IMG/VR virus record: IMGVR_UViG_3300045988_108118 | DNA from: a virus | Strand: one strand, 5' to 3' | Length of the DNA stretch: 46,320 nt | Shown here: piece after piece, positions 1 through 46,320 of the stretch | How positions within the stretch are numbered: position 1 is the stretch's first letter | How the letters are laid out: each line of letters begins with the position of its first letter | Translations under genes and position numbers: made by a program | Notes under the pieces: model-generated | Database searches by the model: none | What the model was told of the DNA's origin: nothing | The model's input: only the letters and a program-made list of their open reading frames with translations

Positions 1-24
1 AGAAATAAATAATTTCTCAACATC
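1..24. repeat. 24-nt terminal overlap, identical to 46297-46320. It marks closure of a circular or permuted genome.
   Basis: agaaataaataatttctcaacatc is read at both ends. The frame of the ORF starting at 45920 continues without a stop into base 25. Confidence 0.9.
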
Positions 25-583
25 GCCTTGCGATGCACCAATTCCTTCGGAATCGGTGAGAAATGAAAAAACAAAATCTCTTTGGGATATTAGCAGAGAA
101 ATAACAGGAAATGACCCATTTACTTTTCCCTATCAGCCTACGAGCGATAGCGAGGAAAGCAGCGCCGCAGGCATAGTAAAGAAGAAGCCGCTTGTTAAAA
201 ATTTAACAGATATGGATAGGGCGACGCTTTTCAGCAAGGTATGCGACATGGCAATTGGGAATGAAATTCTCTTTGCGTTGCATTGTGGCACAAAACACGG
301 AATCGCAAATCTCACAATTAAAGGAGCGTTTGACTGTTGGCTCGACAATGCACTATACCGTGAGAGCGCGAGAGAAGCCTATTTAAGCAAGTTTCTTGAA
401 GCATGGGAAAATATCTGTGATAACTGCGCAGACCGTTTCTGGATGCCTGCGCGTGGCGGAGAGGGCTATGTATGGCAGAACGTGATTAGAAAGTACGCAA
501 GAGAATGGAATCCTGGCACTTTAAGCGAACGCCGGGAAGCTAAAGTAAAGGAGATTTTGGATGAAGATTCTGCATTGGATTGA
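2..583 (+). CDS. 3' part of the wrap-around gene that starts at 45920 (wHTH replication-initiator/DnaD-like protein, about 319 aa once the circle is closed).
   Basis: ORF-track entry 56-583 is in the same frame as 45920-46320 across the 24-nt overlap. There is no stop between base 2 and 583. Confidence 0.7.
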   Translation, partial: EINNFSTSPCDAPIPSESVRNEKTKSLWDISREITGNDPFTFPYQPTSDSEESSAAGIVKKKPLVKNLTDMDRATLFSKVCDMAIGNEILFALHCGTKHGIANLTIKGAFDCWLDNALYRESAREAYLSKFLEAWENICDNCADRFWMPARGGEGYVWQNVIRKYAREWNPGTLSERREAKVKEILDEDSALD

Positions 584-731
584 GGATGATGGTTACTGGA
601 TTTGTCCGATTTGCGGGCTTGAAGCTGGAAACCCAGCATATTACCCTGATTGCAGATGCCCAATTTGCGGATTCCAAGACGAAAAAGATAAGAACGAAGA
701 AGATAAGAAAGAGGTTCATAATGAGCGCTGA
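561..731 (+). CDS. Small zinc-ribbon protein (56 aa, below the ORF-track cutoff).
   Basis: ATG at 561 follows AAGGAG (548-553). Translation MKILHWIEDDGYWICPICGLEAGNPAYYPDCRCPICGFQDEKDK... carries two CPIC pairs. Confidence 0.55.
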   Translation: MKILHWIEDDGYWICPICGLEAGNPAYYPDCRCPICGFQDEKDKNEEDKKEVHNER

Positions 732-954
732 AATTTTCAAAATGATTGCGTATGGCGGCATGATTGTATTCTTGAACTGTATTGTAGCTGGGCTTATTGA
801 CTTGCTTCTCGGTGCTTTATTTTTAGACTTGGGAGATGCAGACAAGGAAGAAGCGGCAGAGAAATGTCTTATCCTTATTATTGTGATTGCCGCAATTGCA
901 CTAATTACTGCTCTTGACGGGGCGCTTTTGTATTCTGCGCTCTCAAACAAATAA
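721..954 (+). CDS. Small membrane protein (77 aa).
   Basis: Internal ATG of ORF 580-954, overlapping the stop of 561-731. Two hydrophobic helices: MIVFLNCIVAGLIDLLLGALFL and LILIIVIAAIALITAL. Confidence 0.5.
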   Translation: MSAEIFKMIAYGGMIVFLNCIVAGLIDLLLGALFLDLGDADKEEAAEKCLILIIVIAAIALITALDGALLYSALSNK

Positions 955-959
955 TCCAT

Positions 960-1007
960 AATTTGCAACATTCGTCCATTCCACTTTTTTATGCGGCATG
1001 GTAGAAT
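960..1007 (+). promoter_or_regulatory. Promoter P1 of the phage-specific class: TTTGCAACA box, then -35 TTCCAC, 17-nt spacer, -10 TAGAAT.
   Basis: AATTTGCAACAttcGTCCATTccac-N17-TAGAAT (979-984 and 1002-1007) aligns base for base with the promoter at 5735-5780. Confidence 0.55.
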
Positions 1008-1034
1008 AAATTCAGAACGAAAGGGAGTGAACAA

Positions 1035-2021
1035 ATGAAAATTTTCAATGTTGGGGACAAGGCAAGAGTCAGAAAAGACCTGGTTGGCGGTGAAATGTAC
1101 GATACCTGTACTTCTCATACTTGTCTTTGCAACGCAACAATGACACTTTTCGCCGGTTATGTCGTTGTCGTTTGTGGAAAAAATGACATAACTGGTATAA
1201 TGCACTTGCGCAAGGTTGAGGATGAGTTCACGACAACCATGCCCTTTGAATGGTCTGACGATATGCTTGAACCGTTAGAAGTAGAAGAAAAACAACCGCA
1301 CAATAACAAAGCAAAGAAAGGCTTCAATAACAAAGCAAAGAAAGGCTTCAATAACAAAGCAAAGAAAGGCTTCAAGGTAGGAGATAAAGTCGTCATCAAG
1401 ACAACGGTTTCTCGCGGAGAGCATATTGGCCACATAACCATTCAACCTTTCATGTTTGACCAAGCATACAAAAAAAGTGACATGTCGCATAGCCGAAAAA
1501 GAATTGGCACCGTAACTAGAATTGTAAATGACCATGACGACTATTACGCATTTAAAGTTAGTTTTGAGCATGACGATAGAGAGTTTACATGGCCGCGAGA
1601 CGCATTTGAGTTGTACGATGGCGATAATGACAAGCCAAAATCTCCAAAGCATAAAAAGAGCGTAGCTTCCACAGCTGATTACAGTGGTTACACGCCTAAG
1701 TCCGAGTTCTACTGCTACGACTATCTGAATAGACCCGCAACTTTCAGTAAGAACGCCATGAAAAACATCACAAAAATAGAAGTAACTGTTATGTCTGGCG
1801 ATGAAACTGGTTGCTTCTACGGAGTCTACAACGGCAAACATTGGCAATACAAATTCGACACAATGACAACTTCTCGGTTTCAAAGTTATGATGATGGCTC
1901 TTACACGGTAGAGGGTAAAGAGAACATCGAGAAGTGGATAAATTGGAATTATGACCCTGAAAAGGCCATTTACGCAGAGTATTCTATGGAGCGCATGAGA
2001 GCGTTCCGCAAGAGGGAATAA
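1035..2021 (+). CDS. Hypothetical protein with two 'VGDK' SH3/KOW-like modules joined by a repeat linker.
   Basis: 328-aa ORF with RBS aaGGGAG upstream. FNVGDKARVRKDL and FKVGDKVVIKTT modules flank NNKAKKGF x3. Confidence 0.8.
   Translation: MKIFNVGDKARVRKDLVGGEMYDTCTSHTCLCNATMTLFAGYVVVVCGKNDITGIMHLRKVEDEFTTTMPFEWSDDMLEPLEVEEKQPHNNKAKKGFNNKAKKGFNNKAKKGFKVGDKVVIKTTVSRGEHIGHITIQPFMFDQAYKKSDMSHSRKRIGTVTRIVNDHDDYYAFKVSFEHDDREFTWPRDAFELYDGDNDKPKSPKHKKSVASTADYSGYTPKSEFYCYDYLNRPATFSKNAMKNITKIEVTVMSGDETGCFYGVYNGKHWQYKFDTMTTSRFQSYDDGSYTVEGKENIEKWINWNYDPEKAIYAEYSMERMRAFRKRE
1302..1373 (+). repeat. Perfect 24-nt x3 in-frame tandem repeat encoding NNKAKKGF x3.
   Basis: aataacaaagcaaagaaaggcttc is read three times consecutively. 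Confidence 0.95.
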
Positions 2022-2024
2022 CAA

Positions 2025-2429
2025 ATGGACAGTGAACAGAAAAGGCTTTTGGCGAAGCAAAGACACGCATATTACGAAAATTACCGAGAATTATGGAAAG
2101 CGAATGGGCTTTGTCAGCATTGCGGCCATGTGAAAGAAGATGCAAGATACAAGACTTGCGAGAAGTGCCGGAAACGCAGCAGAGAAGCCAATGAGAAGTA
2201 TTCTGAAATCTCTGGTATGCCACGCAGGGATTACGTCAGAATCTTTGCAAAGAATCGTAGAGACAGGCTAACGTCAGAGGGGCTATGCTACGTTTGCGGA
2301 AAAGCCCCGGTAATGCCGGGTACACGGTGGTGCGAGAAATGTTCCGCAGATGCTACAAGGCGAAGAAAGGAGTTAAGAAATGAAAGCGCACATCAGCAGA
2401 CCGACCGGGCAGATGCAGAAAGCGATTGA
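2025..2429 (+). CDS. Double zinc-ribbon protein, function unknown.
   Basis: CQHCGH..CEKCRKR and CYVCGK..CEKCSAD (two CxxC-N-CxxC units); RBS AGAGGGA. Confidence 0.75.
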   Translation: MDSEQKRLLAKQRHAYYENYRELWKANGLCQHCGHVKEDARYKTCEKCRKRSREANEKYSEISGMPRRDYVRIFAKNRRDRLTSEGLCYVCGKAPVMPGTRWCEKCSADATRRRKELRNESAHQQTDRADAESD

Positions 2430-2712
2430 CGAGTATGCTGACAAGAAAATTGCCGAAATTCAGCAAGCAGGAGCGAAAGCGGTCGAAAAAGAGCGATACG
2501 ACATTGCCACAAGAGCAAGTTATCTGTGCTTGCTGGCGTGTTATCAGGCTGGACTTTCCCCTAAAACGCTGCGGCGCATCCAGAAACTTATGACAGGATG
2601 CGTTGCGGAGAAGTATCAAGAGTACAGAAACGACCAGCTTGCAGACCTTTGGGCGCAAGTCACACTGCAAGAAATTGGCGTTGAAGTAGAAGAAACCAAA
2701 GAAAAGCTATGA
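2380..2712 (+). CDS. Hypothetical protein.
   Basis: 110-aa ORF. AAGGAG lies 7 nt upstream of ATG 2380. The ORF overlaps the end of the previous gene. Confidence 0.65.
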   Translation: MKAHISRPTGQMQKAIDEYADKKIAEIQQAGAKAVEKERYDIATRASYLCLLACYQAGLSPKTLRRIQKLMTGCVAEKYQEYRNDQLADLWAQVTLQEIGVEVEETKEKL

Positions 2713-3143
2713 AAGGCGGTAATAACATGAAGATTATTCTCGATGTAGGCGCATATATGCCAACTTATGCTCATGATGCTGATGCTGGCATGGATTTGCG
2801 TACTCCTGTGGCGTTCATCGTACCTGCACATGGCAGCTATACGGTGGACACTGGTGTTCACATCCAGATTCCTGCTGGGCAAGTAGGATTTATTAAGTCT
2901 AAATCTGGGTTGAACGTGAAAGGCGGTTTGACAGCGACAGGGGTCATAGATAGTGGTTTTGCGGGGAGTATCCGCGTAAAGCTGTACAATCACAGCGACG
3001 AGGACTATATGTTCAGCCGTGGCGACAAGATTACGCAACTTGTCTTGCTCTATATCGCAAAGCCGGAGAATGGGTTTGAGGTCGTTGACCATTTCGAGGA
3101 AACGGAGCGCGGAAACAACGGGTTTGGTTCAACAGGGAGATAA
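2709..3143 (+). CDS. dut: dUTP diphosphatase (trimeric dUTPase).
   Basis: Motifs AGMDL, GVIDSGFAGSI and RGNNGFGSTG. ATGA overlap with the upstream stop; an alternative start is at 2727. Confidence 0.95.
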   Translation: MKGGNNMKIILDVGAYMPTYAHDADAGMDLRTPVAFIVPAHGSYTVDTGVHIQIPAGQVGFIKSKSGLNVKGGLTATGVIDSGFAGSIRVKLYNHSDEDYMFSRGDKITQLVLLYIAKPENGFEVVDHFEETERGNNGFGSTGR

Positions 3144-3145
3144 GC

Positions 3146-3409
3146 ATGAATGTAAGCGTAGAACATCGACTCTTGATGGGTCACATGGACGTTGAAAAGA
3201 TTCTGGAACGTAAGCGTCAACTTAGGATTCGCAAGGCAATGTCTAACTACCAGTTAGCAGTACACAATAAGCAGGAATGTGCAAGGGAAACGTTTCTTGA
3301 TGAAGTTCTTGAAATTGAAAGAGATTTTCAAGAAGAACTGTCCGAATACGACAAAATGTTTGATTATGCGCTCTATTTCGAGCGCGAGAAAAAGGAGAAC
3401 GACAAATGA
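3146..3409 (+). CDS. Hypothetical protein.
   Basis: 87-aa ORF with RBS GGGAGA, tightly packed in the operon. Confidence 0.65.
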   Translation: MNVSVEHRLLMGHMDVEKILERKRQLRIRKAMSNYQLAVHNKQECARETFLDEVLEIERDFQEELSEYDKMFDYALYFEREKKENDK

Positions 3410-3804
3410 TTTGCAACATTGCTCTGTCCGAAGAAGAATTTTCCAAGGCTCTTGCCGCTGGCGCTGATGGCATTGCTCTTTTTGAGTACAAAGACGGTAA
3501 GCCGACCGGCAAAAAGGCTGTTTTCAAGCCCGTAGCCGTTGCTAAGGCTATTCACAAGAAAGACGATGCAAAGCAGGAGAAGAAGAGCGACGACATCATT
3601 CCTGCCTACTACGGCGGCGAGGATAACGCATACGAAGCAATCAAGGTAATTAACGCATGGAATCTTGGCTTTGAACTTGGCAACGCGGTAAAATACATTT
3701 GTCGCGCTGGAAAGAAGCCTGGCAATGAATATGTCAACGAACTTAAAAAAGCACGTTTTTACGTTGATTATGAAATTCAAAAATGTAATGGCAGTAAGGA
3801 GTGA
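3406..3804 (+). CDS. DUF3310-family phage protein.
   Basis: YEAIKVINAWNLGFELGNAVKYICRAGKK...ELKKARFYVDYEI matches the DUF3310 signature as I recall it. Confidence 0.8.
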   Translation: MICNIALSEEEFSKALAAGADGIALFEYKDGKPTGKKAVFKPVAVAKAIHKKDDAKQEKKSDDIIPAYYGGEDNAYEAIKVINAWNLGFELGNAVKYICRAGKKPGNEYVNELKKARFYVDYEIQKCNGSKE

Positions 3805-4429
3805 TTTTTTATTGGGATTTCACGGTGGGATACATGGCGTAATAAAGCCAGAGAACAAAGCGGGGGTTAAATTTGTAAGAAAAGACGATTCTGACAGCCG
3901 AAAATACATTTGTATTTGTCCGTTATGTGGCAAGGAATTTTCGATGTTTGCAAACAGTTATTACGTTGACACAAATTCTTGCAACTGCATTGAAGCGGAA
4001 CGTAAGGAAAATGAAAGGCTGCTCGGAGTATATTCAAACATAAAGACACGCTGTTACAACAAAAAATCATCATCGTATAAAAACTACGGTGGCCGTGGGA
4101 TTAAGATGTGTGATGAATGGAAGAACAGCACGCTTGCTTTTATTCGATGGGCAAATGCAAACGGATACGACAAAAATGCTCCAAATGGACAATGCACAAT
4201 AGAAAGGATTGACCACGATGGAGACTATTGCCCGGAGAACTGTTGTTGGGCCAACAGAGTAGAGCAAGCAAATAATAAAAGGTCTAACATAGTTGTTTTT
4301 GGATTGTCTCTGAAATGGTTTTGCGCGCTAAATGGTCTAAACTACAAGTCAGAGCACGGATGGTTCGTAAAACACAACAGAGATGTAAAACTGTTAGAAG
4401 AAAGGTTAAAAAACAAATGTGGTCTATGA
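3788..4429 (+). CDS. HNH-like (HNH_3-type) freestanding homing-endonuclease-like protein; paralog of 19796-20464.
   Basis: TRCYN..YKNYGGRGIKMCDEW...TIERIDHDGDYCPENCCWANRVEQANNKR. Start is uncertain (ATG 3788 or TTG 3812 after AAGGAG 3796-3801); the ORF track gives 3725. Confidence 0.75.
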   Translation: MAVRSDFLLGFHGGIHGVIKPENKAGVKFVRKDDSDSRKYICICPLCGKEFSMFANSYYVDTNSCNCIEAERKENERLLGVYSNIKTRCYNKKSSSYKNYGGRGIKMCDEWKNSTLAFIRWANANGYDKNAPNGQCTIERIDHDGDYCPENCCWANRVEQANNKRSNIVVFGLSLKWFCALNGLNYKSEHGWFVKHNRDVKLLEERLKNKCGL

Positions 4430-4456
4430 TTAAAACAGAGAAAGGCGAGGCTTGAT

Positions 4457-5182
4457 ATGCAAGTTAAACTTATCGCACACTCCATGCCGATTGAGGACTG
4501 CGGAGATTTTGATGGTCTGAAGCTCGGTCAGATGTACAATCCAATTAACATTGTCGAACGGTGCGCAAGCGTCTGCTACGACAGCGAACCGGATTTCGAC
4601 AAGTTCCGTATCGCCAAGGGCTGTGCAAAGACCGGGCACATGAGCGTGTATGAACACGCATATTTCACATTCCACATAAGTGGAATTAGTCGCGCATGTC
4701 TGGCACAGTTGTCAAGACACAGACATATAAGCCTGTCAGTTCGTAGCCAGCGCTATTGCGATGAAAGCGGCAACGGTATTCTTGGCTGTATCATTCCTAA
4801 GGCTTTCAACGACGAGCAGTTTGAAATCGCAATGCAGGCTTACAATGATGAAATCGACATGTATCAAGTCCTGCTGGCAAGCGGAGCAGCAAAAGAAGAT
4901 GCTCGAATGGTGCTGCCTAACGCGATGGAAACTGAATTGTACCTGTCAGCCAACGCGCGAGCGCTGATTGAAGCAAGTCATTTGCGGCTGTGCAACAGAG
5001 CACAAGAGGAAATCAGAACGATGTTCGGCAAGATGAAGAAAGAAGTCGAACAAGTTTCTCCCGAAATCGCAAAGATGATGGTTCCGCAGTGTGAGGTAAA
5101 TCCGAGTTATCCGTTCTGTACAGAACGCGAATCCTGCGGAAGACACAAGACACTGAAAGAGGTGTATAAGAGTGACGTATAA
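4457..5182 (+). CDS. thyX: Flavin-dependent thymidylate synthase ThyX.
   Basis: ThyX signature RHRHISLSVRSQR (RHRxxSxxxxSxR) plus GHMSVYEH. Confidence 0.95.
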   Translation: MQVKLIAHSMPIEDCGDFDGLKLGQMYNPINIVERCASVCYDSEPDFDKFRIAKGCAKTGHMSVYEHAYFTFHISGISRACLAQLSRHRHISLSVRSQRYCDESGNGILGCIIPKAFNDEQFEIAMQAYNDEIDMYQVLLASGAAKEDARMVLPNAMETELYLSANARALIEASHLRLCNRAQEEIRTMFGKMKKEVEQVSPEIAKMMVPQCEVNPSYPFCTERESCGRHKTLKEVYKSDV

Positions 5183-5498
5183 CGCACAAAAAGTCTCGAA
5201 ATACTGTGACGAAATGTCCGATAAATACGGAGCTGGTGAATGTGAGAAGCACTGCACCGTAGCAGACCTCTGCGAGCGCTGTGATGGTGATTTTGACAGC
5301 CTGATTGATAATGATACCACATACGCGGACAGAGCCGTAGAAAGACTCGACAAGGCCCACGCAGACGATGTGGCGAATAGCGTTCTGGTGGAGTATTACA
5401 AGAAAGAACTGGAAAAACGCGACCAAGAGATTGTCGCACTGAAAGAGATGAACAAGATTCTGGCAGAGAGCATCAGAAACTTGTCAAACAAGGGGTGA
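5172..5498 (+). CDS. Hypothetical protein (Cys cluster, C-terminal coiled coil).
   Basis: GTG start 7 nt after GAGGTG; 108-aa ORF. Confidence 0.65.
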   Translation: MTYNAQKVSKYCDEMSDKYGAGECEKHCTVADLCERCDGDFDSLIDNDTTYADRAVERLDKAHADDVANSVLVEYYKKELEKRDQEIVALKEMNKILAESIRNLSNKG

Positions 5499-5502
5499 AA
5501 CA

Positions 5503-5733
5503 ATGAAAGCTGTAATTCTTGCAATGCTGTTTATTTCTCTATATTTTGCAATCGGAATTGCGGTTACGTGGTTCGTCACGCAGCTTGTCACCGGGGACAA
5601 ATACAACGAACTCACATACCTTACCGTTGCTCTTATTTGGCCTGTCATGGTTTTCGTGTGTATCATCGCTGTGATTGTCGGATACGTTTTTAAATTTGCA
5701 TTTTGGTTGCAAAAGAAGTTCAAAAAACATTAA
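5503..5733 (+). CDS. Small membrane protein (two TM helices).
   Basis: Translation MKAVILAMLFISLYFAIGIAVTWFV...ALIWPVMVFVCIIAVIVGYVF; RBS GGGGTG. Confidence 0.7.
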   Translation: MKAVILAMLFISLYFAIGIAVTWFVTQLVTGDKYNELTYLTVALIWPVMVFVCIIAVIVGYVFKFAFWLQKKFKKH

Positions 5734-5734
5734 A

Positions 5735-5799
5735 TTTGCAACAAAAGTCCATTGAAATTGCTTGCCGAGTATGGTAAGATATAAGTGTTCCAAGGGAAC
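5735..5799 (+). promoter_or_regulatory. Promoter P2 for the tRNA cluster: TTTGCAACA box, TTGAAA-17-TAAGAT, then the GTTCCAAGGGAAC palindrome at the start region.
   Basis: -35 at 5752-5757, -10 at 5775-5780, palindrome at 5787-5799. Same layout as 960-1007 and, on the minus strand, 12573-12660. Confidence 0.65.
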
Positions 5800-6025
5800 A
5801 AACCAGATAGCCATTTGAACGATTGCCTTCTGGGGATGAACTGCTGTGTGAGTTCTACCGACTGCCGCCGAGAATCTTAAAGCACAGATTTCCTACTGCT
5901 GGGAATACTCCGATGCCATGAGCAAGGAACGGCGGATTCTGCCGACATAGCGACTGTTCGCGCTCGCTTTCAATTTTACGGCAACTTACAGAGCAGCCGT
6001 AAAAGAGAGTTGGTCGGCATTATAT

Positions 6026-6100
6026 TGCGGATTAGCCAAGTGGTAAGGCATGGGACTTTGACTCCCTGATTCGCTGGTTCGAGTCCAGCATTCGCAACCA
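6026..6100 (+). tRNA. tRNA-Gln (anticodon TTG), CCA encoded.
   Basis: Manual cloverleaf: acceptor TGCGGAT/ATTCGCA, D arm GCCAAGTGGTAAGGC, anticodon loop CTTTGAC, T arm GCTGG-TTCGAGT-CCAGC. It aligns along its full length with the E. coli tRNA-Gln layout. Confidence 0.9.
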
Positions 6101-6119
6101 CGTTTACTTGTCCATAAGT

Positions 6120-6147
6120 AACCCTCCTATTCAGCGCGAGGGTTTTC
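6120..6147 (+). terminator. Hairpin plus U-run after tRNA-Gln; possible partial terminator or processing signal.
   Basis: AACCCTC-N11-GAGGGTT followed by TTTCGTGTTCATTTT. Confidence 0.35.
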
Positions 6148-6238
6148 GTGTTCATTTTACCTCGTGCGCGAGCATTTTATACCTCCGCCCCGATATGCGT
6201 ATTCAGTCCGTGGGGTTCAAGACGCAGCGGACTATTAT

Positions 6239-6313
6239 GGCTCTTTAGTTCAACGGTAGAACACCCGGCTCATAACCGGGCAGTCGATGGGTCGACACCA
6301 TCAGGAGCCACCA
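6239..6313 (+). tRNA. tRNA with CAT anticodon (elongator Met or Ile2-type; not initiator-like), CCA encoded.
   Basis: Acceptor GGCTCTT/AGGAGCC, D arm GTTC-AACGGTA-GAAC, anticodon arm CCCGG-CTCATAA-CCGGG, T arm GATGG-GTCGACA-CCATC. The G1-C72 pair argues against an initiator. Confidence 0.9.
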
Positions 6314-6429
6314 CCGGGTTCTCCATGCCCGAATTCTCCTTTATACGTTCTCCAAAGTTTGCCGCAGACTTATAGCAGTTGAGGTTTAGGCATTTCCCTT
6401 AACTGTGAGTTAGAAGCGGCACTTTTTAT

Positions 6430-6505
6430 GCTGGATTATCTCAACTGGTAGAGAACCTGTTTTGTAATCAGGGGGTTCGGGGTTCAAGTCCTCGATTCAG
6501 CACCA
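6430..6505 (+). tRNA. tRNA-Thr (anticodon TGT), CCA encoded.
   Basis: Acceptor GCTGGAT/ATTCAGC, D arm TCTC-AACTGGTA-GAGA, anticodon arm CCTGT-TTTGTAA-TCAGG (one T-T mismatch at 31-39), T arm CGGGG-TTCAAGT-CCTCG. Confidence 0.8.
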
Positions 6506-6718
6506 AGGCCGATGATACGGGTAAAGGTAGCAGAGCCGGACGCGGCAATTGTGTTCCCCGTTAGGCGACCCCAGCGAGCCTACTGACAGTGCGTAACATG
6601 CTGGGCTTTTAACAGGCTTATGCTGGTATGGCTTGCCAAAGACACTTGCGAGGCGGAAAGCATGAGCCTTATTTTTTAGATGTTCCCGACATTTATGTCG
6701 GAGAGAAAGGAGACCACT

Positions 6719-6841
6719 ATGATTTTCCCTGTTGGTGCTATTATTGCCACGCAGAACGCTGTGGCGCGTCATCGCCGAGAGGAAGAGAAAAGGCGAGAAG
6801 CCGAAAAGAAAAAGAAAAAGAAAAAGCAGAAAAACAAATAA
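6719..6841 (+). CDS. Possible 40-aa lysine-rich peptide.
   Basis: ATG follows gAAAGGAG. Translation [40 protein letters not shown] is low-complexity, so coding is uncertain. Confidence 0.3.
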
Positions 6842-6854
6842 TAGGAGGCTTGCC

Positions 6855-7037
6855 ATGAAATTCAGAAAAAAGCCTGTTGTCATTGAAGCGTACCAGACGC
6901 AGGAAGAACTTGATATTTTTACGCTGGAAGGCGTTATGCACGCCGCTCCCGGTGACTGGATTATCACTGGTGTGAACGGTGAACAGTATCCGTGCAAGCC
7001 AGACATCTTTGAAAAGACATACGAGCCTGTAGAGTGA
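6855..7037 (+). CDS. Small conserved-looking phage protein (60 aa).
   Basis: ATG at 6855 follows [21 protein letters not shown]...[28 protein letters not shown]. The ORF-track 6732 start is a low-complexity N-terminal extension. Confidence 0.7.
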
Positions 7038-7199
7038 ACAGATCGCGGCAAGCCTTATTTATCCCGCACAGCCAACTTTGTTATGCCAGTGCCATGGGCA
7101 GACATAACAATGGACAAGGTCGACTCGCACCAAAGCAACGGCGAGCAGTCAGGAGCAAGACCTGCGTGTGGGCTTAATTTGAATTTAGAGGTGCAGATA

Positions 7200-7355
7200 G
7201 TGGACATGCTGGTAAATTGTATCCAAGCAGTAGCAGTCGTAATTATTATGATTCTTTGCTTTATTGCGGGCTATGAAGCTGGCAAGAACGATGCCACTAC
7301 GCACAGCAAACGCCGTGAATATCCTATCATGATGGAGCACAAGCACGGCGAATAA
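7200..7355 (+). CDS. Possible small membrane protein.
   Basis: GTG 7200 or ATG 7206 follows GAGGTG. One TM helix (VNCIQAVAVVIIMILCFIAGY). The ORF-track start at 7083 has no RBS. Confidence 0.4.
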   Translation: MDMLVNCIQAVAVVIIMILCFIAGYEAGKNDATTHSKRREYPIMMEHKHGE

Positions 7356-7400
7356 ACTTAGCCATTCTCTTGCGGTTTTCATATTCAGTATCCTTTCGGG

Positions 7401-7434
7401 AAAAGACCTCTAGCTGCAACTAGGGGTCTTTTCC
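7401..7434 (+). terminator. Rho-independent terminator closing the plus-strand left block.
   Basis: AAAAGACCTCTAG-ctgcaa-CTAGGGGTCTTTT, followed by TTCC. Confidence 0.8.
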
Positions 7435-7448
7435 TATGCAGATAGGGC

Positions 7449-7572
7449 TTGATTTTTGCCGCAAACAGTGATAGAATATAGACGGGTGACAGGGTTTGAC
7501 GCGCTGTTTGTCATAAAGCAGAACTCCTTTTCTCGAAAAAGGCTCTTGCGAGTAATCGCAGGGGTCTTTTTT
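7449..7572 (+). ncRNA. Candidate small RNA unit 1: promoter plus an approximately 90-nt transcript plus terminator.
   Basis: TTGATT (7449-7454), 17-nt spacer, TGaTAGAAT (-10 at 7472-7477). Hairpins TGACA..TGTCA and CCTTTT..AAAAGG. Terminal TGCGA-gtaa-TCGCA followed by GGGGTCTTTTTT. No RBS and no credible ORF. Confidence 0.45.
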
Positions 7573-7573
7573 G

Positions 7574-7684
7574 TTGCAATCAGAGCAGAATCGTGGTACA
7601 ATGGAGATGCTAACAATCCTAGTTTGGGATTTTTCCAACTCAAAGGCTTTTGCGGATAAACCCGTGGAAGCCTTTTTTGTTTTC
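7574..7684 (+). ncRNA. Candidate small RNA unit 2: promoter plus an approximately 70-nt transcript plus terminator.
   Basis: TTGCAA (7574-7579), 17-nt spacer, TGgTACAAT (-10 at 7597-7602). Terminator AAAGGCTT-N18-AAGCCTTT followed by TTTTGTTTT (7642-7684). Confidence 0.5.
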
Positions 7685-7738
7685 GCGCGAATTTTTGAAA
7701 TGACAATAGGGAAGAAGCTAAATTCGAGTTAAGCGAGC

Positions 7739-7796
7739 GAAAAAAAGAAAGGGAAAGAGGGAGGAAGGAGTAAGAGAATAGAGAGAGATAGAGATA
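7739..7796 (+). repeat. Homopurine tract: 32 nt of pure A/G at 7739-7770, then purine-rich to 7796.
   Basis: Direct reading: gaaaaaaagaaagggaaagagggaggaaggag, then taagagaatagagagagatagagatag. Confidence 0.9.
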
Positions 7797-7812
7797 GTAT
7801 ATTATATACTAT
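7794..7812. repeat. 19-nt perfect AT-rich palindrome.
   Basis: ATAGTATAT-t-ATATACTAT (9-bp arms). Confidence 0.95.
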
Positions 7813-7960
7813 GGTCTTTTTTATTAAAAATTTAGTTAGAGAGATAATACTATAGGCTGCGGCTGTCGCCAGACCCCCGGCCCCCGGCTCCGTGTTCCAC
7901 CGCATACGACGCGCCGCGACGTTGGAAAAGGACGCAAAAGGCATTTGCTAATTGCCATTT

Positions 7961-8176
7961 ATGCCACAAATACGCTACAATGCCCCTGCAAAGCCCTATA
8001 AACGGCTTGCAATGACCTAGGCATATACTTTTATACCTTGCATATAAAACGCCTTAAAGCGCCTCACAGCCCCATTATAGCGCATATGGCTATATAGTGC
8101 CCTATATTATGCCATCTCCCCTACCCTACCGCGCTATACATGCCCACAAATAACGCTTATATATCCCCTCCCCTGC
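7961..8176 (+). repeat. Imperfect direct repeat (about 30-37 nt) bracketing a patchwork of TATA and GCCC motifs.
   Basis: ATGCCACAAATACGCTACAATGCCCCTGC (7961-7989) versus ATGCCCACAAATAACGCTTATATATCCCCTCCCCTGC (8140-8176). Confidence 0.6.
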
Positions 8177-8193
8177 TAACTCTGAGTTAAACC

Positions 8194-8222
8194 AAAAAAG
8201 AGGGCTGCAAAACAGCCCCTCT
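8194..8222 (-). terminator. Rho-independent terminator ending the minus-strand early block.
   Basis: On the minus strand: AGAGGGGCTG-tttt-GCAGCCCTCT followed by TTTTTT. Confidence 0.8.
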
Positions 8223-8301
8223 AAAATCTATCTTGCGTGGTATCCTTGACCCTTGCCAATGAAAGCGGAATCAAACCAGCGCAAAAGCAATATTGCAAGT
8301 A

Positions 8302-8403
8302 TCAATGCTTTTTGCCCCCTTTGCTGTACAGGTAAACGCCCAACTCGCATAGCCCAGGAACTACCATAAAATATACCAGGATAGCAAATACGCCAGTATA
8401 CAT
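8302..8403 (-). CDS. Possible 33-aa membrane peptide, translationally coupled to the upstream gene.
   Basis: TGATG stop/start overlap with 8403-8795. Translation MYTGVFAILVYFMVVPGLCELGVYLYSKGGKKH. Confidence 0.4.
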   Translation of the reverse strand: MYTGVFAILVYFMVVPGLCELGVYLYSKGGKKH

Positions 8404-8795
8404 CAGCAAATCACCTCGCCCGTTTCAGCGTTCGCCCACGCATTGCCGCTTATCATGGCAACCTTGCCGCCACGTGTAAAGAACCGTTTCAACGCTACAA
8501 TCTCACTACCACTCAGCCCAAGCTCCTGCATTGCCATCGTTACTTGGCGGCTAGTTGTGCGGCTATAATTCATTGCTACATCGGCGTTGCGTGTGCTGAT
8601 TTCATCCACACCAGAAGCGGTTATATGCGCCGTAAAAATGCGGCTTGAATAACTGACCATCGTAAAATAGTCATCCTCTTTCTCGCGTAGCCAGCCAGCT
8701 TGTGCGTACGGCATATAGCGCAGCCTGTTTGCAACCTCAACGCATTTATAAGTCTCATAATATCCGCCGTGGATTTCGTGTGCTGTGTAAGTCAT
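8403..8795 (-). CDS. Hypothetical protein (130 aa).
   Basis: ORF with GGAGG 11 nt upstream. Contains SYSSRI...YSRTTSRQ, a pattern I associate with an uncharacterised phage/plasmid family; this is unverified. Confidence 0.7.
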   Translation of the reverse strand: MTYTAHEIHGGYYETYKCVEVANRLRYMPYAQAGWLREKEDDYFTMVSYSSRIFTAHITASGVDEISTRNADVAMNYSRTTSRQVTMAMQELGLSGSEIVALKRFFTRGGKVAMISGNAWANAETGEVIC

Positions 8796-8821
8796 AATAA
8801 TAAAACCTCCATAAATTGTAT

Positions 8822-9016
8822 TTAGAATTTAATTTTAAAGTAACTTCCAGCGTGATAAATTGTGTCTTTGCGCGGTGCTGCTACTTTCTTTCCATTGTAA
8901 TAGGTCGCTGTCTCTTGACGCTCGGCGCGGTATAAATAAGCGCCGGAGCCGTCCCGCGTGATTCTTCGCGGACTGCTGCAAAACTTGCCAACCGCCCGCC
9001 GCGTTATCATTTCCAT
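8822..9016 (-). CDS. Hypothetical small protein (64 aa).
   Basis: ORF only. The RBS (AAGGGGG) is poorly spaced. Confidence 0.5.
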   Translation of the reverse strand: MEMITRRAVGKFCSSPRRITRDGSGAYLYRAERQETATYYNGKKVAAPRKDTIYHAGSYFKIKF

Positions 9017-9154
9017 TATAAAATATAAAACCCCCTTAAAATGTTTTTGTTTTACTAGATTCTATAATGGATTATAACACACTCTATTCATTTACTACAT
9101 AGACAATTATCTCATAGTTATAGACTATAGTTGCAATTAGTATAATATTATATA

Positions 9155-9340
9155 ATTGCCAGTTTTTCCCAGTTTTCCCACATTTTGACAACGTGTCACA
9201 TTACATTGCATCGCATCACATTTTCCACCACATTTACATATTTACCATATTTTACCATTTATCCCACTTTTTCCCACTATTCCCTATTTTTTCCAGTATT
9301 GCCAGTTTTTCCCATCTTTGCCAGCCATATCCATTTTCCA
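9155..9340 (+). repeat. Array of T-tract/CCCA motifs phased at about 10 bp; predicted intrinsically bent DNA.
   Basis: T-runs start at 9163, 9173, 9183, 9221, 9233, 9241, 9250, 9258, 9268, 9287, 9306, 9317 and 9334. Exact 17-mer attgccagtttttccca occurs at 9155-9171 and 9298-9314. Confidence 0.8.
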
Positions 9341-9356
9341 GTCAATATAATAATTA

Positions 9357-9490
9357 CTATACGATATACGATTGTCTCTATACGATACGATTCGACAACT
9401 CCCCTTCCCTGCTACGATTTACGATACAGCAAAAGCGCTTGCACCACTACGATACAAGCGCCCTGCTATATTCACACACACGATAGAGAC
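9357..9490 (+). repeat. Iteron-like array: 8 same-orientation copies of ACGAT(A/T).
   Basis: Copies at 9361, 9368, 9382, 9387, 9414, 9421, 9449 and 9480. CTATACGATA occurs twice (9357-9366 and 9378-9387). Confidence 0.75.
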
Positions 9491-9493
9491 TAC

Positions 9494-9727
9494 TTAAAAA
9501 CCATTATTCCATGCCGTCCAGCCATAACTTGATAAATCCGCTTTATCCTGCTCTAGCTGCTCTTTGCGCTGCTCTAGCTGTTCTTTTTCGTCCAGCAGAT
9601 TGTAGACTTCATCTGTTCCCTGTTCCGCATATTCCAGCTGTTCTTCAATTTCATCCAGCTTGTAGCCGATATTATCTATTTCTTCGTCAATTCTGTCAAT
9701 CTGTTCCGCCCGCATTGCATAACTCAT
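9494..9727 (-). CDS. Acidic coiled-coil protein (77 aa).
   Basis: RBS GGAAGGAG. Translation EQIDRIDEEIDNIGYKLDEIEEQLEYAEQ... Confidence 0.7.
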   Translation of the reverse strand: MSYAMRAEQIDRIDEEIDNIGYKLDEIEEQLEYAEQGTDEVYNLLDEKEQLEQRKEQLEQDKADLSSYGWTAWNNGF

Positions 9728-9729
9728 AG

Positions 9730-9849
9730 TTAGTATTTTCTCCTTCCGTAGTAGTGTCCGCTATTCCGTTTGTAGCGTCCTTTGTTTACAGGGATATAAC
9801 TCTCTGTCCAGTTGTCGAAAAGTTTCAAACACAAGAAAAGCAAAAACAT
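9730..9849 (-). CDS. Possible 39-aa peptide.
   Basis: ATG lies 8 nt after AAAGAGG. Translation MFLLFLCLKLFDNWTESYIPVNKGRYKRNSGHYYGRRKY. Confidence 0.35.
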   Translation of the reverse strand: MFLLFLCLKLFDNWTESYIPVNKGRYKRNSGHYYGRRKY

Positions 9850-9863
9850 TTATCAAGCCTCTT

Positions 9864-10139
9864 TCAATGGATTAAAAACCGCTTTACTTCCGATACACGT
9901 ACAAAACCATAATACACTGTTGGCAATTCCTGTTTTAGTTTTGCCGCGTCCAGTGTTTCGCGTTTTGCTTTACTTTCCTGTATCTTGTACTCCCCTGCCG
10001 TGAAAGTATTTCCCCCACGTTCTGCAAGTTCATCAAGTAAAAGCGCTTTAATGCGCTCCTGCTGCTTGTTTATTTCCTCTAACTGCCGTTTATTCCGCTT
10101 GTACTCGCTGCACAGTATTTCAATTTCTTTTTCGTTCAT
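9864..10139 (-). CDS. Hypothetical phage protein.
   Basis: ATG at 10139 lies 7 nt after GAGGTG (the ORF track starts at GTG 10154). TAGEYKIQESKAKRETLDAAKLKQELPTVY resembles a recurrent Bacillota phage family. Confidence 0.7.
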   Translation of the reverse strand: MNEKEIEILCSEYKRNKRQLEEINKQQERIKALLLDELAERGGNTFTAGEYKIQESKAKRETLDAAKLKQELPTVYYGFVRVSEVKRFLIH

Positions 10140-10160
10140 TTTTTCGCACCTCACTGTTAG

Positions 10161-10397
10161 TTAAATGTCTGCATGCTCAACGTCTGCGCCATGCTGATAA
10201 TTATATCTAAATTCTTTCATCATGATTTTATCGCCAAAGATATTGATATATGCAAGTCCATCGTCTTGCAGCTTGATTTGTGCCGTGTCAATCTTCTTTC
10301 CTTTTCGGCATACCACAACAGCAAATTCAAAATTGCTCCATGTTCCGCCACAATCCACGATGTCAACTCCATATTTTTTTGCAGTATAGAGGGGCAC
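10161..10397 (-). CDS. Hypothetical protein (78 aa).
   Basis: ORF within a tightly packed operon. Confidence 0.65.
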   Translation of the reverse strand: MPLYTAKKYGVDIVDCGGTWSNFEFAVVVCRKGKKIDTAQIKLQDDGLAYINIFGDKIMMKEFRYNYQHGADVEHADI

Positions 10398-10427
10398 GCG
10401 CCCCCCTATACTTTTGCTGCAAAGTTT

Positions 10428-11273
10428 TCATTTTGCCGCCCCCTTGATAGTTTCAACCATCTTTTCACCACTTGTTAAGTCGCTGTTATTGCAAAGTTCT
10501 TGCATATAAACACAAGCCGCGTATTTATAGTCTTTCTTGACTTTCTGCTCAAACTTTGCTTTCACTTTCTCGTCACATATTGCCACATTGCCATACCCCC
10601 ATGTACTGTAATTCCTTGCTTTCTCGTTGTTAAGGTTAGGCGCGGGGCAAGTCTCGATATACTTAAACCCAAGTCGGCGGAACATGCCCATGTGTGCCAG
10701 CGCAAACGATAGCCGCCCTGCGTCTATGTTCTCGCTTGCCCTCTTTAAGACAATCTCAGGGCAAATAATCAGCTCAGGACTCCCGTCAATCTTGTCTGCA
10801 AAACCAGTGGTAATCTGCACTCTAGTCCCCTGCCGCTCAATTTCCATCACTGCCTGATACAAATAGCGTCCGCACTCCATGTAGCGCTGCCGCTTGACTC
10901 TCGCAGTGACACACATGTCAATAAACAGCGTCAAAACCTTTTGCTTTTGCGGCACTCTGTAAACCTGCCGCATGGAGTCCGGCAATCCCTGCATAGCCCT
11001 TGCTACGTTAGGACTGCCGCCCACATAGTAATTCCGCACTATTGCTTTGTTCGCCGGTGCGCTAAAGTCGTTGCCACAGCTATTGATTGCTGCAATCCCA
11101 CTATCCCATCCATTGACAAACAACTCTGCCGCCTGTTTAAAGTCCTTTGTGCCAGTAAAGTCTTCGCTGTTCGTCTCGCTGTCGTTTTCATTGTGGAAAG
11201 TCTTATTGTTAGGCGCAGTCGTGATAAAGTTGTAAAAGTCCATCATAGTGTTGAATTTTTGAGTGTAGAACAT
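10428..11273 (-). CDS. Partner protein of the AAA_5 ATPase, function unknown.
   Basis: 281-aa ORF that starts directly at the stop of the ATPase gene. No motif recognised. Confidence 0.8.
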   Translation of the reverse strand: MFYTQKFNTMMDFYNFITTAPNNKTFHNENDSETNSEDFTGTKDFKQAAELFVNGWDSGIAAINSCGNDFSAPANKAIVRNYYVGGSPNVARAMQGLPDSMRQVYRVPQKQKVLTLFIDMCVTARVKRQRYMECGRYLYQAVMEIERQGTRVQITTGFADKIDGSPELIICPEIVLKRASENIDAGRLSFALAHMGMFRRLGFKYIETCPAPNLNNEKARNYSTWGYGNVAICDEKVKAKFEQKVKKDYKYAACVYMQELCNNSDLTSGEKMVETIKGAAK

Positions 11274-12533
11274 TTAGAACACTCCCTTCCACGCGTCAGC
11301 GTATTTGTTATTGACGGTCAAGCGCTCGCTAATCATATGCGCAGCGTCTTTGCTCAAGCCCTTTGCAATGCACTGTTTGATACAGCTTGCAGTGTCCAGC
11401 CCGACCGACTCCATAGCGGTGACGTTCTGAACGCAGCGGTACGAAAGAATCATATTCACGCCAACAGCCTTGCAAGCCTTGCGCAAGTCGTAAATAAAAG
11501 CAATCAAGTCTTTGTTACCGTTGGTTACTGCATTGAAAATATCTTTGCTGTAATCAATATCGACCACCGCGAAACGGTCAAGCGTTGCGGCGTCCAGCTG
11601 GTAACGTCCAGTATACTCAGCGTCCGCACCAGTGCCGTAAGTATTGCCCGCGCAGATAAATCGGCAATTTTCGTTTAACTCGACTTTACCGCAAGGAAAG
11701 TCAAAGTATCTGTTTGCAATCGCTGCATTGAGCGCCACAAGCACTTCGGGAATACTTGCGTCCATTTCATCCAGGAAGAACACGCCACCATTGCAGCAGA
11801 AGTCGTAAAACTGTGTCTTGCTGTAATGTCCATTAGCGTCTACAAAGCCGGTGAACTTGTAAATATCCTGCACAGCACCACTAAAATAAAAATCCATGTT
11901 CAGCGCACTTGCGGCACTCTTTGCAATGCTGCTTTTACCAGTACCAGCCGGGCCGCTCATGAATACAGGAACGTTCGCGGTGACGTATTTCAAGATAGTT
12001 TCAAACATTTCATGCTGGACGCCACCAGCAGATTTTTTGCTACCGTCTGGCAACTTTACTACAATTTCCTTTTGCGGCAACTTGCCATACTTTTCAAAGA
12101 TGAAAGTGTCAAGGTCGGCGCACACTTTGTTGAAGACTTGCTCTTCCTTGATTTGCGCCAGCATTGCCAGCGCTGCGCCTGCTGCCGTGAAGTCTGCCGC
12201 CTGATTTGTGGGAATTGCTGCGCTGTTCGGCTTGTGTGCGTCTGCATTGCGGTCAGATTTTGCCGCGCCATGTTCTTCACGCCATTCCGCAATAGCGTCG
12301 TTCAGCTCTTTCAAACAGACAGTCAAGTCATCCTTGACACCGCGCTCAATGACTTCGCCATTGCAAGTGTAGCGGTATTCGTTGGGAACTTTCTCAAACA
12401 TGCGTCCGTCACGGCTGCACATAATGCGCTCAACATACTGTTCCGCACTGTTACCGTTGAGGGCTGCGTCCTTGATGATAGACTTGTCAATGCTATAAGT
12501 GTTCCGCTTGTTTCTGTAAAGAATAATTTCCAT
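11274..12533 (-). CDS. AAA+ ATPase of the AAA_5/MoxR/CobS-like type, with an N-terminal extension of about 190 aa.
   Basis: Walker A is SGPAGTGKSS and Walker B is VFFLDEMD. C-terminal region CAGNTYGTGADAEYTGRYQLDAATLDRF. Confidence 0.9.
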   Translation of the reverse strand: MEIILYRNKRNTYSIDKSIIKDAALNGNSAEQYVERIMCSRDGRMFEKVPNEYRYTCNGEVIERGVKDDLTVCLKELNDAIAEWREEHGAAKSDRNADAHKPNSAAIPTNQAADFTAAGAALAMLAQIKEEQVFNKVCADLDTFIFEKYGKLPQKEIVVKLPDGSKKSAGGVQHEMFETILKYVTANVPVFMSGPAGTGKSSIAKSAASALNMDFYFSGAVQDIYKFTGFVDANGHYSKTQFYDFCCNGGVFFLDEMDASIPEVLVALNAAIANRYFDFPCGKVELNENCRFICAGNTYGTGADAEYTGRYQLDAATLDRFAVVDIDYSKDIFNAVTNGNKDLIAFIYDLRKACKAVGVNMILSYRCVQNVTAMESVGLDTASCIKQCIAKGLSKDAAHMISERLTVNNKYADAWKGVF

Positions 12534-12572
12534 GATTTTTCTCCTATCGTGTGTGTTGTGTGTGTTTTTTGT

Positions 12573-12660
12573 GTTCCCTTGGAACGTCTATATCATATCA
12601 CACCGCAACACGCTTGTCCACAGGATATTTGTTGCAAAACATGCACTTTTGTTGCAACTA
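12573..12660 (-). promoter_or_regulatory. Promoter P3 of the phage-specific class, driving the AAA ATPase operon.
   Basis: On the minus strand: GTTGCAACAAAAGTGCAT .. TTTGCAACAAATATCC .. TGGACA (12615-12620), 17-nt spacer, TATGAT (12592-12597), then GTTCCAAGGGAAC (12573-12585), then a CA-repeat 5' UTR. Confidence 0.6.
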
Positions 12661-12694
12661 TAAGTTAGGCGCATTTTGCCCATATTTTCAAGAT

Positions 12695-12719
12695 GTATTA
12701 TATATATTATATATAATAC
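12695..12719. repeat. 25-nt perfect AT palindrome with 12-bp arms.
   Basis: GTATTATATATA-t-TATATATAATAC, immediately followed by CCCCTACCCCACTACCC. Confidence 0.95.
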
Positions 12720-12764
12720 CCCTACCCCACTACCCATTGTGTTTATATGTTTTAGACTCGTTAC

Positions 12765-12818
12765 GGGGAAAAGAACAAGCCCGGCAGGGGAGTGGAGTAA
12801 ACCACCCGCCCACCGGGC
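12765..12818 (-). terminator. GC-rich hairpin terminator after the 12883-13305 gene.
   Basis: GCCCGG..CCGGGC outer stem with inner GGAGTGG/CCACCC. On the minus strand it is followed by TTGTTCTTTTCC. Confidence 0.6.
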
Positions 12819-12829
12819 CGGTATCTATT

Positions 12830-12885
12830 TTCGATTGCGATTAGCGATTAGCGATTGACTAATTGCGATTTAGCGATTGCGGTTA
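12830..12885 (+). repeat. Heptamer-periodic GCGATT(A/G) array of about 7 units.
   Basis: GCGATT at 12837, 12844, 12851, 12865 and 12873, with degenerate copies at 12832 and 12879. Confidence 0.85.
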
Positions 12886-13305
12886 GTCGCCGAACAGCAT
12901 ATCGACCAGCATCTTTGCGATTTTTTCGCGGGACGGCTTGCCATCCTCTTTGCGATTGCACTCTCCGCAACGCTCTTTCTTTTCCTGCGATTCTTCCGCA
13001 TCCTGCGGTTCATCGTCATTTTCGTCATCGTCATCGCTGTTGATGTTTGCGAGCGCAGCCATTGCGCGAGGGTCGTTTGCAAGGTTCTTTGCGATAAAGG
13101 CAACCTCACGCATAGAAACGCCAGCCTTGTCACACATGATAAGACACATGCCGAGAATGTCGGCATTAGTACCCTTCATGCTACTGAAACCAATGAGTGC
13201 GCCATCGTCGTTTGCATTGTTGTTGAGGATGTGAATTACACCCTTGAAATCATCGTGCTCCGCAAAAAAGTCTTTGCAAACCTTAGAAAATTCATTGATA
13301 GTCAT
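12883..13305 (-). CDS. Acidic protein (140 aa) with a poly-Asp/Glu tail; candidate host-interference protein.
   Basis: RBS AAAGGAG. C-terminal region NSDDDDENDDEPQDAEESQE... Confidence 0.75.
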   Translation of the reverse strand: MTINEFSKVCKDFFAEHDDFKGVIHILNNNANDDGALIGFSSMKGTNADILGMCLIMCDKAGVSMREVAFIAKNLANDPRAMAALANINSDDDDENDDEPQDAEESQEKKERCGECNRKEDGKPSREKIAKMLVDMLFGD

Positions 13306-13380
13306 AAAACAAAATCTCCTTTTATTTTGTTCACAGCGATAAGGTTTTCAAGCGATTTGCTTGTTTCCTGCTGTGCTTTT

Positions 13381-13409
13381 ACTATATCACATTCGATTGC
13401 GATTGTCAA
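13381..13409 (-). promoter_or_regulatory. Near-consensus promoter whose spacer is the AATCGCAATCGAA repeat.
   Basis: On the minus strand: TTGACA (13404-13409), 17-nt spacer atcgcaatcgaatgtga, TATAGT (13381-13386) with a TG extension. Confidence 0.7.
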
Positions 13410-13418
13410 TAGGGAATT

Positions 13419-14057
13419 TCAAATTTCTTTCGATTCTCCCTCGATTGTTTTGCCGGACTTGTAATCTTCCAGCATCTTGTCGAGTTCGGCATTGCTTGCA
13501 GTTGCCACGGGATTGTTTGCGGTGGAAATCTGAATCTCTTGTTTTGCAGACCAGCCACCGCCGTTGTTCATCATTCCAACATACAGCAGGGGCGGCATCT
13601 TGCCGGACAATCCTAATTGCGATTTAATTGCCATGAAATCATTCTTAGCTTTCTGCACAAGTTCAGACGCAGACACATAGATTTCATCACCGTTGCCGTC
13701 AATCACGGATTCTTTGCGCATCTTTGTCGATTGAATATAATCCATCTGCGAGCGAGTCATGCCGACGAAACTACACCAACCCAGATAATCTGGAATTAGA
13801 TAAGTGTCGCTGTCGTAAATGTACTTTAAGTATTCAATCTCCCAGTCGAGAACTTTTTGCGCAGTGACTTGCGATGGCTGTTTCACTGTGATTGCTAGAC
13901 CTTGCAGCAGCGCACGGATGTTGCCTTTATCTTCCACAGATTCCGGCGGTGTCTTCCCTTGCATGAAACGTTGTTTGGCTAACACCAAGTTACCATCTTC
14001 ATTGCGATAGACCTGTGTTTCCTTGGGCTTGTTTTTTGCCCCTTTAGTCCTCGCCAT
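13419..14057 (-). CDS. Terminase-small-subunit-like DNA-binding protein.
   Basis: MARTKGAKNKPKE...IPDYLGWCSFVGMTRSQMDYI...LLYVGMMNNGGGWSAKQEIQI follows the TerS pattern seen in Bacillota phages. The ORF-track start at 14087 is less likely. Confidence 0.6.
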   Translation of the reverse strand: MARTKGAKNKPKETQVYRNEDGNLVLAKQRFMQGKTPPESVEDKGNIRALLQGLAITVKQPSQVTAQKVLDWEIEYLKYIYDSDTYLIPDYLGWCSFVGMTRSQMDYIQSTKMRKESVIDGNGDEIYVSASELVQKAKNDFMAIKSQLGLSGKMPPLLYVGMMNNGGGWSAKQEIQISTANNPVATASNAELDKMLEDYKSGKTIEGESKEI

Positions 14058-14682
14058 CGTATGCCACCGCCTTTGCGATTTCGCCATAGATTCGTTTCAT
14101 GTCAAGCATGTAAGTCGCTTTCAGGCTCGTTCTGACCTGCTCAATTCGCTGTCTGGAAAGCCCAAGCTCTCTTGCAATGTCAGACTGATTCGCGTTTGGA
14201 TTCTCTACGAGCGCCTTTGCGATTCTCTGCCATGAGCCATTGCCGTGCTTGGGGAAAACATTATGTTCAAACGCCCATGGAATAAACTTGCACTCGCAGA
14301 TGCACTCTTTGCTGCGAAGAAAAGAATCCAAGTCTTTAGTCCACATGATTCGCTTTCCGCAATGTCTGCACTTTAACTCGTACTTAACAGCGTACAGAAT
14401 CCCATCCGACTTGCACAGATTCGTTTTAATATCCTCGCATCCCCAGCCATGCGGTTTCAGCTTTAGGTTCGCTTTTCGTAGCATAGCTGCTTCTTCGATT
14501 TCCCTGCGCTCACTTTTGAGCATAATATCCCCAGTGCGATTAAGACGATTATAGCAATTACGGCACAGATAGCCAAATTGCTTGTCTTTATACCATGCCT
14601 GTTGAATTTCTTTTCCATGCACGATTACAGGACTTGTCTTAGCGCCGCAGTAACCGCACGAGTGTCGTTTCATTGTACCCAT
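14044..14682 (-). CDS. Zinc-finger protein with a C-terminal HTH (sigma region-4/LuxR-like).
   Basis: CGYCGA..CRNC and CRHCGK..CICEC. C-terminal region NQSDIARELGLSRQRIEQV. Confidence 0.75.
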   Translation of the reverse strand: MGTMKRHSCGYCGAKTSPVIVHGKEIQQAWYKDKQFGYLCRNCYNRLNRTGDIMLKSERREIEEAAMLRKANLKLKPHGWGCEDIKTNLCKSDGILYAVKYELKCRHCGKRIMWTKDLDSFLRSKECICECKFIPWAFEHNVFPKHGNGSWQRIAKALVENPNANQSDIARELGLSRQRIEQVRTSLKATYMLDMKRIYGEIAKAVAYDGED

Positions 14683-15050
14683 TTTTTAAACAACTCCATC
14701 CAATCTTCAAATCTCATAGTTACGAGCCAGTCACCACCATTTTTGCGATGAATCACTGTCGGCTTGCCGTCTTTCTGCAACTCGCTATCTCTAACAGCCT
14801 GTTGCATTGCCAACTCCAAGTTAAGTTTTTCGACTCGCTTTACTTCGATGTGGATGCCGGGAACGCCAGCAACATCGGCTTCACCGTCTTTGCTGTTTCC
14901 CCTGCACTGTGCGCTTCTGTGAGCGTCAGGAAAGCCGTTGTCGATGAACATGTGAGCAACTTCCCGCTCTCCTATTTTGCCCTTATTCCGGCTCATTCTG
15001 CCTATCTGTGAACGCGTCTTATTCTTTTTCGTCTGCATCTTCGTCTGCAT
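14670..15050 (-). CDS. PD-(D/E)XK Holliday-junction-resolvase-like nuclease.
   Basis: GKIGEREVAHMF...DGEADVAGVPGIHIEVKRVEKLN. Start ATG at 15050 lies 7 nt after AGGAG; the ORF-track start at 15170 overlaps the upstream gene. Confidence 0.75.
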   Translation of the reverse strand: MQTKMQTKKNKTRSQIGRMSRNKGKIGEREVAHMFIDNGFPDAHRSAQCRGNSKDGEADVAGVPGIHIEVKRVEKLNLELAMQQAVRDSELQKDGKPTVIHRKNGGDWLVTMRFEDWMELFKKWVQ

Positions 15051-15219
15051 CAAGTTTCTCCTGCTTTTGCTTTCTGCGATAATTGCGAGTAAGCGAATCC
15101 TTGACCCACTTCTTGCGCTTTGAGTTGGCGATAAGACCGAACCAACGGCACTCTGTAAGTTGCCATTCAAAGTCCCATGATTTGCCGCTTTTTGTTCTCT
15201 TGTACTGTGCTTTCTTCAT
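15019..15219 (-). CDS. Hypothetical basic protein (66 aa).
   Basis: ORF MKKAQYKRTKSGKSWDFEWQL... whose C-terminus overlaps the resolvase start. Confidence 0.6.
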   Translation of the reverse strand: MKKAQYKRTKSGKSWDFEWQLTECRWFGLIANSKRKKWVKDSLTRNYRRKQKQEKLDADEDADEKE

Positions 15220-15230
15220 GGTGATTCACC

Positions 15231-16478
15231 TCAAAACGGTAATTGTTGGCCGGAGCAATCCTCAAAGCCATCTTCATCAACTCCGAGTTGTCTTATTTGC
15301 TGCGTTTCTGCGTTGAACACGCAATCAATAGAACCAACTCTGCCCTCTTTGTTCTTGCCAAGAATCACCTTGTAACCATCCTCGTAGCCGTTATGCAGGA
15401 GAATAATCACATCGGACGCTTCCTCGATGCCGCCGGATTCTTTGAGGTCTGCCAGCGTAGGCGGCTGCTGTGCGCCTTGGCGATTGATTTGTGCAAGAAC
15501 AATAGTAACGATTTTCTCATTCTGCGCCATGACATGTAGGTCGTTGATAGCGTTCGTGGTGAGTTCATAGCGGCCCTGCCCGTGCGATTTAACGATTGTC
15601 AGATAGTCTACAAAGACAACCTCTGCGCCACGCCTGACGGCTTCATTGCGAACCCACTGGACAGTTTTGCCAGCTGATGGAACAATCTCAAAGTCAAGCA
15701 ACGCAAACCGTGCCTTGCACTCATTCCAGCGCTTCTTATCTTCATCTGTCAAGCAACGCTTCTTGATGTGCGCCAGCGGAATACCTGCATAAGCTGCAAC
15801 CATGCGGTCAACGACCTTGGCTTCGCTTGTCTCAAAGCTAAAGAACACACACTTATGCTTCATTGCCATGCGTAACATAAAGTTAAGGCTGATTGCAGTC
15901 TTACCAGCTGACGGACGACCGCCAATTACGATTAAGTCTCCGCGCTCAACGTAAGAACAATCGTCCAAATCAGGCAATCCGAACTTGAAGTATTCTGGTT
16001 GTGATTTCTGGTTTTGCTCAAACAATGTGACCGCGCTTTTCGCGTTGGTACTCTCTGCTTCTTTGACTCCGTTAAACGGTACAAGGATGCTCTCTGCCAT
16101 CTCCTGCAAATCTGCGATAGATACAGAAGTAGTCAAAGCTGCGTTCACCATCTCATTAGCTCTGTTCACTACTGTGCGAGTCGTGTAAGAGTCTTTGACG
16201 CTGTTCATGTATAACTTCCAGTTAGATACGCTCGGAAGCGTTTCAGCGTACCGTAGAGCTACTGTGCGCAGCTCCGGGTTAAGGCGAGAAGAAATAGTGG
16301 CAATGTCATAAGCGCCATTCTTCTCAAAGTACGCTTTCTGGCAAACCTCAAAGACTTCCCGGCATTCGTCACTAAAGAACATCTCTGCCGTAATCTCCGA
16401 GAATACCTCACTGCAACACTCCTTTGGCTCTAACAGCAAGCAGCCAATCAGAGCGGTTTCAGAATCAAGACCTTTCAT
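15231..16478 (-). CDS. dnaB: DnaB-family replicative helicase.
   Basis: Walker A is GGRPSAGKTA. DYLTIV..., AQINRQG and LADLKESGGIEEASDVIILLH. Confidence 0.95.
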   Translation of the reverse strand: MKGLDSETALIGCLLLEPKECCSEVFSEITAEMFFSDECREVFEVCQKAYFEKNGAYDIATISSRLNPELRTVALRYAETLPSVSNWKLYMNSVKDSYTTRTVVNRANEMVNAALTTSVSIADLQEMAESILVPFNGVKEAESTNAKSAVTLFEQNQKSQPEYFKFGLPDLDDCSYVERGDLIVIGGRPSAGKTAISLNFMLRMAMKHKCVFFSFETSEAKVVDRMVAAYAGIPLAHIKKRCLTDEDKKRWNECKARFALLDFEIVPSAGKTVQWVRNEAVRRGAEVVFVDYLTIVKSHGQGRYELTTNAINDLHVMAQNEKIVTIVLAQINRQGAQQPPTLADLKESGGIEEASDVIILLHNGYEDGYKVILGKNKEGRVGSIDCVFNAETQQIRQLGVDEDGFEDCSGQQLPF

Positions 16479-16750
16479 TCGCTATCCCTCTTTAACTTTT
16501 GCATCATCATCGCGTCACGACCACGCAGATGGGCCAATTTCGCGTACAAATCGCTTACTTTGATACAGTGCTGGCAGGTCTTAGAACACTCTACAAGCGC
16601 TTCCTTTACGCTCTGAAAGTCATACGCTCCAAGCGCTTTATGATACAGCATCGCAAGGCTCTCAAAGTCATTTTCCGAGAAACGGCAAAAGTCTAGCGGA
16701 TAGAGCAAGCGATTTGCCGTCACAAGCTGTTCTGCTTCACTTCTTGTCAT
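16475..16750 (-). CDS. Putative helicase loader (SPP1 G39P-like).
   Basis: Sits immediately upstream of dnaB. The YP..F....E....LYHKALGAYDFQSVKEAL pattern resembles the G39P N-terminal domain. Confidence 0.55.
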   Translation of the reverse strand: MTRSEAEQLVTANRLLYPLDFCRFSENDFESLAMLYHKALGAYDFQSVKEALVECSKTCQHCIKVSDLYAKLAHLRGRDAMMMQKLKRDSE

Positions 16751-17024
16751 CTTTTACCCACCTCGCCTTGTTATTTTCTTCGTCCAACTCTTTTTTGTAG
16801 CCGTTAGAATCAAGCCACAACTCGAAGTTGGCTTCATGGTACTTAAAAAACTGGTAATTATCCCGGTCATCTTTGAACGCAATTAAAAGTTCTTGAAGCA
16901 TGTTTGCAAGCATTGCAAGAACAATGCAAGCGATAACGCATACAGAAAACGCTCCGACAACAGCGAACAATGTCACCGCAAAGCCGATATACCCATGATA
17001 AATAGCTGTCCACATAGTTACCAC
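16737..17024 (-). CDS. Membrane protein (95 aa).
   Basis: Two TM helices: IGFAVTLFAVVGAFSVCVIACIVLAMLANML. Confidence 0.65.
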   Translation of the reverse strand: MVTMWTAIYHGYIGFAVTLFAVVGAFSVCVIACIVLAMLANMLQELLIAFKDDRDNYQFFKYHEANFELWLDSNGYKKELDEENNKARWVKDDKK

Positions 17025-17428
17025 TCCAATCTTGCAGCACCATCTTTGTAAACAATTGGCGCTTTCTGCTGCGATTTAACTCCGAGATAATCCTGATAGC
17101 GAGTATTGAAGAACGTAGAACCCATCAGAATATATTTCTCGTCCTTGCCTTTCGTTGTAGCTGCGTAAGCACTCACGGCTTGAATCATCGGCTCTCTGCC
17201 CACTTTCAGCAAGCGTTTTTTAGCGGCTAAAGAGATAGCGCTCTTGCCAGCCTTGCGCGGATACAGTTTCCAAAGTTCCTCGAATAACTCATTGGCTTTC
17301 TTCGTTTCTTCGGATTCTGCGATTTTCTGCTGACCTGCGCCAGAGTCGTTCTCTTTTAACTCTGAGATAAGATGGTCAATGTCAAGGCGAATCTTTTCGA
17401 GCCTTGCAATTGCTTGTTCATTTGTCAT
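17018..17428 (-). CDS. Conserved phage replication-module protein, function unknown.
   Basis: LWKLYPRKAGKS....DEKYILMGSTFFN motif, common next to DnaD/DnaB genes. Confidence 0.7.
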   Translation of the reverse strand: MTNEQAIARLEKIRLDIDHLISELKENDSGAGQQKIAESEETKKANELFEELWKLYPRKAGKSAISLAAKKRLLKVGREPMIQAVSAYAATTKGKDEKYILMGSTFFNTRYQDYLGVKSQQKAPIVYKDGAARLEW

Positions 17429-17458
17429 TTGGCATTTCTCCTTTCGTTCGTTGCCTTT

Positions 17459-17487
17459 ATTATAGCACGACGAAATGCTGTTGTCAA
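17459..17487 (-). promoter_or_regulatory. Consensus sigma-A promoter.
   Basis: On the minus strand: TTGACA (17482-17487), 17-nt spacer, TATAAT (17459-17464). Confidence 0.75.
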
Positions 17488-17497
17488 GAGGGAACGA

Positions 17498-18160
17498 TTA
17501 CCACGCAAACGATTTAACTAAATTAATCGAATCATAAAATTCACATGCCTGACCAATTAAATCATATCGTCCGATATACGCATCATATTTGCTCTGCGCA
17601 AGGCCAACTCCGAGCTGACTTTTCCCGTCCATTACGCTTGCTGGTACAATATAGGTTTTTACGATGTCTTCGCCGGAACAATCAAGACAATAACACGCAA
17701 AAAAATCACACGAATGTTTTTTGTGCTCTAGATTAAAAGAATAGTAACCCTGTTTGTCGCTACCAAAAACCTTTGCAACTTTTACATCCACTTTAACGCA
17801 ACCGTTAATAAGCACGTCATACGGGAAACGCGGTTCGTCGCAATTCACTCGCTCTGCATCAAAGCCTTTTTCCAGCATTTCAGCAACAAAATAGTTCTCG
17901 TATTCCTCGCCTTTCTTTGATTCGCACTCTTTAAATTCTAGGCCCATGCGTTCTCCCCAATATTTAGGGCCACCATTTCTACGCATTGCGTTAGACAATT
18001 TGTAATTGCCGTAAAAGGCTCGCGTTTCCTTGTGCGTTGGCAATGTTTTTTGACCAGTTTGTTCAACCATATAACGGATAGCCTTTTCGATGTTATCCTT
18101 GCTCCAATAAATGCGAACAGGTTCATCACTAAACAAACTTTCAATAAAAGAATCTGCCAT
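17498..18160 (-). CDS. Freestanding PD-(D/E)XK endonuclease with an N-terminal homing-endonuclease-associated-repeat-like domain.
   Basis: The N-terminal WSKDNIEKAIRYMVEQTGQKTLPT...YWGERMGL resembles a homing-endonuclease-associated repeat. The core PYDVLINGCVKVDVKVAK is D..(D/E)xK-like. Confidence 0.65.
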   Translation of the reverse strand: MADSFIESLFSDEPVRIYWSKDNIEKAIRYMVEQTGQKTLPTHKETRAFYGNYKLSNAMRRNGGPKYWGERMGLEFKECESKKGEEYENYFVAEMLEKGFDAERVNCDEPRFPYDVLINGCVKVDVKVAKVFGSDKQGYYSFNLEHKKHSCDFFACYCLDCSGEDIVKTYIVPASVMDGKSQLGVGLAQSKYDAYIGRYDLIGQACEFYDSINLVKSFAW

Positions 18161-18196
18161 AATATAATCGCTCCTTTGTTTTTTTGGATTGACTAT

Positions 18197-18225
18197 ATTA
18201 TAGCAGACTTTCTGAACTATGTCAA
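18197..18225 (-). promoter_or_regulatory. Consensus sigma-A promoter.
   Basis: On the minus strand: TTGACA (18220-18225), 17-nt spacer, TATAAT (18197-18202). Confidence 0.75.
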
Positions 18226-18245
18226 TGATTTTTTAAGATTTATGT

Positions 18246-18668
18246 TCAAAACGGTAAGTCCCCATCATCGGAGATAGGTTCAAGGTCGAGCGTCTTGTCC
18301 TGTTTCGGCTGCTGGTGGTCATACAGCGCATCGCCGTAGTTTGCGTTGGGGTTAGGGTTGCCACCGCCACGAGGGTCATCGCCCGGAACATGGCCGTTTA
18401 TCAACAGGTTCATGCTCTCATAGCGCTTGCCGTTGTAATCGCGCACGGACTTCTCCACACCGTTGATTGCAGAAATCTGAACTTTTCCGGCAGCGTAAAT
18501 CTCGTCAGCGTTGGTGAAAATCAGGACGTTGAACCAGCCATTGGTCTTATATGTTCCGTCAGGCTGGCGCTCGGAATCGCTGATGCTTGCACGCAAGTAC
18601 GGATTGCCTTTCTTGCTCGTGTACACATTCGGCTTGAACAGCTTGTAGACTTTGCCAGGTTTAATCAT
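18246..18668 (-). CDS. ssb: Single-stranded DNA-binding protein.
   Basis: OB-fold-sized N-terminal region, Gly/Pro/Asn-rich linker, canonical acidic tail ending DDGDLPF. Confidence 0.9.
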   Translation of the reverse strand: MIKPGKVYKLFKPNVYTSKKGNPYLRASISDSERQPDGTYKTNGWFNVLIFTNADEIYAAGKVQISAINGVEKSVRDYNGKRYESMNLLINGHVPGDDPRGGGNPNPNANYGDALYDHQQPKQDKTLDLEPISDDGDLPF

Positions 18669-18690
18669 AGTTATATCTCCTTACTTAAAT

Positions 18691-19017
18691 TTATTCACGG
18701 TAGCCATCGTAGATTTCCAATTCCCAATTGCCATCATCGTCAACCATGAGAATAGTCTGCCCGTTGTAGGCGTTTTTGTTTGTTTTCTTTACCATCTCAA
18801 CAAAATATTGAAAATCTTCGAGTTTATCAATCGTGACGTAAAGTGTGCTTTCATCTCGAAAACGCCATTTTCCAGACTCGTAATCAAAAAACTCTCTCTT
18901 TTTGCCGGTTGCGACACGTTCAAGTTTGAAACGAGGGTCTTTGAGAAACGGATACATCTCAATTATTTCGTCCCCGTTATCAAACCACGAAACGGTTGCT
19001 TCAACTTTAACACGCAT
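18691..19017 (-). CDS. Hypothetical protein (108 aa).
   Basis: ORF within the operon. Confidence 0.7.
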   Translation of the reverse strand: MRVKVEATVSWFDNGDEIIEMYPFLKDPRFKLERVATGKKREFFDYESGKWRFRDESTLYVTIDKLEDFQYFVEMVKKTNKNAYNGQTILMVDDDGNWELEIYDGYRE

Positions 19018-19034
19018 AAGACAACTCCTAACTT

Positions 19035-19778
19035 TTACTTAACAACTTCTCCCTCAACGACTGTCTCGGAAAAGCTCTCAATCTTGTTGCAGATTCCATC
19101 GTAATCTCGATTGAGAATAGATTTTGCAGAATCATAACCAGCATCAGCAATAATCTTCGCAGCAGTCTCGGAATCAACGCTGTTCTGTGTGCAGAGCGTG
19201 TACAGGCGCTTAACCTGTTTTGCAGAAATCTTATCATCGGGTCTTGTCACAGACTGGGCAACCTTGGCAAAGTCAGAAGTTTCAAGCACAGAATCTTCCA
19301 AATCTGCCGTAAAAGAGCCAGAAAGCTGCGCCAAAAGCAGACAAGCATCGACCTCACTGCGTTTTTTCGCAATCTTTAGCTTAGTGTTGGCAAGGTCTGC
19401 CGGGTTTGCCCTGCCGCAGTTTGACTCCAAAGTCGAAGCAGAACCGTAGCCATCTGTAATGTGCTGGCCATTCTTGTAAAGCTCACAACGAAAGCGATAA
19501 AAGAAAAATGGACGTTTACCCTCATCAATTCCAAATTCCTCAACTGCTTTTTCAAGAACAAATTTGCTTTCTACTCCATAAGCCATTAGGATTCTCTCTG
19601 CGCCGCTCTTATAGAGGGAAGCTTTAGCTGCTTTTGGAATACGACCAAAGTCGATATTGCGCCGAAGTAGTAAATTTTTGTCTCCGATTGTAACACGGTA
19701 GTTCTCGTGGTCAGAGCGCACAACCGCTCCGATTGGGGAATAGCTTCCAGTTGCAACGATTTCTTCACTCATTATCAA
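19035..19778 (-). CDS. Putative single-strand annealing protein (recombinase).
   Basis: KASLYKSGAERILMAYGV...GYGSAST.E...KIAKKRSEVDACLLLAQLSGSFTADLED. It lies next to the exonuclease gene. The family assignment is uncertain. Confidence 0.55.
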   Translation of the reverse strand: MIMSEEIVATGSYSPIGAVVRSDHENYRVTIGDKNLLLRRNIDFGRIPKAAKASLYKSGAERILMAYGVESKFVLEKAVEEFGIDEGKRPFFFYRFRCELYKNGQHITDGYGSASTLESNCGRANPADLANTKLKIAKKRSEVDACLLLAQLSGSFTADLEDSVLETSDFAKVAQSVTRPDDKISAKQVKRLYTLCTQNSVDSETAAKIIADAGYDSAKSILNRDYDGICNKIESFSETVVEGEVVK

Positions 19779-19795
19779 ATTTCTCCTTTGCTTTA

Positions 19796-20464
19796 TTATT
19801 TAATTAAATTGTCCAGCTTTAACTTTTTGATTACCTCGTCAACGTCCCAATTTTTTCGATAAAATCTATCGTACAGTGCAGACCTGCTCATTCCTATTTT
19901 ATTCGCAAATTCGGGAATTGTATAAATATTTCCGTTGTATTCAAATTTTCTTACGGTTCTTTTGTTCCTGTTCTGCTCCGCAATAGAAATAAATCTGCAA
20001 TTTTCTGGACAATAATTACCATTTACGTCAATTCTGTCTATTGTTGTGACACCACGGGCTGCAATTTCGTCATATCCGTTTGCAAGTGCCCACGCCCTAA
20101 ACGATTCGTAATCGTTCCATTCATCGCACATTTTAATTCCTCTGCCGCCGTAATCGCAGAATCCTTTATTCCTTTTGTTATAGCATCTTGTCTTTATCGA
20201 AGCCCAAACCCTATAAAGTCTTTCGTGCGTGTGCCCATGTTTGTAATTTCTGGCACTTGTTACTTTACTCGAAACCTCTCTTTGCAGGCATCCGCAACTC
20301 TTTGTATGTCCATCTTTCAAGTGGCTTTTCCCAACTATCACTTTGCGACCACAATCGCATTGGCAAAGCCAAAAAGTCTGGCATTGTTTTGCAGAAAAAT
20401 GGTGATAACTAATAGCAACAAGTCTACCATACCGATTTCCAGAAATGTCCTCTCTGTTTTTCAC
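19796..20464 (-). CDS. HNH-like (HNH_3-type) homing-endonuclease-like protein; paralog of 3788-4429.
   Basis: TRCYNKRNKGFCDYGGRGIKMCDEW...TIDRIDVNGNYCPENCRFISIAEQNRNKR. Confidence 0.75.
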   Translation of the reverse strand: MKNREDISGNRYGRLVAISYHHFSAKQCQTFWLCQCDCGRKVIVGKSHLKDGHTKSCGCLQREVSSKVTSARNYKHGHTHERLYRVWASIKTRCYNKRNKGFCDYGGRGIKMCDEWNDYESFRAWALANGYDEIAARGVTTIDRIDVNGNYCPENCRFISIAEQNRNKRTVRKFEYNGNIYTIPEFANKIGMSRSALYDRFYRKNWDVDEVIKKLKLDNLIK

Positions 20465-21102
20465 AATGAACTCACCGCCATTCTAACACCTTTCAAAGCC
20501 CGCTCAATTCGATATATGTTACGGCAACTGTAAAATAACTCACTGCCCTGTTTAGCGTCACACTCGTACAGTCGATATTTTCCATTCCTCATAAGCTGTA
20601 ATCCTAAATGTCTAATTTCACTGTCTCCAATTTTTTCTGGTTTATCATTTAGAAGCAAATCGTGGTAAGCTGTCAACTGAGCGCTTAACGACAAAATATC
20701 AACCTTGTAGCTTGTCTTTATATCAAGAATGCAAAAATAACCATCAATAACGCCGAATCTATCAAGAGTCCCAGCAAACCCAAGCGTTTCATTTGCCATG
20801 CGATATTCCGTGAGTATCCATCCGGGTTTATAGTCTCTCACAAACTGCACATAGGCTTCCAGATACGGCGCATATTCAGCCGGAAAATCGTCTGGAATCT
20901 CGCCGGAGTAATCATACATTACTGTCGCTTCATGCACCGCAGAGCCGCGCTCTCGCGCCATCAGAGCCATATTGGGGTCAGCGTTATTCGCCTTATCAAC
21001 TGCAAGATAACGGATGATGTGCGTTACGCTCGGCAGTTCCTTGCCGTCCAACGTGTAAGTGTGAGTTGCTTCGTCAAACTGAACCTTACCCATTGCCATC
21101 AC
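20461..21102 (-). CDS. PD-(D/E)XK (RecB/Cas4-like) exonuclease.
   Basis: HTYTLDGKELPSVTHII...RGSAVHEA...GTLDRFGVIDGYFCILDIKTS. Confidence 0.8.
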   Translation of the reverse strand: MMAMGKVQFDEATHTYTLDGKELPSVTHIIRYLAVDKANNADPNMALMARERGSAVHEATVMYDYSGEIPDDFPAEYAPYLEAYVQFVRDYKPGWILTEYRMANETLGFAGTLDRFGVIDGYFCILDIKTSYKVDILSLSAQLTAYHDLLLNDKPEKIGDSEIRHLGLQLMRNGKYRLYECDAKQGSELFYSCRNIYRIERALKGVRMAVSSL

Positions 21103-21298
21103 CCTTGAACAGTGCCTTGTCGCGTTCAGAAAGAATCAGCTTGATTTCTTCCATGCAGGATTCCGGGGAAACAGTGCCATCTTTGTAAGCATTTGCAATT
21201 TCAGCAATCAAATCCACCGCACACATATCGGCTGTTGGCCAATTGTTTTTCCAAAGAAACGTAAGGTCTTTGAGAGTTTTCTTAGTCGATTCACGCAT
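21086..21298 (-). CDS. Hypothetical protein (70 aa).
   Basis: ORF within the operon. Confidence 0.6.
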   Translation of the reverse strand: MRESTKKTLKDLTFLWKNNWPTADMCAVDLIAEIANAYKDGTVSPESCMEEIKLILSERDKALFKGDGNG

Positions 21299-21311
21299 CT
21301 TTCATTCTCCT

Positions 21312-21899
21312 TTATCTATCTTCCACAAACGCCATGTTCTTGCGCAGATTGAGCGATTTTGGATTGAGAATACAAGCCGGGGCGACAGCACCGCCGTTGC
21401 ACGCACCGTAGTTGTACAGCAGACCATCCGTGCTCACAGTGCGAATGACGATCGATTCCCCCGCGTCGGAATCCTTATCACCACAGCCCAAAGGCGTGGC
21501 AGTCCAAATCAATCTGTCTATGTCGTAGTACGGGATGTAATCACGGTACTTGCGGTACTCGTCACATGTGAGGATGAAAACGGTGTCTTTTACTGTTCCA
21601 TAGGCGCGGTCGCCGTTGTCTGCAACAAGGTCAATGGTGTGTAATAGCAGACTTTTTTTCTCGAAAACGGCGTTCGCCATATCAGATAAAATCCCCCGTA
21701 CATTACTGGTGCAGTAGTTATTCCAGTTGCCTTTCTCATCGGCGAATTTATCACTTTGGCAGAATTTTACATCTTTTTTCCACGGCTTTGCCATAATAGC
21801 CAACACACCGCCGTCAGGGTGGTTCGGGTCAAGGCATACCCACTCGAAGCCCTTAAACATAAAGTGTTCGCCGGGGCGCAGGGTTGTGATGTTAGTCAT
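21312..21899 (-). CDS. DUF6273-like protein.
   Basis: FEWVCLD...VFILTCDEYRKY...WTATP...GAVAPACILN pattern. Start ATG at 21899 overlaps the upstream stop (ATGACTAA). Confidence 0.65.
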   Translation of the reverse strand: MTNITTLRPGEHFMFKGFEWVCLDPNHPDGGVLAIMAKPWKKDVKFCQSDKFADEKGNWNNYCTSNVRGILSDMANAVFEKKSLLLHTIDLVADNGDRAYGTVKDTVFILTCDEYRKYRDYIPYYDIDRLIWTATPLGCGDKDSDAGESIVIRTVSTDGLLYNYGACNGGAVAPACILNPKSLNLRKNMAFVEDR

Positions 21900-22089
21900 T
21901 GTCAAGCACCTTCTTTCCCTTTGCATCGTAGCGCGTATTCCACTGAGCGATTTGGTCAGCTCCAACAATGCCACGGAGGCTCAGCAAACAACTGTTTTGC
22001 GGATGACACCAGATAGTGCTGGGCGCTTCGTTTTTTAGGAAGGCACCACAGAACGGGCAAGGCTTTAGTTTGATGTCAATCGTTACCAT
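21892..22089 (-). CDS. Lar-family restriction-alleviation-like protein.
   Basis: Hallmark KLKPCPFCGA near the N-terminus; 65 aa. Confidence 0.7.
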   Translation of the reverse strand: MVTIDIKLKPCPFCGAFLKNEAPSTIWCHPQNSCLLSLRGIVGADQIAQWNTRYDAKGKKVLDND

Positions 22090-22459
22090 TGTCGGTCACC
22101 TCTGCAAGCCAAAATTTTCGTTTGCAATCAAAGCAACTGATTTCGTCGCAATTTCTTTCTGGTCTGTAATCACAACCAATGTATTTAGGGCACAGCCAAA
22201 TGACATCGTTATAAATTTTCGCATTCGGAAACATCTTCAAGAACTCGCTCTGGCGGGTCTTGACGGGGTGGTCTTTCGCCCATTGCTCGACAATCTGCAC
22301 AGCCTTTTCTGCGTATTCGCTTACATCTGCGATACAGTAGACTGCGATACAGTAGACATTGCCACCTTCTTTGCAGTTTTCGTGCAATGGGCATTCATGA
22401 CAATCGGCTTGACTTTCGCACAATCTGCGTAAATTTTTTATACATTCAACTGCGTCCAT
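22076..22459 (-). CDS. Cys-rich early protein (127 aa); first gene of the minus-strand early block.
   Basis: ATG at 22459 follows AAAGGAG. Contains CHECPLHENC and ISCFDCKRKFW. The ORF-track start at 22669 runs through the promoter region. Confidence 0.7.
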   Translation of the reverse strand: MDAVECIKNLRRLCESQADCHECPLHENCKEGGNVYCIAVYCIADVSEYAEKAVQIVEQWAKDHPVKTRQSEFLKMFPNAKIYNDVIWLCPKYIGCDYRPERNCDEISCFDCKRKFWLAEVTDNGND

Positions 22460-22525
22460 AACTATTCTCCTTTTCTTCTTCTGTCGTTTCGATTTTTCTC
22501 GGATTCTTTCGCTTCCGATACATTT

Positions 22526-22554
22526 ATTATACGCTTCTTTCGGATGGAAGTCAA
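22526..22554 (-). promoter_or_regulatory. Early-left promoter.
   Basis: On the minus strand: TTGACT (22549-22554), 17-nt spacer, TATAAT (22526-22531). Confidence 0.8.
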
Positions 22555-22587
22555 TAGTTTTCGGAGAAATATTTTTAAAGATTTTTC

Positions 22588-22616
22588 TTGCAACCATCGA
22601 GCGCGTGTGGTATAAT
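22588..22616 (+). promoter_or_regulatory. Early-right promoter, divergent from and back to back with 22526-22554.
   Basis: TTGCAA (22588-22593), 17-nt spacer, TGgTATAAT (-10 at 22611-22616). Confidence 0.8.
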
Positions 22617-22629
22617 AAAGATGTTATCA

Positions 22630-22735
22630 GAAGTCTTGTTTGGTGTGGTGGCTGAACAAGGCCATACAACTAAATAAGACTTCGAGCTTACTCTGATTGT
22701 ACCCACCACGACAGTCAGCGTAGGCTTTTCTTTTT
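22630..22735 (+). promoter_or_regulatory. Structured leader: hairpin 1 followed by a 15-bp terminator hairpin with a U-tract (attenuator-like), copy 1.
   Basis: GAAGTCTT/AAGACTTC (22630-37 and 22676-83). Stem 22685-22699 pairs with 22712-22726. U-tract at 22726-22735. Loop 7-mer CCACCAC is complementary to GTGGTGG at 22645-51. Confidence 0.6.
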
Positions 22736-22753
22736 ATATTAAGAGGTGCAGGC

Positions 22754-23242
22754 ATGCAGGATTTTATAGAAGATAGTCTCGTAATCATGACGAAAAGCAC
22801 AATGGACGCATTTCTAGCAACGGATTGCTTTTCAGAATTGGTAGGTTTGTATTCCTTTTACTATTACACGGCAAAGTGGCAAAAGACAAATCAACCTAAA
22901 TGCACCACAGAATACGTAGCCAACGGCTTGCACTGGACAGTCCCAAAAGTCAGAAAATTCAAGAAAAAACTTATAGACCTTGGCTTGATTGAGGACGTTG
23001 TAGTCAAAAACGGGAAAGGGCAAGTAGCAGGACACTACATAAAGATAAAATATGTCGTGTCATCGCAGAAAATTAAAGATATTTCTGCGGAAATCCACCC
23101 ATCTGAAATTGCACGGGGTGGAAACGTTCACGGGGTGGACGACAAGGGAGACAAATGCTTAAAGAATAAATATAATAAATGCTTAAAGAAAAATAATAAA
23201 ATGCTTAACGGCAAAAACGAAAAATCAAAGCTGAACTGGTAA
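22754..23242 (+). CDS. Winged-HTH protein (DnaD/replication-organizer N-terminal-like or regulator).
   Basis: RBS AAGAGGTG. YVANGLHWTVPKVRKFKKKLIDLGLIEDVVVKNGKGQVAGHYIKIKY is a wHTH-like pattern. Confidence 0.8.
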   Translation: MQDFIEDSLVIMTKSTMDAFLATDCFSELVGLYSFYYYTAKWQKTNQPKCTTEYVANGLHWTVPKVRKFKKKLIDLGLIEDVVVKNGKGQVAGHYIKIKYVVSSQKIKDISAEIHPSEIARGGNVHGVDDKGDKCLKNKYNKCLKKNNKMLNGKNEKSKLNW

Positions 23243-23371
23243 TCGGCTAAGCAAAAAGAGGTGCTTCGCTCTATTGGCCGAATCCTTGCGAAAGCAAGGA
23301 ACCCGCGAAGCGTAGAAGCCAAAGTTCCGCTTTGTTAAATATTTATCAAAGTAGGTGAGATTGTGCCATCA

Positions 23372-23482
23372 ATGGAGTTCCTTTACGAAAAAGAAATTGT
23401 CTGCAAGGACACGGGAGAAGTCTGTAATGGATACAATTACGCCACTTGTCCGAACTCTTGTCACGTGAGAAAGGTGTGTTAA
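23372..23482 (+). CDS. Possible 36-aa Cys-rich peptide.
   Basis: Translation MEFLYEKEIVCKDTGEVCNGYNYATCPNSCHVRKVC. Weak RBS. Confidence 0.3.
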   Translation: MEFLYEKEIVCKDTGEVCNGYNYATCPNSCHVRKVC

Positions 23483-23484
23483 TC

Positions 23485-23745
23485 ATGGGCAAACGAAACA
23501 CAATCCACAAGTTGCCAGAATACAAAGGTTACAGCGCTTACTACTATTACGATGATTAAGATAAACTTTGGGTCGGTCATGTTTACGATTCGGCTGACGG
23601 AGAGTTTACTGACATGGTTTCATGGGGCGATGAAAACGAAGATGTGATGGAGCATCTGTTTTACAGCATGATTGACGATTACATCAGCTTCAAAAAAGAG
23701 ATGGAGCAAAAATACGGAAAGCCGAAGAATCGGAGAGGTGAATAA
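23485..23745 (+). pseudogene. HicB-like antitoxin-fold gene interrupted by an in-frame TAA at 23557-23559.
   Basis: MGKRNTIHKLPEYKGYSAYYYYDD*DKLWVGHVYDSADGEFTDMVSWGDENEDVMEHLFYSMIDDYISFKKEMEQKYGKP reads as one HicB_lk-type domain across the stop. Confidence 0.6.
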
Positions 23746-23746
23746 G

Positions 23747-23980
23747 ATGGAGTTTAAAACATTACTACTTATTGGCACGGTTGTCGTTTTTGTGATAACT
23801 ATACTTAGGAGAATCGCAAAAGATGAAGTTGTTGATTTGATAGGAGTTTCCGCTTGTGGATTTTTGTTCATTTTAATTCTTGTACTTTCATTTTTATTTG
23901 AAGATAGCAGTGTTTTGTGGGCGATTTTGTTCGGATACTGGGCAGGAAATGCCGTTTGCGTGAATGGAGATGATGACTAA
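23747..23980 (+). CDS. Small membrane protein (77 aa).
   Basis: ATG at 23747 follows GGAGAGGTG. Translation MEFKTLLLIGTVVVFVITIL...GFLFILILVLSFLF. Confidence 0.65.
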   Translation: MEFKTLLLIGTVVVFVITILRRIAKDEVVDLIGVSACGFLFILILVLSFLFEDSSVLWAILFGYWAGNAVCVNGDDD

Positions 23981-24081
23981 TGTTGGGCTTAATTATTATT
24001 TTTGCGTGGGCACTGAAAGTTCCTGCTTTTGTTTTCGCGGCTGCATTGTTTTTTGGCGCTGTTGAGGTGTTTGGCAAATGA
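23980..24081 (+). CDS. Possible 33-aa membrane peptide.
   Basis: TAATG overlap upstream and ATGA overlap downstream. Translation MLGLIIIFAWALKVPAFVFAAALFFGAVEVFGK. Confidence 0.4.
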   Translation: MLGLIIIFAWALKVPAFVFAAALFFGAVEVFGK

Positions 24082-24482
24082 AATACGAAAAAAAGAGTTT
24101 CACGTTTGAAGAACTTGCTCAAATGGCCTACAAGGGGGCTAGGAGCGAGTTTAAGACGCTTTTGCGCGGGTCTGAACAAAGTACCTATCTATCGCTTCGA
24201 TACCTTTACAGGCTCTACCAGACGGGTGGAATCTCAAAGGAAGAAGCAGGCAAGACCAAAGCGCAGATTGCGAGAAGATACGAGAAAGACCGGCTGCGCG
24301 AAGAACAACTTGAAAGCTCAATCAAGGCGTTTGCGCAAGTCGTACTTAGGACGGCAAAGGCCAATGAAGACTACCGCAGAGAAAGAACGCTAGACAATGC
24401 TGACAAGCTGTGCGAAGCAATTGACGGCGTTATGGTTCAGTCGAATATCGCCGAAACAAAGGGTCTTGCAGATGAAGTGTGA
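24078..24482 (+). CDS. Hypothetical protein (134 aa).
   Basis: ORF, translationally coupled to its neighbours. Confidence 0.7.
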   Translation: MKYEKKSFTFEELAQMAYKGARSEFKTLLRGSEQSTYLSLRYLYRLYQTGGISKEEAGKTKAQIARRYEKDRLREEQLESSIKAFAQVVLRTAKANEDYRRERTLDNADKLCEAIDGVMVQSNIAETKGLADEV

Positions 24483-24696
24483 GAAGTGCGGCAGTGATAA
24501 CGTCTACGTCAAGGATAACGTGAACGTGCCGCCAGAGAACACGATTTACCGTAAGCGGATTTGCAAAGATTGCGGTCATCAGTTCCTTACGATTGAATTT
24601 ATCATAGAAAAAGACGATGGTCTTGCGCTGCGCGAATGGAATAAATGGCACAGAGATGGACATAAAAAAGCCACGAAGCATAAACCTCGTGGCTAA
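24472..24696 (+). CDS. NrdR-N-terminal-like zinc-ribbon protein (74 aa).
   Basis: MKCEKCGSDNVYVKD....YRKRICKDCGHQFLTIEF. Confidence 0.7.
   Translation: MKCEKCGSDNVYVKDNVNVPPENTIYRKRICKDCGHQFLTIEFIIEKDDGLALREWNKWHRDGHKKATKHKPRG
24664..24694 (-). terminator. Terminator of the late (minus) block, overlapping the 3' end of the convergent plus-strand gene.
   Basis: AGCCACGA-N10-TCGTGGCT, with TTTTTT following on the minus strand. Confidence 0.7.
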
Positions 24697-24703
24697 GTGT
24701 GAG

Positions 24704-25255
24704 TTAATCTTTGAATTTCTTGTGATACTTGTCTTGAATCTCGGTCAGGTAAACCATGTCGTAATCGCAACATTCGAGTTCGATGAACAGCTTTTCGGCA
24801 AACTTTAATTCGTCTGAAACATCGTGAATCAGTTTCTTGCCGATAAAATCTGCGTAGTCGATTTCTCCAAGTTCAAGCAATTCCCTGTACATTTGAGCGT
24901 AGAACTGGCGAGTGTCATTTTCCCAGTTCACCCACTTTGTCATTGCATCTCTGACAGCACGTCTTTTTGTCGTTGCATCGACATCTTTACGAACGTAGTT
25001 GTACCAGTTTGCAGGGATTTGGCTTGTGACATTTATCTCAGACTTAGGAATCAGCTTGTTTTCGTGGTTGACATAAAAGCTGTCAACTTCAACCATTGCA
25101 CGGGTTTCATCGGCAAAATGATGCTCGTGCATACGCTTAAATCCGTGGAGATTCAGAAAATCAAAATATTGGCGCATCTGGTCGTGGAACATCGTTCCCT
25201 CGATTTGGTGCGCTTTTATTTTGGCAAAGACTTCCTCGACCGTCATCGCAATCAC
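24704..25255 (-). CDS. Hypothetical helical protein, possibly ferritin/Dps-like.
   Basis: 183 aa. LNLHGFKRMHEHHFADETRAMVEVDSFY resembles a ferritin-like helix pair, but the match is weak. Confidence 0.75.
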   Translation of the reverse strand: MIAMTVEEVFAKIKAHQIEGTMFHDQMRQYFDFLNLHGFKRMHEHHFADETRAMVEVDSFYVNHENKLIPKSEINVTSQIPANWYNYVRKDVDATTKRRAVRDAMTKWVNWENDTRQFYAQMYRELLELGEIDYADFIGKKLIHDVSDELKFAEKLFIELECCDYDMVYLTEIQDKYHKKFKD

Positions 25256-25692
25256 TCCTTAACGACTTCAACTGCCACGTTGGAAGTTGTAACAGCCTGA
25301 CCAGTCACGATTACTTGCAAACGGCTGGAAACCTGACCGCGATACACGCGAACAGGAGCGGTGAAAGCAATACCAACGGAATCAGCTGCGGCGGCAGTCA
25401 CAGTTTGTGTTGCGCCAGATACGGCTTGACCGTCCTGATACAGAGTTACCGTCACAGGGCCAGCGGCAGACGCTACAAGCGTTGTATTGACCGAGACAGA
25501 ATAGTATCCAGCCGCATCATTGCAAACGCAAGGACAGCCAGCAGAGCCGATGATAACGCCATTGTTGCCAAGGCGAATAGCGTTGCCGTATTGTCTGACA
25601 GTGTTTGTCAGCGGCAAAGCATCGCCAACAGCCAGAGCGGTTGGTTGTAGCCCATAGGTGAGCTGTACATTGGCATTGGCATCGTCTAACAC
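25252..25692 (-). CDS. Hypothetical beta-rich protein (BclA-C/C1q-like?).
   Basis: 146 aa, Ala/Val/Thr/Gly-rich. GTG start. Confidence 0.7.
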   Translation of the reverse strand: MLDDANANVQLTYGLQPTALAVGDALPLTNTVRQYGNAIRLGNNGVIIGSAGCPCVCNDAAGYYSVSVNTTLVASAAGPVTVTLYQDGQAVSGATQTVTAAAADSVGIAFTAPVRVYRGQVSSRLQVIVTGQAVTTSNVAVEVVKE

Positions 25693-25710
25693 CTCATTTC
25701 TGATTAAATT

Positions 25711-25757
25711 ATAAAAAGAAAAAGCCCTATCGAGAAGTCCCGATAAGGCTTTTATTT
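25711..25757 (-). terminator. Hairpin terminator (possibly bidirectional).
   Basis: AGCCCTATCG-N8-CGATAAGGCT, flanked by an A-run upstream and TTTATTT downstream on the plus strand. Confidence 0.65.
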
Positions 25758-25766
25758 GTCTATTAT

Positions 25767-26003
25767 TCAGATGTGTTTGAACAACTGTTCTTCGGCTTTA
25801 TAGGTGATAGCTTTGATTCGTTGGACGGAGTAGCCAAATTCTTCTGAAAGCTGGTCAAATGTTCGCTCGTCAATCAGGCGGCGCTTTAGAACAGCTCTTG
25901 GCGTTTCTCCCCTTACCCATAAATCAATCAATTCGGATAACTCTTTGTTAGAAATATCCTCACTTACCACTCTTTTTGCCATTGCTCCGATTCTTTCTGA
26001 CAC
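25767..26003 (-). CDS. Sigma-70 region-4-like HTH protein; candidate late-gene regulator.
   Basis: RRLIDERTFDQLSEEFGYSVQRIKAITYKAEEQL. Confidence 0.65.
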   Translation of the reverse strand: MSERIGAMAKRVVSEDISNKELSELIDLWVRGETPRAVLKRRLIDERTFDQLSEEFGYSVQRIKAITYKAEEQLFKHI

Positions 26004-26069
26004 GGGTTCTTGTCTTAGTCCGCGTTGTCGTGGTAACTGTTTTAATGCGTACTTTCTGCTTTGCCATTG

Positions 26070-26384
26070 TTAATCACCACCCGCCGTAACATCAAGGCTT
26101 GCATCGCCATCAGCAGTTTCTTGTGTTGCTTCAACTGTTTGCGTCGTAGTGGTTGTAACTGTTTCCGATGACTGCACTTGGGATTGTGCTTCATAGAACG
26201 GCCACGCAACATTTGTTGCAACAAGCAGGACAATAAGCAGAATGATAACCGAAAAGTATCGCTTCTCACGCTTCTCGTGACGCATTTCGCAAGATTCAAA
26301 CACAAACTGCGAAATGTAATTATCCGTTCCGCTGGTAGGGTCTTTCACCATGTCCAGCTTTGTTTCGACATCCATTTGGCTCAC
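26070..26384 (-). CDS. Single-pass membrane protein in the lysis cassette.
   Basis: TM helix YFSVIILLIVLLVATNVAW, followed by a Thr/Gln-rich tail. Confidence 0.65.
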   Translation of the reverse strand: MSQMDVETKLDMVKDPTSGTDNYISQFVFESCEMRHEKREKRYFSVIILLIVLLVATNVAWPFYEAQSQVQSSETVTTTTTQTVEATQETADGDASLDVTAGGD

Positions 26385-26387
26385 ACC

Positions 26388-26606
26388 TTAATCATCAAAC
26401 AGCTTATCCTTGATTTCTTCAAGGTTTTTTCGGATTTCTGGAAGTTCCTTTGAAAGGGTTTCAATTATGCTGTACAGCTTATCCTCACGTTCCTTGGAAG
26501 TCTTAACGACCCACCAAAGCAGGATAAAAAAGGCCACTACAACGCATCCAAGGATTCCGTAATTAACATACAGGTTTTGGACAACTTCGGTGGGCATAAC
26601 TGTCAC
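26388..26606 (-). CDS. BhlA/UviB-like holin-like peptide.
   Basis: GILGCVVVAFFILLWWVVKTSKEREDKL pattern. Confidence 0.7.
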   Translation of the reverse strand: MTVMPTEVVQNLYVNYGILGCVVVAFFILLWWVVKTSKEREDKLYSIIETLSKELPEIRKNLEEIKDKLFDD

Positions 26607-26836
26607 ACCTCGCTCAACTCTGCATTGTCGTATCCGAGAGACTTTAACTTGAACTTAAAGTTCTCAGCATTTTCGCGGCTTGCGAATCGAACAAAGACTT
26701 TGTACCCTTTCGCTTTGGGAATATCTTCTACTGGCGCAACTTCGTCAGTAATTTTGTCAGTAGAAGCAGCAATCGGCTTTTCATCACCGATTTGCTTTTG
26801 GTTTGCAATCTCTGCTTTCTTAGTGCGCATATTCAA
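26603..26836 (-). CDS. Small protein with a SPOR-like C-terminus.
   Basis: GYKVFVRFASRENAENFKFKLKSLGYDNAEL. Confidence 0.55.
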   Translation of the reverse strand: MNMRTKKAEIANQKQIGDEKPIAASTDKITDEVAPVEDIPKAKGYKVFVRFASRENAENFKFKLKSLGYDNAELSEV

Positions 26837-26845
26837 ACACCCCTA

Positions 26846-27118
26846 TTATTTATTAGAGGACTTGAAAATGCCCTCATACAGTGCGACAGCAGTTGCGCCA
26901 GAGCCAATGCCCATTGCACACGCGGTAAACGCATCTGTGGCAGGGTAAATGGCCGGGTAAACAACCCAAGCGGCAATGCTAAGAATTGCACCAACAACCA
27001 TACAGATGACAGGAATCCACTTGTTATCTGCCGAGGTCTTTGTCTTATACGCATACGCGATAAGCTCAACAATGGCGGTAATAGATGCCATCGAAGCAAC
27101 ATTCATGAAAATATCCAC
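26846..27118 (-). CDS. Holin (three TM helices).
   Basis: GTG start 7 nt after AAGAGGTG. Three hydrophobic helices and a charged C-terminus. Confidence 0.75.
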   Translation of the reverse strand: MDIFMNVASMASITAIVELIAYAYKTKTSADNKWIPVICMVVGAILSIAAWVVYPAIYPATDAFTACAMGIGSGATAVALYEGIFKSSNK

Positions 27119-27141
27119 CTTGTATCACCTCTTTTTATTGT

Positions 27142-27204
27142 AGTGTAGCATGCAAGCTCGAAATTGTCAAGCGTCAATTTCAATTCCGACATTTTCCGAC
27201 ATTT
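27142..27204 (-). promoter_or_regulatory. Lysis-cassette promoter with an inverted repeat and tandem upstream repeats.
   Basis: On the minus strand: AAATGTCGGAA x2 (27184-27204), GAAATTG/CAATTTC inverted repeat (27160-27181), TTGACA (27165-27170), 17-nt spacer, TACACT (27142-27147). Confidence 0.65.
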
Positions 27205-27311
27205 CTACATCTTGCCAGCCTGTCGGCGCAAGGCCAGCGGAGTAAAACTTCACCGTTTGAAAGTCTCATGATTTGTTGCCCTTTCTGTTTGTTAGTCAGC
27301 TAAAGCCCTCT

Positions 27312-27551
27312 TTAACTAACTGTTTCGGCATCCTCGGTAGGCTCGTCTGTTTTGCTGTCTTCAGCGTCCAAAGCGTCGTAGTACGCCTGTGCCAAAGTCT
27401 CCACTTCTGTGATGTCGTCCTCCGTCAGCAGGCCGCTGTCCAGATGACTGTAAGCCTTGTCAAGCCAATAGGCCACATCTCTGCCTGCAGTAATTTCCCG
27501 CTTGATGCTGCGCAAGGTCAGGTCGTGCCGTGCTTTACTTTTGATAGCCAT
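27312..27551 (-). CDS. Hypothetical acidic protein (79 aa).
   Basis: ORF downstream of the fibre gene. Confidence 0.65.
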   Translation of the reverse strand: MAIKSKARHDLTLRSIKREITAGRDVAYWLDKAYSHLDSGLLTEDDITEVETLAQAYYDALDAEDSKTDEPTEDAETVS

Positions 27552-27565
27552 AATGTATATCTCCT

Positions 27566-29215
27566 TTAAGTGGTAGTCATGGACGCAATGGCGTCCTCAA
27601 GATTTTTTACGACAAGATTCACGTCCCGCTGGTAGTCCAGCTTGATGCCAGCGCCGTCGCTCTCTTGCACCACGGTGTCGGGCGCGTAAGCTGTGAGGGC
27701 TTTGTAGGCGGCAATTTCGGCAGGGAATAGCGGAGTTTCTATGGGGGTGGCGAGAATTGCGGTTAGTGACATAGGCGTTTGTTGCAGATATTGCTGTAAC
27801 TCGCCCAGAGATGTGATGTTTTTAAATCTAACGTATAAGGCCGTTTTGGTGATCGTAAAAACATCAGGTGTAAGCCATGTACCACCATTGGCTCCAAGTG
27901 CTAAAGCGGAGCAAAACGCATTTGCATCAGCAGTATCTGTATCAGTTATTTTTAAATTTTTAACTGCACGTAGAAAACGTATGCCGTTAGTGGTCGAGCT
28001 TGCGGCAAAACCTGAGCTGTCAGAAAAAACCATTGTTGTTACCATCTGCACCCTCACCCCTCTCTCCAAGTCCACCTCGTCGCAAATCCATTGCTGGCCG
28101 TTTTGGTCAGTGTAGTTGCCGCCAGACGTGACAGGGATGCCAGGCAGACCGGTAGGCGTTTGCAGGGTGAGAGTTTGCTCCTTGCCGTTTCCATCACTCA
28201 CCTTGACAACCACACTGCCACCATCTCCCGCGCTCACAATCGGAACAGGCGCATCCGGAGTCGGCGTGCCATCCTGTGTACTCTTTCCGTACACGGTCAG
28301 GCCGCACAGTGGGGCGGAATATGCGTCATTGCAGCTTACCGGGTTGCCTGTCTCACTGCCAACAAGCACATTCTGGCGCTTCTTCAGCGCAGCAGTATCT
28401 TCCTTTAGCTTGCTAACATCTTCTCTGATTTGCGGGTAATCTTCGGGAATTTCACCCGCAGGCCCCTGTGGGCCGGGGTCGCCTTTTGGGCCTTTGGCCG
28501 ATACGCCGGTATCTGTATTCCCAAGCCACCAGTTGCCGTTTTCGCCAATGTGAGGTGTCACGCCGTCTTCGCCGTCTTTGCCAGCATCGCCGGTGGCTTT
28601 AACGCCAAGGGACACCCAAGTCTCACCGTTGTCATACGAAACATTCCACAGATTATCCTCGCCAATTTTCAGCTGCGGAGTTGTGCCATCATCGCCCTTG
28701 TCGCCTTTGGCTCCGTCCTTGCCATTAAACTTGCCGTTATCAGCATCATCTCTAACGCTTTGGGCAATGTCTTTTGCGCCAGTGGCGAGTTTCTTTGCTT
28801 CGGCAGATGTCGTATTCGCATTTTGCGCTTCGGTAAGAATTTGCTGTACGACACTCGGAGTAGGTTCTGCTGGTTCTGTACCGTTTGCATTTGAGTGCTT
28901 TCTTACAATGTACTCAACATCGGCAGAAATGCGTTGCACGCCGTCTGCAAGACCTACAAACACAATCGTTCCAACGCCGTACAAGTTAGCAGTGGCTTCC
29001 TTTGGAACTTTAATAACGCCAGTAACGGAATCAACAACAACTTGAACAGGCTTCTTGTTAGGTGGATTGAATGTCGCCAGTACACTCAAATTCTCCCAAT
29101 TTTGCGTCTTGACGATTTGAAGTTGTTCCTCTCCGTAGCTGTCAAATGTACTGAGTTCCAGCTTTTTGCCGTTATCTACGGTGGCATTGTAGCCATCAAG
29201 TTTAATAATTCGCAT
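27566..29215 (-). CDS. Tail fibre / receptor-binding protein with collagen-like Gly-X-Y stretches.
   Basis: GKDGAKGDKGDDG, GKDGEDG and GPKGDPGPQGPAG. Confidence 0.85.
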   Translation of the reverse strand: MRIIKLDGYNATVDNGKKLELSTFDSYGEEQLQIVKTQNWENLSVLATFNPPNKKPVQVVVDSVTGVIKVPKEATANLYGVGTIVFVGLADGVQRISADVEYIVRKHSNANGTEPAEPTPSVVQQILTEAQNANTTSAEAKKLATGAKDIAQSVRDDADNGKFNGKDGAKGDKGDDGTTPQLKIGEDNLWNVSYDNGETWVSLGVKATGDAGKDGEDGVTPHIGENGNWWLGNTDTGVSAKGPKGDPGPQGPAGEIPEDYPQIREDVSKLKEDTAALKKRQNVLVGSETGNPVSCNDAYSAPLCGLTVYGKSTQDGTPTPDAPVPIVSAGDGGSVVVKVSDGNGKEQTLTLQTPTGLPGIPVTSGGNYTDQNGQQWICDEVDLERGVRVQMVTTMVFSDSSGFAASSTTNGIRFLRAVKNLKITDTDTADANAFCSALALGANGGTWLTPDVFTITKTALYVRFKNITSLGELQQYLQQTPMSLTAILATPIETPLFPAEIAAYKALTAYAPDTVVQESDGAGIKLDYQRDVNLVVKNLEDAIASMTTT

Positions 29216-29216
29216 T

Positions 29217-29867
29217 TTACTTCACCCATTCAGATTTATAAAGGCCCTGCTCGGTAAGTCCGAGTTCTTTCGCTGTGGTGTAGATTTTATCTGCATCGCC
29301 TTGGGAAATGGGGCCAATGGTAATCATCTGTAACTTGGACTTAGCAGGTTCATCCTGCACAGGCTGTTCGGGAACTTCAACCTCGGAATCATACACGCCA
29401 ACGGCGTTTGCAAATCCCATGTATTGAGTAGGGTCAAGACCTTTGCCGGTAGAAGAAGCACGAATCTCGAAGTGACAATGTTTGTAAGGCGGGTTGGCCA
29501 GAGCGGCGTTGCCAGTGTTTCCCATGATTGCAAGCGCATCGCCAGTCTTGACTTTCTGACCAACTTTTACGAGCAACTTCTCACAGTGACAGAAGTAAAG
29601 GTAATTCACGACATCGGGTGTCTGGTTTGCGTCCAGCTTAACGCAGACATACCAGCCCCACTCCCATGTTTTATTGCGCTTATCTGTAACTTGTCTTGCA
29701 GTTACAACAGTGCCGGAGATGGATTTTGAACCGTAGCCGGGCATGTGAATGGTGGAATCATCCAGACCATCAATGTCAGCGCCACCATGCCAAATTTTAC
29801 CACCGCCACGAGTCCAACCCCAGCGGGAATAACCAAAACGGATTCGATTCCTACCATCAAAAAGCAT
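29217..29867 (-). CDS. M23 (LytM-type) peptidoglycan peptidase; endolysin or tail lysin.
   Basis: WHGGADIDG (HxxxD) and GNTGN....HCHFEI (HxH). Confidence 0.9.
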   Translation of the reverse strand: MLFDGRNRIRFGYSRWGWTRGGGKIWHGGADIDGLDDSTIHMPGYGSKSISGTVVTARQVTDKRNKTWEWGWYVCVKLDANQTPDVVNYLYFCHCEKLLVKVGQKVKTGDALAIMGNTGNAALANPPYKHCHFEIRASSTGKGLDPTQYMGFANAVGVYDSEVEVPEQPVQDEPAKSKLQMITIGPISQGDADKIYTTAKELGLTEQGLYKSEWVK

Positions 29868-29921
29868 AAAATGTCACGCTCCTTTTATTTATTTAATGAA
29901 ATAAATTGCGACAACAACGCC

Positions 29922-30017
29922 CTACAATCTGACTTTAACCGCATCGCGCCACTTTTCCGGAACATTGTCCAGCGTAATCAGCCCGCGCTTGATGCAGCAG
30001 ATATAAAACTGTACCAT
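29922..30017 (-). CDS. XkdX-like small tail-fibre-region protein (31 aa).
   Basis: ATG follows GGAGGTG. Translation MVQFYICCIKRGLITLDNVPEKWRDAVKVRL. Confidence 0.55.
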   Translation of the reverse strand: MVQFYICCIKRGLITLDNVPEKWRDAVKVRL

Positions 30018-30018
30018 A

Positions 30019-30336
30019 TCATTCACCTCCGGCCAGCATCTGGGCCAGCTCCAAAATGGCCGCCGCGTTGGCGTCCACCTGTTCCTGCAGCGTGGGTTTT
30101 TCCCGCTCGGCCAGTTCCTCTGCCGTGTAAGCGTGGTAGAACTGGCAGTCCTCGTACACGTCATGGGCAGGAATGATGCGCATAAGCCCCTGCGGGTTCT
30201 CCTCGGTGACAGTGCCCTGCATCACTTCCCGGCTCTCCGGCACATGTTTGGCAACCCGCCGGGCGGTGTAGAGATAACCGGCTGACAGGTCGGGAGATGT
30301 CAGCTCCTCGTTGGTGATTTCATCGTAGATTTTCAT
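30019..30336 (-). CDS. XkdW-position hypothetical protein; noticeably GC-rich.
   Basis: 105-aa ORF immediately upstream of the XkdX-like gene. Confidence 0.7.
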   Translation of the reverse strand: MKIYDEITNEELTSPDLSAGYLYTARRVAKHVPESREVMQGTVTEENPQGLMRIIPAHDVYEDCQFYHAYTAEELAEREKPTLQEQVDANAAAILELAQMLAGGE

Positions 30337-30347
30337 TTTGTACCTCG

Positions 30348-30680
30348 TTATTTGTAGACGTAAATTTCTACAGTTAAGGACAGACTGTTGGCATGGTAGT
30401 CATACTGAGTATATGTCCCCTTCAGGGTTAAAACCGAGTTGGAAAAACCGGTAATTTCCAAATTCGTGAAACTACGGCTTTGCTTTTCGGCAGGGCTGGA
30501 AGTAAAACCGGAAATACGAACGAAAAAGTCCTCCGCCTTTTTTCCTGCCACATTAAACTCTGAAAGGTCATACGTCTGAAACGAGCTTGTGGCGGCACTG
30601 CTGCCGTTAATAGGTGTAAATGTAACGGTCGTAAGCAGCTGCAATTTTTTACCGCCCGGAATCCTAGGGGATGTACCCAT
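30348..30680 (-). CDS. Small fibre-region protein with an MGTSPRIPGG N-terminus (paralog pair).
   Basis: 110 aa. RBS AAAGGGTG. Confidence 0.7.
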   Translation of the reverse strand: MGTSPRIPGGKKLQLLTTVTFTPINGSSAATSSFQTYDLSEFNVAGKKAEDFFVRISGFTSSPAEKQSRSFTNLEITGFSNSVLTLKGTYTQYDYHANSLSLTVEIYVYK

Positions 30681-30711
30681 AAAATCACCCTTTCTTCATT
30701 TTGCGAAAATG

Positions 30712-31104
30712 TTATTTAATTTCAGTGCCTTTGATACCGAAAATCTGATACGGGATGGTACTTTCCCAGTGTGTTGTGTCACCGGAAAAAGGCGTTCCGA
30801 TCGTGATGTTTGCGCCGTCAAATGTCACCATACGGTTAATGCTTCTGTCATTTGCTGTTACGCAACATCTTGCACCGCGCACTACGATATTTTCCATTAC
30901 ATACTGCGGGGAAACAGACGTGTATGCTTTGACGGTAATACAATAAGCGGCATAAAGCTGGGTGCCAGTATCGGCTGTTCCGCTGCCATATTCAGATGTA
31001 TGGTTGCCATTTGTCCAAAGCAGGATTTTCTCGGCATCGGCAAGATTCTCAAAGGTCTTTTTGAACTTGTCACCGCCTCCCGGAATCCTCGGTGCCACAC
31101 CCAT
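30712..31104 (-). CDS. Small fibre-region protein with an MGVAPRIPGG N-terminus (paralog pair).
   Basis: ATG at 31104 overlaps the upstream-ORF stop (TGATG). The ORF-track start at 31128 is less likely. Confidence 0.7.
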   Translation of the reverse strand: MGVAPRIPGGGDKFKKTFENLADAEKILLWTNGNHTSEYGSGTADTGTQLYAAYCITVKAYTSVSPQYVMENIVVRGARCCVTANDRSINRMVTFDGANITIGTPFSGDTTHWESTIPYQIFGIKGTEIK

Positions 31105-31181
31105 CAGCAGTACCCCCGCGCAGCACATGCCGCAGATTTCTTACGGGGGGGGGTAAAACTACGTACGAACGAATGTTTCAT
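31104..31181 (-). CDS. 25-codon upstream ORF containing the C9 tract.
   Basis: RBS TGGAGG. Translation MKHSFVRSFTPPRKKSAACAARGYC. Its stop overlaps the ATG of 30712-31104. Confidence 0.35.
   Translation of the reverse strand: MKHSFVRSFTPPRKKSAACAARGYC
31145..31153. repeat. G9 homopolymer (C9 on the coding strand).
   Basis: Direct reading: ttacGGGGGGGGGtaaaac. Confidence 0.95.
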
Positions 31182-31193
31182 GCTAAACCTCCA

Positions 31194-31922
31194 TCAACTT
31201 TGAATAACCCACCGCGCCCGGATCTCGGCGGTAGGCTTTTCTTTTACCTTAACCAGCACCGAATTGTACGCCGTGACCGTCACGCCGTCGTTGATGATGT
31301 CCTGCACTTCATTCAGCACATCATCGGTAGCGGGCACCCCGGTCTTATCGTAGCCGATGCCGGACAAAAACTCGCTGGCAGCCGTCACCACCGGCGCATG
31401 GCTGTTCGCGCAGGTCAGCGTAGCCGTCTGCTGGTACAGTAGGCCTTTGGCCTGGTCGGTTGTCCAGGTCGAACCCCAATTGTTTACATTCAGTGTTGCA
31501 TAGTAAACGTTGGCCACCTTATCCGTGTATTTGAAAATGTCCGTGCTCCGCCCCTGCGGGTCGTATGTGCTTTCCGCCAACGCACCAACATCGTCTGCGG
31601 TCAGCACAACAGCTCCGATCTCGCCGTTCACACTTTGCACACGGTCAGAGACGGGAGTTTCCCACTCTGCATCAAAGTTGGCTCTACTCTTTTTCGTCAA
31701 GACCTGCCCAGAGATACCACCAGAAGGGATACCGTGTGTATCTCCGCCAGTGGACTGGTCAACCCACTTCAAATCGTAGTCAGTTGCAGACTTTTTAGCC
31801 AAGACCTGACCCGATGTACCGCCAATAGGAACTTGGGCGGAACTATTCATGGTATCAGCCTTGTCGAGCAGGTCATCAATCTCTTTGCCAGTGTATTTGA
31901 GGTTGTAGCCTTGGTCAGCCAT
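31194..31922 (-). CDS. Tail fibre protein with duplicated 'GG(T/I)SGQVL.KKS' motifs.
   Basis: GGTSGQVLAKKSATDYDLKWV and GGISGQVLTKKSRANFDAEWE. Confidence 0.8.
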   Translation of the reverse strand: MADQGYNLKYTGKEIDDLLDKADTMNSSAQVPIGGTSGQVLAKKSATDYDLKWVDQSTGGDTHGIPSGGISGQVLTKKSRANFDAEWETPVSDRVQSVNGEIGAVVLTADDVGALAESTYDPQGRSTDIFKYTDKVANVYYATLNVNNWGSTWTTDQAKGLLYQQTATLTCANSHAPVVTAASEFLSGIGYDKTGVPATDDVLNEVQDIINDGVTVTAYNSVLVKVKEKPTAEIRARWVIQS

Positions 31923-32158
31923 TATTCTTTCACCTCGTCTGTTTTATTGGAACCTGTATTCATTTCCAACGTATCTACGTGCAAATTCACTTCTTGACTA
32001 GCTTGCAGGTTGGCAATTTGCTCATTCTTTAACTCTGCATTAAGTTTCAAAAGAGCATTTTCAACAACCAAAGACTTGACCATAAGCGGCATTGTAGAGT
32101 TGTTGATGACGGCAAACAGGTCGCGTTGCAGGTTCATAATTACTTCATTGTCACTCAT
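31922..32158 (-). CDS. Hypothetical protein (78 aa).
   Basis: ORF with an ATGA-type junction to the fibre gene. Confidence 0.6.
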   Translation of the reverse strand: MSDNEVIMNLQRDLFAVINNSTMPLMVKSLVVENALLKLNAELKNEQIANLQASQEVNLHVDTLEMNTGSNKTDEVKE

Positions 32159-32168
32159 AGTGTCTCCT

Positions 32169-34043
32169 TTACCATGCGTTGCCTTGGTGGGCAGTTAGCA
32201 GATATTCCCAAGTGGGAGTGCCTTCTTGGTTTGTGTAGTTTACACGGGACAAAGCCACATTGTGACCGTCAATCCTTAAACGCTTACATTCAAGATAACC
32301 TAGACCATTCTCGCCACCGATTGACAAGTGTCCCTCGCCAGAACCGTCCGACTCAAACATCATAAATGTTTTGCCGGATGCGTTGCGCATAGCCATCTTG
32401 GCACCGCCTTGGTCTGTATATATGTCTACACGCTTGTCACTAGAGCCTTGGTCGCCGTAAACAGTGATGTGACCTAGCAGGTAAGAACCGCCAACGCCAT
32501 CGGAATAAATTCTTACAGCGGGGGACCACTCGCCAGATGCAACTTTTTGCGACAATATGATTTCGCCATCACCAACAATGGCTTTGCTGTAAGTTGTCTG
32601 CGAGGTTAGCGTTCCTGTGATGCTTACAGTGCCATCTTGCTTTAGCTTGAAGTTATCAGAATCAACGACAAGTGTGCCACCCTTGAATGTGATTGTTCCA
32701 GATTCAATTGTTACAGATGTTTGGTCAAGAGCGAACTTAGAACGAACATTGCCATCTGTAACGGCAGTCAATTCAAACTTATTAAAAGTTTGTTCGAGTT
32801 GCGTGTATTGAGTGCTTAGACCGCTGATGTCTTTCGTTGTCTGTTCAGCCTTTACGGTAAGGCCATCAACTGTTTCGGAGATTTCAAGAATCTTTTGTTT
32901 TGAGTTGTATTTGGCGTTATTCACCGTAGTGGTTGTGTTTCGGTTAATAGAACCTACGCTCTCGAACGTGCATCTGTTACCGGAGCGCTTAATTGATGTA
33001 ATCCAAGTGACAAACTTTCGCTTACCATCCGTTACCGTTACGATGTCGCCAGCGCGAATATCAAGCGTTTCGGGAGTCTGAATGTTGGAACATGGCACAT
33101 AGACCATGTTGTTCAAGCGGTCGTACAGATTCTTTACATACGGTCGTAGCGTTGCATCGGAGTCAGTAACAAGCAACTTGTTACAGCTTATAACCAGAGC
33201 ATTTGTGCCTGCCGCATCAGCGGGATAAATAACGCCTACGTCATCATCAGACTGTTTAACTTGAACTTTATCAATTGCGGTAACGGTGAAGTCGGAAAAT
33301 GTAAGCTGGCCAGAGAAGTACGGAGTGCTTTCCGGCTGATACACAACATCAGCTGTGCGGAGTTTAACAACCTGACGGTCGCGGAGAATCTTGTTCTCTT
33401 TATCGTATGCCGTCTTGTGAAAGCGAAGGCTCTTAGACTTGTTCGTGGCAATAAGCAACTCCGAGTTAGTGACGTACCACGCATACTCCAATTCTCCATT
33501 GGCAGCGGCACGAATGAAGCACCCGGTAGCCTGTGCCACCATCTTCATCAGGTCGCGGCCAGTGGAACTGTTTGCCGTAAACGCCTGTACGGGATAATCA
33601 CCGTTGATAGGCGGGACATTCTTGAATGTCAGCCCACACTTTGCGGCAAGACTATTTGCAAATGCCTCAATCGTAATCGGGAAATTGAGCGAGTTCAGCC
33701 AATCAGCAACATCAATGTCCAGCTTTGCGATGTTATCGTAAGCAGTTACTTTGTATTTATTGCCGCCGTCTTTCTCCGGCTTTTCGCAAGTGTAAATGCC
33801 AATCTGGTATTCAGTGCCAGTATCAGCATCAACCTTATAGTAAGTCAGAGTTGACCCTTGCGCGATGGCAAGAGAGCCATCAGAAGTAATCCAAAACTCA
33901 ATGTCGATTGCATTGGCACATACAGCACCGGGCGTGATGTTATCGCTATCAGAGTTTACCTGTTCAGTCCAGCTAACGCTAACGATGTTATCGTACAAGA
34001 CAGTGCCATCGGCTAACACGAACTTGTTATAGAACATCGTCAA
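32169..34043 (-). CDS. Tail tip / baseplate hub (Tal-like) protein.
   Basis: 624 aa, in the position after TMP and Dit. No catalytic motif recognised. Confidence 0.8.
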   Translation of the reverse strand: MTMFYNKFVLADGTVLYDNIVSVSWTEQVNSDSDNITPGAVCANAIDIEFWITSDGSLAIAQGSTLTYYKVDADTGTEYQIGIYTCEKPEKDGGNKYKVTAYDNIAKLDIDVADWLNSLNFPITIEAFANSLAAKCGLTFKNVPPINGDYPVQAFTANSSTGRDLMKMVAQATGCFIRAAANGELEYAWYVTNSELLIATNKSKSLRFHKTAYDKENKILRDRQVVKLRTADVVYQPESTPYFSGQLTFSDFTVTAIDKVQVKQSDDDVGVIYPADAAGTNALVISCNKLLVTDSDATLRPYVKNLYDRLNNMVYVPCSNIQTPETLDIRAGDIVTVTDGKRKFVTWITSIKRSGNRCTFESVGSINRNTTTTVNNAKYNSKQKILEISETVDGLTVKAEQTTKDISGLSTQYTQLEQTFNKFELTAVTDGNVRSKFALDQTSVTIESGTITFKGGTLVVDSDNFKLKQDGTVSITGTLTSQTTYSKAIVGDGEIILSQKVASGEWSPAVRIYSDGVGGSYLLGHITVYGDQGSSDKRVDIYTDQGGAKMAMRNASGKTFMMFESDGSGEGHLSIGGENGLGYLECKRLRIDGHNVALSRVNYTNQEGTPTWEYLLTAHQGNAW

Positions 34044-34072
34044 TCACCTGCCAATCTATCATAGTTATTATA

Positions 34073-34468
34073 TTACGCTCCTGTGCCGATAATGTCAAAC
34101 TTAAAATCACGATACAGGCCATCGTAGAAATAAGCACTGTACGCAGAACCACTTGACGTAGAGCAGTAGGCTTCAAATGTCTCCGGGGTTCCGTCCTCTT
34201 TCGGGCAAGTAAACTGGAATGTCTTGCCTTGGACAAGGTTATTCATGTAAGCCATCTGCTCTCTCGTTACGGCCTTGTAAGAGAACTTTGCTTTAGGGAT
34301 TCTTTGTTTGACCCACTCGATGTGCATAACTCCATCTTGCGTGCGGCCAGACCCATCTGCGGAGATGGAGTTCCACTCCATTTGAACTCCACCGTCCGCA
34401 TCAGGTTCATACAGGGGCGAACCGTTGACAAAAAATTCTGTTGACATTTTTCTGTCAAGACTAGCCAT
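34073..34468 (-). CDS. Distal tail protein (short Dit-like).
   Basis: 131 aa, directly downstream of the TMP. Assigned by position. Confidence 0.6.
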   Translation of the reverse strand: MASLDRKMSTEFFVNGSPLYEPDADGGVQMEWNSISADGSGRTQDGVMHIEWVKQRIPKAKFSYKAVTREQMAYMNNLVQGKTFQFTCPKEDGTPETFEAYCSTSSGSAYSAYFYDGLYRDFKFDIIGTGA

Positions 34469-37230
34469 TAGTATGCACCCCCGTTAATTACAGATTGCTT
34501 GCGTTCGTAGCGAGAAGCCGCACGACCGATTGTATCATCACCGATAGATACAGACATATCCTTGTTGTTAATTGCCTGCACGACAGCCATACAGCCCTGC
34601 CAGAACACGTCTGCCATGGCTTGGTTGGCGTTCATTTGGGCTTCACCAACAGAAGATGCGTCAATGCTTACAGACCCGTTCACATTGCCAATGCCGAGTG
34701 CAGGAACACTCAACGCGGATTGCATACCAGCTGCAAGACGGCCAGTGGCAGCATAGACTAAGTTGGAGTTATCATCAATGCCATTAGCCAAGCCGCGCAT
34801 GAAGTCTGGCATCCATTGTTCATAGCTGCGAAGCGGCCCCTCGTCAGGACGAGAGAAGTGCAACAGGCTAGTAATCTTGTCGGCAACCGCGTGAATTGCG
34901 TTTCCTACTGCGTCTTTAGCCCTCGAAATGCCATCAGCGAAGCCTTGAATCATATCTTTGCCCCATGTAAGAGCATCATTGACAAGGCTCGACAGGTCAC
35001 ATTTCTTTTTGATGTCGCCTATGACATCGGTGACTTTACCAAAGAAAGCGCGAATACCGTTCACTAAGCCTTGGACAATCATGTTGCCAAAGTCAGAGAA
35101 CACTGTGGACGGAGAATGAATACCAAGTTCTTTTTTAAATCTGGCAGGGATTTCAAGTGCCCAATCAACAACTTCTTTAATTGCGCGAGGAACACCCTCA
35201 ACGATGCCCTTGATAAATCCGTCAATGATAGCACCAGCAGCATCAATGAATCCGTTCACCATTTCCTTGATTCCCTCGCCAACGCCATTAACGAAGTTGC
35301 GGAAAGTTTCAGAGTGCTTGTAAAGTGCAATAAATGCAGCGCCAAGAGCCGCGACAACGAGAATAACTGCGTTTAGAGGGCCACCAACAAGCATAACTGC
35401 GTATTGGACAAGGAAAATTGCAGTCTTTACGGCAGTGATGACCGTTATAGCAGTTCTAATAACGCCGATAACGCCAGTAATAGCACCGACAACAATCGCA
35501 ATTACGCCAACAATAGGAGCAATGACACCAATGACGTACCCAATCTTTTGAGAAATGCTTTGCACGGCATCGCTGTTTTGATTCAAGTAATCAGTTAAGG
35601 TGAAAATCTTTTCGAGAATCGGGCCAAATATATCTTCTGCAATGCCCCAGATAACACCCAGAGAATCAGAGAAGCCTTGAATAAAGCCGTCTGCGGCAGG
35701 TGCAAGAACATTGTTTATGATAGATGCAAGTAGCTGCATTGCGTTATCAAGGAACCACAACGCATCAGCAAACATCTGTGCACCAACACGACCCTCGCCA
35801 AAGAAGTTTTCAAGAATCGAGATGTCGATGGTAGTCATCAGATTTCCGATTGCAGAGAACAACTCTTGCGCACTGGCAAACAGGCTATCCTTGTGCGAAT
35901 CCCAGATTGACTTCATGTTATCAAGAGCATCCTGCCAAGCCTGTTTCAGAGGGCTGACAATTGCTTCCATATCAGGAGTTACCTGCTCTTGGCTCCACAT
36001 TGAACCTGGGTCGATTCCGAGAGTTTCACCAGCACCCGAACCAGACTTAGATTGAACAACTTCAAGTTCGTCAAACCCAGCAAGGAACGCTTTCTGCGCC
36101 TTAGAACCTTGTTTCAAAGAGTTAGCATAGTTGACATTGTTCTTAATTGCCTTGTTATAGAACGAACGCCCAGTTAAGGCAGAAAGGAACTGCGACAGCA
36201 TATTAAATGCGTTTGCAATCGCTGATGCCAGCATATTGAACGCAGGTGTCAGCAAGGAAATGATAGGCTCTACCGCGGCCATGATTGCGTTACGCATGAA
36301 CAGCATGTTAGACGCAATCGAGGATACGTTATCGTTGAAGCTGGCAAGACTACCAGTAGCGCCAGTGTCGAACTGCTGCGACCAGATAGCCATAGCTTGT
36401 GTGGCTTGGATGGCAGCGTTCATAATTTCTTTGATAGCGCCACGAACTAAACGATAGAACGTAATATTTTTGATAGAACGAGACAGCTGGGCAAAGAACG
36501 TGTCGTTCTTTTTGACAGCACCAGTTGCATCATTAGCGCTTCGACTAAAAAATCTAAGAGCAGTAGAGGCTTGGTTTGTACTCTGCGTTGCAGTTTGTGA
36601 CGCAAGAGAGCGCTGATATTCTGCGGCAGCTAATTGCTCTGCGGCTCGCATGGATTCTTCGGCAGCTGACAGGCCACCAAACATGCCAACATTATCGCCG
36701 CCAAGAGAAGATTCTGTGTCTTTAACGGCACCATTAACGGCTCGTTTTAGCTGCTTAAAGCGGTCTAACTTCTTCGTTGCAGCGTCAAGCTGAACGCCGA
36801 GCGCATTGTATTCGCTTGCAACAGATTGTGCGCTGTCGCTTGTTATGCCTTGTTCGATGCTAACTTTGCGATACTCAATCATCAGCTGCGCCATCTGGGC
36901 TTTCAGATTCGTTACCTCTGACTTAGCCCGTCTAAACGCATCGTTGATTTGTTCTTGACGCTCTTTCACCTGCTCATAAGTAGCAGGGTTGGCTTTCGTT
37001 TTAGATACAGCAGCATCAGCAGCAGCTTTTGCGTCTTTCATCTTTTGAAAGCTATCAGCAACTTGGGCTACTTGTCCCTTTATGGCCTGACCAAATTGAG
37101 AGGACGCAATTGTTTTTGTAACGTTTGAAACAGTGTCGCCCAACTTAGAGAATTGATAGTTGAGCTGGCCGAGAGCAGTAAGCGCTTGGTCAACTTTAGC
37201 GCTAATTTCAAATCCGAGTTCATCAGCCAT
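34468..37230 (-). CDS. Tape measure protein.
   Basis: 920 aa. Coiled-coil N-terminus, long hydrophobic Gly/Ala/Ile/Val segment, position after the G/GT chaperones. Confidence 0.9.
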   Translation of the reverse strand: MADELGFEISAKVDQALTALGQLNYQFSKLGDTVSNVTKTIASSQFGQAIKGQVAQVADSFQKMKDAKAAADAAVSKTKANPATYEQVKERQEQINDAFRRAKSEVTNLKAQMAQLMIEYRKVSIEQGITSDSAQSVASEYNALGVQLDAATKKLDRFKQLKRAVNGAVKDTESSLGGDNVGMFGGLSAAEESMRAAEQLAAAEYQRSLASQTATQSTNQASTALRFFSRSANDATGAVKKNDTFFAQLSRSIKNITFYRLVRGAIKEIMNAAIQATQAMAIWSQQFDTGATGSLASFNDNVSSIASNMLFMRNAIMAAVEPIISLLTPAFNMLASAIANAFNMLSQFLSALTGRSFYNKAIKNNVNYANSLKQGSKAQKAFLAGFDELEVVQSKSGSGAGETLGIDPGSMWSQEQVTPDMEAIVSPLKQAWQDALDNMKSIWDSHKDSLFASAQELFSAIGNLMTTIDISILENFFGEGRVGAQMFADALWFLDNAMQLLASIINNVLAPAADGFIQGFSDSLGVIWGIAEDIFGPILEKIFTLTDYLNQNSDAVQSISQKIGYVIGVIAPIVGVIAIVVGAITGVIGVIRTAITVITAVKTAIFLVQYAVMLVGGPLNAVILVVAALGAAFIALYKHSETFRNFVNGVGEGIKEMVNGFIDAAGAIIDGFIKGIVEGVPRAIKEVVDWALEIPARFKKELGIHSPSTVFSDFGNMIVQGLVNGIRAFFGKVTDVIGDIKKKCDLSSLVNDALTWGKDMIQGFADGISRAKDAVGNAIHAVADKITSLLHFSRPDEGPLRSYEQWMPDFMRGLANGIDDNSNLVYAATGRLAAGMQSALSVPALGIGNVNGSVSIDASSVGEAQMNANQAMADVFWQGCMAVVQAINNKDMSVSIGDDTIGRAASRYERKQSVINGGAY

Positions 37231-37600
37231 CTACACCACCACCCTCTTTTTTGTGTTTTGCTTTTATCATCTTGTTCCACTCCAAAGACCAAGCATAGAA
37301 TCTCGCTGCATCCGCGTTCATCTTCTTGGTTTTTTCTTCCTCTGGTGTTGTGGTTAAGTTCAAGTTAAGCGGCTTTTCTGGATAAGATTTCTTGCCAAAA
37401 GAAGCGCCGAGCGCATAGGCAACATACATGCCGTTAAGCCATGCGGCAACATTGCTTGTTTCAAATTGCAACTCGGTTTTTACTTTGAAAGCATCAAAAA
37501 ATGGTTGTAGCAAAAGAGGGTTGAGCGACCAGAATGTGTCATACCCAACCCCCATTGCTAACGCTTGCGGCAACCATCCTTTATAGACGGCTTCACGCAT
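37223..37600 (-). CDS. T portion of the tail assembly chaperone, expressed as a G-T fusion by a -1 frameshift.
   Basis: The -1 frame from the slippery site is open and runs into MREAVYKGWLPQ.... Confidence 0.75.
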   Translation of the reverse strand: MREAVYKGWLPQALAMGVGYDTFWSLNPLLLQPFFDAFKVKTELQFETSNVAAWLNGMYVAYALGASFGKKSYPEKPLNLNLTTTPEEEKTKKMNADAARFYAWSLEWNKMIKAKHKKEGGGVDG

Positions 37601-37611
37601 ATTTTTGTATT

Positions 37612-37929
37612 TTACGCTTTCTTTGCGGGAACTTTCTGCACAGTTGCTTTCCCCGCGTCCGCTTTCTTGGCGAGAGACTGAAAAAAACCGCTGTTTTCCA
37701 TAGCATCAGACATTGCCTTAACCAGTTCGGTAATGTCGCCGCCACCCTCGACAAACTTCTCGATTTCCTCACCAGCTTCGTCAGGGGAGATGCCCAGACC
37801 GATAGCAACGAAACCGCGAAGCATGGACATTGTCTTTCTATCTTCACCGAGAGACACGCCAATGTCTTCGAGTTGGCAGATTGTGTTAAACGTGATTTCG
37901 AGTTTCAACTCTTTGCCGTTGATAATCAT
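37612..37929 (-). CDS. Tail assembly chaperone G.
   Basis: 105 aa, lying between the major tail protein and the TMP. Translation MIINGKELKLEITFNTICQLEDIG... Confidence 0.8.
   Translation of the reverse strand: MIINGKELKLEITFNTICQLEDIGVSLGEDRKTMSMLRGFVAIGLGISPDEAGEEIEKFVEGGGDITELVKAMSDAMENSGFFQSLAKKADAGKATVQKVPAKKA
37681..37687 (-). promoter_or_regulatory. -1 programmed frameshift slippery heptamer U UUU UUU.
   Basis: Zero frame is GGT TTT TTT CAG. The -1 frame has no stop until it joins 37223-37600. Confidence 0.75.
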
Positions 37930-37969
37930 AATTTGTTCTCCTTGTCAAATATGACTTAGCGTAATATTG

Positions 37970-38057
37970 TAAGGCGTTCCCACCTCGTCCAACTAAGGAC
38001 GCAAGGCACGGGGTGAGGGGAAATTCCCCTGCAAACCCCGTAAGGAGAACGCCTTGC
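37970..38057 (-). other. GC-rich multi-helix RNA element between the major tail gene and the chaperone gene.
   Basis: Outer helix AAGGCGTTC/GAACGCCTT; inner helices CGTCC/GGACG, ACGGGGT/ACCCCGT and GGGGAA/TTCCCC; competing pairing GCAAGGC/GCCTTGC. No U-tract. Confidence 0.45.
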
Positions 38058-38065
38058 TGCGTTTA

Positions 38066-38488
38066 TCAGGAAGTGGGCTTTGTGGTTTTAACCTCGCTGT
38101 CGCAAGTGACAACAATCTTTGCTTCCACAACAGAACCAGTGCCAGTGCCGGAAACGTAGGTAGTGACCTGACCAGCGAAGTAGAAAGAACCCTCGCCGCC
38201 TGCACCATCGTTACCGAAGTCCAGTTCAAAGTAGTGGGTAGAGTTGTCGTCCAGAGCCGCAACTTTTGTAAAGTTGTCCTTGGTGTAGTTGTAGGTGAAC
38301 TCAAAACTGCCAGTGTCTTGCAGACCTTGGATATAGCGCTTCATCTTGTCACGCAGAGTGGTGACTTCGATGGTATCAGGAGCGGAACCCAAATCGGGGA
38401 AATCCTTGACGGGAACCAGCTCTGCGTAAGTGCCTGCCGCAGTATCGGAAGTTTTGAGGACAATATTATAACTGGAAATAGCTGCCAT
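38066..38488 (-). CDS. Major tail protein (TP901-1/phi13-like).
   Basis: YAELVPVKDFPDLGSAPDTIEVTTLRDKMKRYIQGLQDTG. Confidence 0.9.
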   Translation of the reverse strand: MAAISSYNIVLKTSDTAAGTYAELVPVKDFPDLGSAPDTIEVTTLRDKMKRYIQGLQDTGSFEFTYNYTKDNFTKVAALDDNSTHYFELDFGNDGAGGEGSFYFAGQVTTYVSGTGTGSVVEAKIVVTCDSEVKTTKPTS

Positions 38489-38494
38489 TTACTA

Positions 38495-38899
38495 TTACCC
38501 CCTAAAGGTCGTATCGGTTGATGTGTCGATAATGGCCGTGAAGCGCATCACAACACGTTCGTATTTCTGTGTCTTGTCTCCCCTGTTCGGGTCATACGAA
38601 TCCATCTGAAAGCCAAGCCCTTGCATCGCATTAGACACAAGCAAGGAAATTTGAGTTGCTTGAACCCGGTCGTTGTCGCCTTGCGTATACACGTTCACAT
38701 CAAAAGCGTATCTCGCATGATGCCAGCCAGCGGAATCATAAGTCTGACTTAACAGGCTGTTATCAATCTGGGTAACAATCACGGCGGGATAATGCGCATC
38801 GCCTTTATTGTAACCTGCATACACTCGGACGTTCTCAACGTCTTTAAGTTTCGAGAGAAGATACTTGCGAATATCAATCTCGTAGTTCTTGATGTCCAC
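38495..38899 (-). CDS. Tail terminator/completion protein (DUF3168-like).
   Basis: Assigned by position, plus IRKYLLSKLKDVENVRVYAGY...YPAVIVTQ. Confidence 0.7.
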   Translation of the reverse strand: MDIKNYEIDIRKYLLSKLKDVENVRVYAGYNKGDAHYPAVIVTQIDNSLLSQTYDSAGWHHARYAFDVNVYTQGDNDRVQATQISLLVSNAMQGLGFQMDSYDPNRGDKTQKYERVVMRFTAIIDTSTDTTFRG

Positions 38900-38901
38900 G
38901 A

Positions 38902-39528
38902 TTACTTCTCCTTTAACTTAATTCCGTTTTGCTGGAAGTAATACTTAGCCAACTTAGCGCCGTTGTCATCGAAATACTTCTTAGCATCGTACATCTGGTG
39001 TTGTGACGGTTGACCACAAGTCAGATAGTGAAATGCTCCATCTCTGCTACCGTTGTAACCAACGACCACAGGCATACCCCTGTCATCCTTAGTCCAATAA
39101 GGTGCCCAAGTGCCAACCTTGGAATGGATAAACTTACCATCTATGGTCTTGAACGTCTGTTCGCCACCAGACATGTCACCAGAGTTGTAGCCGTTATAAG
39201 GGAAAGAACCCTCTGGCTGCGGCCCATCGGCTGGATATGGATATTGCTGACCGTTCAAGCCAGTGCCGTACTCAACATAAATTGCACGTTCGTCCGTGTT
39301 TTTTATGCGAGTGCGGTAATATTTGCCTACCTTTTGCGGTGGTTCCATATCAGCTGTCTTTGACAGAGAGCCGGGAAGCGAGAACTTGTAGCGGTCGAAA
39401 GTCTTTTCTGTCGCATAATCCAAAGCGCCTTGCGTGTGCTTTTCAAGGTCTTTTGCAAGAAGTTCATACTGCTTGGCAAGAGCTTTAATGTTCTTTACGC
39501 CAAGCCAAGTTCTTCTTACTTGAGCCAT
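38902..39528 (-). CDS. HK97 gp10-family neck/tail component.
   Basis: ERAIYVEYGTG motif and position. Confidence 0.75.
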   Translation of the reverse strand: MAQVRRTWLGVKNIKALAKQYELLAKDLEKHTQGALDYATEKTFDRYKFSLPGSLSKTADMEPPQKVGKYYRTRIKNTDERAIYVEYGTGLNGQQYPYPADGPQPEGSFPYNGYNSGDMSGGEQTFKTIDGKFIHSKVGTWAPYWTKDDRGMPVVVGYNGSRDGAFHYLTCGQPSQHQMYDAKKYFDDNGAKLAKYYFQQNGIKLKEK

Positions 39529-39534
39529 AGAATC

Positions 39535-39879
39535 TCACCTGCGCTTTAGACCAATTCGGACTTGGTTGATGCTATCTGCAACACGGTCGACAACCAGATT
39601 CGGCTTACCGTCACTGGGTTTCTTATTGTGCCAGATAAGAGTTTTGCCCTCTGTGAATTGCAGAGGTTCATACTCTTTAGCTGTGACAATAATCACGAAG
39701 TTGTAGTTAGCCCAAATGCCGTTTTCCGTGCCGTAGGCATAGCCAGTAGGAGCGGAAATGTTGACCATTACAGATACAGGCTCGGAGTATTCGTATACAT
39801 CGTTGCCCGTTTCATCCTCACCCACAACAGTAGGGTTGGAGAACCAAATCTCTCGCTTGTTTCGTTCAAGACTTCGCAT
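39535..39879 (-). CDS. Head closure / head-tail joining protein.
   Basis: Size (114 aa) and position. Confidence 0.7.
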   Translation of the reverse strand: MRSLERNKREIWFSNPTVVGEDETGNDVYEYSEPVSVMVNISAPTGYAYGTENGIWANYNFVIIVTAKEYEPLQFTEGKTLIWHNKKPSDGKPNLVVDRVADSINQVRIGLKRR

Positions 39880-40219
39880 CGCTGCTCACCGCCTTGGGAA
39901 CGCCACAGAAAGGAACCACATTGCTAATGATGAAGTCCTCGATACTCTGATAAGTACGATTTACACCATTCTCGCCGTGTGAGGTTTCACCCTCTGCGCC
40001 ACGTTGGTTGTACATGCGTTCAGCAACTTCAACTTGGAGAAAACTGTACCGGGACGGCACATCTTCGTTGGTAGAACCGTAAGGATATACCGCCCGGACA
40101 ATCTTCTTACCAGATTGAGTGAGCAACAGAGTCAGGAGTTCATCTTCGTCTGTGTCATCAATGCCGAGCATGATTTTCAGTTGTTGAAGTTTTTCTTCCA
40201 TAACTCTGTCCTCGCTCAT
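39866..40219 (-). CDS. gp6-like head-tail connector protein.
   Basis: LQQLKIMLGIDDTDEDELLTLLLTQSGKKIV. Confidence 0.8.
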   Translation of the reverse strand: MSEDRVMEEKLQQLKIMLGIDDTDEDELLTLLLTQSGKKIVRAVYPYGSTNEDVPSRYSFLQVEVAERMYNQRGAEGETSHGENGVNRTYQSIEDFIISNVVPFCGVPKAVSSDAKS

Positions 40220-40235
40220 TTAACTTTGGCTTAGA

Positions 40236-41258
40236 TTAGCCGTTGGAGACAATCTTGGCCAGCTTGATGTTCTTAGCATCCCAGACCTTAGTCCAGTTGG
40301 CCTTAGTGCCCAGCTCGACACGGGTCGGGGAGTTCTTGGCAATCTTGCTGACATCCAGAGACATGCCCAGCGGGTGCATAGCCATGCCCCACTTGGTGTA
40401 CAGCTTGTTCACGCCGCCCTTGGACTCAGGGTCGTAATCGACGTAGTTGGGACGGTCGATGCGGACGTTCCGAGCGGTAGCGATAGCACCCTCACCCAGC
40501 AGGTAGGTGGTGTAAGTTGCAACGCCATCCTTTTTGCCAGTAGTCAGGCTGTCATCGACCATAACCAGATACTTGTTCAACAGCAGGCCAAACTGAACGC
40601 CACGGCTGTAAGCATCAGGTGTGGTAGCGATGTTGTTGACCAGTTGCAGTTTCAGCAGGTTCGTGTACACACGAGAGTGCATAGCAACCATGGTCAGGTC
40701 ATCGAAGTTGTCGCCCAGAGCTTCCTGCGCAGCATCGAGGAAAGTGTCGGCAGACAGACGGTTCTCTGCGGTGGGAGTAGCAGAAGTGCCAGCGCCCTTG
40801 TCGGCGGTGATGTCCTTGACGTGGCTGGACATAGCGTCAACAGTCAGAACGCCATCAATGACAGACAGAAGGTCTTTCTGGTTGTTCTTTTGCTGGTAGT
40901 AAGCGACCTTACGAGCAACATCGCCCAGAGGGTCAGCGCCGGTCAGCTCACGAGTGAAGTCTTGGTCTTTCCAAGCGGCCATACGGCGGAAAGCCATGCC
41001 GGTCTGCTTGGCGGCAGCGACTTCAACAGGGGTGTTGTCGGTCTCGCCATCGTAGTTCTTGGCATCGCCAGTCAGGGGGGTGTAGTTGGGGACGGTAAAC
41101 ACGTTGTTCTTGTCGGTCAGCACAGCGCTGATTTCGGGAGCAACGCGCAGAACGCCAGAATTGATAATCGAGGTGTGTACGGGGTCTGCTTCTTGGATGT
41201 AATCAGTGAAAACATCGGGGTCGAAGTAGAAACCACCAAAAGTGCCAGTTACAGCCAT
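40236..41258 (-). CDS. Major capsid protein.
   Basis: 340 aa, downstream of the scaffold gene, with high-expression-type codon usage. Assigned by position. Confidence 0.85.
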   Translation of the reverse strand: MAVTGTFGGFYFDPDVFTDYIQEADPVHTSIINSGVLRVAPEISAVLTDKNNVFTVPNYTPLTGDAKNYDGETDNTPVEVAAAKQTGMAFRRMAAWKDQDFTRELTGADPLGDVARKVAYYQQKNNQKDLLSVIDGVLTVDAMSSHVKDITADKGAGTSATPTAENRLSADTFLDAAQEALGDNFDDLTMVAMHSRVYTNLLKLQLVNNIATTPDAYSRGVQFGLLLNKYLVMVDDSLTTGKKDGVATYTTYLLGEGAIATARNVRIDRPNYVDYDPESKGGVNKLYTKWGMAMHPLGMSLDVSKIAKNSPTRVELGTKANWTKVWDAKNIKLAKIVSNG

Positions 41259-41285
41259 TGTTTGATTCCTCTCTTTAACTTAGAT

Positions 41286-41864
41286 TTAGAAGTGTTTCGC
41301 CAATTTAGCGGATTCGGCCTTGTACAGTTCGGGATTCTTCTGTTTCAGCTCCATCCGTTCTTGCATAGTCATCTTGGAAAACTCTTTGTTGGCAGGAGCA
41401 TTACCGTCAGAGGGCTGCTTCATACCTTGCATGAGTTCTTGGCGAATTGCGGTCGCAATCGCTTCTTTCTCCGCGTTGTAAGTATCGATGATGGTCTGTG
41501 CGCCAGCCATAGCATCTTCATCTTCCATGTCGGAGAACTTGTCAATGAGTTTCGCATAGCCGTCAGACTTAATACCGCTTTTTGCCAAAGCAGATTCAAT
41601 CTTGCTCTTGCGGCGGTCTTTCATCAGTGCGGCGTTCTGCGCCTTGATAGCGGCAATGTCTGCCGCTTGCTTCTCTGCATCGGTCATCTGGTGCTGCTTC
41701 AACTGGTCAAGTTCAGAAACAGCGTTCTGATATTTGCCAGCGCTCACATATTCGCCAGTTCCGAGGTCAGCCAGCTTAATGCCTTTTGCTTGAAGTGCTG
41801 CGTCCAATTGTTCTTTAGTCATGCTTTCGGCATCACCAAAGATTGTGCCAAAATCAAATGCCAT
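41286..41864 (-). CDS. Scaffolding protein.
   Basis: ATG at 41864 follows AAAGGA. Helical and charged, with Q/K/E-rich coiled coil, lying between portal and capsid genes. Confidence 0.8.
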   Translation of the reverse strand: MAFDFGTIFGDAESMTKEQLDAALQAKGIKLADLGTGEYVSAGKYQNAVSELDQLKQHQMTDAEKQAADIAAIKAQNAALMKDRRKSKIESALAKSGIKSDGYAKLIDKFSDMEDEDAMAGAQTIIDTYNAEKEAIATAIRQELMQGMKQPSDGNAPANKEFSKMTMQERMELKQKNPELYKAESAKLAKHF

Positions 41865-41959
41865 AGTAGTTTTCCTTTCCACTGTTTAAACGTGTTGTGA
41901 ATCCACAGTCTCTTGCAGTTAAGCGCCAGCAAGATAGGCGAAATCTATCTAAAATCGGA

Positions 41960-43654
41960 TTACTCCGACTTAGCCTTGTTGATTGCGTCATTCTGGGCGT
42001 TATTATCGCCCTTAGTTGTAGTGTCGCTAGCTTTAGCGTCACGCTGCGCGTTCTTTGCATCGTCGGCATCCTGCGGCTTATTCGTCTTATCGCTTGTACC
42101 GTCAGGATTATTCGACTCTTGAAGCTGTTCGGGTTGAGGTTGAGGTTTCCACTTCTCAATCATGAAATCCTCGCTCATATTGAACAGGTTTTCCGGGTCA
42201 CTTGTGATGTCGCTAAGAGAAATAGCGCCGAGCGGATGAATGCCAGCTTGCAGCAGGTTAAGCAGGACTTGGCTCTTATTCAGCAAGTTGTCGGTACGAT
42301 TACGAGTGAACTTGATGTCAATGTCAGACGTTTCAAGACCTGTAACCTTGTACTTAGGGAACGCTTGCAGAATTTTGAGCATGACCAAAATGGTTTCACG
42401 CTCGCTCTTGAAGAACATCTTCTCGAAGCTAAGAGCGCGGCTCTCTGCGTTCGTCCAACCTTGACCAATGATAAGTGCTTGACCTGTATTGCCACCGGCA
42501 GAAGCGCGTCTATCAGGTACACCAGCGATTGCAAGAACCTTGTTGTACAAATCCTCAACCAGAGTTTGCGTCTGGTCTTGATTCAACTCGCTGGTAATAA
42601 TGTCAACGTCAGCTTGATACTGACCATTTGACTGAACCTTGATAGCGCCGAGTTCTTTCATCGCAGTGAAAGTTTCCTCGTCAATGTCGCAGTTAATGAA
42701 CTTGATGAAGCTCTGAACAAATTGCTGAACACCATCTACACGGTCGGAAGCCATCTCATTGAGAGCGTCAAGGAGTTCGATAACAGGCTCAAAAGAACCC
42801 AATCTGGAAGTGTTAGCGTCGTATTCAACAATCGGGTTAATCCCCATAGGATTTGGCGTAACTTCAAATTGGGTTGTTCCGCTTACAACAATGTCCATCC
42901 AAGACGTGGCTTGGTCGCTATCATCGGCGACAGGCATCGAATACGGCAGAGAGGCCGTGAACACGTTGTCATCGGTGTAGGCAATAATGTCAACCGTATC
43001 GGTCAGACCAACACCGTGCTTTCTGTGATAAGTGCAACTTAGCAGCTTCGAGTGTTCCATATTCGTGCTGTACACGCAGAAAGTGTTTCGCGGGTCAAGC
43101 ACAGAAGTATGAAACGGCGGTGCAGACTTCTCTTTACGCTTCGCAGCGTAAGCAGTCAGCGGGAAAGTCGCTTTAAAGCCAATACCGCACTCAAAAATCC
43201 AATCAGCGAGTTCGCGGTCAGTGTTAGGCTTGTCATCGTTCAAGCACAAAGTATTTAAACGATTGACTTTATCCTCACCATTGCGTTTGCGCGGCTTGGG
43301 AGCCATTTCTGCGGCCTTTTGAGCGTCAAGCGTATCAGGTGTAGCCTGTTCGCTATCGTCGTTCTCAGAGCGTGCTACATAGGTTACAGGAGAGCCAAAG
43401 CAATAGCCGGTTTTGAACTCGACAATCTCATAAGCATGGTTTTCAACAATTTTATTGTTGATTTCCGGGCGTACATCCTTGGTGCGATTCAGCACGGGTT
43501 GAATACCCTTTGCATAATTATGCAGATAGTCAATGTCCTCTGCGTTTTGCAGGTGAACCGGGATTGCATCAGCAAGAATCCGAGCGACGACAATCGCATC
43601 TAAATCTTCTGGTTCGTAAGACGAATAGATTTTTTTTCGACCTTTGTTAAGCAT
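41960..43654 (-). CDS. Portal protein (SPP1 gp6-like).
   Basis: ATG at 43654 follows GGGGGTG. NNKIVENHAYEIVEFKTGYCFGSPVTY. The ORF-track start at 43756 runs into the promoter region. Confidence 0.9.
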   Translation of the reverse strand: MLNKGRKKIYSSYEPEDLDAIVVARILADAIPVHLQNAEDIDYLHNYAKGIQPVLNRTKDVRPEINNKIVENHAYEIVEFKTGYCFGSPVTYVARSENDDSEQATPDTLDAQKAAEMAPKPRKRNGEDKVNRLNTLCLNDDKPNTDRELADWIFECGIGFKATFPLTAYAAKRKEKSAPPFHTSVLDPRNTFCVYSTNMEHSKLLSCTYHRKHGVGLTDTVDIIAYTDDNVFTASLPYSMPVADDSDQATSWMDIVVSGTTQFEVTPNPMGINPIVEYDANTSRLGSFEPVIELLDALNEMASDRVDGVQQFVQSFIKFINCDIDEETFTAMKELGAIKVQSNGQYQADVDIITSELNQDQTQTLVEDLYNKVLAIAGVPDRRASAGGNTGQALIIGQGWTNAESRALSFEKMFFKSERETILVMLKILQAFPKYKVTGLETSDIDIKFTRNRTDNLLNKSQVLLNLLQAGIHPLGAISLSDITSDPENLFNMSEDFMIEKWKPQPQPEQLQESNNPDGTSDKTNKPQDADDAKNAQRDAKASDTTTKGDNNAQNDAINKAKSE

Positions 43655-43681
43655 TAGTTCACCCCCGGTTTGCTTGATTCC

Positions 43682-43712
43682 ATAATAAAAGAAAAATGTT
43701 ACCAAGGTAACA
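43682..43712 (-). promoter_or_regulatory. Candidate late promoter with a weak -35 overlapped by a 16-nt perfect palindrome.
   Basis: On the minus strand: TTACCT, 17-nt spacer, TATTAT (43682-43687). Palindrome TGTTACCAAGGTAACA at 43697-43712. Confidence 0.4.
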
Positions 43713-43737
43713 GATTTGCGTTGAGTTGATTTCGCGC

Positions 43738-43766
43738 TTGCAAAAGTTGCGCTCAACTGGTATAAT
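43738..43766 (+). promoter_or_regulatory. Promoter for the HTH/TerL block.
   Basis: TTGCAA, 17-nt spacer, TGgTATAAT. Confidence 0.75.
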
Positions 43767-43801
43767 TAACTCGTAATTAAACCACGAAAGGGGTTTACAA
43801 A

Positions 43802-44065
43802 ATGGAATTTAAGCCACTCACAGCCAAAGAACTTGAATTTCTGGGCTATGGCTCACACACTACAATCAGCAAATACGTCGCCATGGGGATGCCAAGACAC
43901 GGCGTAAGAGGGCGGTACTGGTTCATTGAAGAAGAAGTACGCAACTGGATTCTATGCCGTGGAGAACCGATTTACATTGCTTGCCCGTGCTGCGGGAAAA
44001 TGATTAAAGTGCCGAAAGAGGTGATTCTAAATGCTAAACACTCCGAAGATGGCGAGAACGCCTGA
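43802..44065 (+). CDS. Excisionase/MerR-type HTH plus zinc-ribbon protein; candidate small terminase or regulator.
   Basis: LTAKELEFLGYGSHTTISKYVAMGMP....YWFIEEEVRNWI; CPCCGK. Confidence 0.7.
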   Translation: MEFKPLTAKELEFLGYGSHTTISKYVAMGMPRHGVRGRYWFIEEEVRNWILCRGEPIYIACPCCGKMIKVPKEVILNAKHSEDGENA

Positions 44066-45749
44066 GCAGGCAGAAGCCAAAGTCAGAATTATGAAGTTCA
44101 ACAAGCTGGTTCGAGACAATCCGACAGATGTTAAACTCGTAGAAGCAGCGCTCTCCGCTTGCGCAAATGCAACCGCAAACGATGACGGGACGTTTAACAC
44201 AACAGGAGAGGATAACGAATTTGCGTTTAAATCAGCGATGAATCTGTACAACGTCTGCCTTTGGAACATCGCAAACACGAGAAATCTGGATGAAAAGAGA
44301 AAGTGGGTCGCTCTGGCAAAGAGTTCTCTGCTGTATTTGGCTCACAAGTATTTTGATTCGTTCATGCTTTACTTGGAGTTCGACCGTAGGCCAGACAAGA
44401 GATTCTACGCTCCGCGACGGAAACAGTTGAAGCGCATTGTTGACGGTTTCCAAGATGTGGCTGACGGAAAGATTGACCTATTGACAGTTAGCCAGCCGAA
44501 GCGTACCGGCAAGACTACCCTTGGCCTAATGTTCGTTATTTGGAGAGCGGGGCTACTACCTGATAAGTCGTGCTTGCTGGCTGGCCGTGGAGATTCTCTG
44601 GTAAAGTCGTTCTATGATGAATGTCTTAACATCATGCAAGACAAAGCAACTTACAACTATTGGGATGTTTTTCCGGGCTGCACGATTGCAAATACCAACG
44701 CAGACCAAAAAACTATTGACCTTAACTCAAAAAAGCGTTTTAGTAGCATCGTATGCAAGTCACTTAGCGGACAAATGACCGGCGTCGTCGAGGCTTCTAA
44801 TATTCTATATATTGATGACCCCGTTCAAGACCAGCTTGAAGCGAGAAATATTGAACGTTTAAACACTCTTTGGGCTTCTGTCTCTGATGACTGTATGGGT
44901 CGCCGCAAAGAGGGAGTGCCAATTATTGCGCAGGGAACTCGATTCAGTATCAATGACCCGATTGGTAGGCTTCAATCAATTGCACCGCAGATGGGGTGGA
45001 GAGTTCGCATTGTAGAAGTGCCAGCACTTGACCCCGTTACCGATGAAAGCAATTTCCATTATAAGTACGGATTGGGGTTTAGCACCGAATATTATCGAAA
45101 CGAACGGAAAATGCTTGCTGATATTCAGTGGCAAAGTGAATATCAACAGCGACCAATTGAGGAACGCGGTACGGTGTTCAGCCGAAACGATTTACAGTAT
45201 TACGACAAACTACCAGATTTGGAGTGGGATGCTATTCTTGCGGTAACAGACCCGTCCGAGGGTAAAGGCGATAATACCTGCATGATAGTTGCTTTCGTAT
45301 CTGGAACGGAAGCCTACATCGAGGACGTTGTGTTCTCAAATGCCCTGCCGGAATATAATGCGCCTAAGTGCGGAATTATGTGCGTTAAGTATGGAGTTAA
45401 GATTTGTCAAATCGAATCTAACGCTAACGGTTTACTATTCGCTGAAAAGGTCGAGACTCAAATTAAAGCCATGAACGGTAGAACCAGCGTAAGAACGAAA
45501 CGCACAACAGCTAACAAGGAAACAAAGATTATTGTTGCATCCGACAATATTCGTAACCATTTCTGGTTCAAGAATCCTAACTACTTAGACCCGGCAAGCG
45601 AATACGCACAATATCTCAGAAATTTGTGGTCTTACAGCCAAGTTTCCAAAAATCTGACCGATGACGGCCCGGACTGTACCGCCATGATGGAGAACATGAT
45701 AGGAACACTGACAGCAAGTAAAGTGACCGCCTTTAAAAGACCGTTTTGA
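44031..45749 (+). CDS. terL: Terminase large subunit.
   Basis: Walker A-like QPKRTGKTT, Walker B ILYIDDP, C-terminal nuclease-type region AVTDPSEGKGDN...; RBS GAGGTG. Confidence 0.9.
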   Translation: MLNTPKMARTPEQAEAKVRIMKFNKLVRDNPTDVKLVEAALSACANATANDDGTFNTTGEDNEFAFKSAMNLYNVCLWNIANTRNLDEKRKWVALAKSSLLYLAHKYFDSFMLYLEFDRRPDKRFYAPRRKQLKRIVDGFQDVADGKIDLLTVSQPKRTGKTTLGLMFVIWRAGLLPDKSCLLAGRGDSLVKSFYDECLNIMQDKATYNYWDVFPGCTIANTNADQKTIDLNSKKRFSSIVCKSLSGQMTGVVEASNILYIDDPVQDQLEARNIERLNTLWASVSDDCMGRRKEGVPIIAQGTRFSINDPIGRLQSIAPQMGWRVRIVEVPALDPVTDESNFHYKYGLGFSTEYYRNERKMLADIQWQSEYQQRPIEERGTVFSRNDLQYYDKLPDLEWDAILAVTDPSEGKGDNTCMIVAFVSGTEAYIEDVVFSNALPEYNAPKCGIMCVKYGVKICQIESNANGLLFAEKVETQIKAMNGRTSVRTKRTTANKETKIIVASDNIRNHFWFKNPNYLDPASEYAQYLRNLWSYSQVSKNLTDDGPDCTAMMENMIGTLTASKVTAFKRPF

Positions 45750-45752
45750 TGG

Positions 45753-45781
45753 TTGACTTTTGCAGCAAAATGTGCTATCAT
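45753..45781 (+). promoter_or_regulatory. Promoter for the wrap-around wHTH gene.
   Basis: TTGACT (45753-45758), 17-nt spacer, TATCAT (45776-45781). Confidence 0.75.
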
Positions 45782-45790
45782 ACTGGTATA

Positions 45791-45897
45791 GGTTCTATTA
45801 GGAAGTTGCGGGCCGGATAGACCCGAAAACTGAATAGAGCCTAACAAGAACAGCTATCAAGATGTAACCGCAACTACGTCTTGGTGGCTGTTTTTGT
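45791..45897 (+). promoter_or_regulatory. Structured leader: hairpin 1 followed by a 16-bp terminator hairpin with a U-tract, copy 2.
   Basis: GGTTCTATT/AATAGAGCC (45791-99 and 45833-41). Stem 45849-45864 pairs with 45877-45892. U-tract at 45891-45895. Loop 7-mer CCGCAAC is complementary to GTTGCGG at 45805-11. Confidence 0.6.
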
Positions 45898-45919
45898 TAT
45901 CAAATGGAGATGTATAACA

Positions 45920-46320
45920 ATGATTATGCGCACCGAGAAAAACAAAAATTACACAGTGATGGGCAACTATCATCTGCGGGACAAAGAATTGTCTCTAAAA
46001 GCCAAGGGATTGTTGTCTATTATGTTGAGTTTGCCTGACGGCTGGAACTTCTCAACACAGGGGCTTACTACGCTTTCAAGTGACGGAGAGACAGCAATTC
46101 GGTCTACACTCAAAGAATTGGAGCAAAAAGGCTACCTAAAGCGCAATAAAGTACGTATTAACGGTAAAATTGTTGATTGGGAGTATGTTGTCTACGAGCA
46201 AAAACATCCATGTGTTCCAGTTGATGAAAGTCCAGTTGATGAAAACGTACATGTGAATAATCGCACCCAATTAAATACTAAAGAAATAAATACTAAAGAA
46301 ATAAATAATTTCTCAACATC
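45920..46320 (+). CDS. 5' part of the wHTH replication-initiator-like gene; continues at base 25 of the window.
   Basis: MIMRTEKNKNYTVMGNYHLRDKELSLKAKGLLSIMLSLPDGWNFSTQGLTTLSSDGETAIRSTLKELEQKGYLKR. The ORF is open to the window end. Confidence 0.8.
   Translation, partial: MIMRTEKNKNYTVMGNYHLRDKELSLKAKGLLSIMLSLPDGWNFSTQGLTTLSSDGETAIRSTLKELEQKGYLKRNKVRINGKIVDWEYVVYEQKHPCVPVDESPVDENVHVNNRTQLNTKEINTKEINNFST
46273..46302 (+). repeat. 15-nt x2 in-frame tandem duplication (NTKEI x2).
   Basis: aaatactaaagaaat is read twice, followed by a partial third copy. Confidence 0.9.

Follow-up and report, generated by a model that had tools for sequence, protein, structure and literature searches.

Class II activator sites, such as those of CRP and FNR at −41.5, of the Mu proteins Mor and C at about −51 to −33, and of lambda cI at PRM, adjoin or overlap the −35 hexamer and are centred at −41 to −44. 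The middle promoters of T4 have a MotA box (a/tTTGCTTtA) near −30, which is used together with AsiA, and the UP element, known from E. coli and B. subtilis rrn promoters, lies at about −59 to −38. Host regulators can also have sites at phage promoters, as with the 0A boxes for Spo0A at promoters of the Bacillus phages phi29 and Nf (PMC2731898). At the RNA level, 5′-terminal stem-loops serve as mRNA stabilisers, for which E. coli ompA and papA and the B. subtilis aprE leader are given as examples in PMC3997798 (its refs 93-95 and 109).

Here we describe a phage genome in which three promoters share an upstream box, T(T)TGCAACA-N3-GTCCAT(T), that would be a protein-binding cis-element set against the −35 hexamer of sigma-A-type promoters with TGn-extended −10 elements. 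By analogy, its closest documented counterparts appear to be the host Spo0A boxes at phi29 and Nf promoters. In both cases an apparently virulent phage would carry host-regulator sites at several of its own sigma-A promoters (PMC2731898), and phage transcription would be coupled to host physiology, the factor in the present case being putative. The two differ in that the 0A box is TGTCGAA, whereas the present box has no CG core and stands in one fixed register against −35. Spo0A itself was rejected as the reader: the segment closest to a 0A box, TGTCCAT, agrees at 5/7 positions and lacks the CG, and the phage copies read CGTCCAT or AGTCCAT.

With class II sites, the box shares its location (it abuts or overlaps −35, with its centre near −43), a frequently weak −35, and the option of further sites some two helical turns upstream. 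It differs from them in being asymmetric (TGCAACA versus GTCCAT, with no clean dyad), and some of the box promoters have strong cores. The T4 middle promoters are similar in forming a subclass with an extra box (TTTGC is common to both) and a sigma-70 −10 that is often TGn-extended. However, the MotA box replaces −35 at about −30, whereas the present box is centred near −43, upstream of a −35 that is retained, and a T4-type MotA promoter was rejected for this geometry; a further difference is that host chromosomes have the present box too. No MotA or AsiA homologue was found among the ∼50 of ∼75 ORFs of the window (the whole stretch analysed, 46,320 nucleotides) that were scanned against Pfam or PHROGs.

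The phage genome and its three box promoters

Bases 1-24 of the window are an exact repeat of bases 46297-46320, and it is therefore a circularly assembled genome of ∼46.3 kb, that is, a circular or circularly permuted genome of ∼46,296 bp in which the terminal repeat is assembly overlap. The same phage is found in many public assemblies, including those from human gut, as contigs of 44-47 kb and never in contigs of >50 kb. Among cultured phages, no close relative was found at the DNA level (one 148-bp match only, with 76.5% identity), and the terminase and ATPase have only 27-44% identity with those of gut, Clostridium, Eggerthella, Enterococcus and Staphylococcus phages. On the plus strand, the terminase (44031-45749) runs over the junction into a nucleotide-metabolism operon (1035-5733; dUTPase, nucleotide kinase, HNH, ThyX), and three tRNAs come next. 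On the minus strand, replication-type genes extend from 22669 to ∼8200 (DnaB, exonuclease and others, then an AAA_5 ATPase and a DUF7192 protein), and long ORFs of 549, 624, 920 and 598 aa lie between 43756 and 24704. The latter are presumably the structural and lysis module, in which the domain scan covered only the small ORFs at 24704-27102, a holin-like ORF among them.

Several other features of the genome were seen along the way. Paralogous HNH endonuclease genes lie in opposite orientation at 3725-4429 (+) and 19796-20464 (−), and stretches of them are 84% identical (4085-4179 versus 20061-20152). A long intergenic region at 9017-9493 has arrays of TGGGAAAAAC and TGGCAAT-type repeats (9155-9325) and of ATCGTAT repeats (∼9380-9440), and looks like an iteron-type replication origin. 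At 7440-7690, after the tRNA cluster, there are two extended −10 promoters on the plus strand, with their −10 elements at 7472 and 7597. Downstream of the second, which is kept in relatives (at 6173 in L015), there is a listed terminator hairpin (7642-7675), and downstream of the first an apparent hairpin and T-run, read by eye, at ∼7540-7572. They may give two transcripts of ∼70-90 nt, which would be candidate phage small RNAs.

The three box promoters, P1, P2 and P3, were all located where the preliminary description had placed them, with every quoted string and with the same genes downstream (the 328-aa ORF, the tRNA cluster and the AAA_5 ATPase). At P1 (plus strand), the upstream box TTTGCAACATTCGTCCATT occupies 962-980, with the core TGCAACA-N3-GTCCAT (TGCAACATTCGTCCAT) at 964-979 and TTTGCAACA at 962-970. 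The core promoter (979-1007) consists of a −35 TTCCAC (979-984), a 17-nt spacer ending in TGg, and a −10 TAGAAT (1002-1007). Its predicted start is near A1014, ahead of the 328-aa ORF (1035-2021, +) and the dUTPase, nucleotide kinase, HNH and ThyX genes. Within the 328-aa ORF, positions 1301-1375 hold three exact overlapping 27-nt copies with a 24-nt period (CAATAACAAAGCAAAGAAAGGCTTCAA), and the middle part of the ORF is its least conserved segment among relatives.

P2 (plus strand) has the box TTTGCAACAAAAGTCCATT at 5735-5753 (core at 5737-5752) and a core promoter at 5752-5780, with −35 TTGAAA (5752-5757), a 17-nt spacer, TGg and −10 TAAGAT (5775-5780), and the predicted start is G5787. P3 (minus strand) has two boxes. 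The distal one, GTTGCAACAAAAGTGCAT (12641-12658, with TGCAACAAAAGTGCAT at 12656-12641), lies 20 nt upstream of the proximal one, TTTGCAACAAATATCCTGT (12620-12638, with TGCAACAAATATCCTG at 12636-12621), whose right half is degenerate. The P3 core promoter (12592-12620) has −35 TGGACA (12620-12615), a 17-nt spacer, TGa and −10 TATGAT (12597-12592). Its predicted start is G12585, and the AAA_5 ATPase gene (11274-12533, −) lies downstream. About 110 nt upstream of the P3 −10 there is an AT-rich TATATAATATATATAATA tract (12690-12720, −), which is kept in relatives despite differing flanks.

All three promoters have the sigma-A/sigma-70 form, with 17-nt spacers and TGn-extended −10 elements, and in every case the −35 hexamer begins with the last T of the box. 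Counted from a start placed 7 nt past the −10, the conserved 17-bp box covers roughly −52 to −35, in the phage and the host examples alike. In the window, TGCAACA-N3-GTCCAT with ≤1 mismatch has three matches against 0.04 expected, and none of 100 shuffles reaches three. The degenerate form of the box is preceded by GCA in only four copies in the genome, all within the P1-P3 regions (two of them at P3). By itself, TTTGCAACA is not enriched (36 matches against 27 expected at ≤1 mismatch) and was dropped as a motif, only the composite box being enriched. A possible fourth box with two mismatches (9120-9135, −) was also dropped, as it is 21 nt out of register and is not conserved in relatives.

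The seven plain phage promoters from which the box promoters were said to differ were all found again, and none has the box (0/7). Counted from the sequences, agreement of the −35 with TTGACA averages ∼4/6 for the box promoters versus ∼5.3/6 for the plain ones. The proposal of a separate promoter class is borne out by this enrichment and by conservation at P1 and P2: the data support a distinct subclass, real and conserved, that is defined by the upstream box.

The ATPase, ThyX, the 328-aa protein and the box were used as queries to retrieve relatives, which comprise ∼14 genomes of 44-47 kb from one IMG/VR sample and 15 human-gut metagenome contigs. They fall into two genome types, the window type (L001, L014 and L039; 88-97% protein identity) and a second type with ∼82% identity in the ATPase. 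In the P1 operon, proteins of the second type have 34-85% identity overall with those of the window, and several have only 34-50%. At the orthologous P1 and P2 sites the core is 14/14 identical in both genome types; the spacers are unrelated, and the N3 and the flanks upstream have also changed. One P1 from the relatives reads TGCAACATCTGTCCATTCACA-17-TATAAT, and the P2 of the second type reads TTTGCAACAAAAGTCCATTGCAA-17-TGcTATAAT, with a near-consensus core (TTGCAA-17-TGcTATAAT). Also at P2, TTTGCAACAAAAGTCCATTG is invariant in 10/10 aligned genomes and in 15 human-gut metagenome copies. We consider this conservation at P1 and P2, as judged from the alignments, to be a clear phylogenetic footprint. 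The preliminary description had named absence of the box from relatives that keep the genes as evidence against it; the P1/P2 box was present in every genome examined.

P3 has changed more. In the ∼82% relatives only GAGACAAATGTCCAT (a degenerate box) and AGTGCAT are kept, the latter being all that is kept of the distal box, and a 10-nt insertion displaces the box from a consensus TTGACA. The near-consensus P2 core and the degenerate, displaced P3 box of these relatives indicate that control is not uniform across the promoters, and such a P2 core should be able to do without an activator, which counts against activation as its mode of control. In phages with a more distant ThyX (L023-L038, 57-64% identity), neither the box nor a tRNA lies within 3.5 kb, and a distant-ATPase profile search and a metagenome scan with the core of the leader RNA described below returned only the same two genome types.

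The 13-nt palindrome and the leader RNA

The palindrome GTTCCAAGGGAAC occurs exactly at 5787-5799 (+) and 12573-12585 (−), and with ≤2 mismatches there are three matches in the window against 0.84 expected. It had been described as lying 5-6 nt after the −10; it is indeed identical at the two promoters, and the distance is exactly 6 nt both times. Its stem begins at the seventh nucleotide after the −10 at P2 and P3, which is the predicted +1, and so the transcripts would start with a stem-loop, GTTCC-AAG-GGAAC, at the 5′ end of the P2 transcript (5787-5799, +; in window-type genomes only) and of the ATPase-operon mRNA (12573-12585, −). The palindrome had been counted as part of the promoter class, and in this respect the earlier view has to be given up, as P1 has no palindrome, and neither does P2 in the ∼82% relatives.

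The stem GTTCC/GGAAC recurs at orthologous P3 sites around loops of 3, 4 or 5 nt (AAG, AAGC, CAGAC, CATAC), and in L001 the sequence is CTCC-AAAC-GGAG, with one compensatory pair (U:A to C:G). All five P3 variants fold, with minimum free energies of −4.8 to −6.9 kcal/mol. The covariation amounts to one event in a short stem (5 bp, about −5 kcal/mol). A loop of 3-5 nt on a kept stem, together with a compensatory pair, argues for an RNA stem-loop over an operator, and this pattern indicates that the palindrome is probably a 5′-terminal RNA feature separate from the promoter class.

Of the two functions first suggested for the palindrome, an operator or a protective 5′ stem-loop, the structure of the second is thus borne out by the P3 pattern, and the first is at odds with the varying loop. 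As an operator, GTTCCAAGGGAAC would be bound as DNA by a dimeric regulator at +1 to +13, for which it could be cited that two promoters have an identical 13-mer, equally far from the −10. A dimer operator needs fixed spacing between its half-sites, however, and here the spacing varies (3, 4 and 5 nt), the half-sites change with compensation among orthologous P3 sites (CTCC/GGAG), and the palindrome is missing from P1 and, in most relatives, from P2. In addition, a homologous core cassette, gTGTGcTATrATaaAGACAyTCCAA, is common to P2 and P3, so that duplication or gene conversion, together with selection on structure, best accounts for the exact identity of the 13-mers. We therefore regard an operator as highly improbable.

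Two known elements were also compared with the palindrome and rejected. In the LexA (Cheo) box, GAAC-N4-GTTC, the arms are reversed relative to GTTCC-N3-GGAAC, whose spacing is moreover variable, and an intrinsic terminator would require a G+C-rich stem and then a T run, of which there is none after the palindrome on the sense strand. A weak terminator-like site is present on the minus strand at 5800-5786, with no gene there to terminate, and none is listed on the opposite (+) strand at P3 (12572-12586).

In the stem-loop reading, the known mRNA stabilisers are the natural comparison. As in those cases, P3 gives a short hairpin at the extreme 5′ end, its structure kept over its sequence, and after it come a leader without structure and a strong ribosome-binding site. 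Its stem, unlike those of ompA, papA and aprE, has only 5 bp, and an effect on half-life would here be an argument by analogy; on that basis, the most likely role of the hairpin is to protect the RNA from 5′-end-dependent decay. The leader of the AAA_5 ATPase gene (12534-12572, −) is CA-rich, with a GGAG ribosome-binding site. Its CA-repeat portion (ACACAAAAAACACACACAACACACAC; 12537-12572, −) varies in length and is CA-rich in all relatives, and it is possibly translation-enhancing.

The P2 transcript is predicted to comprise a conserved, structured leader RNA of ∼240 nt (5787-6025, +; ∼180 nt in relatives, with an orthologue at 4822-5001 in L015) and the tRNAs tRNA-Gln(UUG), tRNA-Met(CAU) and tRNA-Thr(UGU) (6026-6505, +). 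The leader has an invariant core (GCCATTTGAACGATTGC ... CTGCTGTGTGAGTTC ... TCTTAAAGCACAGATTTCCT ... TGGGAATAC) and variable inserted hairpins, and its 3′ stem, which has compensatory pairs, ends 2 nt before the tRNA. A search of Rfam with 5781-6025 gave no match even at E up to 5, and only the three tRNAs match in the region. This leader may be a new phage structured RNA that is released by RNase P cleavage. In the ∼82% relatives, the 5′ end of the P2 transcript (UCC/CCAACAG) pairs into the leader RNA instead of forming the hairpin, and a paired 5′ end would then be a theme common to the P2 and P3 transcripts.

The box in bacterial chromosomes and the factor that may read it

A scan of 185,579 bacterial and archaeal genomes for the box with a −10 at the right distance gave 115 exact matches. 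Only ∼10 of these are convincing host sites, and most others resemble chance occurrences in coding sequence. Six Oscillospirales genomes (L072, L082, L108, L115, L119 and L153) have the box upstream of pgi (glucose-6-phosphate isomerase, PF00342), and two (L090 and L112) have it upstream of a galE-like epimerase gene. Single cases precede other genes in L127 and in L100, the latter with tandem boxes 21 nt apart, and two contigs labelled viral (L041 and L050) have the box upstream of a DUF4143 ATPase gene. At the host sites, the spacing from the box to −35 and −10 is the same as in the phage.

When the six pgi promoters are aligned, ATGGA, GTTGCA, TTTGCAACAACTGTCCATTG and TATACT are invariant, the spacer is only partly conserved and the upstream sequence is unconserved. 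The boxes here are two and inverted, and form a 38-bp palindrome, ATGGA-N5-GTTGCA-N6-TGCAAC-N5-TCCAT, which is invariant in the six genomes (L072:4784-4940 and orthologues) and resembles an operator, so far without a name, for a gene central to glycolysis. No homologue of a window protein was found in the box-bearing host loci, which are thus not relatives of the phage, nor in L041 or L050. No regulator gene was found beside the host pgi or galE-like promoters, and ∼184 kb of Clostridia-class loci, mostly from Oscillospirales, contained no further copies of the box at ≤3 mismatches.

These sites bear on two earlier proposals, that the class is specific to the phage and that it is read with the help of a phage factor. 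The first fails, as the same box with the same geometry is present in Oscillospirales pgi and galE-like promoters, and the second loses ground, as conservation in chromosomal promoters, in the same register, makes a factor of the host lineage the simpler reading. We put at about even the chances that the box is the site of a putative host-lineage transcription factor that the phage has adopted. This factor would bind the box at about −43, next to sigma region 4, in the manner of a class II activator. The phage copies front three modules, the nucleotide-metabolism operon, the leader RNA and tRNA cluster, and the AAA ATPase operon, and through them these modules would be tied to a host regulator. 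We infer positive control from the activator-like position and the weaker −35 hexamers. The two conserved blocks of the box are about one helical turn apart, and the extra copies lie 20-21 bp upstream, in tandem (P3 and L100) or inverted (pgi). Both an LTTR-like reading (TGCA-N7-TSCA) and a direct-repeat, response-regulator reading fit this geometry.

Were the box read instead by a DNA-binding protein of the phage, its host sites would be those of a homologue in the host or of some unrelated factor. There are two main candidates. A 78-aa protein (25767-26003, −) matches Sigma70_r4 (E = 9e-5) and is present in 12/12 related IMG/VR contigs recovered, with 95-99% identity, but this high identity is partly regional, as nucleotide identity is ∼90% over 25624-27003. 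A 212-aa zinc-finger protein (14044-14682, −) has a C-terminal, region-4-like HTH whose recognition helix, SRQR[IV]xQVR, is kept even though the protein has only ∼36% identity between genome types. The TTGCAA in the left half of the box, which the plain promoters at 22588 and 43738 also use as their −35, would suit such a protein as well. Yet the box is also kept at pgi and galE-like promoters in the chromosomes of several bacterial genera, which have no need of a phage protein, and the lack of window-protein homologues in the box-bearing host loci and in L041/L050 also counts against a phage reader. The host sites make a purely phage factor less economical, and we consider it unlikely.

The divergence of the 212-aa protein between types (∼36% identity) is itself marked when compared with its neighbours (75-80%). 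A 99-aa protein (24397-24696, +), with an NrdR-like zinc ribbon and no ATP-cone detected, is a further candidate for a phage factor; a relative was found in the closest related genome only, and it sits in a phage that encodes its own nucleotide-metabolism operon.

If the box were an operator, a host or phage repressor at −52 to −35 would block sigma region 4 or the alpha C-terminal domain, and the three modules would be delayed or silenced. The overlap of the box with the first base of −35 would suit this, as would the near-consensus cores of P2 and P3 in the ∼82% relatives, which would be active without help, and the operator-like layout of the two inverted boxes in the 38-bp pgi palindrome. 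There is also a precedent in the host Spo0A sites that repress phi29 promoters (PMC2731898). On the other hand, box promoters have, on average, a weaker −35 hexamer than plain ones, which fits activation better, and tight repression of a housekeeping gene such as pgi would be unusual. Repression seems to us a somewhat unlikely function for the box.

It is also conceivable, if improbable, that no dedicated factor is involved, and that the box is a lineage-specific UP-like or extended −35 element that host RNA polymerase contacts (through the alpha C-terminal domain or sigma A) and that strengthens the promoters. The box lies where an UP element would (about −59 to −38), is moderately A/T-rich, and keeps a fixed register to −35 in phage and host. 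Its invariant positions are nevertheless largely G/C (TGCAAC and GTCC, in phages and hosts), for which a UP element proper was rejected. Further points against such an element are that the strongest plain phage promoters do without the box, that the Clostridia-class loci held no further copies, and that inverted or tandem copies 20-21 bp upstream are typical of factor sites.

Some other known elements were compared with the box and set aside. A sigma-54 promoter (TGGCAC-N5-TTGCW) would have to be read from the reverse complement, AATGGAC-N3-TGTTGCA, which gives GG-N9-GC, not GG-N10-GC, and it would also fire away from the downstream genes. The cre site, the motifs of CodY, Rex, TnrA/GlnR, WalR, PhoP, CtsR and SpoIIID and the NrdR box were rejected by eye.

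Taking the host-lineage factor as the reader, we infer from the match of the box motif that the phage infects the same lineage as the box-bearing Oscillospirales (Acutalibacteraceae/Ruminococcaceae type). More tentatively, and as something possible rather than probable, the box may mark a regulon, not described so far, that includes pgi and a galE-like gene in uncultured Oscillospirales of the gut. The regulator would then be used by this widespread ∼46-kb gut phage to gate three modules on the carbohydrate or energy state of its host.

The first reading of this locus is thus corrected twice, in that the box is not specific to the phage and the palindrome appears to be an RNA feature outside the promoter class. 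What emerges is a cis-element, conserved but as yet without a name, at central-metabolism promoters of Oscillospirales, gut bacteria that are dominant and have been little studied, and a testable case in which an uncultured gut phage wires several of its operons to an apparent host regulatory site. A host lineage is suggested for the phage without CRISPR or prophage evidence, and if the regulon is real, shared cis-elements of this kind could help to assign hosts to uncultured phages.

Follow-up and report, generated by a model that had tools for sequence, protein, structure and literature searches.

Described small RNAs (sRNAs) of phages and prophages include DicF, IsrK, AgvB/AsxR, and 24B_1. 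The oop RNA of phage lambda is about 77 nt long and has its own promoter and terminator. Species 1 and 2 of phage T4 (rnaD and rnaC) are small stable RNAs encoded in the tRNA gene cluster and processed from the tRNA precursor transcript. RsaE/RoxS and the 3' domain of RNAIII are C/U-rich sRNAs of Gram-positive bacteria that occlude Shine-Dalgarno (SD) sequences. To our knowledge, phage sRNAs have been documented mainly in phages and prophages of E. coli and Salmonella, and we know of almost nothing on the sRNAs of metagenome-only phages of gut bacteria of the Gram-positive type. Trans-acting sRNAs of phages and prophages have been reviewed (PMC12197685), and PreS/LPR1 of lambda represents a stand-alone trans-acting sRNA of a phage (bioRxiv 10.1101/2024.10.31.621285). 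Additionally, RNA anti-CRISPRs (Racrs) have been described as solitary CRISPR repeat units in phages (PMC10651486).

Here, we analyzed a phage genome from IMG/VR (record IMGVR_UViG_3300045988_108118) in which two compact units lie in tandem on the + strand at 7449-7684. With moderate confidence, we read units 1 and 2 as separate genes of an uncultured gut phage, whose small non-coding RNA products, about 90 and 75 nt long, respectively, would act in trans.

Setting of the units in the phage genome

The window, i.e. the whole 46,320-nt stretch, is a circularly closed, complete assembly, since its terminal 24 nt (1-24 and 46297-46320, agaaataaataatttctcaacatc) are identical; the genome measures about 46,296 bp (~46.3 kb). 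An ORF from 45920 runs on into position 1 across the circle junction. The phage is uncultured, comes from the gut, and is siphophage-like by gene content. Specifically, it encodes TerL (44031-45749), a tape-measure protein (34468-37230), and a DnaB-like helicase (15231-16478), together with a dUTPase, a ThyX-type thymidylate synthase (Pfam Thy1), and an HNH endonuclease. INPHARED, searched in near and distant mode, yielded no DNA relative among isolated phages. A TerL comparison gives, at 33-44% identity, uncultured phages from human faeces and phages of Eggerthella or Clostridium innocuum as the nearest, and because of these relatives the host is probably a gut bacterium with sigma-A-type promoters. 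A host/prophage search with the neighboring 130-aa protein returned no relative among 185,579 species genomes.

The + strand early block extends from ~43.8 kb via the numbering origin to 7355 and comprises nucleotide-metabolism genes, small ORFs, and three tRNA genes (Gln-TTG, Met-CAT, and Thr-TGT; 6026-6505, + strand), the latter located ~950 nt upstream of the units. At the end of the block, mechanical ORF calling gives a 90-aa frame (7083-7355), where the actual gene is probably the 49-aa one at 7206-7355 (MLVNCIQ...), which is preceded by an AGAGGTG SD. The 49-aa product, likely a small membrane protein, is called in its exact form on 22 public contigs and the 90-aa version on none. The intrinsic terminator of the early operon follows at 7399-7440 on the + strand (inverted repeat 7399-7434; fold of -25.6 kcal/mol, z = -7.4), and unit 1 begins 15 nt beyond it. 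The units sit at the point where the + early block converges with a long - strand block, which is closed by its own terminator (8219-8201), and the cumulative GC skew turns at this convergence.

The next called gene after the units is a 33-aa gene on the - strand (8302-8403). The ORF-free stretch at 7700-8200 is segmented in composition. It combines a run of purines (GAAAGGGAAAGAGGGAGGAAGGAG...) with a palindrome made of A and T only and its T-run (7794-7825), and with a GC-rich block (CAGACCCCCGGCCCCCGG) and then degenerate repeats; this architecture recurs in the related contig L005 with a different sequence. Further along, eight copies of a TTTTTCCCA-type motif are arranged with ~10 bp spacing at 9141-9328, in a region of 700 nt that has no ORFs and lies upstream of the 130-aa gene on the - strand. 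These copies may represent origin iterons or an array of regulator-binding sites.

Structure and conservation of the two units

Unit 1 opens with an extended -10 promoter at 7449-7477 on the + strand, which reads TTGATT(7449-7454)-17-TGaTAGAAT(7469-7477). The predicted RNA covers 7484-7572 (+ strand; ~88-90 nt, with ends inferred from promoter and terminator), and its fold (-33.7 kcal/mol, z = -3.8) is more stable than that of any of 200 shuffles. The intrinsic terminator occupies 7536-7572 on the same strand and has the form AAAAAGGCTCTTGCGA-GTAA-TCGCAGGGGTCTTTTT; its arms, GGCTCTTGCGA (7541-7551) and TCGCAGGGGTC (7556-7566), are joined by GTAA and followed by T6. Directly upstream lies a core at 7512-7533 (+ strand, CATAAAGCAGAACTCCTTTTCT) that is invariant in the five aligned variants of unit 1 (alignment A7), with CAUAAAGCAGAACUCCUUUUCU preceding the terminator. 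The CUCCUUU within this core equals the anti-SD core sequence of 16S rRNA, and 7512-7533 is the candidate seed.

A single base, G7573, separates the T-run of unit 1 from the -35 hexamer of unit 2. The promoter of unit 2, again with an extended -10, lies at 7574-7602 on the + strand and reads TTGCAA(7574-7579)-17-TGgTACAAT(7594-7602). The predicted RNA spans 7607-7684 (+ strand; ~72-78 nt, with predicted ends), and its ~76-nt form folds at -24.7 kcal/mol (z = -3.9), which also exceeds all 200 shuffles. It consists of a 5' single-stranded part (GCUAACAAUCCUA), a small hairpin (GUUUGG...CCAAC, 7622-7639), and the intrinsic terminator (7642-7684, + strand). The terminator has a 14-bp stem (7642-7655 with 7662-7675), the 6-nt loop ATAAAC, and a T-run, the sequence after the stem-loop (7642-7675) being TTTGTTTT. 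The earlier note had drawn it as an 8-bp stem with an 18-nt loop starting at TTGCGG (7650-7655); this hexamer instead belongs to the stem, pairing from its 5' arm with CCGTGG.

The small 5' hairpin of unit 2 is poorly constrained. Two mutually exclusive forms were compared, of which the GUUGG/CCAAC pairing is better kept (95%) than AAUCC/GGAUU (87% and 54%), and true covariation was found in neither across the 13 variants. The 5' part is also plastic, being 21 nt shorter in L006 and 8 nt longer in L005. The small hairpin is absent from L006, where AUGCAAUUCCUCCAAAA stands ahead of the terminator, and L005 has both versions.

To place these elements against chance, we counted promoters with TTGnnn, a spacing of 16-18 nt, TGn, and at least 5/6 of the -10 hexamer. 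The window contains 11 of them, where Markov shuffles give 1.4 +/- 1.1; apart from those of the two units, most stand in front of genes. Strong hairpins with a T-run occur at 17 sites versus ~5.8 in shuffles, three of the 17 being clustered at 7434-7684 on the + strand. All motifs that the earlier note had assigned to the two promoter-plus-terminator units are found where it placed them. It had, however, rated their promoters as equal to the best gene promoters, and this was too high: they score 9/12 plus TG, as compared with 12/12 plus TG for the gene promoters at 18225 and 17487.

Related contigs were recovered via the 130-aa neighbor, the terminator pattern, the exact 49-aa upstream protein, and the leader of the replication gene; all of them fall within a single narrow cluster, whose gut phage contigs measure ~44-47 kb. 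Unit 2 is carried by the relatives that reach the site, in 13 distinct variants (alignment A6), and a covariance model built on it scores the relatives at 55-105 bits. The exception is L032, which has unit 1 without unit 2. Unit 1 is confined to the sub-lineage of the window (the window, L001, L032, and L078-L087, of which the short contigs L086 and L087 end before or within the units). Both units occur together in the window, L001, and L078-L085; L003-L008, L017-L024, and others have only unit 2. Outside the unit 1 sub-lineage, the block terminator is directly followed by unit 2 in all relatives. When IMG/VR was scanned more widely for the body of unit 1 and for the promoter plus start of unit 2, nothing came back beyond the known contigs and unrelated coding matches.

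The two units nevertheless share one module, since the unit 2 covariance model also finds the unit 1 terminator (35 bits, E about 8e-6). Consistently, the unit 1 terminator (GGCTCTTGCGA..TCGCAGGGGTC) is near-identical to its unit 2 counterpart in the other lineage (GGCTCTTGCGG..CCGCAGGGGTC), and by this sequence likeness it is a paralogue of the relatives' unit 2 terminator. Because each unit occurs without the other, we infer that units 1 and 2 are independent cassettes, with a paralogous terminator in common and different bodies.

Unit 2 stands out from the non-coding DNA around it. Against more distant relatives, its identity is 69-87%, versus 46-59% for the adjoining non-coding DNA and 53-82% for the flanking genes, so that it is conserved no less than these genes. 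Within its promoter, variable positions number 1/6 in the -35 hexamer, 9/14 in the spacer, 0/3 in TGn, and 2/6 in the -10 hexamer; similarly, the promoter hexamers of unit 1 are invariant in the five variants and the spacer varies. The 17-nt distance to a TTG hexamer survives three independent indels. In unit 2 of both L006 and L008, 13 inserted nucleotides supply a new TTGAAA at this distance from the -10, and in unit 1 of L001 a 7-nt duplication does so with TTGCCG.

The terminator stem of unit 2 is kept in the same way. Across the 13 variants 99.4% of cells are paired, although 6/14 pairs vary, and in two pairs both partners have changed, C-G becoming U-A and G-C becoming A-U. Since the stem contains G.U pairs (two to four per variant, four in the window), the hairpin forms only on the + strand RNA. 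The hairpin loop and 3' arm are highly conserved. Because the relatives are close and the compensatory changes trace to very few events, this comparative evidence is supportive of the units and short of overwhelming. The proposal of stand-alone sRNA genes in the earlier note thereby gains support from the comparisons of promoter, stem, non-coding DNA, and reading frame, and it stays a prediction.

Two observations concern the surroundings of the units. A NUMOD4/HNH_3 homing endonuclease gene lies directly after unit 2 in L005 (7128-7930, - strand) and after unit 1 in L032 (about 2900-3270, - strand), as a cassette with its own TTGACA promoter, ~95-nt leader, and terminator. Most other relatives retain only a remnant of the endonuclease 3' end (GGGAGTACCATAAAT) just after unit 2. 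Judged from these sequences, the locus is a hot spot of homing or recombination.

Alternative explanations for the units

Given such a hot spot, some of the structure of the units could be a relic. In its full form, this explanation holds that the units are gene-less promoter-leader-terminator modules produced by recombination or by the gain and loss of morons or homing endonucleases, whose RNA is perhaps made and has no function. We consider it reasonable but unlikely. The layout of promoter, leader, terminator, and gene does occur elsewhere, namely in the NUMOD4/HNH_3 cassette of L005 and L032 and in two modules of the window. One of these (45753-45905) has a strong promoter, TTGACT-17-TGcTATCAT, and a ~115-nt leader ahead of an HTH_36 gene (45920-). 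Its leader forms two long hairpins, the second being a 24-bp terminator (fold of -53.5 kcal/mol, z = -8.4), is nearly invariant in L035 and L036, has no Rfam match, and looks like an attenuator or antitermination leader. The other (22588-22760) has a TTGCAA-17-TGGTATAAT promoter and a ~130-nt leader with two hairpins (z = -6.2) and a T-run after the second, and its gene starts at 22754.

The endonuclease remnant after unit 2, the patchy distribution of unit 1, and the 21-nt deletion tolerated by the body of unit 2 fit a relic as well. However, a functionless promoter should decay, whereas here variation gathers in the spacer between conserved hexamers, and the 17-nt distance is re-established in three indels. 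Unit 2 is also more conserved than the flanking non-coding DNA, and the endonuclease cassette has its own promoter and leader, therefore unit 2 is not its leader.

As a side observation, the 22588 promoter and its first transcribed bases resemble those of unit 2 (AGATGyTA, CTnGTTTGG); the two share TTGCAA-17-TGGTAyAAT-nnAGATGyTA and CTnGTTTGG, a likeness too short to decide homology.

A second explanation takes the locus as an insulation zone, in which a row of terminators blocks + strand transcription from entering the convergent - operon and the promoters are incidental or act as polymerase traps or roadblocks. Four terminator-like sites (7399-7434, 7536-7572, 7642-7684, and 7794-7825) do lie within 430 nt at the convergence, where the - block has its terminator and the GC skew turns. 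Insulation nevertheless needs no promoters, and strong promoters between terminators counteract it; those of the units are conserved and were repaired after indels. Most relatives, moreover, do with one unit fewer. We regard insulation as quite improbable.

Coding functions fare worse. Between the 49-aa gene, which ends at 7355, and the 33-aa gene, no gene is called in 8/8 contigs spanning the interval (10 independent), so gene callers leave the ~950-nt stretch with the units empty, a caution for annotation. Unit 1 contains no ATG-initiated ORF. The only possible internal ORF of unit 2 starts at ATG 7607-7609 (MLTILVGDFSN...), and its RNA might serve as the mRNA for a leaderless or poorly initiated micro-peptide. 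The ATG lies 5-7 nt past the -10, so that a leaderless AUG start is conceivable, and the first 11 codons show synonymous changes (ACA>ACG, CTA>TTA, CTA>CTG, and GGA>GGG). However, these substitutions equally keep or improve RNA pairing.

In addition, the start codon is lost in 6/13 variants, reading CTG in L004, TTG in L005 and L019, and ATA in L081 and L083, and being deleted in L006. Single-nucleotide indels ahead of the terminator shift the frame, which gives products of 11-42 aa with unrelated C-termini, and the ORF continues through the terminator. An SD for this ORF was not found. On the lost starts, the frame shifts, and the missing SD, we reject the micro-ORF as a gene and hold a micro-peptide to be very unlikely, in agreement with the view in the earlier note that neither unit has an RBS or a credible ORF.

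Several regulatory classes were likewise considered and rejected. An attenuator or riboswitch leader would require a same-strand gene directly downstream; past unit 2, the + strand has no such gene in the window or in those L078-L085 contigs that reach beyond the unit, and the next gene in L005 and L032 has its own promoter. A cis-antisense RNA of the oop, sar, or c4 type is discarded for want of a gene on the opposite strand: no credible - strand ORF crosses 7434-7706, and the 90-aa TTG ORF there lacks conservation, as most relatives do not have unit 1. Finally, a type I toxin-antitoxin system would need a small hydrophobic toxin ORF and a convergent antisense RNA overlapping it; it does not fit two tandem units that share a strand, with a micro-ORF that varies among relatives.

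It is highly improbable that the RNAs are decoys for a host defense or another host factor, such as RNA anti-CRISPRs mimicking CRISPR repeats. The order of promoter, short hairpin RNA, and terminator is that described for Racrs (PMC10651486), and the hairpin loop and 3' arm are highly conserved. However, the hairpin is followed by a T-run, like a plain terminator. A degenerate hairpin pattern searched in 185,579 species genomes gave 20 single hits versus ~17 expected, none of them in an array; the scan covered one hairpin pattern. Only one hit was structured; it comes from a Dialister MAG, where it forms the ordinary terminator downstream of an ACT-domain gene.

This terminator hairpin (contig L066, Dialister sp. 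MAG, 1472-1539) is almost identical to the unit 2 hairpin of relatives (GGCCCCTGCGGATAAAACCGTAGGGGTC). The likeness may be chance, the scan pattern having selected it, or a faint hint of the host.

The weakest proposal, put forward as speculation in the earlier note, is that unit 2 RNA pairs in trans through TTGCGG, a match to 6 of 7 nt of GTTGCGG in the leader at 45805-45811, with the CCGCAA loop of the 45849-45897 terminator and modulates leader read-through. The 6-nt complementarity and the strong structure of that leader (z = -8.4) speak for it. We reject it as extremely improbable, since the hexamer is buried in the 14-bp terminator stem of unit 2 and the window has 52 copies of it. The unit 2 of phage 073363 (L001/L035) reads TTACGG, which is compensated by a C>U change in its own 3' arm, and the GTTGCGG and CCGCAAC of the leader are unchanged. 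By this comparison, the base in the hexamer co-varies with its cis partner and not with the leader.

Proposed action and comparison with known small RNAs

If units 1 and 2 are two independent sRNA genes, as we favor, the primary-sigma RNA polymerase of the host would read each unit from its extended -10, and the unit's own intrinsic terminator would end the transcript. As judged from sequence and conservation, each unit would give a discrete, abundant, and untranslated RNA from early infection. The most likely action would be base-pairing in trans through a short, conserved, pyrimidine-rich, single-stranded stretch, which would be AACUCCUUUUCU in unit 1 and the 5' CAAUCCU in unit 2, the latter corresponding to CAAUUCCUCC in L005 and L006. 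Purine-rich, SD-like sites in host mRNAs may be the partners, although this is speculative; C/U-rich sRNAs of Gram-positive bacteria act via such sites. A short UCCU/CUCCU(UU) stretch is common to both units, and it is complementary to the SD sequences that the phage itself uses (AAAGGAG). This shared stretch, a short motif noticed post hoc, suggests SD occlusion.

For targets within the phage, a genome-wide RNAduplex scan, a scan of 120 translation-initiation regions against shuffled sRNAs, and seed-complement searches all remained within chance, the targets predicted for the units being no better than those of shuffled sRNAs. A bolder model is conceivable and, in our judgment, improbable: a family of sRNA cassettes is shuffled at the common terminator module, and anti-SD-mimicking seeds (CUCCUUU; UCCU or UUCCUCC) occlude host ribosome-binding sites in an RNA-based take-over.

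With promoter, terminator, expected ends, and 13 variants of unit 2 plus five aligned variants of unit 1 defined, the units represent clean candidates. If confirmed, they would mean that uncultured gut phages carry modular sRNA cassettes, and would offer a handle on post-transcriptional manipulation of the host.

Among known families, no match to the units was found. Rfam 15 returned only three tRNAs at gathering score, and within 7300-8300 at E<=10 it returned two chance hits of 14-19 bits versus cut-offs of >90. The hairpin of the units, while resembling Racrs in being a small phage hairpin RNA with its own promoter, differs in having no similarity to any CRISPR array in the 185,579 species genomes. 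Like T4 species 1 and 2, the units would encode small phage RNAs near phage tRNA genes (here 6026-6505); unlike them, they lie ~950 nt downstream, past two ORFs and a terminator, and have their own promoters and terminators. The lambda oop RNA is similar in size, in its self-contained promoter-terminator architecture, and in its position at the edge of the early region, but it is cis-antisense to the 3' end of cII, whereas the units have no gene on the opposite strand.

RsaE/RoxS and RNAIII provide the proposed working mode by analogy, as the units also place a pyrimidine-rich, single-stranded motif (CUCCUUU; UCCU or UUCCUCC) beside a terminator hairpin. The motif is a single short stretch here rather than repeated UCCC loops, and Rfam gives no match, so no homology is implied. 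The stand-alone phage and prophage sRNAs are likewise close: they are short non-coding transcripts with their own sigma-70-type promoter and intrinsic terminator, as predicted for the units, which would presumably act by base-pairing on host or phage mRNAs. Those RNAs come from Gram-negative, mostly Hfq-dependent systems and have a mapped transcript and target, whereas the units are predicted from sequence and have no sequence or Rfam similarity to them. Taken together, the units show four of the features by which sRNA genes are generally recognized, namely the absence of a conserved ORF or RBS, an intergenic position, an own promoter, and a rho-independent terminator.

Follow-up and report, generated by a model that had tools for sequence, protein, structure and literature searches.

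Contacts between complementary RNA sequences control replication or gene expression in several known systems. In ColE1, seven-nucleotide complementary loops of RNA I and RNA II kiss, and the nascent target is sensitive only within a folding window. In the rep leader of IncI-alpha and IncB plasmids, a hairpin loop pairs with a distal site in the same mRNA and an RNA with the same sequence competes. For the CI RNA of P4 and the c4 RNAs of P1 and P7, compensatory differences define immunity types. Attenuation of the rep genes of pT181, pIP501 and pAMbeta1 depends on kissing in a short window on the nascent leader, the loop bases setting the specificity so that mutations in them lead to incompatibility groups (PMC4485353). 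The P4 CI RNA comes from the same untranslated leader as its targets, seqA and seqC, pairs with these complementary stretches and blocks the replication genes by premature termination (PMC4825925). A single promoter for IsrK, in the Gifsy-1 prophage, gives a short terminated RNA and a read-through mRNA, and the short RNA targets the read-through form in trans, in competition with its own cis copy (PMC4825925). Here we describe a leader RNA that is present twice in the genome of a phage, in each case before a replication-initiator-like gene, and compare it with these systems.

Results

Two leaders with the same layout

The window, by which we mean the whole stretch of DNA analysed, is the 46,320-nt contig IMGVR_UViG_3300045988_108118, which carries the same 24 nt at both ends and is circular and complete. 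Its source looks like a lytic siphovirus-type gut phage. Recognised genes include those for TerL, portal, a DnaB-like helicase, a DnaD-like protein, RusA and an exonuclease, and further for a dUTPase, thymidylate synthase, two HNH endonucleases and three tRNAs. Neither an integrase nor a repressor could be recognised there, and DNA patterns specific to the classes of leader described below had no match in GTDB (185,579 bacterial and archaeal genomes); together these two results argue against lysogeny.

In both copies a sigma-70-type promoter is followed by a long hairpin, an intrinsic terminator and a wHTH replication-initiator-like gene, and the leader carries a 7-mer whose complement lies in the terminator loop (Table 1). 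An earlier note on this DNA had placed the promoter, hairpins, terminator and 7-mers of copy 1, and reading of the sequence together with a promoter scan confirmed all of these coordinates, as well as the recurrence of the architecture at 45753-45919 with different, mutually complementary 7-mers (GTTGCGG/CCGCAAC). In copy 1 the promoter scan also finds the TG of an extended -10 element at 22608-09, and transcription is predicted to start at about 22623; relatives keep the promoter as TTGCAAGCGCAA...TGCTATAAT. Upstream of copy 1 lies a predicted divergent minus-strand promoter (22554-22526), which reads away from the leader. The promoter of copy 2 is directly 3' of the terL stop codon at 45749, and this copy opens an operon of rep2 followed by nucleotide-metabolism genes.

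Copy 1 is 139 nt long and folds as two adjacent hairpins. In the first, GAAGTCTT (22630-37) pairs with AAGACTTC (22676-83) as part of a full helix of 14 bp (22630-43 with 22670-83). The second is the terminator, whose stem of 15 positions has 12 Watson-Crick pairs, two G-U pairs and one mismatch, and whose 12-nt loop (22700-11) carries CCACCAC at 22703-09 with an unpaired probability of 0.99. The terminator loop of copy 2 (45865-76) carries CCGCAAC at 45868-74, the loop complementarity of this copy is really 8 nt long, and TTTTTGTT comes right after the terminator stem. The terminators of both copies are situated 14-25 nt upstream of the ribosome-binding site and their stems end 27-28 nt before the ATG; the partner of the 7-mer in the terminator loop is 32-38 nt upstream of the Shine-Dalgarno sequence (SD). 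Since the U-tract hairpins end this close to the start codon, the downstream gene is without a promoter of its own and, as a terminator lies directly before it and behind the leader promoter, can be expressed only by read-through.

The predicted folds are far more stable than those of shuffled sequences: copy 1 folds at -55.6 kcal/mol against a shuffled mean of -33.4 kcal/mol (z = -6.2) and copy 2 at -54.0 against -28.1 kcal/mol (z = -7.2). In all eight representatives, the plus strand folds 11-23 kcal/mol better than its reverse complement, and hence the structure is strand-specific and belongs to the RNA. These values support the view, already put forward in the earlier note, that the leader is a functional structured RNA.

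Judging from their sequences, the genes behind both leaders encode wHTH proteins of the O/DnaD-like replication-initiator kind, in support of the earlier description of a terminator within the leader of a wHTH gene. The rep1 product is a DnaD/O-like wHTH protein with a K/N-rich tail that ends in KLNW, and it matches PHROG 186, weakly. The rep2 gene spans the circular junction (45920-46320, then 25-583 of the window) and its product has an HTH_36 domain; phages of Bacillus, Staphylococcus and Clostridium have relatives of rep2 whose annotation reads replication initiation protein or DnaD-like helicase loader. Iteron-like repeats are present in the 3' part of both rep1 (23112-39 and 23153-23212) and rep2 (46216-44 and 46272-46307).

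Table 1. Positions of the leader features in the window, and 7-mer pairs of the five classes of relatives.
Feature	Position	Strand	Remarks
Copy 1 promoter	-35 22588-93; -10 22611-16	+	TTGCAA-17-TATAAT; from sequence and promoter scan
Copy 1 S1	22630-22643	+	GAAGTCTTGTTTGG; 5' strand common to both alternative hairpins
Copy 1 7-mer	22645-22651	+	GTGGTGG; complementary to terminator loop
Copy 1 S1'	22652-22660	+	CTGAACAAG; proximal S1 partner, forms metastable hairpin A
Copy 1 sequestor	22660-22667	+	GGCCATAC; pairs with 3' part of 7-mer in hairpin B
Copy 1 S1''	22670-22683	+	CTAAATAAGACTTC; distal S1 partner, closes stable long hairpin B
Copy 1 intrinsic terminator	22685-22735	+	Stem 22685-99 with 22712-26; U-tract 22727-35
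Copy 1 SD and gene rep1	SD 22741-48; ATG 22754; gene 22754-23242	+	SD AAGAGGTG; 162 aa
Copy 2 promoter	45753-58 and 45773-81	+	TTGACT, 17-nt spacer, TGcTATCAT
Copy 2 hairpin 1	45790-45842	+	
Copy 2 S1, S1' and S1''	S1 45790-45802; S1' 45813-21; S1'' 45830-42	+	
Copy 2 7-mer	45805-11	+	GTTGCGG
Copy 2 sequestor	45822-31	+	CCCGAAAACT
Copy 2 terminator	45850-45898	+	Stem 45850-64 with 45877-91; U-tract 45891-98
Copy 2 SD and gene rep2	SD 45906-09; ATG 45920; window part of gene 45920-46320	+	SD GGAG
Class 1 (copy 1-like) pairs			GTGGTGG/CCACCAC; GTGATGG/CCATCAC; GTGACGG/CCGTCAC; GTAGTGG/CCACTAC
Class 2 (copy 2-like) pair			GTTGCGG/CCGCAAC
Class 3 (L008, L099, L104) pair			Class 2 pair extended to 9 nt; terminator loop exactly 7 nt
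Class 4 (L013) pair			AACCCGC/GCGGGTT
Class 5 pairs			TTGCGCC/GGCGCAA (L273/L275); TTCGCGC/GCGCGAA (L274)

Two alternative hairpins and a masked 7-mer

Sequence comparison gives unusually clear support to two alternative folds of the leader RNA. S1, the 5' strand of hairpin 1, can pair with either of two 3' strands, S1' and S1''; in copy 1 it is the S1 core (22635-43) that pairs with either. With S1' it would form hairpin A (22635-43 with 22652-60 in copy 1), which has 9-13 bp and a loop of 6-10 nt that is essentially the 7-mer, and exactly the 7-mer in classes 3, 4 and 5b. With S1'' it would form the long hairpin B. Hairpin A is paired at nine of nine positions in almost every representative of classes 1-4, with one mismatch in copy 2 of the window, and class 5 forms the same early hairpin; hairpin B is likewise paired at all nine positions in the tabulated classes. 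Three-way covariation of S1, S1' and S1'' is found at six of the nine positions, and S1' and S1'' are 8-9 nt apart throughout. S1 is the least variable part of the leader in class 1 (2 of 28 columns vary), and S1'' contains the motif AACTRAATA, which is kept across classes.

Stepwise folding gives the same succession in all classes, the minimum-energy structure being hairpin A at lengths of about 40-52 nt and hairpin B from about 58 nt on. The 7-mer starts out 72-100% unpaired, at lengths of 40-48 nt, and drops to 16-57% from 55 nt on, and in the stable long hairpin four to six of its seven bases are paired; for the terminator loop of the finished RNA the unpaired share is 81-100%. The 7-mer had earlier been described as lying in the loop of hairpin 1, which is correct for the transient alternative hairpin A, but in the stable hairpin B it is masked. 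The mask is the sequestor, an imperfect copy of the terminator-loop sequence that co-varies with the 7-mer: sequestor and loop read CCGUAC and CCGUCAC in L117, CCCG..AACU and CCGCAACU in class 2, and GGCAUGAA and GCGCGAA in L274.

Unmasking the 7-mer in hairpin B costs 6.7-10.5 kcal/mol and the 7-bp duplex gains -9.1 to -11.1 kcal/mol, so that in each class masking and kissing come out at nearly equal energies. The barrier from A to B, a rough estimate from a path heuristic, is mostly 6-8 kcal/mol (range, 5.8-18.6) and reaches 10-19 kcal/mol in three of nine representatives. Barriers of this height would allow refolding within a fraction of a second, at a time when the cis terminator loop, at least 35 nt downstream, has yet to be made.

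Relatives and covariation

Relatives were collected by protein-guided and pattern-guided scans of IMG/VR and metagenomes, and were also found with a covariance model (R1) and with a structural descriptor that, at its strict setting, had no match in reversed-sequence controls. They fall into five sequence classes with eight different 7-mer pairs, all of them complementary (Table 1); the comparative set is small, with about 20 distinct sequences mostly from one phage lineage. In an alignment of 17 distinct sequences (A4), pairing in the kissing helix reaches 99.2%. The four outer pairs of this helix are constant and its three central pairs vary only by two-sided changes, and when the partner column is slid by 1-3 positions the pairing falls to 27-45%. 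One natural variant (L115/L257) has a single central G.A mismatch in the 7-mer pair. Compensatory covariation of the 7-mer pair, claimed in the earlier note, is thus real, and both the helices and the 7-mer pairing are conserved among the relatives collected. A 7-nt match between the terminator-loop window and hairpin 1 of a single sequence is reached by 0.2-6% of shuffled loops and is only moderately unlikely; the case for the pairing rests on the eight different complementary pairs of the relatives.

Variation in class 1 affects 43-65% of the columns of the apical and loop module as against 7% of those of the basal stem. The two leaders of each genome carry different 7-mer pairs, and the 7-mer type does not depend on the initiator gene downstream. 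One 7-mer is common to classes 2 and 3, and there is no variation within class 2. Among the relatives, one leader class, and even one 7-mer type, was found before at least five unrelated N-terminal domains, which argues that the leader is an autonomous module whose evolution is not coupled to that of the protein. Autoregulation by the downstream protein was rejected on the same ground, since unrelated initiator genes follow the same leader and 7-mer types.

The leader family is rare in the collections searched, its members there being a clade of phage contigs from the human gut plus a few contigs of other metagenomic origin. A metagenome scan returned only four class 1 variants, all already in hand. 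In cultured phages, neither blastn nor tblastn with rep1 as query gave a match, and the relatives of rep2 in cultured and fecal phages are without such a leader. A loose pattern (GGATAN{5,9}AAAAYTRAATA) was discarded as it returned mostly random loci. Two other candidates, L052 and a second site in L164, were also set aside; they fit the relaxed descriptor, a setting at which controls also match, and they lack hairpin B.

Searches for known families, other partners and an output structure

At gathering thresholds, Rfam 15, whose families include C4/CI, IsrK, pRNA and riboswitches, found only the three tRNAs in the whole window. Copy 1 had no match at E<=10, copy 2 had only sub-threshold microRNA hairpin noise and five relatives had no match at E<=0.1, which bears out the earlier note, where the leader was not recognised as any described family. 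No antisense promoter was predicted on the minus strand inside the copy 1 leader in a scan of window positions 21900-25400, and on reading no -35/-10 pair was seen on the minus strand of the conserved part. Neither 7-mer had a third target site in the window, nor did a search of 11 related loci give one. A leader peptide was rejected, the short UUG-initiated frames of class 1 being conserved neither in frame nor across classes. A riboswitch was also rejected: outside AACTRAATA, which is helical in hairpin B, there is almost no unpaired conservation across classes, and there is no competing platform.

The earlier note had considered a terminator/antiterminator switch, and this part of it was not borne out, for no alternative pairing competes with the terminator stem. 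The terminator was always kept in stepwise folding and with hairpin A locked. Locking hairpin A in silico never disrupted the terminator and did not consistently hide the ribosome-binding site, and duplex searches with S1'' and the 5' leader against the terminator and the ribosome-binding site gave only non-conserved A-rich/U-rich pairings. An argument for a side-by-side cis fold, based on linker length following the difference in stem length, was dropped, as four classes showed no clear trend.

Discussion

The reading that we tentatively prefer is that the terminated RNA may be its own antisense-like regulator: its terminator loop would kiss hairpin A on nascent transcripts and so exert a dosage-dependent, specificity-coded control of read-through. 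Each element would make a promoter-proximal RNA of about 105-112 nt, which ends at the terminator before the initiator-like gene. During its synthesis the short hairpin A would form first and display the 7-mer in its loop; about 25 nt later the second partner strand would displace hairpin A to give the long hairpin B, in which the sequestor, mimicking the terminator loop, would mask the 7-mer. The terminator hairpin would be made last, and its loop would permanently show the exact complement of the 7-mer. Finished RNAs could then behave as plasmid countertranscripts do, with a kinetic logic like theirs and that of ColE1, and yet come from the same strand and the same promoter as their target. 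Their exposed terminator loops would kiss hairpin A on growing transcripts, only for as long as hairpin A lasts, and the kiss would most likely raise termination or lower the output of the replication gene. The outcome would be feedback by RNA dosage, i.e., by genome copy number and time after infection. The sequestor would stop finished RNAs from pairing with themselves or with one another, and the central three bases of the 7-mer pair would set the specificity, preventing cross-talk between the leaders of one genome or those of co-infecting relatives. A somewhat bolder proposal, to which we give slightly less credence, is that such a self-antisense circuit, with neither an antisense gene nor a protein, could let the phage count early transcripts or genome copies and gate its initiators, a three-base code keeping the circuits independent.

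We observed the transcription signals, both hairpins, the masking, the exposed loop and the covariation, and no antisense promoter; the pairing in trans we infer from them. The 7-mer is open only in nascent RNA and the terminator loop is open in finished RNA, which favours this step; on the predicted order of folding, the only such RNA present while hairpin A exists would be one made earlier, and action should therefore be in trans. Also in favour are the eight complementary pairs in five classes with their two-sided changes; the pairing of both hairpins A and B, with three-way covariation and a fixed spacing of S1' and S1''; and the three classes in which hairpin A has the 7-mer and nothing else in its loop, a classic kissing-hairpin geometry. 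The concentration of class 1 variation in the apical and loop module, with a nearly fixed basal stem, points in the same direction, as does the fact that the 7-mer type is not tied to the initiator gene and differs between the two leaders of a genome. Promoter, terminator and ribosome-binding site leave no space for another promoter, and the lack of an opposite-strand promoter in the copy 1 leader, of leader ORF conservation and of a third site further favours a regulator that is encoded by the leader itself. The constant place of the element before replication-initiator genes fits with this role. There are precedents for these features: P4 CI RNA and the short form of IsrK each act on their own transcript (PMC4825925), and mutations in recognition loops create new plasmid incompatibility groups (PMC4485353). 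By analogy with known systems, the effect of the kiss on read-through would be negative.

Several results weigh against pairing in trans. Locked hairpin A shows no output step on the terminator or the ribosome-binding site. The similarity of unmasking cost and duplex gain means that a cis pseudoknot in the finished RNA is thermodynamically possible. The central G.A mismatch of L115/L257 suggests that the 7-mer pairing is not strictly essential. The sharing of one 7-mer by classes 2 and 3, the invariance of class 2 and a small data set mostly from one lineage also weaken the reading, as does the dependence of the folding kinetics on a path-heuristic estimate.

The main rival, which we consider unlikely, is an attenuator that acts only in cis, in which the 7-mer, once released from the sequestor, pairs with the terminator loop of its own molecule. 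Such a pseudoknot would stabilise the terminator hairpin or speed its closure or, conversely, hinder the terminator, and, with the two states so close in energy, read-through would respond to polymerase speed, to temperature, to Mg2+ or to a host factor such as NusA. A parallel exists in cobalamin riboswitches, where a ligand-controlled kissing loop joins an aptamer loop to an expression-platform hairpin. In every member of the family a single transcript holds both partners, at a distance of 58-63 nt; the energies of masking and kissing balance in each class; and hairpin 1 and the terminator adjoin and are of similar length, so that they could pack side by side. However, action in cis leaves two conserved features unexplained, namely hairpin A, which displays the 7-mer and is predicted to be gone before the cis loop exists, and the sequestor, a rival of the very pairing that is proposed to be functional. 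Since the loop pairing leaves the terminator stem uncontested, any effect on termination must come from tertiary structure, and there is no reason why variation should gather in the specificity bases. Hence, of the cis action envisaged in the earlier note, the purely cis version is doubtful, because hairpin A is predicted to refold before its cis partner loop exists.

An antitermination site of the nut or put kind appears improbable. Here the folded leader with its loop-loop contact would serve as the binding site of a factor from phage or host, or of the polymerase itself, and so promote read-through into delayed-early replication genes. Each genome has two copies, each between a strong early-type promoter and the first terminator and before replication genes, and expression of these genes needs read-through; nutL/nutR and putL/putR are likewise arranged as two sites between an early promoter and the first terminator. 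However, nut and put lie upstream of separate terminators, whereas here the terminator belongs to the conserved structure, and a site for a protein or polymerase should keep its loop bases, whereas here the loop is the most variable part and its changes are paired. Moreover, none of the proteins recognised in the window resembles N, Q or LoaP.

It is more improbable still that the product is a stable small RNA with another role, its loops serving intermolecular assembly, as in phi29 pRNA, or nuclease resistance, with the gene expressed through leakage at the terminator. The strong promoter and strong terminator do predict an abundant discrete RNA, and the two co-varying complementary loops recall pRNA, the hallmark of which is two mutually complementary, co-varying loops that in phi29 join hand in hand; copy 2, furthermore, lies directly 3' of terL. 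Nevertheless, the 7-mer is masked in the finished RNA, copy 1 is away from the packaging genes, the terminase and portal of the phage are of the ordinary kind, and no match to the Rfam pRNA family (RF00044) was obtained; the constant link is with replication-initiator genes of several unrelated types. A DNA-level feature, with inverted repeats or hairpins as protein-binding sites or a single-strand origin, is suggested by the iteron-like repeats of the adjoining genes and by the resemblance of S1' and S1'' to direct repeats about 18 bp apart, but we rejected such an operator or origin as extremely improbable on the strand asymmetry of the fold, given that the helices depend on G-T pairs and the reverse complements of the eight representatives fold 11-23 kcal/mol worse, that the 7-mer type does not track the type of neighbouring DNA-binding protein and that the element sits exactly between promoter and ribosome-binding site.

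Whatever the mechanism, the leader represents an undescribed structured RNA family and a good model for co-transcriptional folding. If our preferred reading of terminated RNAs acting on nascent transcripts is true, it would be a minimal RNA-only feedback device, in which one transcript combines regulator loop, time-limited target, mask and terminator. It would extend kissing-loop control of copy number, as in plasmids and P4, to apparently lytic gut phages and to a design whose regulator and target are both sense copies of one RNA. The 7-mer pairs, orthogonal by nature, could then be used as programmable attenuators and as a test bed for the evolution of loop-loop specificity.

Comparison with known systems

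Attenuation of the rep genes in pT181, pIP501 and pAMbeta1 resembles the phage leader in having a terminator just upstream of the rep start codon. However, in the scan of copy 1 the phage leader has no antisense promoter or gene, the candidate regulator being its own sense terminator loop, and it lacks a preemptor pairing that excludes the terminator. In ColE1, RNA I is antisense and the target is the replication primer, whereas in the phage both loops are on one sense RNA before a protein-coding initiator gene. The rep leaders of IncI-alpha and IncB have a distal site that abuts the ribosome-binding site and activates translation, a leader peptide and an antisense competitor, and the phage leader is without all three.

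The P4 CI RNA and the c4 RNAs of P1 and P7 are similar to the phage leader in that regulator and target lie in one leader and show compensatory variation among relatives. These RNAs are, however, matured by RNase P or PNPase from longer transcripts of temperate enterobacterial elements and act in a lysogen, whereas the phage RNA is a primary terminated transcript; its contact is a 7-bp kissing loop, no lysogeny genes were recognised in the phage and there was no Rfam match. IsrK has no sequence similarity to the phage leader and relies on a long linear pairing that opens the ribosome-binding site and activates translation, in contrast to the 7-nt loop-loop contact with a metastable hairpin proposed here. 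The lack of an antisense gene, of a preemptor, of sequence or structure homology and of any sign of lysogeny leads us to regard the leader as a new RNA family. By analogy, it would work most like the antisense-RNA attenuation of plasmid rep genes and the self-targeting RNAs P4 CI and IsrK.

Genomic context of the two leaders

The window begins and ends with the same 24 nt, AGAAATAAATAATTTCTCAACATC (1-24 and 46297-46320), so the assembly is circular. It follows that the initiator gene behind the second leader (copy 2) runs on past 46320 into 25-583, giving a product of ~320 amino acids once the two parts are joined. The promoter of the first leader (copy 1) has a strong divergent promoter upstream of it, on the minus strand and separated from it by 34 nt, which drives a leftward replication and recombination operon. 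The product of the first gene of this operon had no family match.

Both initiator genes carry iteron-like direct repeats in their 3' portions. Across the two genes the units are CACGGGGTGGA (2 copies), AAATGCTTAAAGAA (3 copies), TCCAGTTGATGAAAG (2 copies) and TAAATACTAAAGAAA (2.4 copies), and they encode the K/N-rich tails of both initiator proteins; these repeats are possible origins of replication. Two dense arrays of short tandem repeats elsewhere in the window occupy stretches that are apparently non-coding or weakly coding, and may be a further origin or protein-binding array.

Features of the window and of related loci
Feature	Position	Strand	Details
Divergent promoter	22526-22554	minus	TTGACT, 17-nt spacer, TATAAT
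First gene of leftward operon	22076-22456		126 aa
Iteron-like repeats	23112-23139, 23153-23212, 46216-46244, 46272-46307		
Dense short repeats	9136-9314		TTTTCCCA-type 10-mers, ~180 nt
Dense short repeats	12832-12886		CGATTAG, 8 copies
Perfect 24-nt tandem repeat	1301-1375		3.1 copies, within 328-aa ORF 1035-2021
Phage-encoded tRNAs (three)	6026-6505		Gln (TTG), Met (CAT), Thr (TGT)
HNH endonuclease genes (two)	3725-4429, 19796-20464	opposite	both PHROG 374
Class 1 mismatch variant	L115 10477-10587; L257 3470-3520 region		
Extra hairpin, L013	2410-2440		CAGATATTCAA...TTGAATATCTG
Different leader, L084	~2850-2990		upstream of rep2-like gene
Complementary loops, L052	~2750-2945		AATGTGG, CCACATT

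Variation among related loci

A natural variant of the class 1 leader, the class that resembles copy 1, carries one central mismatch in the kissing pair between hairpin 1 and the terminator loop (GTGATGG versus CCATAAC). It is present in two assemblies (L115 and L257), is otherwise identical to L118, and is either an allele that has lost the pairing or an intermediate in evolution. In some relatives (L116/L124 and L267/L270), a short wHTH fragment of 61 aa (MVTITRQ...) stands between the class 1 leader and the MKLFVNG-type gene; this points to recombination, or to decay of a gene, where the modules meet.

Other relatives carry additional or different hairpins. The class 4 leader of L013 has a simple hairpin 5' of it, which duplicates S1 (the shared 5' strand) and S1'' (its partner in the late hairpin B) without the apical module, and an extra 5' hairpin is also found in the class 5 leaders. 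The leader of L084 is of a different type: a long hairpin, with a second promoter-like site (TTGACA...TGcTATACT) within its loop, is followed by a G/C-rich terminator, and this leader has no kissing 7-mer. In L052, which lacks an equivalent of hairpin B, one hairpin has the 7-nt loop AATGTGG, and the complementary CCACATT lies in the loop of a terminator-like hairpin farther downstream; this arrangement may be a distant analogue or a chance match.

Follow-up and report, generated by a model that had tools for sequence, protein, structure and literature searches.

A conserved family of structured two-hairpin leaders preceding replication-organiser genes in uncultured gut phages

Genome Setting of the Two Leaders

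The window analysed here, a viral DNA stretch of 46,320 nt, is a complete, circularly permuted phage genome of 46,296 bp; positions 1–24 are identical to 46297–46320, and it is because of these identical 24-bp ends that the genome is regarded as complete and circularised. The end overlap adjoins a 15-bp tandem repeat (AATACTAAAGAAATA, two copies) that lies inside the replication-initiator-like gene (rep) and encodes NTKEINTKEI. Two similar leaders, designated copy 1 and copy 2, head the following genes:

22754–23242, plus strand: gene downstream of copy 1, 162 aa, with weak DnaD-like and O-like replication matches
45920–46320, continuing at 25–583, plus strand: rep, downstream of copy 2, giving 319 aa by wrap-around translation over the 24-bp overlap

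The Rep protein contains a Pfam HTH_36 domain, and its PHROG matches are to replication initiation and DnaD-like families. For the 22754–23242 protein, the PHROG matches are phrog_186 (E = 6.8e-6) and phrog_678 (E = 9e-4), and a Pfam search returned no match.

The operon behind the copy-2 leader comprises rep, dUTPase, ThyX, and three tRNAs; the tRNA genes (Gln-TTG, Met-CAT, and Thr-TGT) are located at 6026–6505, at the end of this rightward early operon. The gene directly 5' of the copy-2 leader encodes the large terminase (44031–45749; PHROG match). The terminase genes (43802–45749) are on the plus strand and read towards the leader, and the other structural genes (27566–43756) are on the minus strand. 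No terminator was found between the terminase stop codon (45749) and the copy-2 leader promoter; thus, the terminator of the copy-2 leader may also end terminase transcripts.

Copy 1 lies in a divergent control region (22433–22753), in which a near-consensus minus-strand promoter (22554–22526; 11/12 matches) is placed back to back with the copy-1 promoter. This minus-strand promoter drives the replication/recombination block (8403–22459), which encodes an exonuclease, an HNH endonuclease, a DnaB helicase, RusA, and an ATPase. The window has two HNH genes (3725–4429 and 19796–20464), and the ORFs scanned include no recognisable integrase-like gene. Copy 1 appears to control one gene only, since the ORFs from 23620 on are encoded on the minus strand.

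Structure of the Copy-2 Leader

The copy-2 leader (45753–45919) consists of the following elements:

45753–45781, plus strand: promoter, with −35 TTGACT at 45753–58, a 17-nt spacer, and −10 TATCAT at 45776–81
45791–45841, plus strand: hairpin 1, with outer stem P1 (45791–802 / 45830–41), an internal loop, inner helix P1b, and an apical loop
45809–12 / 45822–25, plus strand: inner helix P1b, from folding
45804–45811, plus strand: pivot segment X (AGTTGCGG), complementary to the terminator loop
45842–45899, plus strand: terminator hairpin, with a core 16-bp stem (45849–64 / 45877–92) that A-tract/U-tract pairing extends to ~25 bp
45868–45875, plus strand: X'' (CCGCAACT), occupying the whole 8-nt terminator loop and complementary to X

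The promoter has an extended −10 element (TG at 45773–74) and is the sole promoter-like site returned by a promoter scan of 45300–46320; transcription is predicted to start near 45788. The preliminary description had placed this promoter, a hairpin stem at 45791–99/45833–41, a 16-bp terminator stem, a T-run, and the ATG at 45920, and all of these coordinates are correct on reading the sequence. The closing stem of hairpin 1 is formed by GGTTCTATT (45791–99) pairing with AATAGAGCC (45833–41), including one G-U pair, and on folding the outer stem P1 reaches 12 layers, longer than first described. The 5' part of X lies in the internal loop, where the folds leave a single-stranded toehold of 3–5 nt, and its 3' part (CGG) is the 5' strand of P1b.

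A terminator loop of 12 nt bearing a 7-mer complement of hairpin 1 had also been proposed. The 7-mer complement is present (CCGCAAC/GTTGCGG), but the 12-nt loop becomes 8 nt (ACCGCAAC) in the minimum-free-energy fold, in which the terminator stem is 23–25 bp (45842–66 / 45875–99). The complementarity in copy 2 amounts to 8 nt (AGTTGCGG / CCGCAACT), within which GTTGCGG occupies 45805–11 and CCGCAAC 45868–74. The 16–25-bp stem is followed by a U-tract (TTTTTGTT at 45891–98, with TTTTT at 45891–95), the arrangement of an intrinsic terminator, and a U-tract is present in every member of the leader family. A simple terminator scan did not list the copy-2 hairpin, whereas a scan permitting long stems did. 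Downstream are a ribosome-binding site (RBS; GGAG, 45906–09) and the rep ATG (45920). The copy-2 leader fold has a free energy of −54.4 kcal/mol (z = −7.0), and none of 200 shuffled sequences folds as well.

Copy 1 and Its Kinship With Copy 2

The copy-1 leader is organised as follows:

22588–22616, plus strand: promoter, TTGCAA, 17-nt spacer, TG-extended TATAAT
22630–22683, plus strand: hairpin 1, with pivot X (GTGGTGG) at 22645–51
22684–22727, plus strand: terminator hairpin, with X'' (CCACCAC, 22703–09) in the loop and the U-tract at 22726–35

Its fold is also more stable than that of shuffled sequences (z = −6.0), and the view that the genome has a second copy of a promoter-proximal two-hairpin leader ending in a predicted terminator is supported. 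The accompanying statement that the two leaders are otherwise unrelated in sequence does not hold: a covariance model built from four copy-2-type leaders only matches copy 1 at 22630–22737 (E = 1.9e-6), plus all copy-1 relatives, and a second covariance model matches copy 1 with E = 1.5e-11. Because a model trained on copy-2-type leaders finds copy 1, both leaders are homologous and belong to one family. Additionally, the apical sequence CTGAACAAGGCC is common to copy 1 and intermediate relatives.

Distribution and Gene Linkage in Related Phages

Relatives were gathered by protein, with the Rep protein leading to 26 viral loci and the copy-1 protein to 77 loci, and approximately 35 related phage contigs have the leader. 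Promoter, hairpin 1, and terminator are found upstream of rep in all 13 of the closest rep relatives, and every one of the 12 contigs spanning the copy-1 region retains the copy-1-type leader. The copy-2-type promoter occurs in the same place in L001–L003 and L006–L013, mostly as TG-extended TTGACT-17-TATAAT (the −35 element of L001 differs).

The pairing segments exist in 11 distinct X/X'' versions of 7–9 nt, all Watson-Crick complementary and in one register. The copy-2-type versions of X are GTTGCGG, AATGCGG (9 bp), GTCGCAG, and TCTCAACC; the copy-1-type versions are GTGGTGG, GTGATGG, GTGACGG, and GTAGTGG; and more distant phages have AACCCGC (L039), GTAGCAG (L036, and L221 from a Ruminococcus MAG), and TTGCCCC (L117). 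The X segments of the two leaders of one genome always differ, and X versions reassort freely among genomes. A scan of metagenomes yielded no further 7-mer versions. One natural copy-1-type leader has an uncompensated mismatch at the central position of X'' (CCATAAC opposite GTGATGG); it was recovered from different collections, in an IMG/VR viral contig and a metagenome contig (L200:10478–10586 and L220:3414–3522). Thus, perfect X:X'' pairing is not strictly essential, and this leader could be an escape-type variant of the control.

The preliminary description linked the leader to genes for winged-helix replication-initiator- or organiser-like proteins, and this linkage extends to six independent lineages, in two of which (L004 and L036) another gene intervenes. 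In L036, an HNH endonuclease gene (2618–2970) lies between the leader and the replication gene. In L004 (2136–3000) and L005, a gene of unknown function and then an apparently HNH-type ORF separate the leader from rep, and it is because of these inserted genes that the leader is ~900 nt upstream of rep.

The related sequences originate from human, slow-loris, and ruminant gut samples. Searches against cultured phages with the DNA and with the copy-1 protein gave no match, and in cultured phages related in the Rep N-terminal domain (Maintenon, BMBtp1, and phiEF-1.1) the intergenic space is too small and holds no leader. For the host, a pattern scan of bacterial genomes returned nothing, and a protein scan returned a single contig with the leader, from a Ruminococcus MAG. 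At the gathering threshold, a scan of the whole window with Rfam 15 reported three tRNAs only and no leader family, and a permissive Rfam scan of 45600–46100 gave only sub-threshold chance matches to miRNAs and snoRNAs.

Covariation, Variability, and Energetics

Terminator indels defeated alignment with MAFFT and RNAalifold, and covariance models were used for alignment instead; covariation was scored on the resulting alignment (A7) of 18 distinct leaders. In outer stem P1, 98.6% of cells are paired and 10 of the 12 pairs change on both sides; in the terminator core stem the corresponding values are 94.4% and 16 of 16, and in P1b 88.7% and six of six. The X:X'' helix is absent from the covariance model, and hence the alignment is not fitted to it. 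In this helix, 95.7% of cells are paired and six of the seven pairs change on both sides, a result reached by none of 500 shuffles, while controls in which the register is slid by 1–3 columns are only 30–62% paired. The unpaired cells are accounted for by the placement of a one-column gap in the AATGCGG version, a register shift of one base in L117, and a single genuine mismatch. The chance that a single sequence has a 7-mer loop complement within ~50 nt is estimated at roughly 0.5%. The preliminary view that the geometry shared by the two leaders is structural is confirmed to the extent that the loop-to-hairpin-1 complementarity is a selected feature, kept through 11 versions and covarying above both shuffles and slid controls. 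The leaders thus form a conserved, statistically well-supported structured family that is absent from Rfam. In a generic scan of 1098 terminator-like hairpins, there was no overall excess of upstream loop complements (96 vs. 120 for a control in which a hit to either of two control k-mer types counts); the one class that stands out is the GC-rich one at a constant distance of 38–42 nt.

Alignment columns 22–24 are used by both P1b and X:X''. Because these columns covary with their P1b partner as well as with X'', both partners of X are conserved, and pairing with one excludes pairing with the other. The cost of freeing X from hairpin 1 is 6.7–14.9 kcal/mol, and formation of the X:X'' duplex yields −10.5 to −11.8 kcal/mol; the P1b state and the X:X'' state are close in energy. 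The X:X'' helix is without G-U pairs, and therefore the contact alone cannot tell RNA pairing from a DNA inverted repeat. In all 11 versions, the complementarity between hairpin 1 and the terminator stays in the terminator loop (±1 nt), and this confinement of X'' to the loop is more suggestive of a kissing loop than of a classical antiterminator.

Among eight copy-1-type leaders, variable columns make up 8% of P1 and the tail, 50–73% of the interior of hairpin 1, and 35–50% of the terminator stem arms and loop; in the adjacent gene, compared over four copy-1 loci (L027, L028, L029, and L031), 12% of columns are variable. A hypervariable pairing region of this kind appears to be the pattern of a specificity module; the hypervariability could come partly from mosaic recombination, the flanks also being highly variable. 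The most conserved primary sequence is the top of P1 together with the A-rich 3' internal loop. The P1b loops are mostly purine-rich pentaloops (GAACA, AAACA, GAUAA, GAUAU, and GGAUA), which we take to resemble boxB-type loops.

Candidate Regulators

It had been suggested that the encoded proteins might control their own genes through these leaders. Autoregulation at the 7-mers is not supported, because the leader versions and the protein versions are decoupled. L008 has the same 7-mer pair as the window in combination with a different N-terminal DNA-binding domain; the copy-1 proteins of L027–L031 are 93–97% identical, yet their leaders have three different 7-mer pairs; and the window copy-1 protein is only 75% identical to that of L028, with the same 7-mer. 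A trans factor, which had been named as the other option, may be at work, and in our reading the leader RNA itself is the most likely candidate.

Several known classes of leader control were tried and rejected. For an antisense RNA, no promoter is detectable on the strand opposite either leader: a consensus scan of 45300–46320 gave no minus-strand promoter-like site, and on the minus strand of the copy-1 region the same type of scan gave only 22554–22526, which is located 5' of the leader promoter and faces away from the leader. For a classical antiterminator, the complementarity of hairpin 1 to the terminator arms amounts to no more than 9 bp, weak and bulged, in copy 2 and 6 bp in copy 1, and neither match is general. 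Against a metabolite-binding riboswitch stands a hairpin-1 interior that has 50–73% variable columns, vs. 8% in the outer stem, and no conserved aptamer core. Elsewhere in the window, the 7-mers are about as frequent as chance predicts, and no such copy is obviously at an RBS.

Proposed Mechanism and Alternatives

We propose, with a probability of about one half, that each leader is a bistable, transcription-attenuating element that tunes a replication-organiser gene through mainly intermolecular kissing by the terminator loop. Each leader would be made by the host RNA polymerase from a strong promoter as an RNA of ~110 nt, in which hairpin 1 is followed by a strong intrinsic terminator. With this terminator between promoter and gene, most transcripts would stop there and only read-through transcripts would encode the protein; therefore, the default product should be a stable ~110-nt RNA. 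Within hairpin 1, X would choose between the 3' strand of P1b and X'' displayed on the folded terminator loop. Terminated leader RNAs, as they accumulate, would offer X'' to the X of nascent or read-through sister transcripts, such that the more leader RNA, and hence the more phage genome copies, the lower the downstream expression would be. Each leader and each phage type would have its own specific control, set by the exact 7-mer. An intermolecular contact is favoured because X'' is presented on a folded loop, the stem lengths are unmatched, and the hypervariable hairpin-1 interior and terminator stand against a constant P1 and tail. We infer termination at the hairpin, action between molecules, and the direction of the effect; the regulated step could be termination, mRNA decay, or translation. 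A stricter version, in which the terminated leader acts as an RNA-only, self-referential dosage sensor that regulates the output of its own promoter, with the 7–9-mer as an address code and with neither an antisense gene nor a protein, is offered more tentatively. Counted against the kissing proposal is that X lies partly in a helix rather than in a loop, and is thus not an ideal target. Furthermore, a complementarity scan and inspection found no antiterminator competing with the terminator stem, and the opening of P1b is tied to no concrete step in transcript fate.

The same pairing elements might instead work within a single transcript. In such an intramolecular switch, the emerging terminator loop would capture X to form a pseudoknot that hinders the terminator stem and permits read-through, and P1b would withhold X and thereby allow termination; the input would be whatever acts on P1b, perhaps a protein or other factor on the purine-rich pentaloop. 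Two exclusive pairings that both covary and are close in energy are what such a switch needs, and the single-stranded 3–5-nt toehold of X and the prevalence of purine-rich pentaloops in P1b also fit. We nevertheless consider it unlikely: a pre-emptive antiterminator should reach the terminator 5' arm, which the complementarity never does; the terminator hairpin core (−19 to −23 kcal/mol) folds locally and fast; the distance from the base of hairpin 1 to X is not matched to that from the terminator base to its loop (12 vs. 25 layers in copy 2, and 15 vs. 17 in copy 1); and the hairpin-1 interior, as the most variable part, argues against a conserved pocket for a ligand or protein. The unconstrained stem lengths would be explained if two leaders formed an antiparallel homodimer, which accommodates both kissing contacts at any stem length. 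This is the attraction of regarding the leader as a stand-alone small RNA, in which X:X'' would be architectural or would drive homodimer or oligomer formation and the function would lie elsewhere (as a protein decoy or stabiliser), with the gene receiving leak-through. In the pRNA of phi29, covarying complementary loops pair between molecules, and a 5' hairpin nearly flush with the predicted start, combined with a 3' terminator hairpin, is how stable small RNAs are typically built. The placement directly before a replication-organiser gene, with 15–30 nt from terminator to RBS, points to a leader role, and other genomic copies of the 7-mer occur at chance level with none obviously at a gene start; we regard a function apart from the gene as quite unlikely.

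Two further explanations shift the weight from RNA–RNA contacts to proteins. Protein-dependent antitermination, with hairpin 1 recruiting a phage or host antiterminator (as with lambda N at nut, or HK022 put) such that RNA polymerase reads through, agrees with the position of the two copies directly after two rightward promoters that precede replication-type genes, each copy then followed by a terminator. P1b would serve as a presumably boxB-like hairpin (4–6-bp stem, purine-rich loops of 5–7 nt), and the strongest conservation, at the top of P1 and in the A-rich 3' internal loop, would also be in keeping with it. Such a mechanism needs an additional protein, and the ORFs scanned include no recognisable N-like or Q-like gene; informal inspection of the leaders revealed no boxA-like element. 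Its chances appear poor, as do those of an added step in which the terminator loop invades P1b in released transcripts, thereby avoiding titration of the factor. Alternatively, X and X'' might be inverted-repeat half-sites in DNA for a regulator, for example the downstream winged-helix protein, with the RNA folds incidental. The Watson-Crick-only pairing of X:X'' and the start-to-start spacing of 63 bp in copy 2 (~six helical turns) would be natural for half-sites, but copy 1 has a spacing of 58 bp, X versions do not follow the DNA-binding domains of the downstream proteins, and X also covaries with its P1b partner. The many G-U pairs in P1 and the terminator stem are workable on the plus strand only, and the position of X'' always exactly in a hairpin loop is meaningless in duplex DNA; a DNA-level element is thus highly improbable.

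Comparison With Known Systems

The IncI-alpha and IncB plasmids (ColIb-P9 and pMU720) have repZ/repA leaders in which a pseudoknot turns on translation close to the RBS and a true antisense RNA acts as competitor. The phage leader is alike in that a leader hairpin, by pairing at long range with a distal complementary segment, would control a replication initiator, with an RNA bearing the same loop as competitor, and unlike in that its distal partner is the terminator loop and no antisense gene is seen.

The countertranscript attenuators of plasmid rep genes (pT181, pIP501, and pAMbeta1) likewise place an intrinsic terminator in the leader of a replication initiator, and in pT181-type attenuators a hairpin loop kisses the first leader hairpin. 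Orthogonality and specificity of the pT181 attenuator are set by changes in the loop and upper stem (PMC3753616); these specificity regions correspond to the hypervariable regions of the phage leader. In contrast to pT181-type systems, the phage leader is without a detectable antisense promoter, its pairing loop is that of its own terminator, it has no pre-emptor against the terminator 5' arm, and it resides in a phage genome rather than a plasmid.

In CI of the satellite phage P4, P1/P7 c4, and Gifsy-1 IsrK, the regulator and its targets share one strand and one transcript, as proposed here. P4 CI RNA base-pairs with two sites of its own leader, seqA and seqC, and stops replication-gene expression via premature transcription termination, and IsrK is a short terminated RNA that acts on its own read-through isoform, at translation (PMC4825925). 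The phage leader is a same-strand RNA with a loop (X'') complementary to its own transcript (X) and with both sides covarying; the resemblance to P4 CI/c4 is functional only, in that the leader has no Rfam C4 match, its pairing element is a terminator loop of 7–9 nt, and there is no sign of processing. The loop of a Rho-independent terminator serves as the pairing seed in Listeria LhrC and in Escherichia coli sRNAs acting on fepA (PMC4132741, PMC11979758). These sRNAs target unrelated mRNAs in trans, whereas the only conserved partner of the phage X'' lies ~60 nt upstream in the same leader.

Significance

The structure of the leader is established here, and we infer, as a testable proposal, that it is a kind of RNA-controlled attenuator. 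If control by kissing between leader RNAs applies, the regulator and the target transcript would be one, with the terminator loop doubling as recognition element in a very compact attenuator, and the leader would show how uncultured gut phages limit or time the synthesis of replication organisers. Matching 7-mers might let related phages interfere with each other, and under the dosage-sensor version the address code would govern replication-initiator expression across a clade of gut phages, in a role like that of plasmid incompatibility groups or phage immunity types. At least 11 distinct natural pairing codes on one conserved scaffold would also constitute an orthogonal part set for synthetic biology; orthogonal part sets based on pT181 had to be engineered (PMC3753616). 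Even without action in trans, the leaders are a well-supported new family of structured RNA, absent from Rfam.

Additional Observations on rep Relatives

A more distant rep relative (L014) differs in its upstream arrangement (2800–2995): a second promoter-like site lies within a long hairpin, and a G/C-rich terminator comes after this hairpin; this element was considered for the leader family and excluded, as it has no loop complementarity. The Rep proteins of the window and of L001–L013 are mosaic, with at least three unrelated N-terminal, presumably DNA-binding, domains on one conserved C-terminal domain. The conserved domain extends from residue ~135 to the C-terminus of the 319-aa protein, and the breakpoint lies near DAPIPxESVR.
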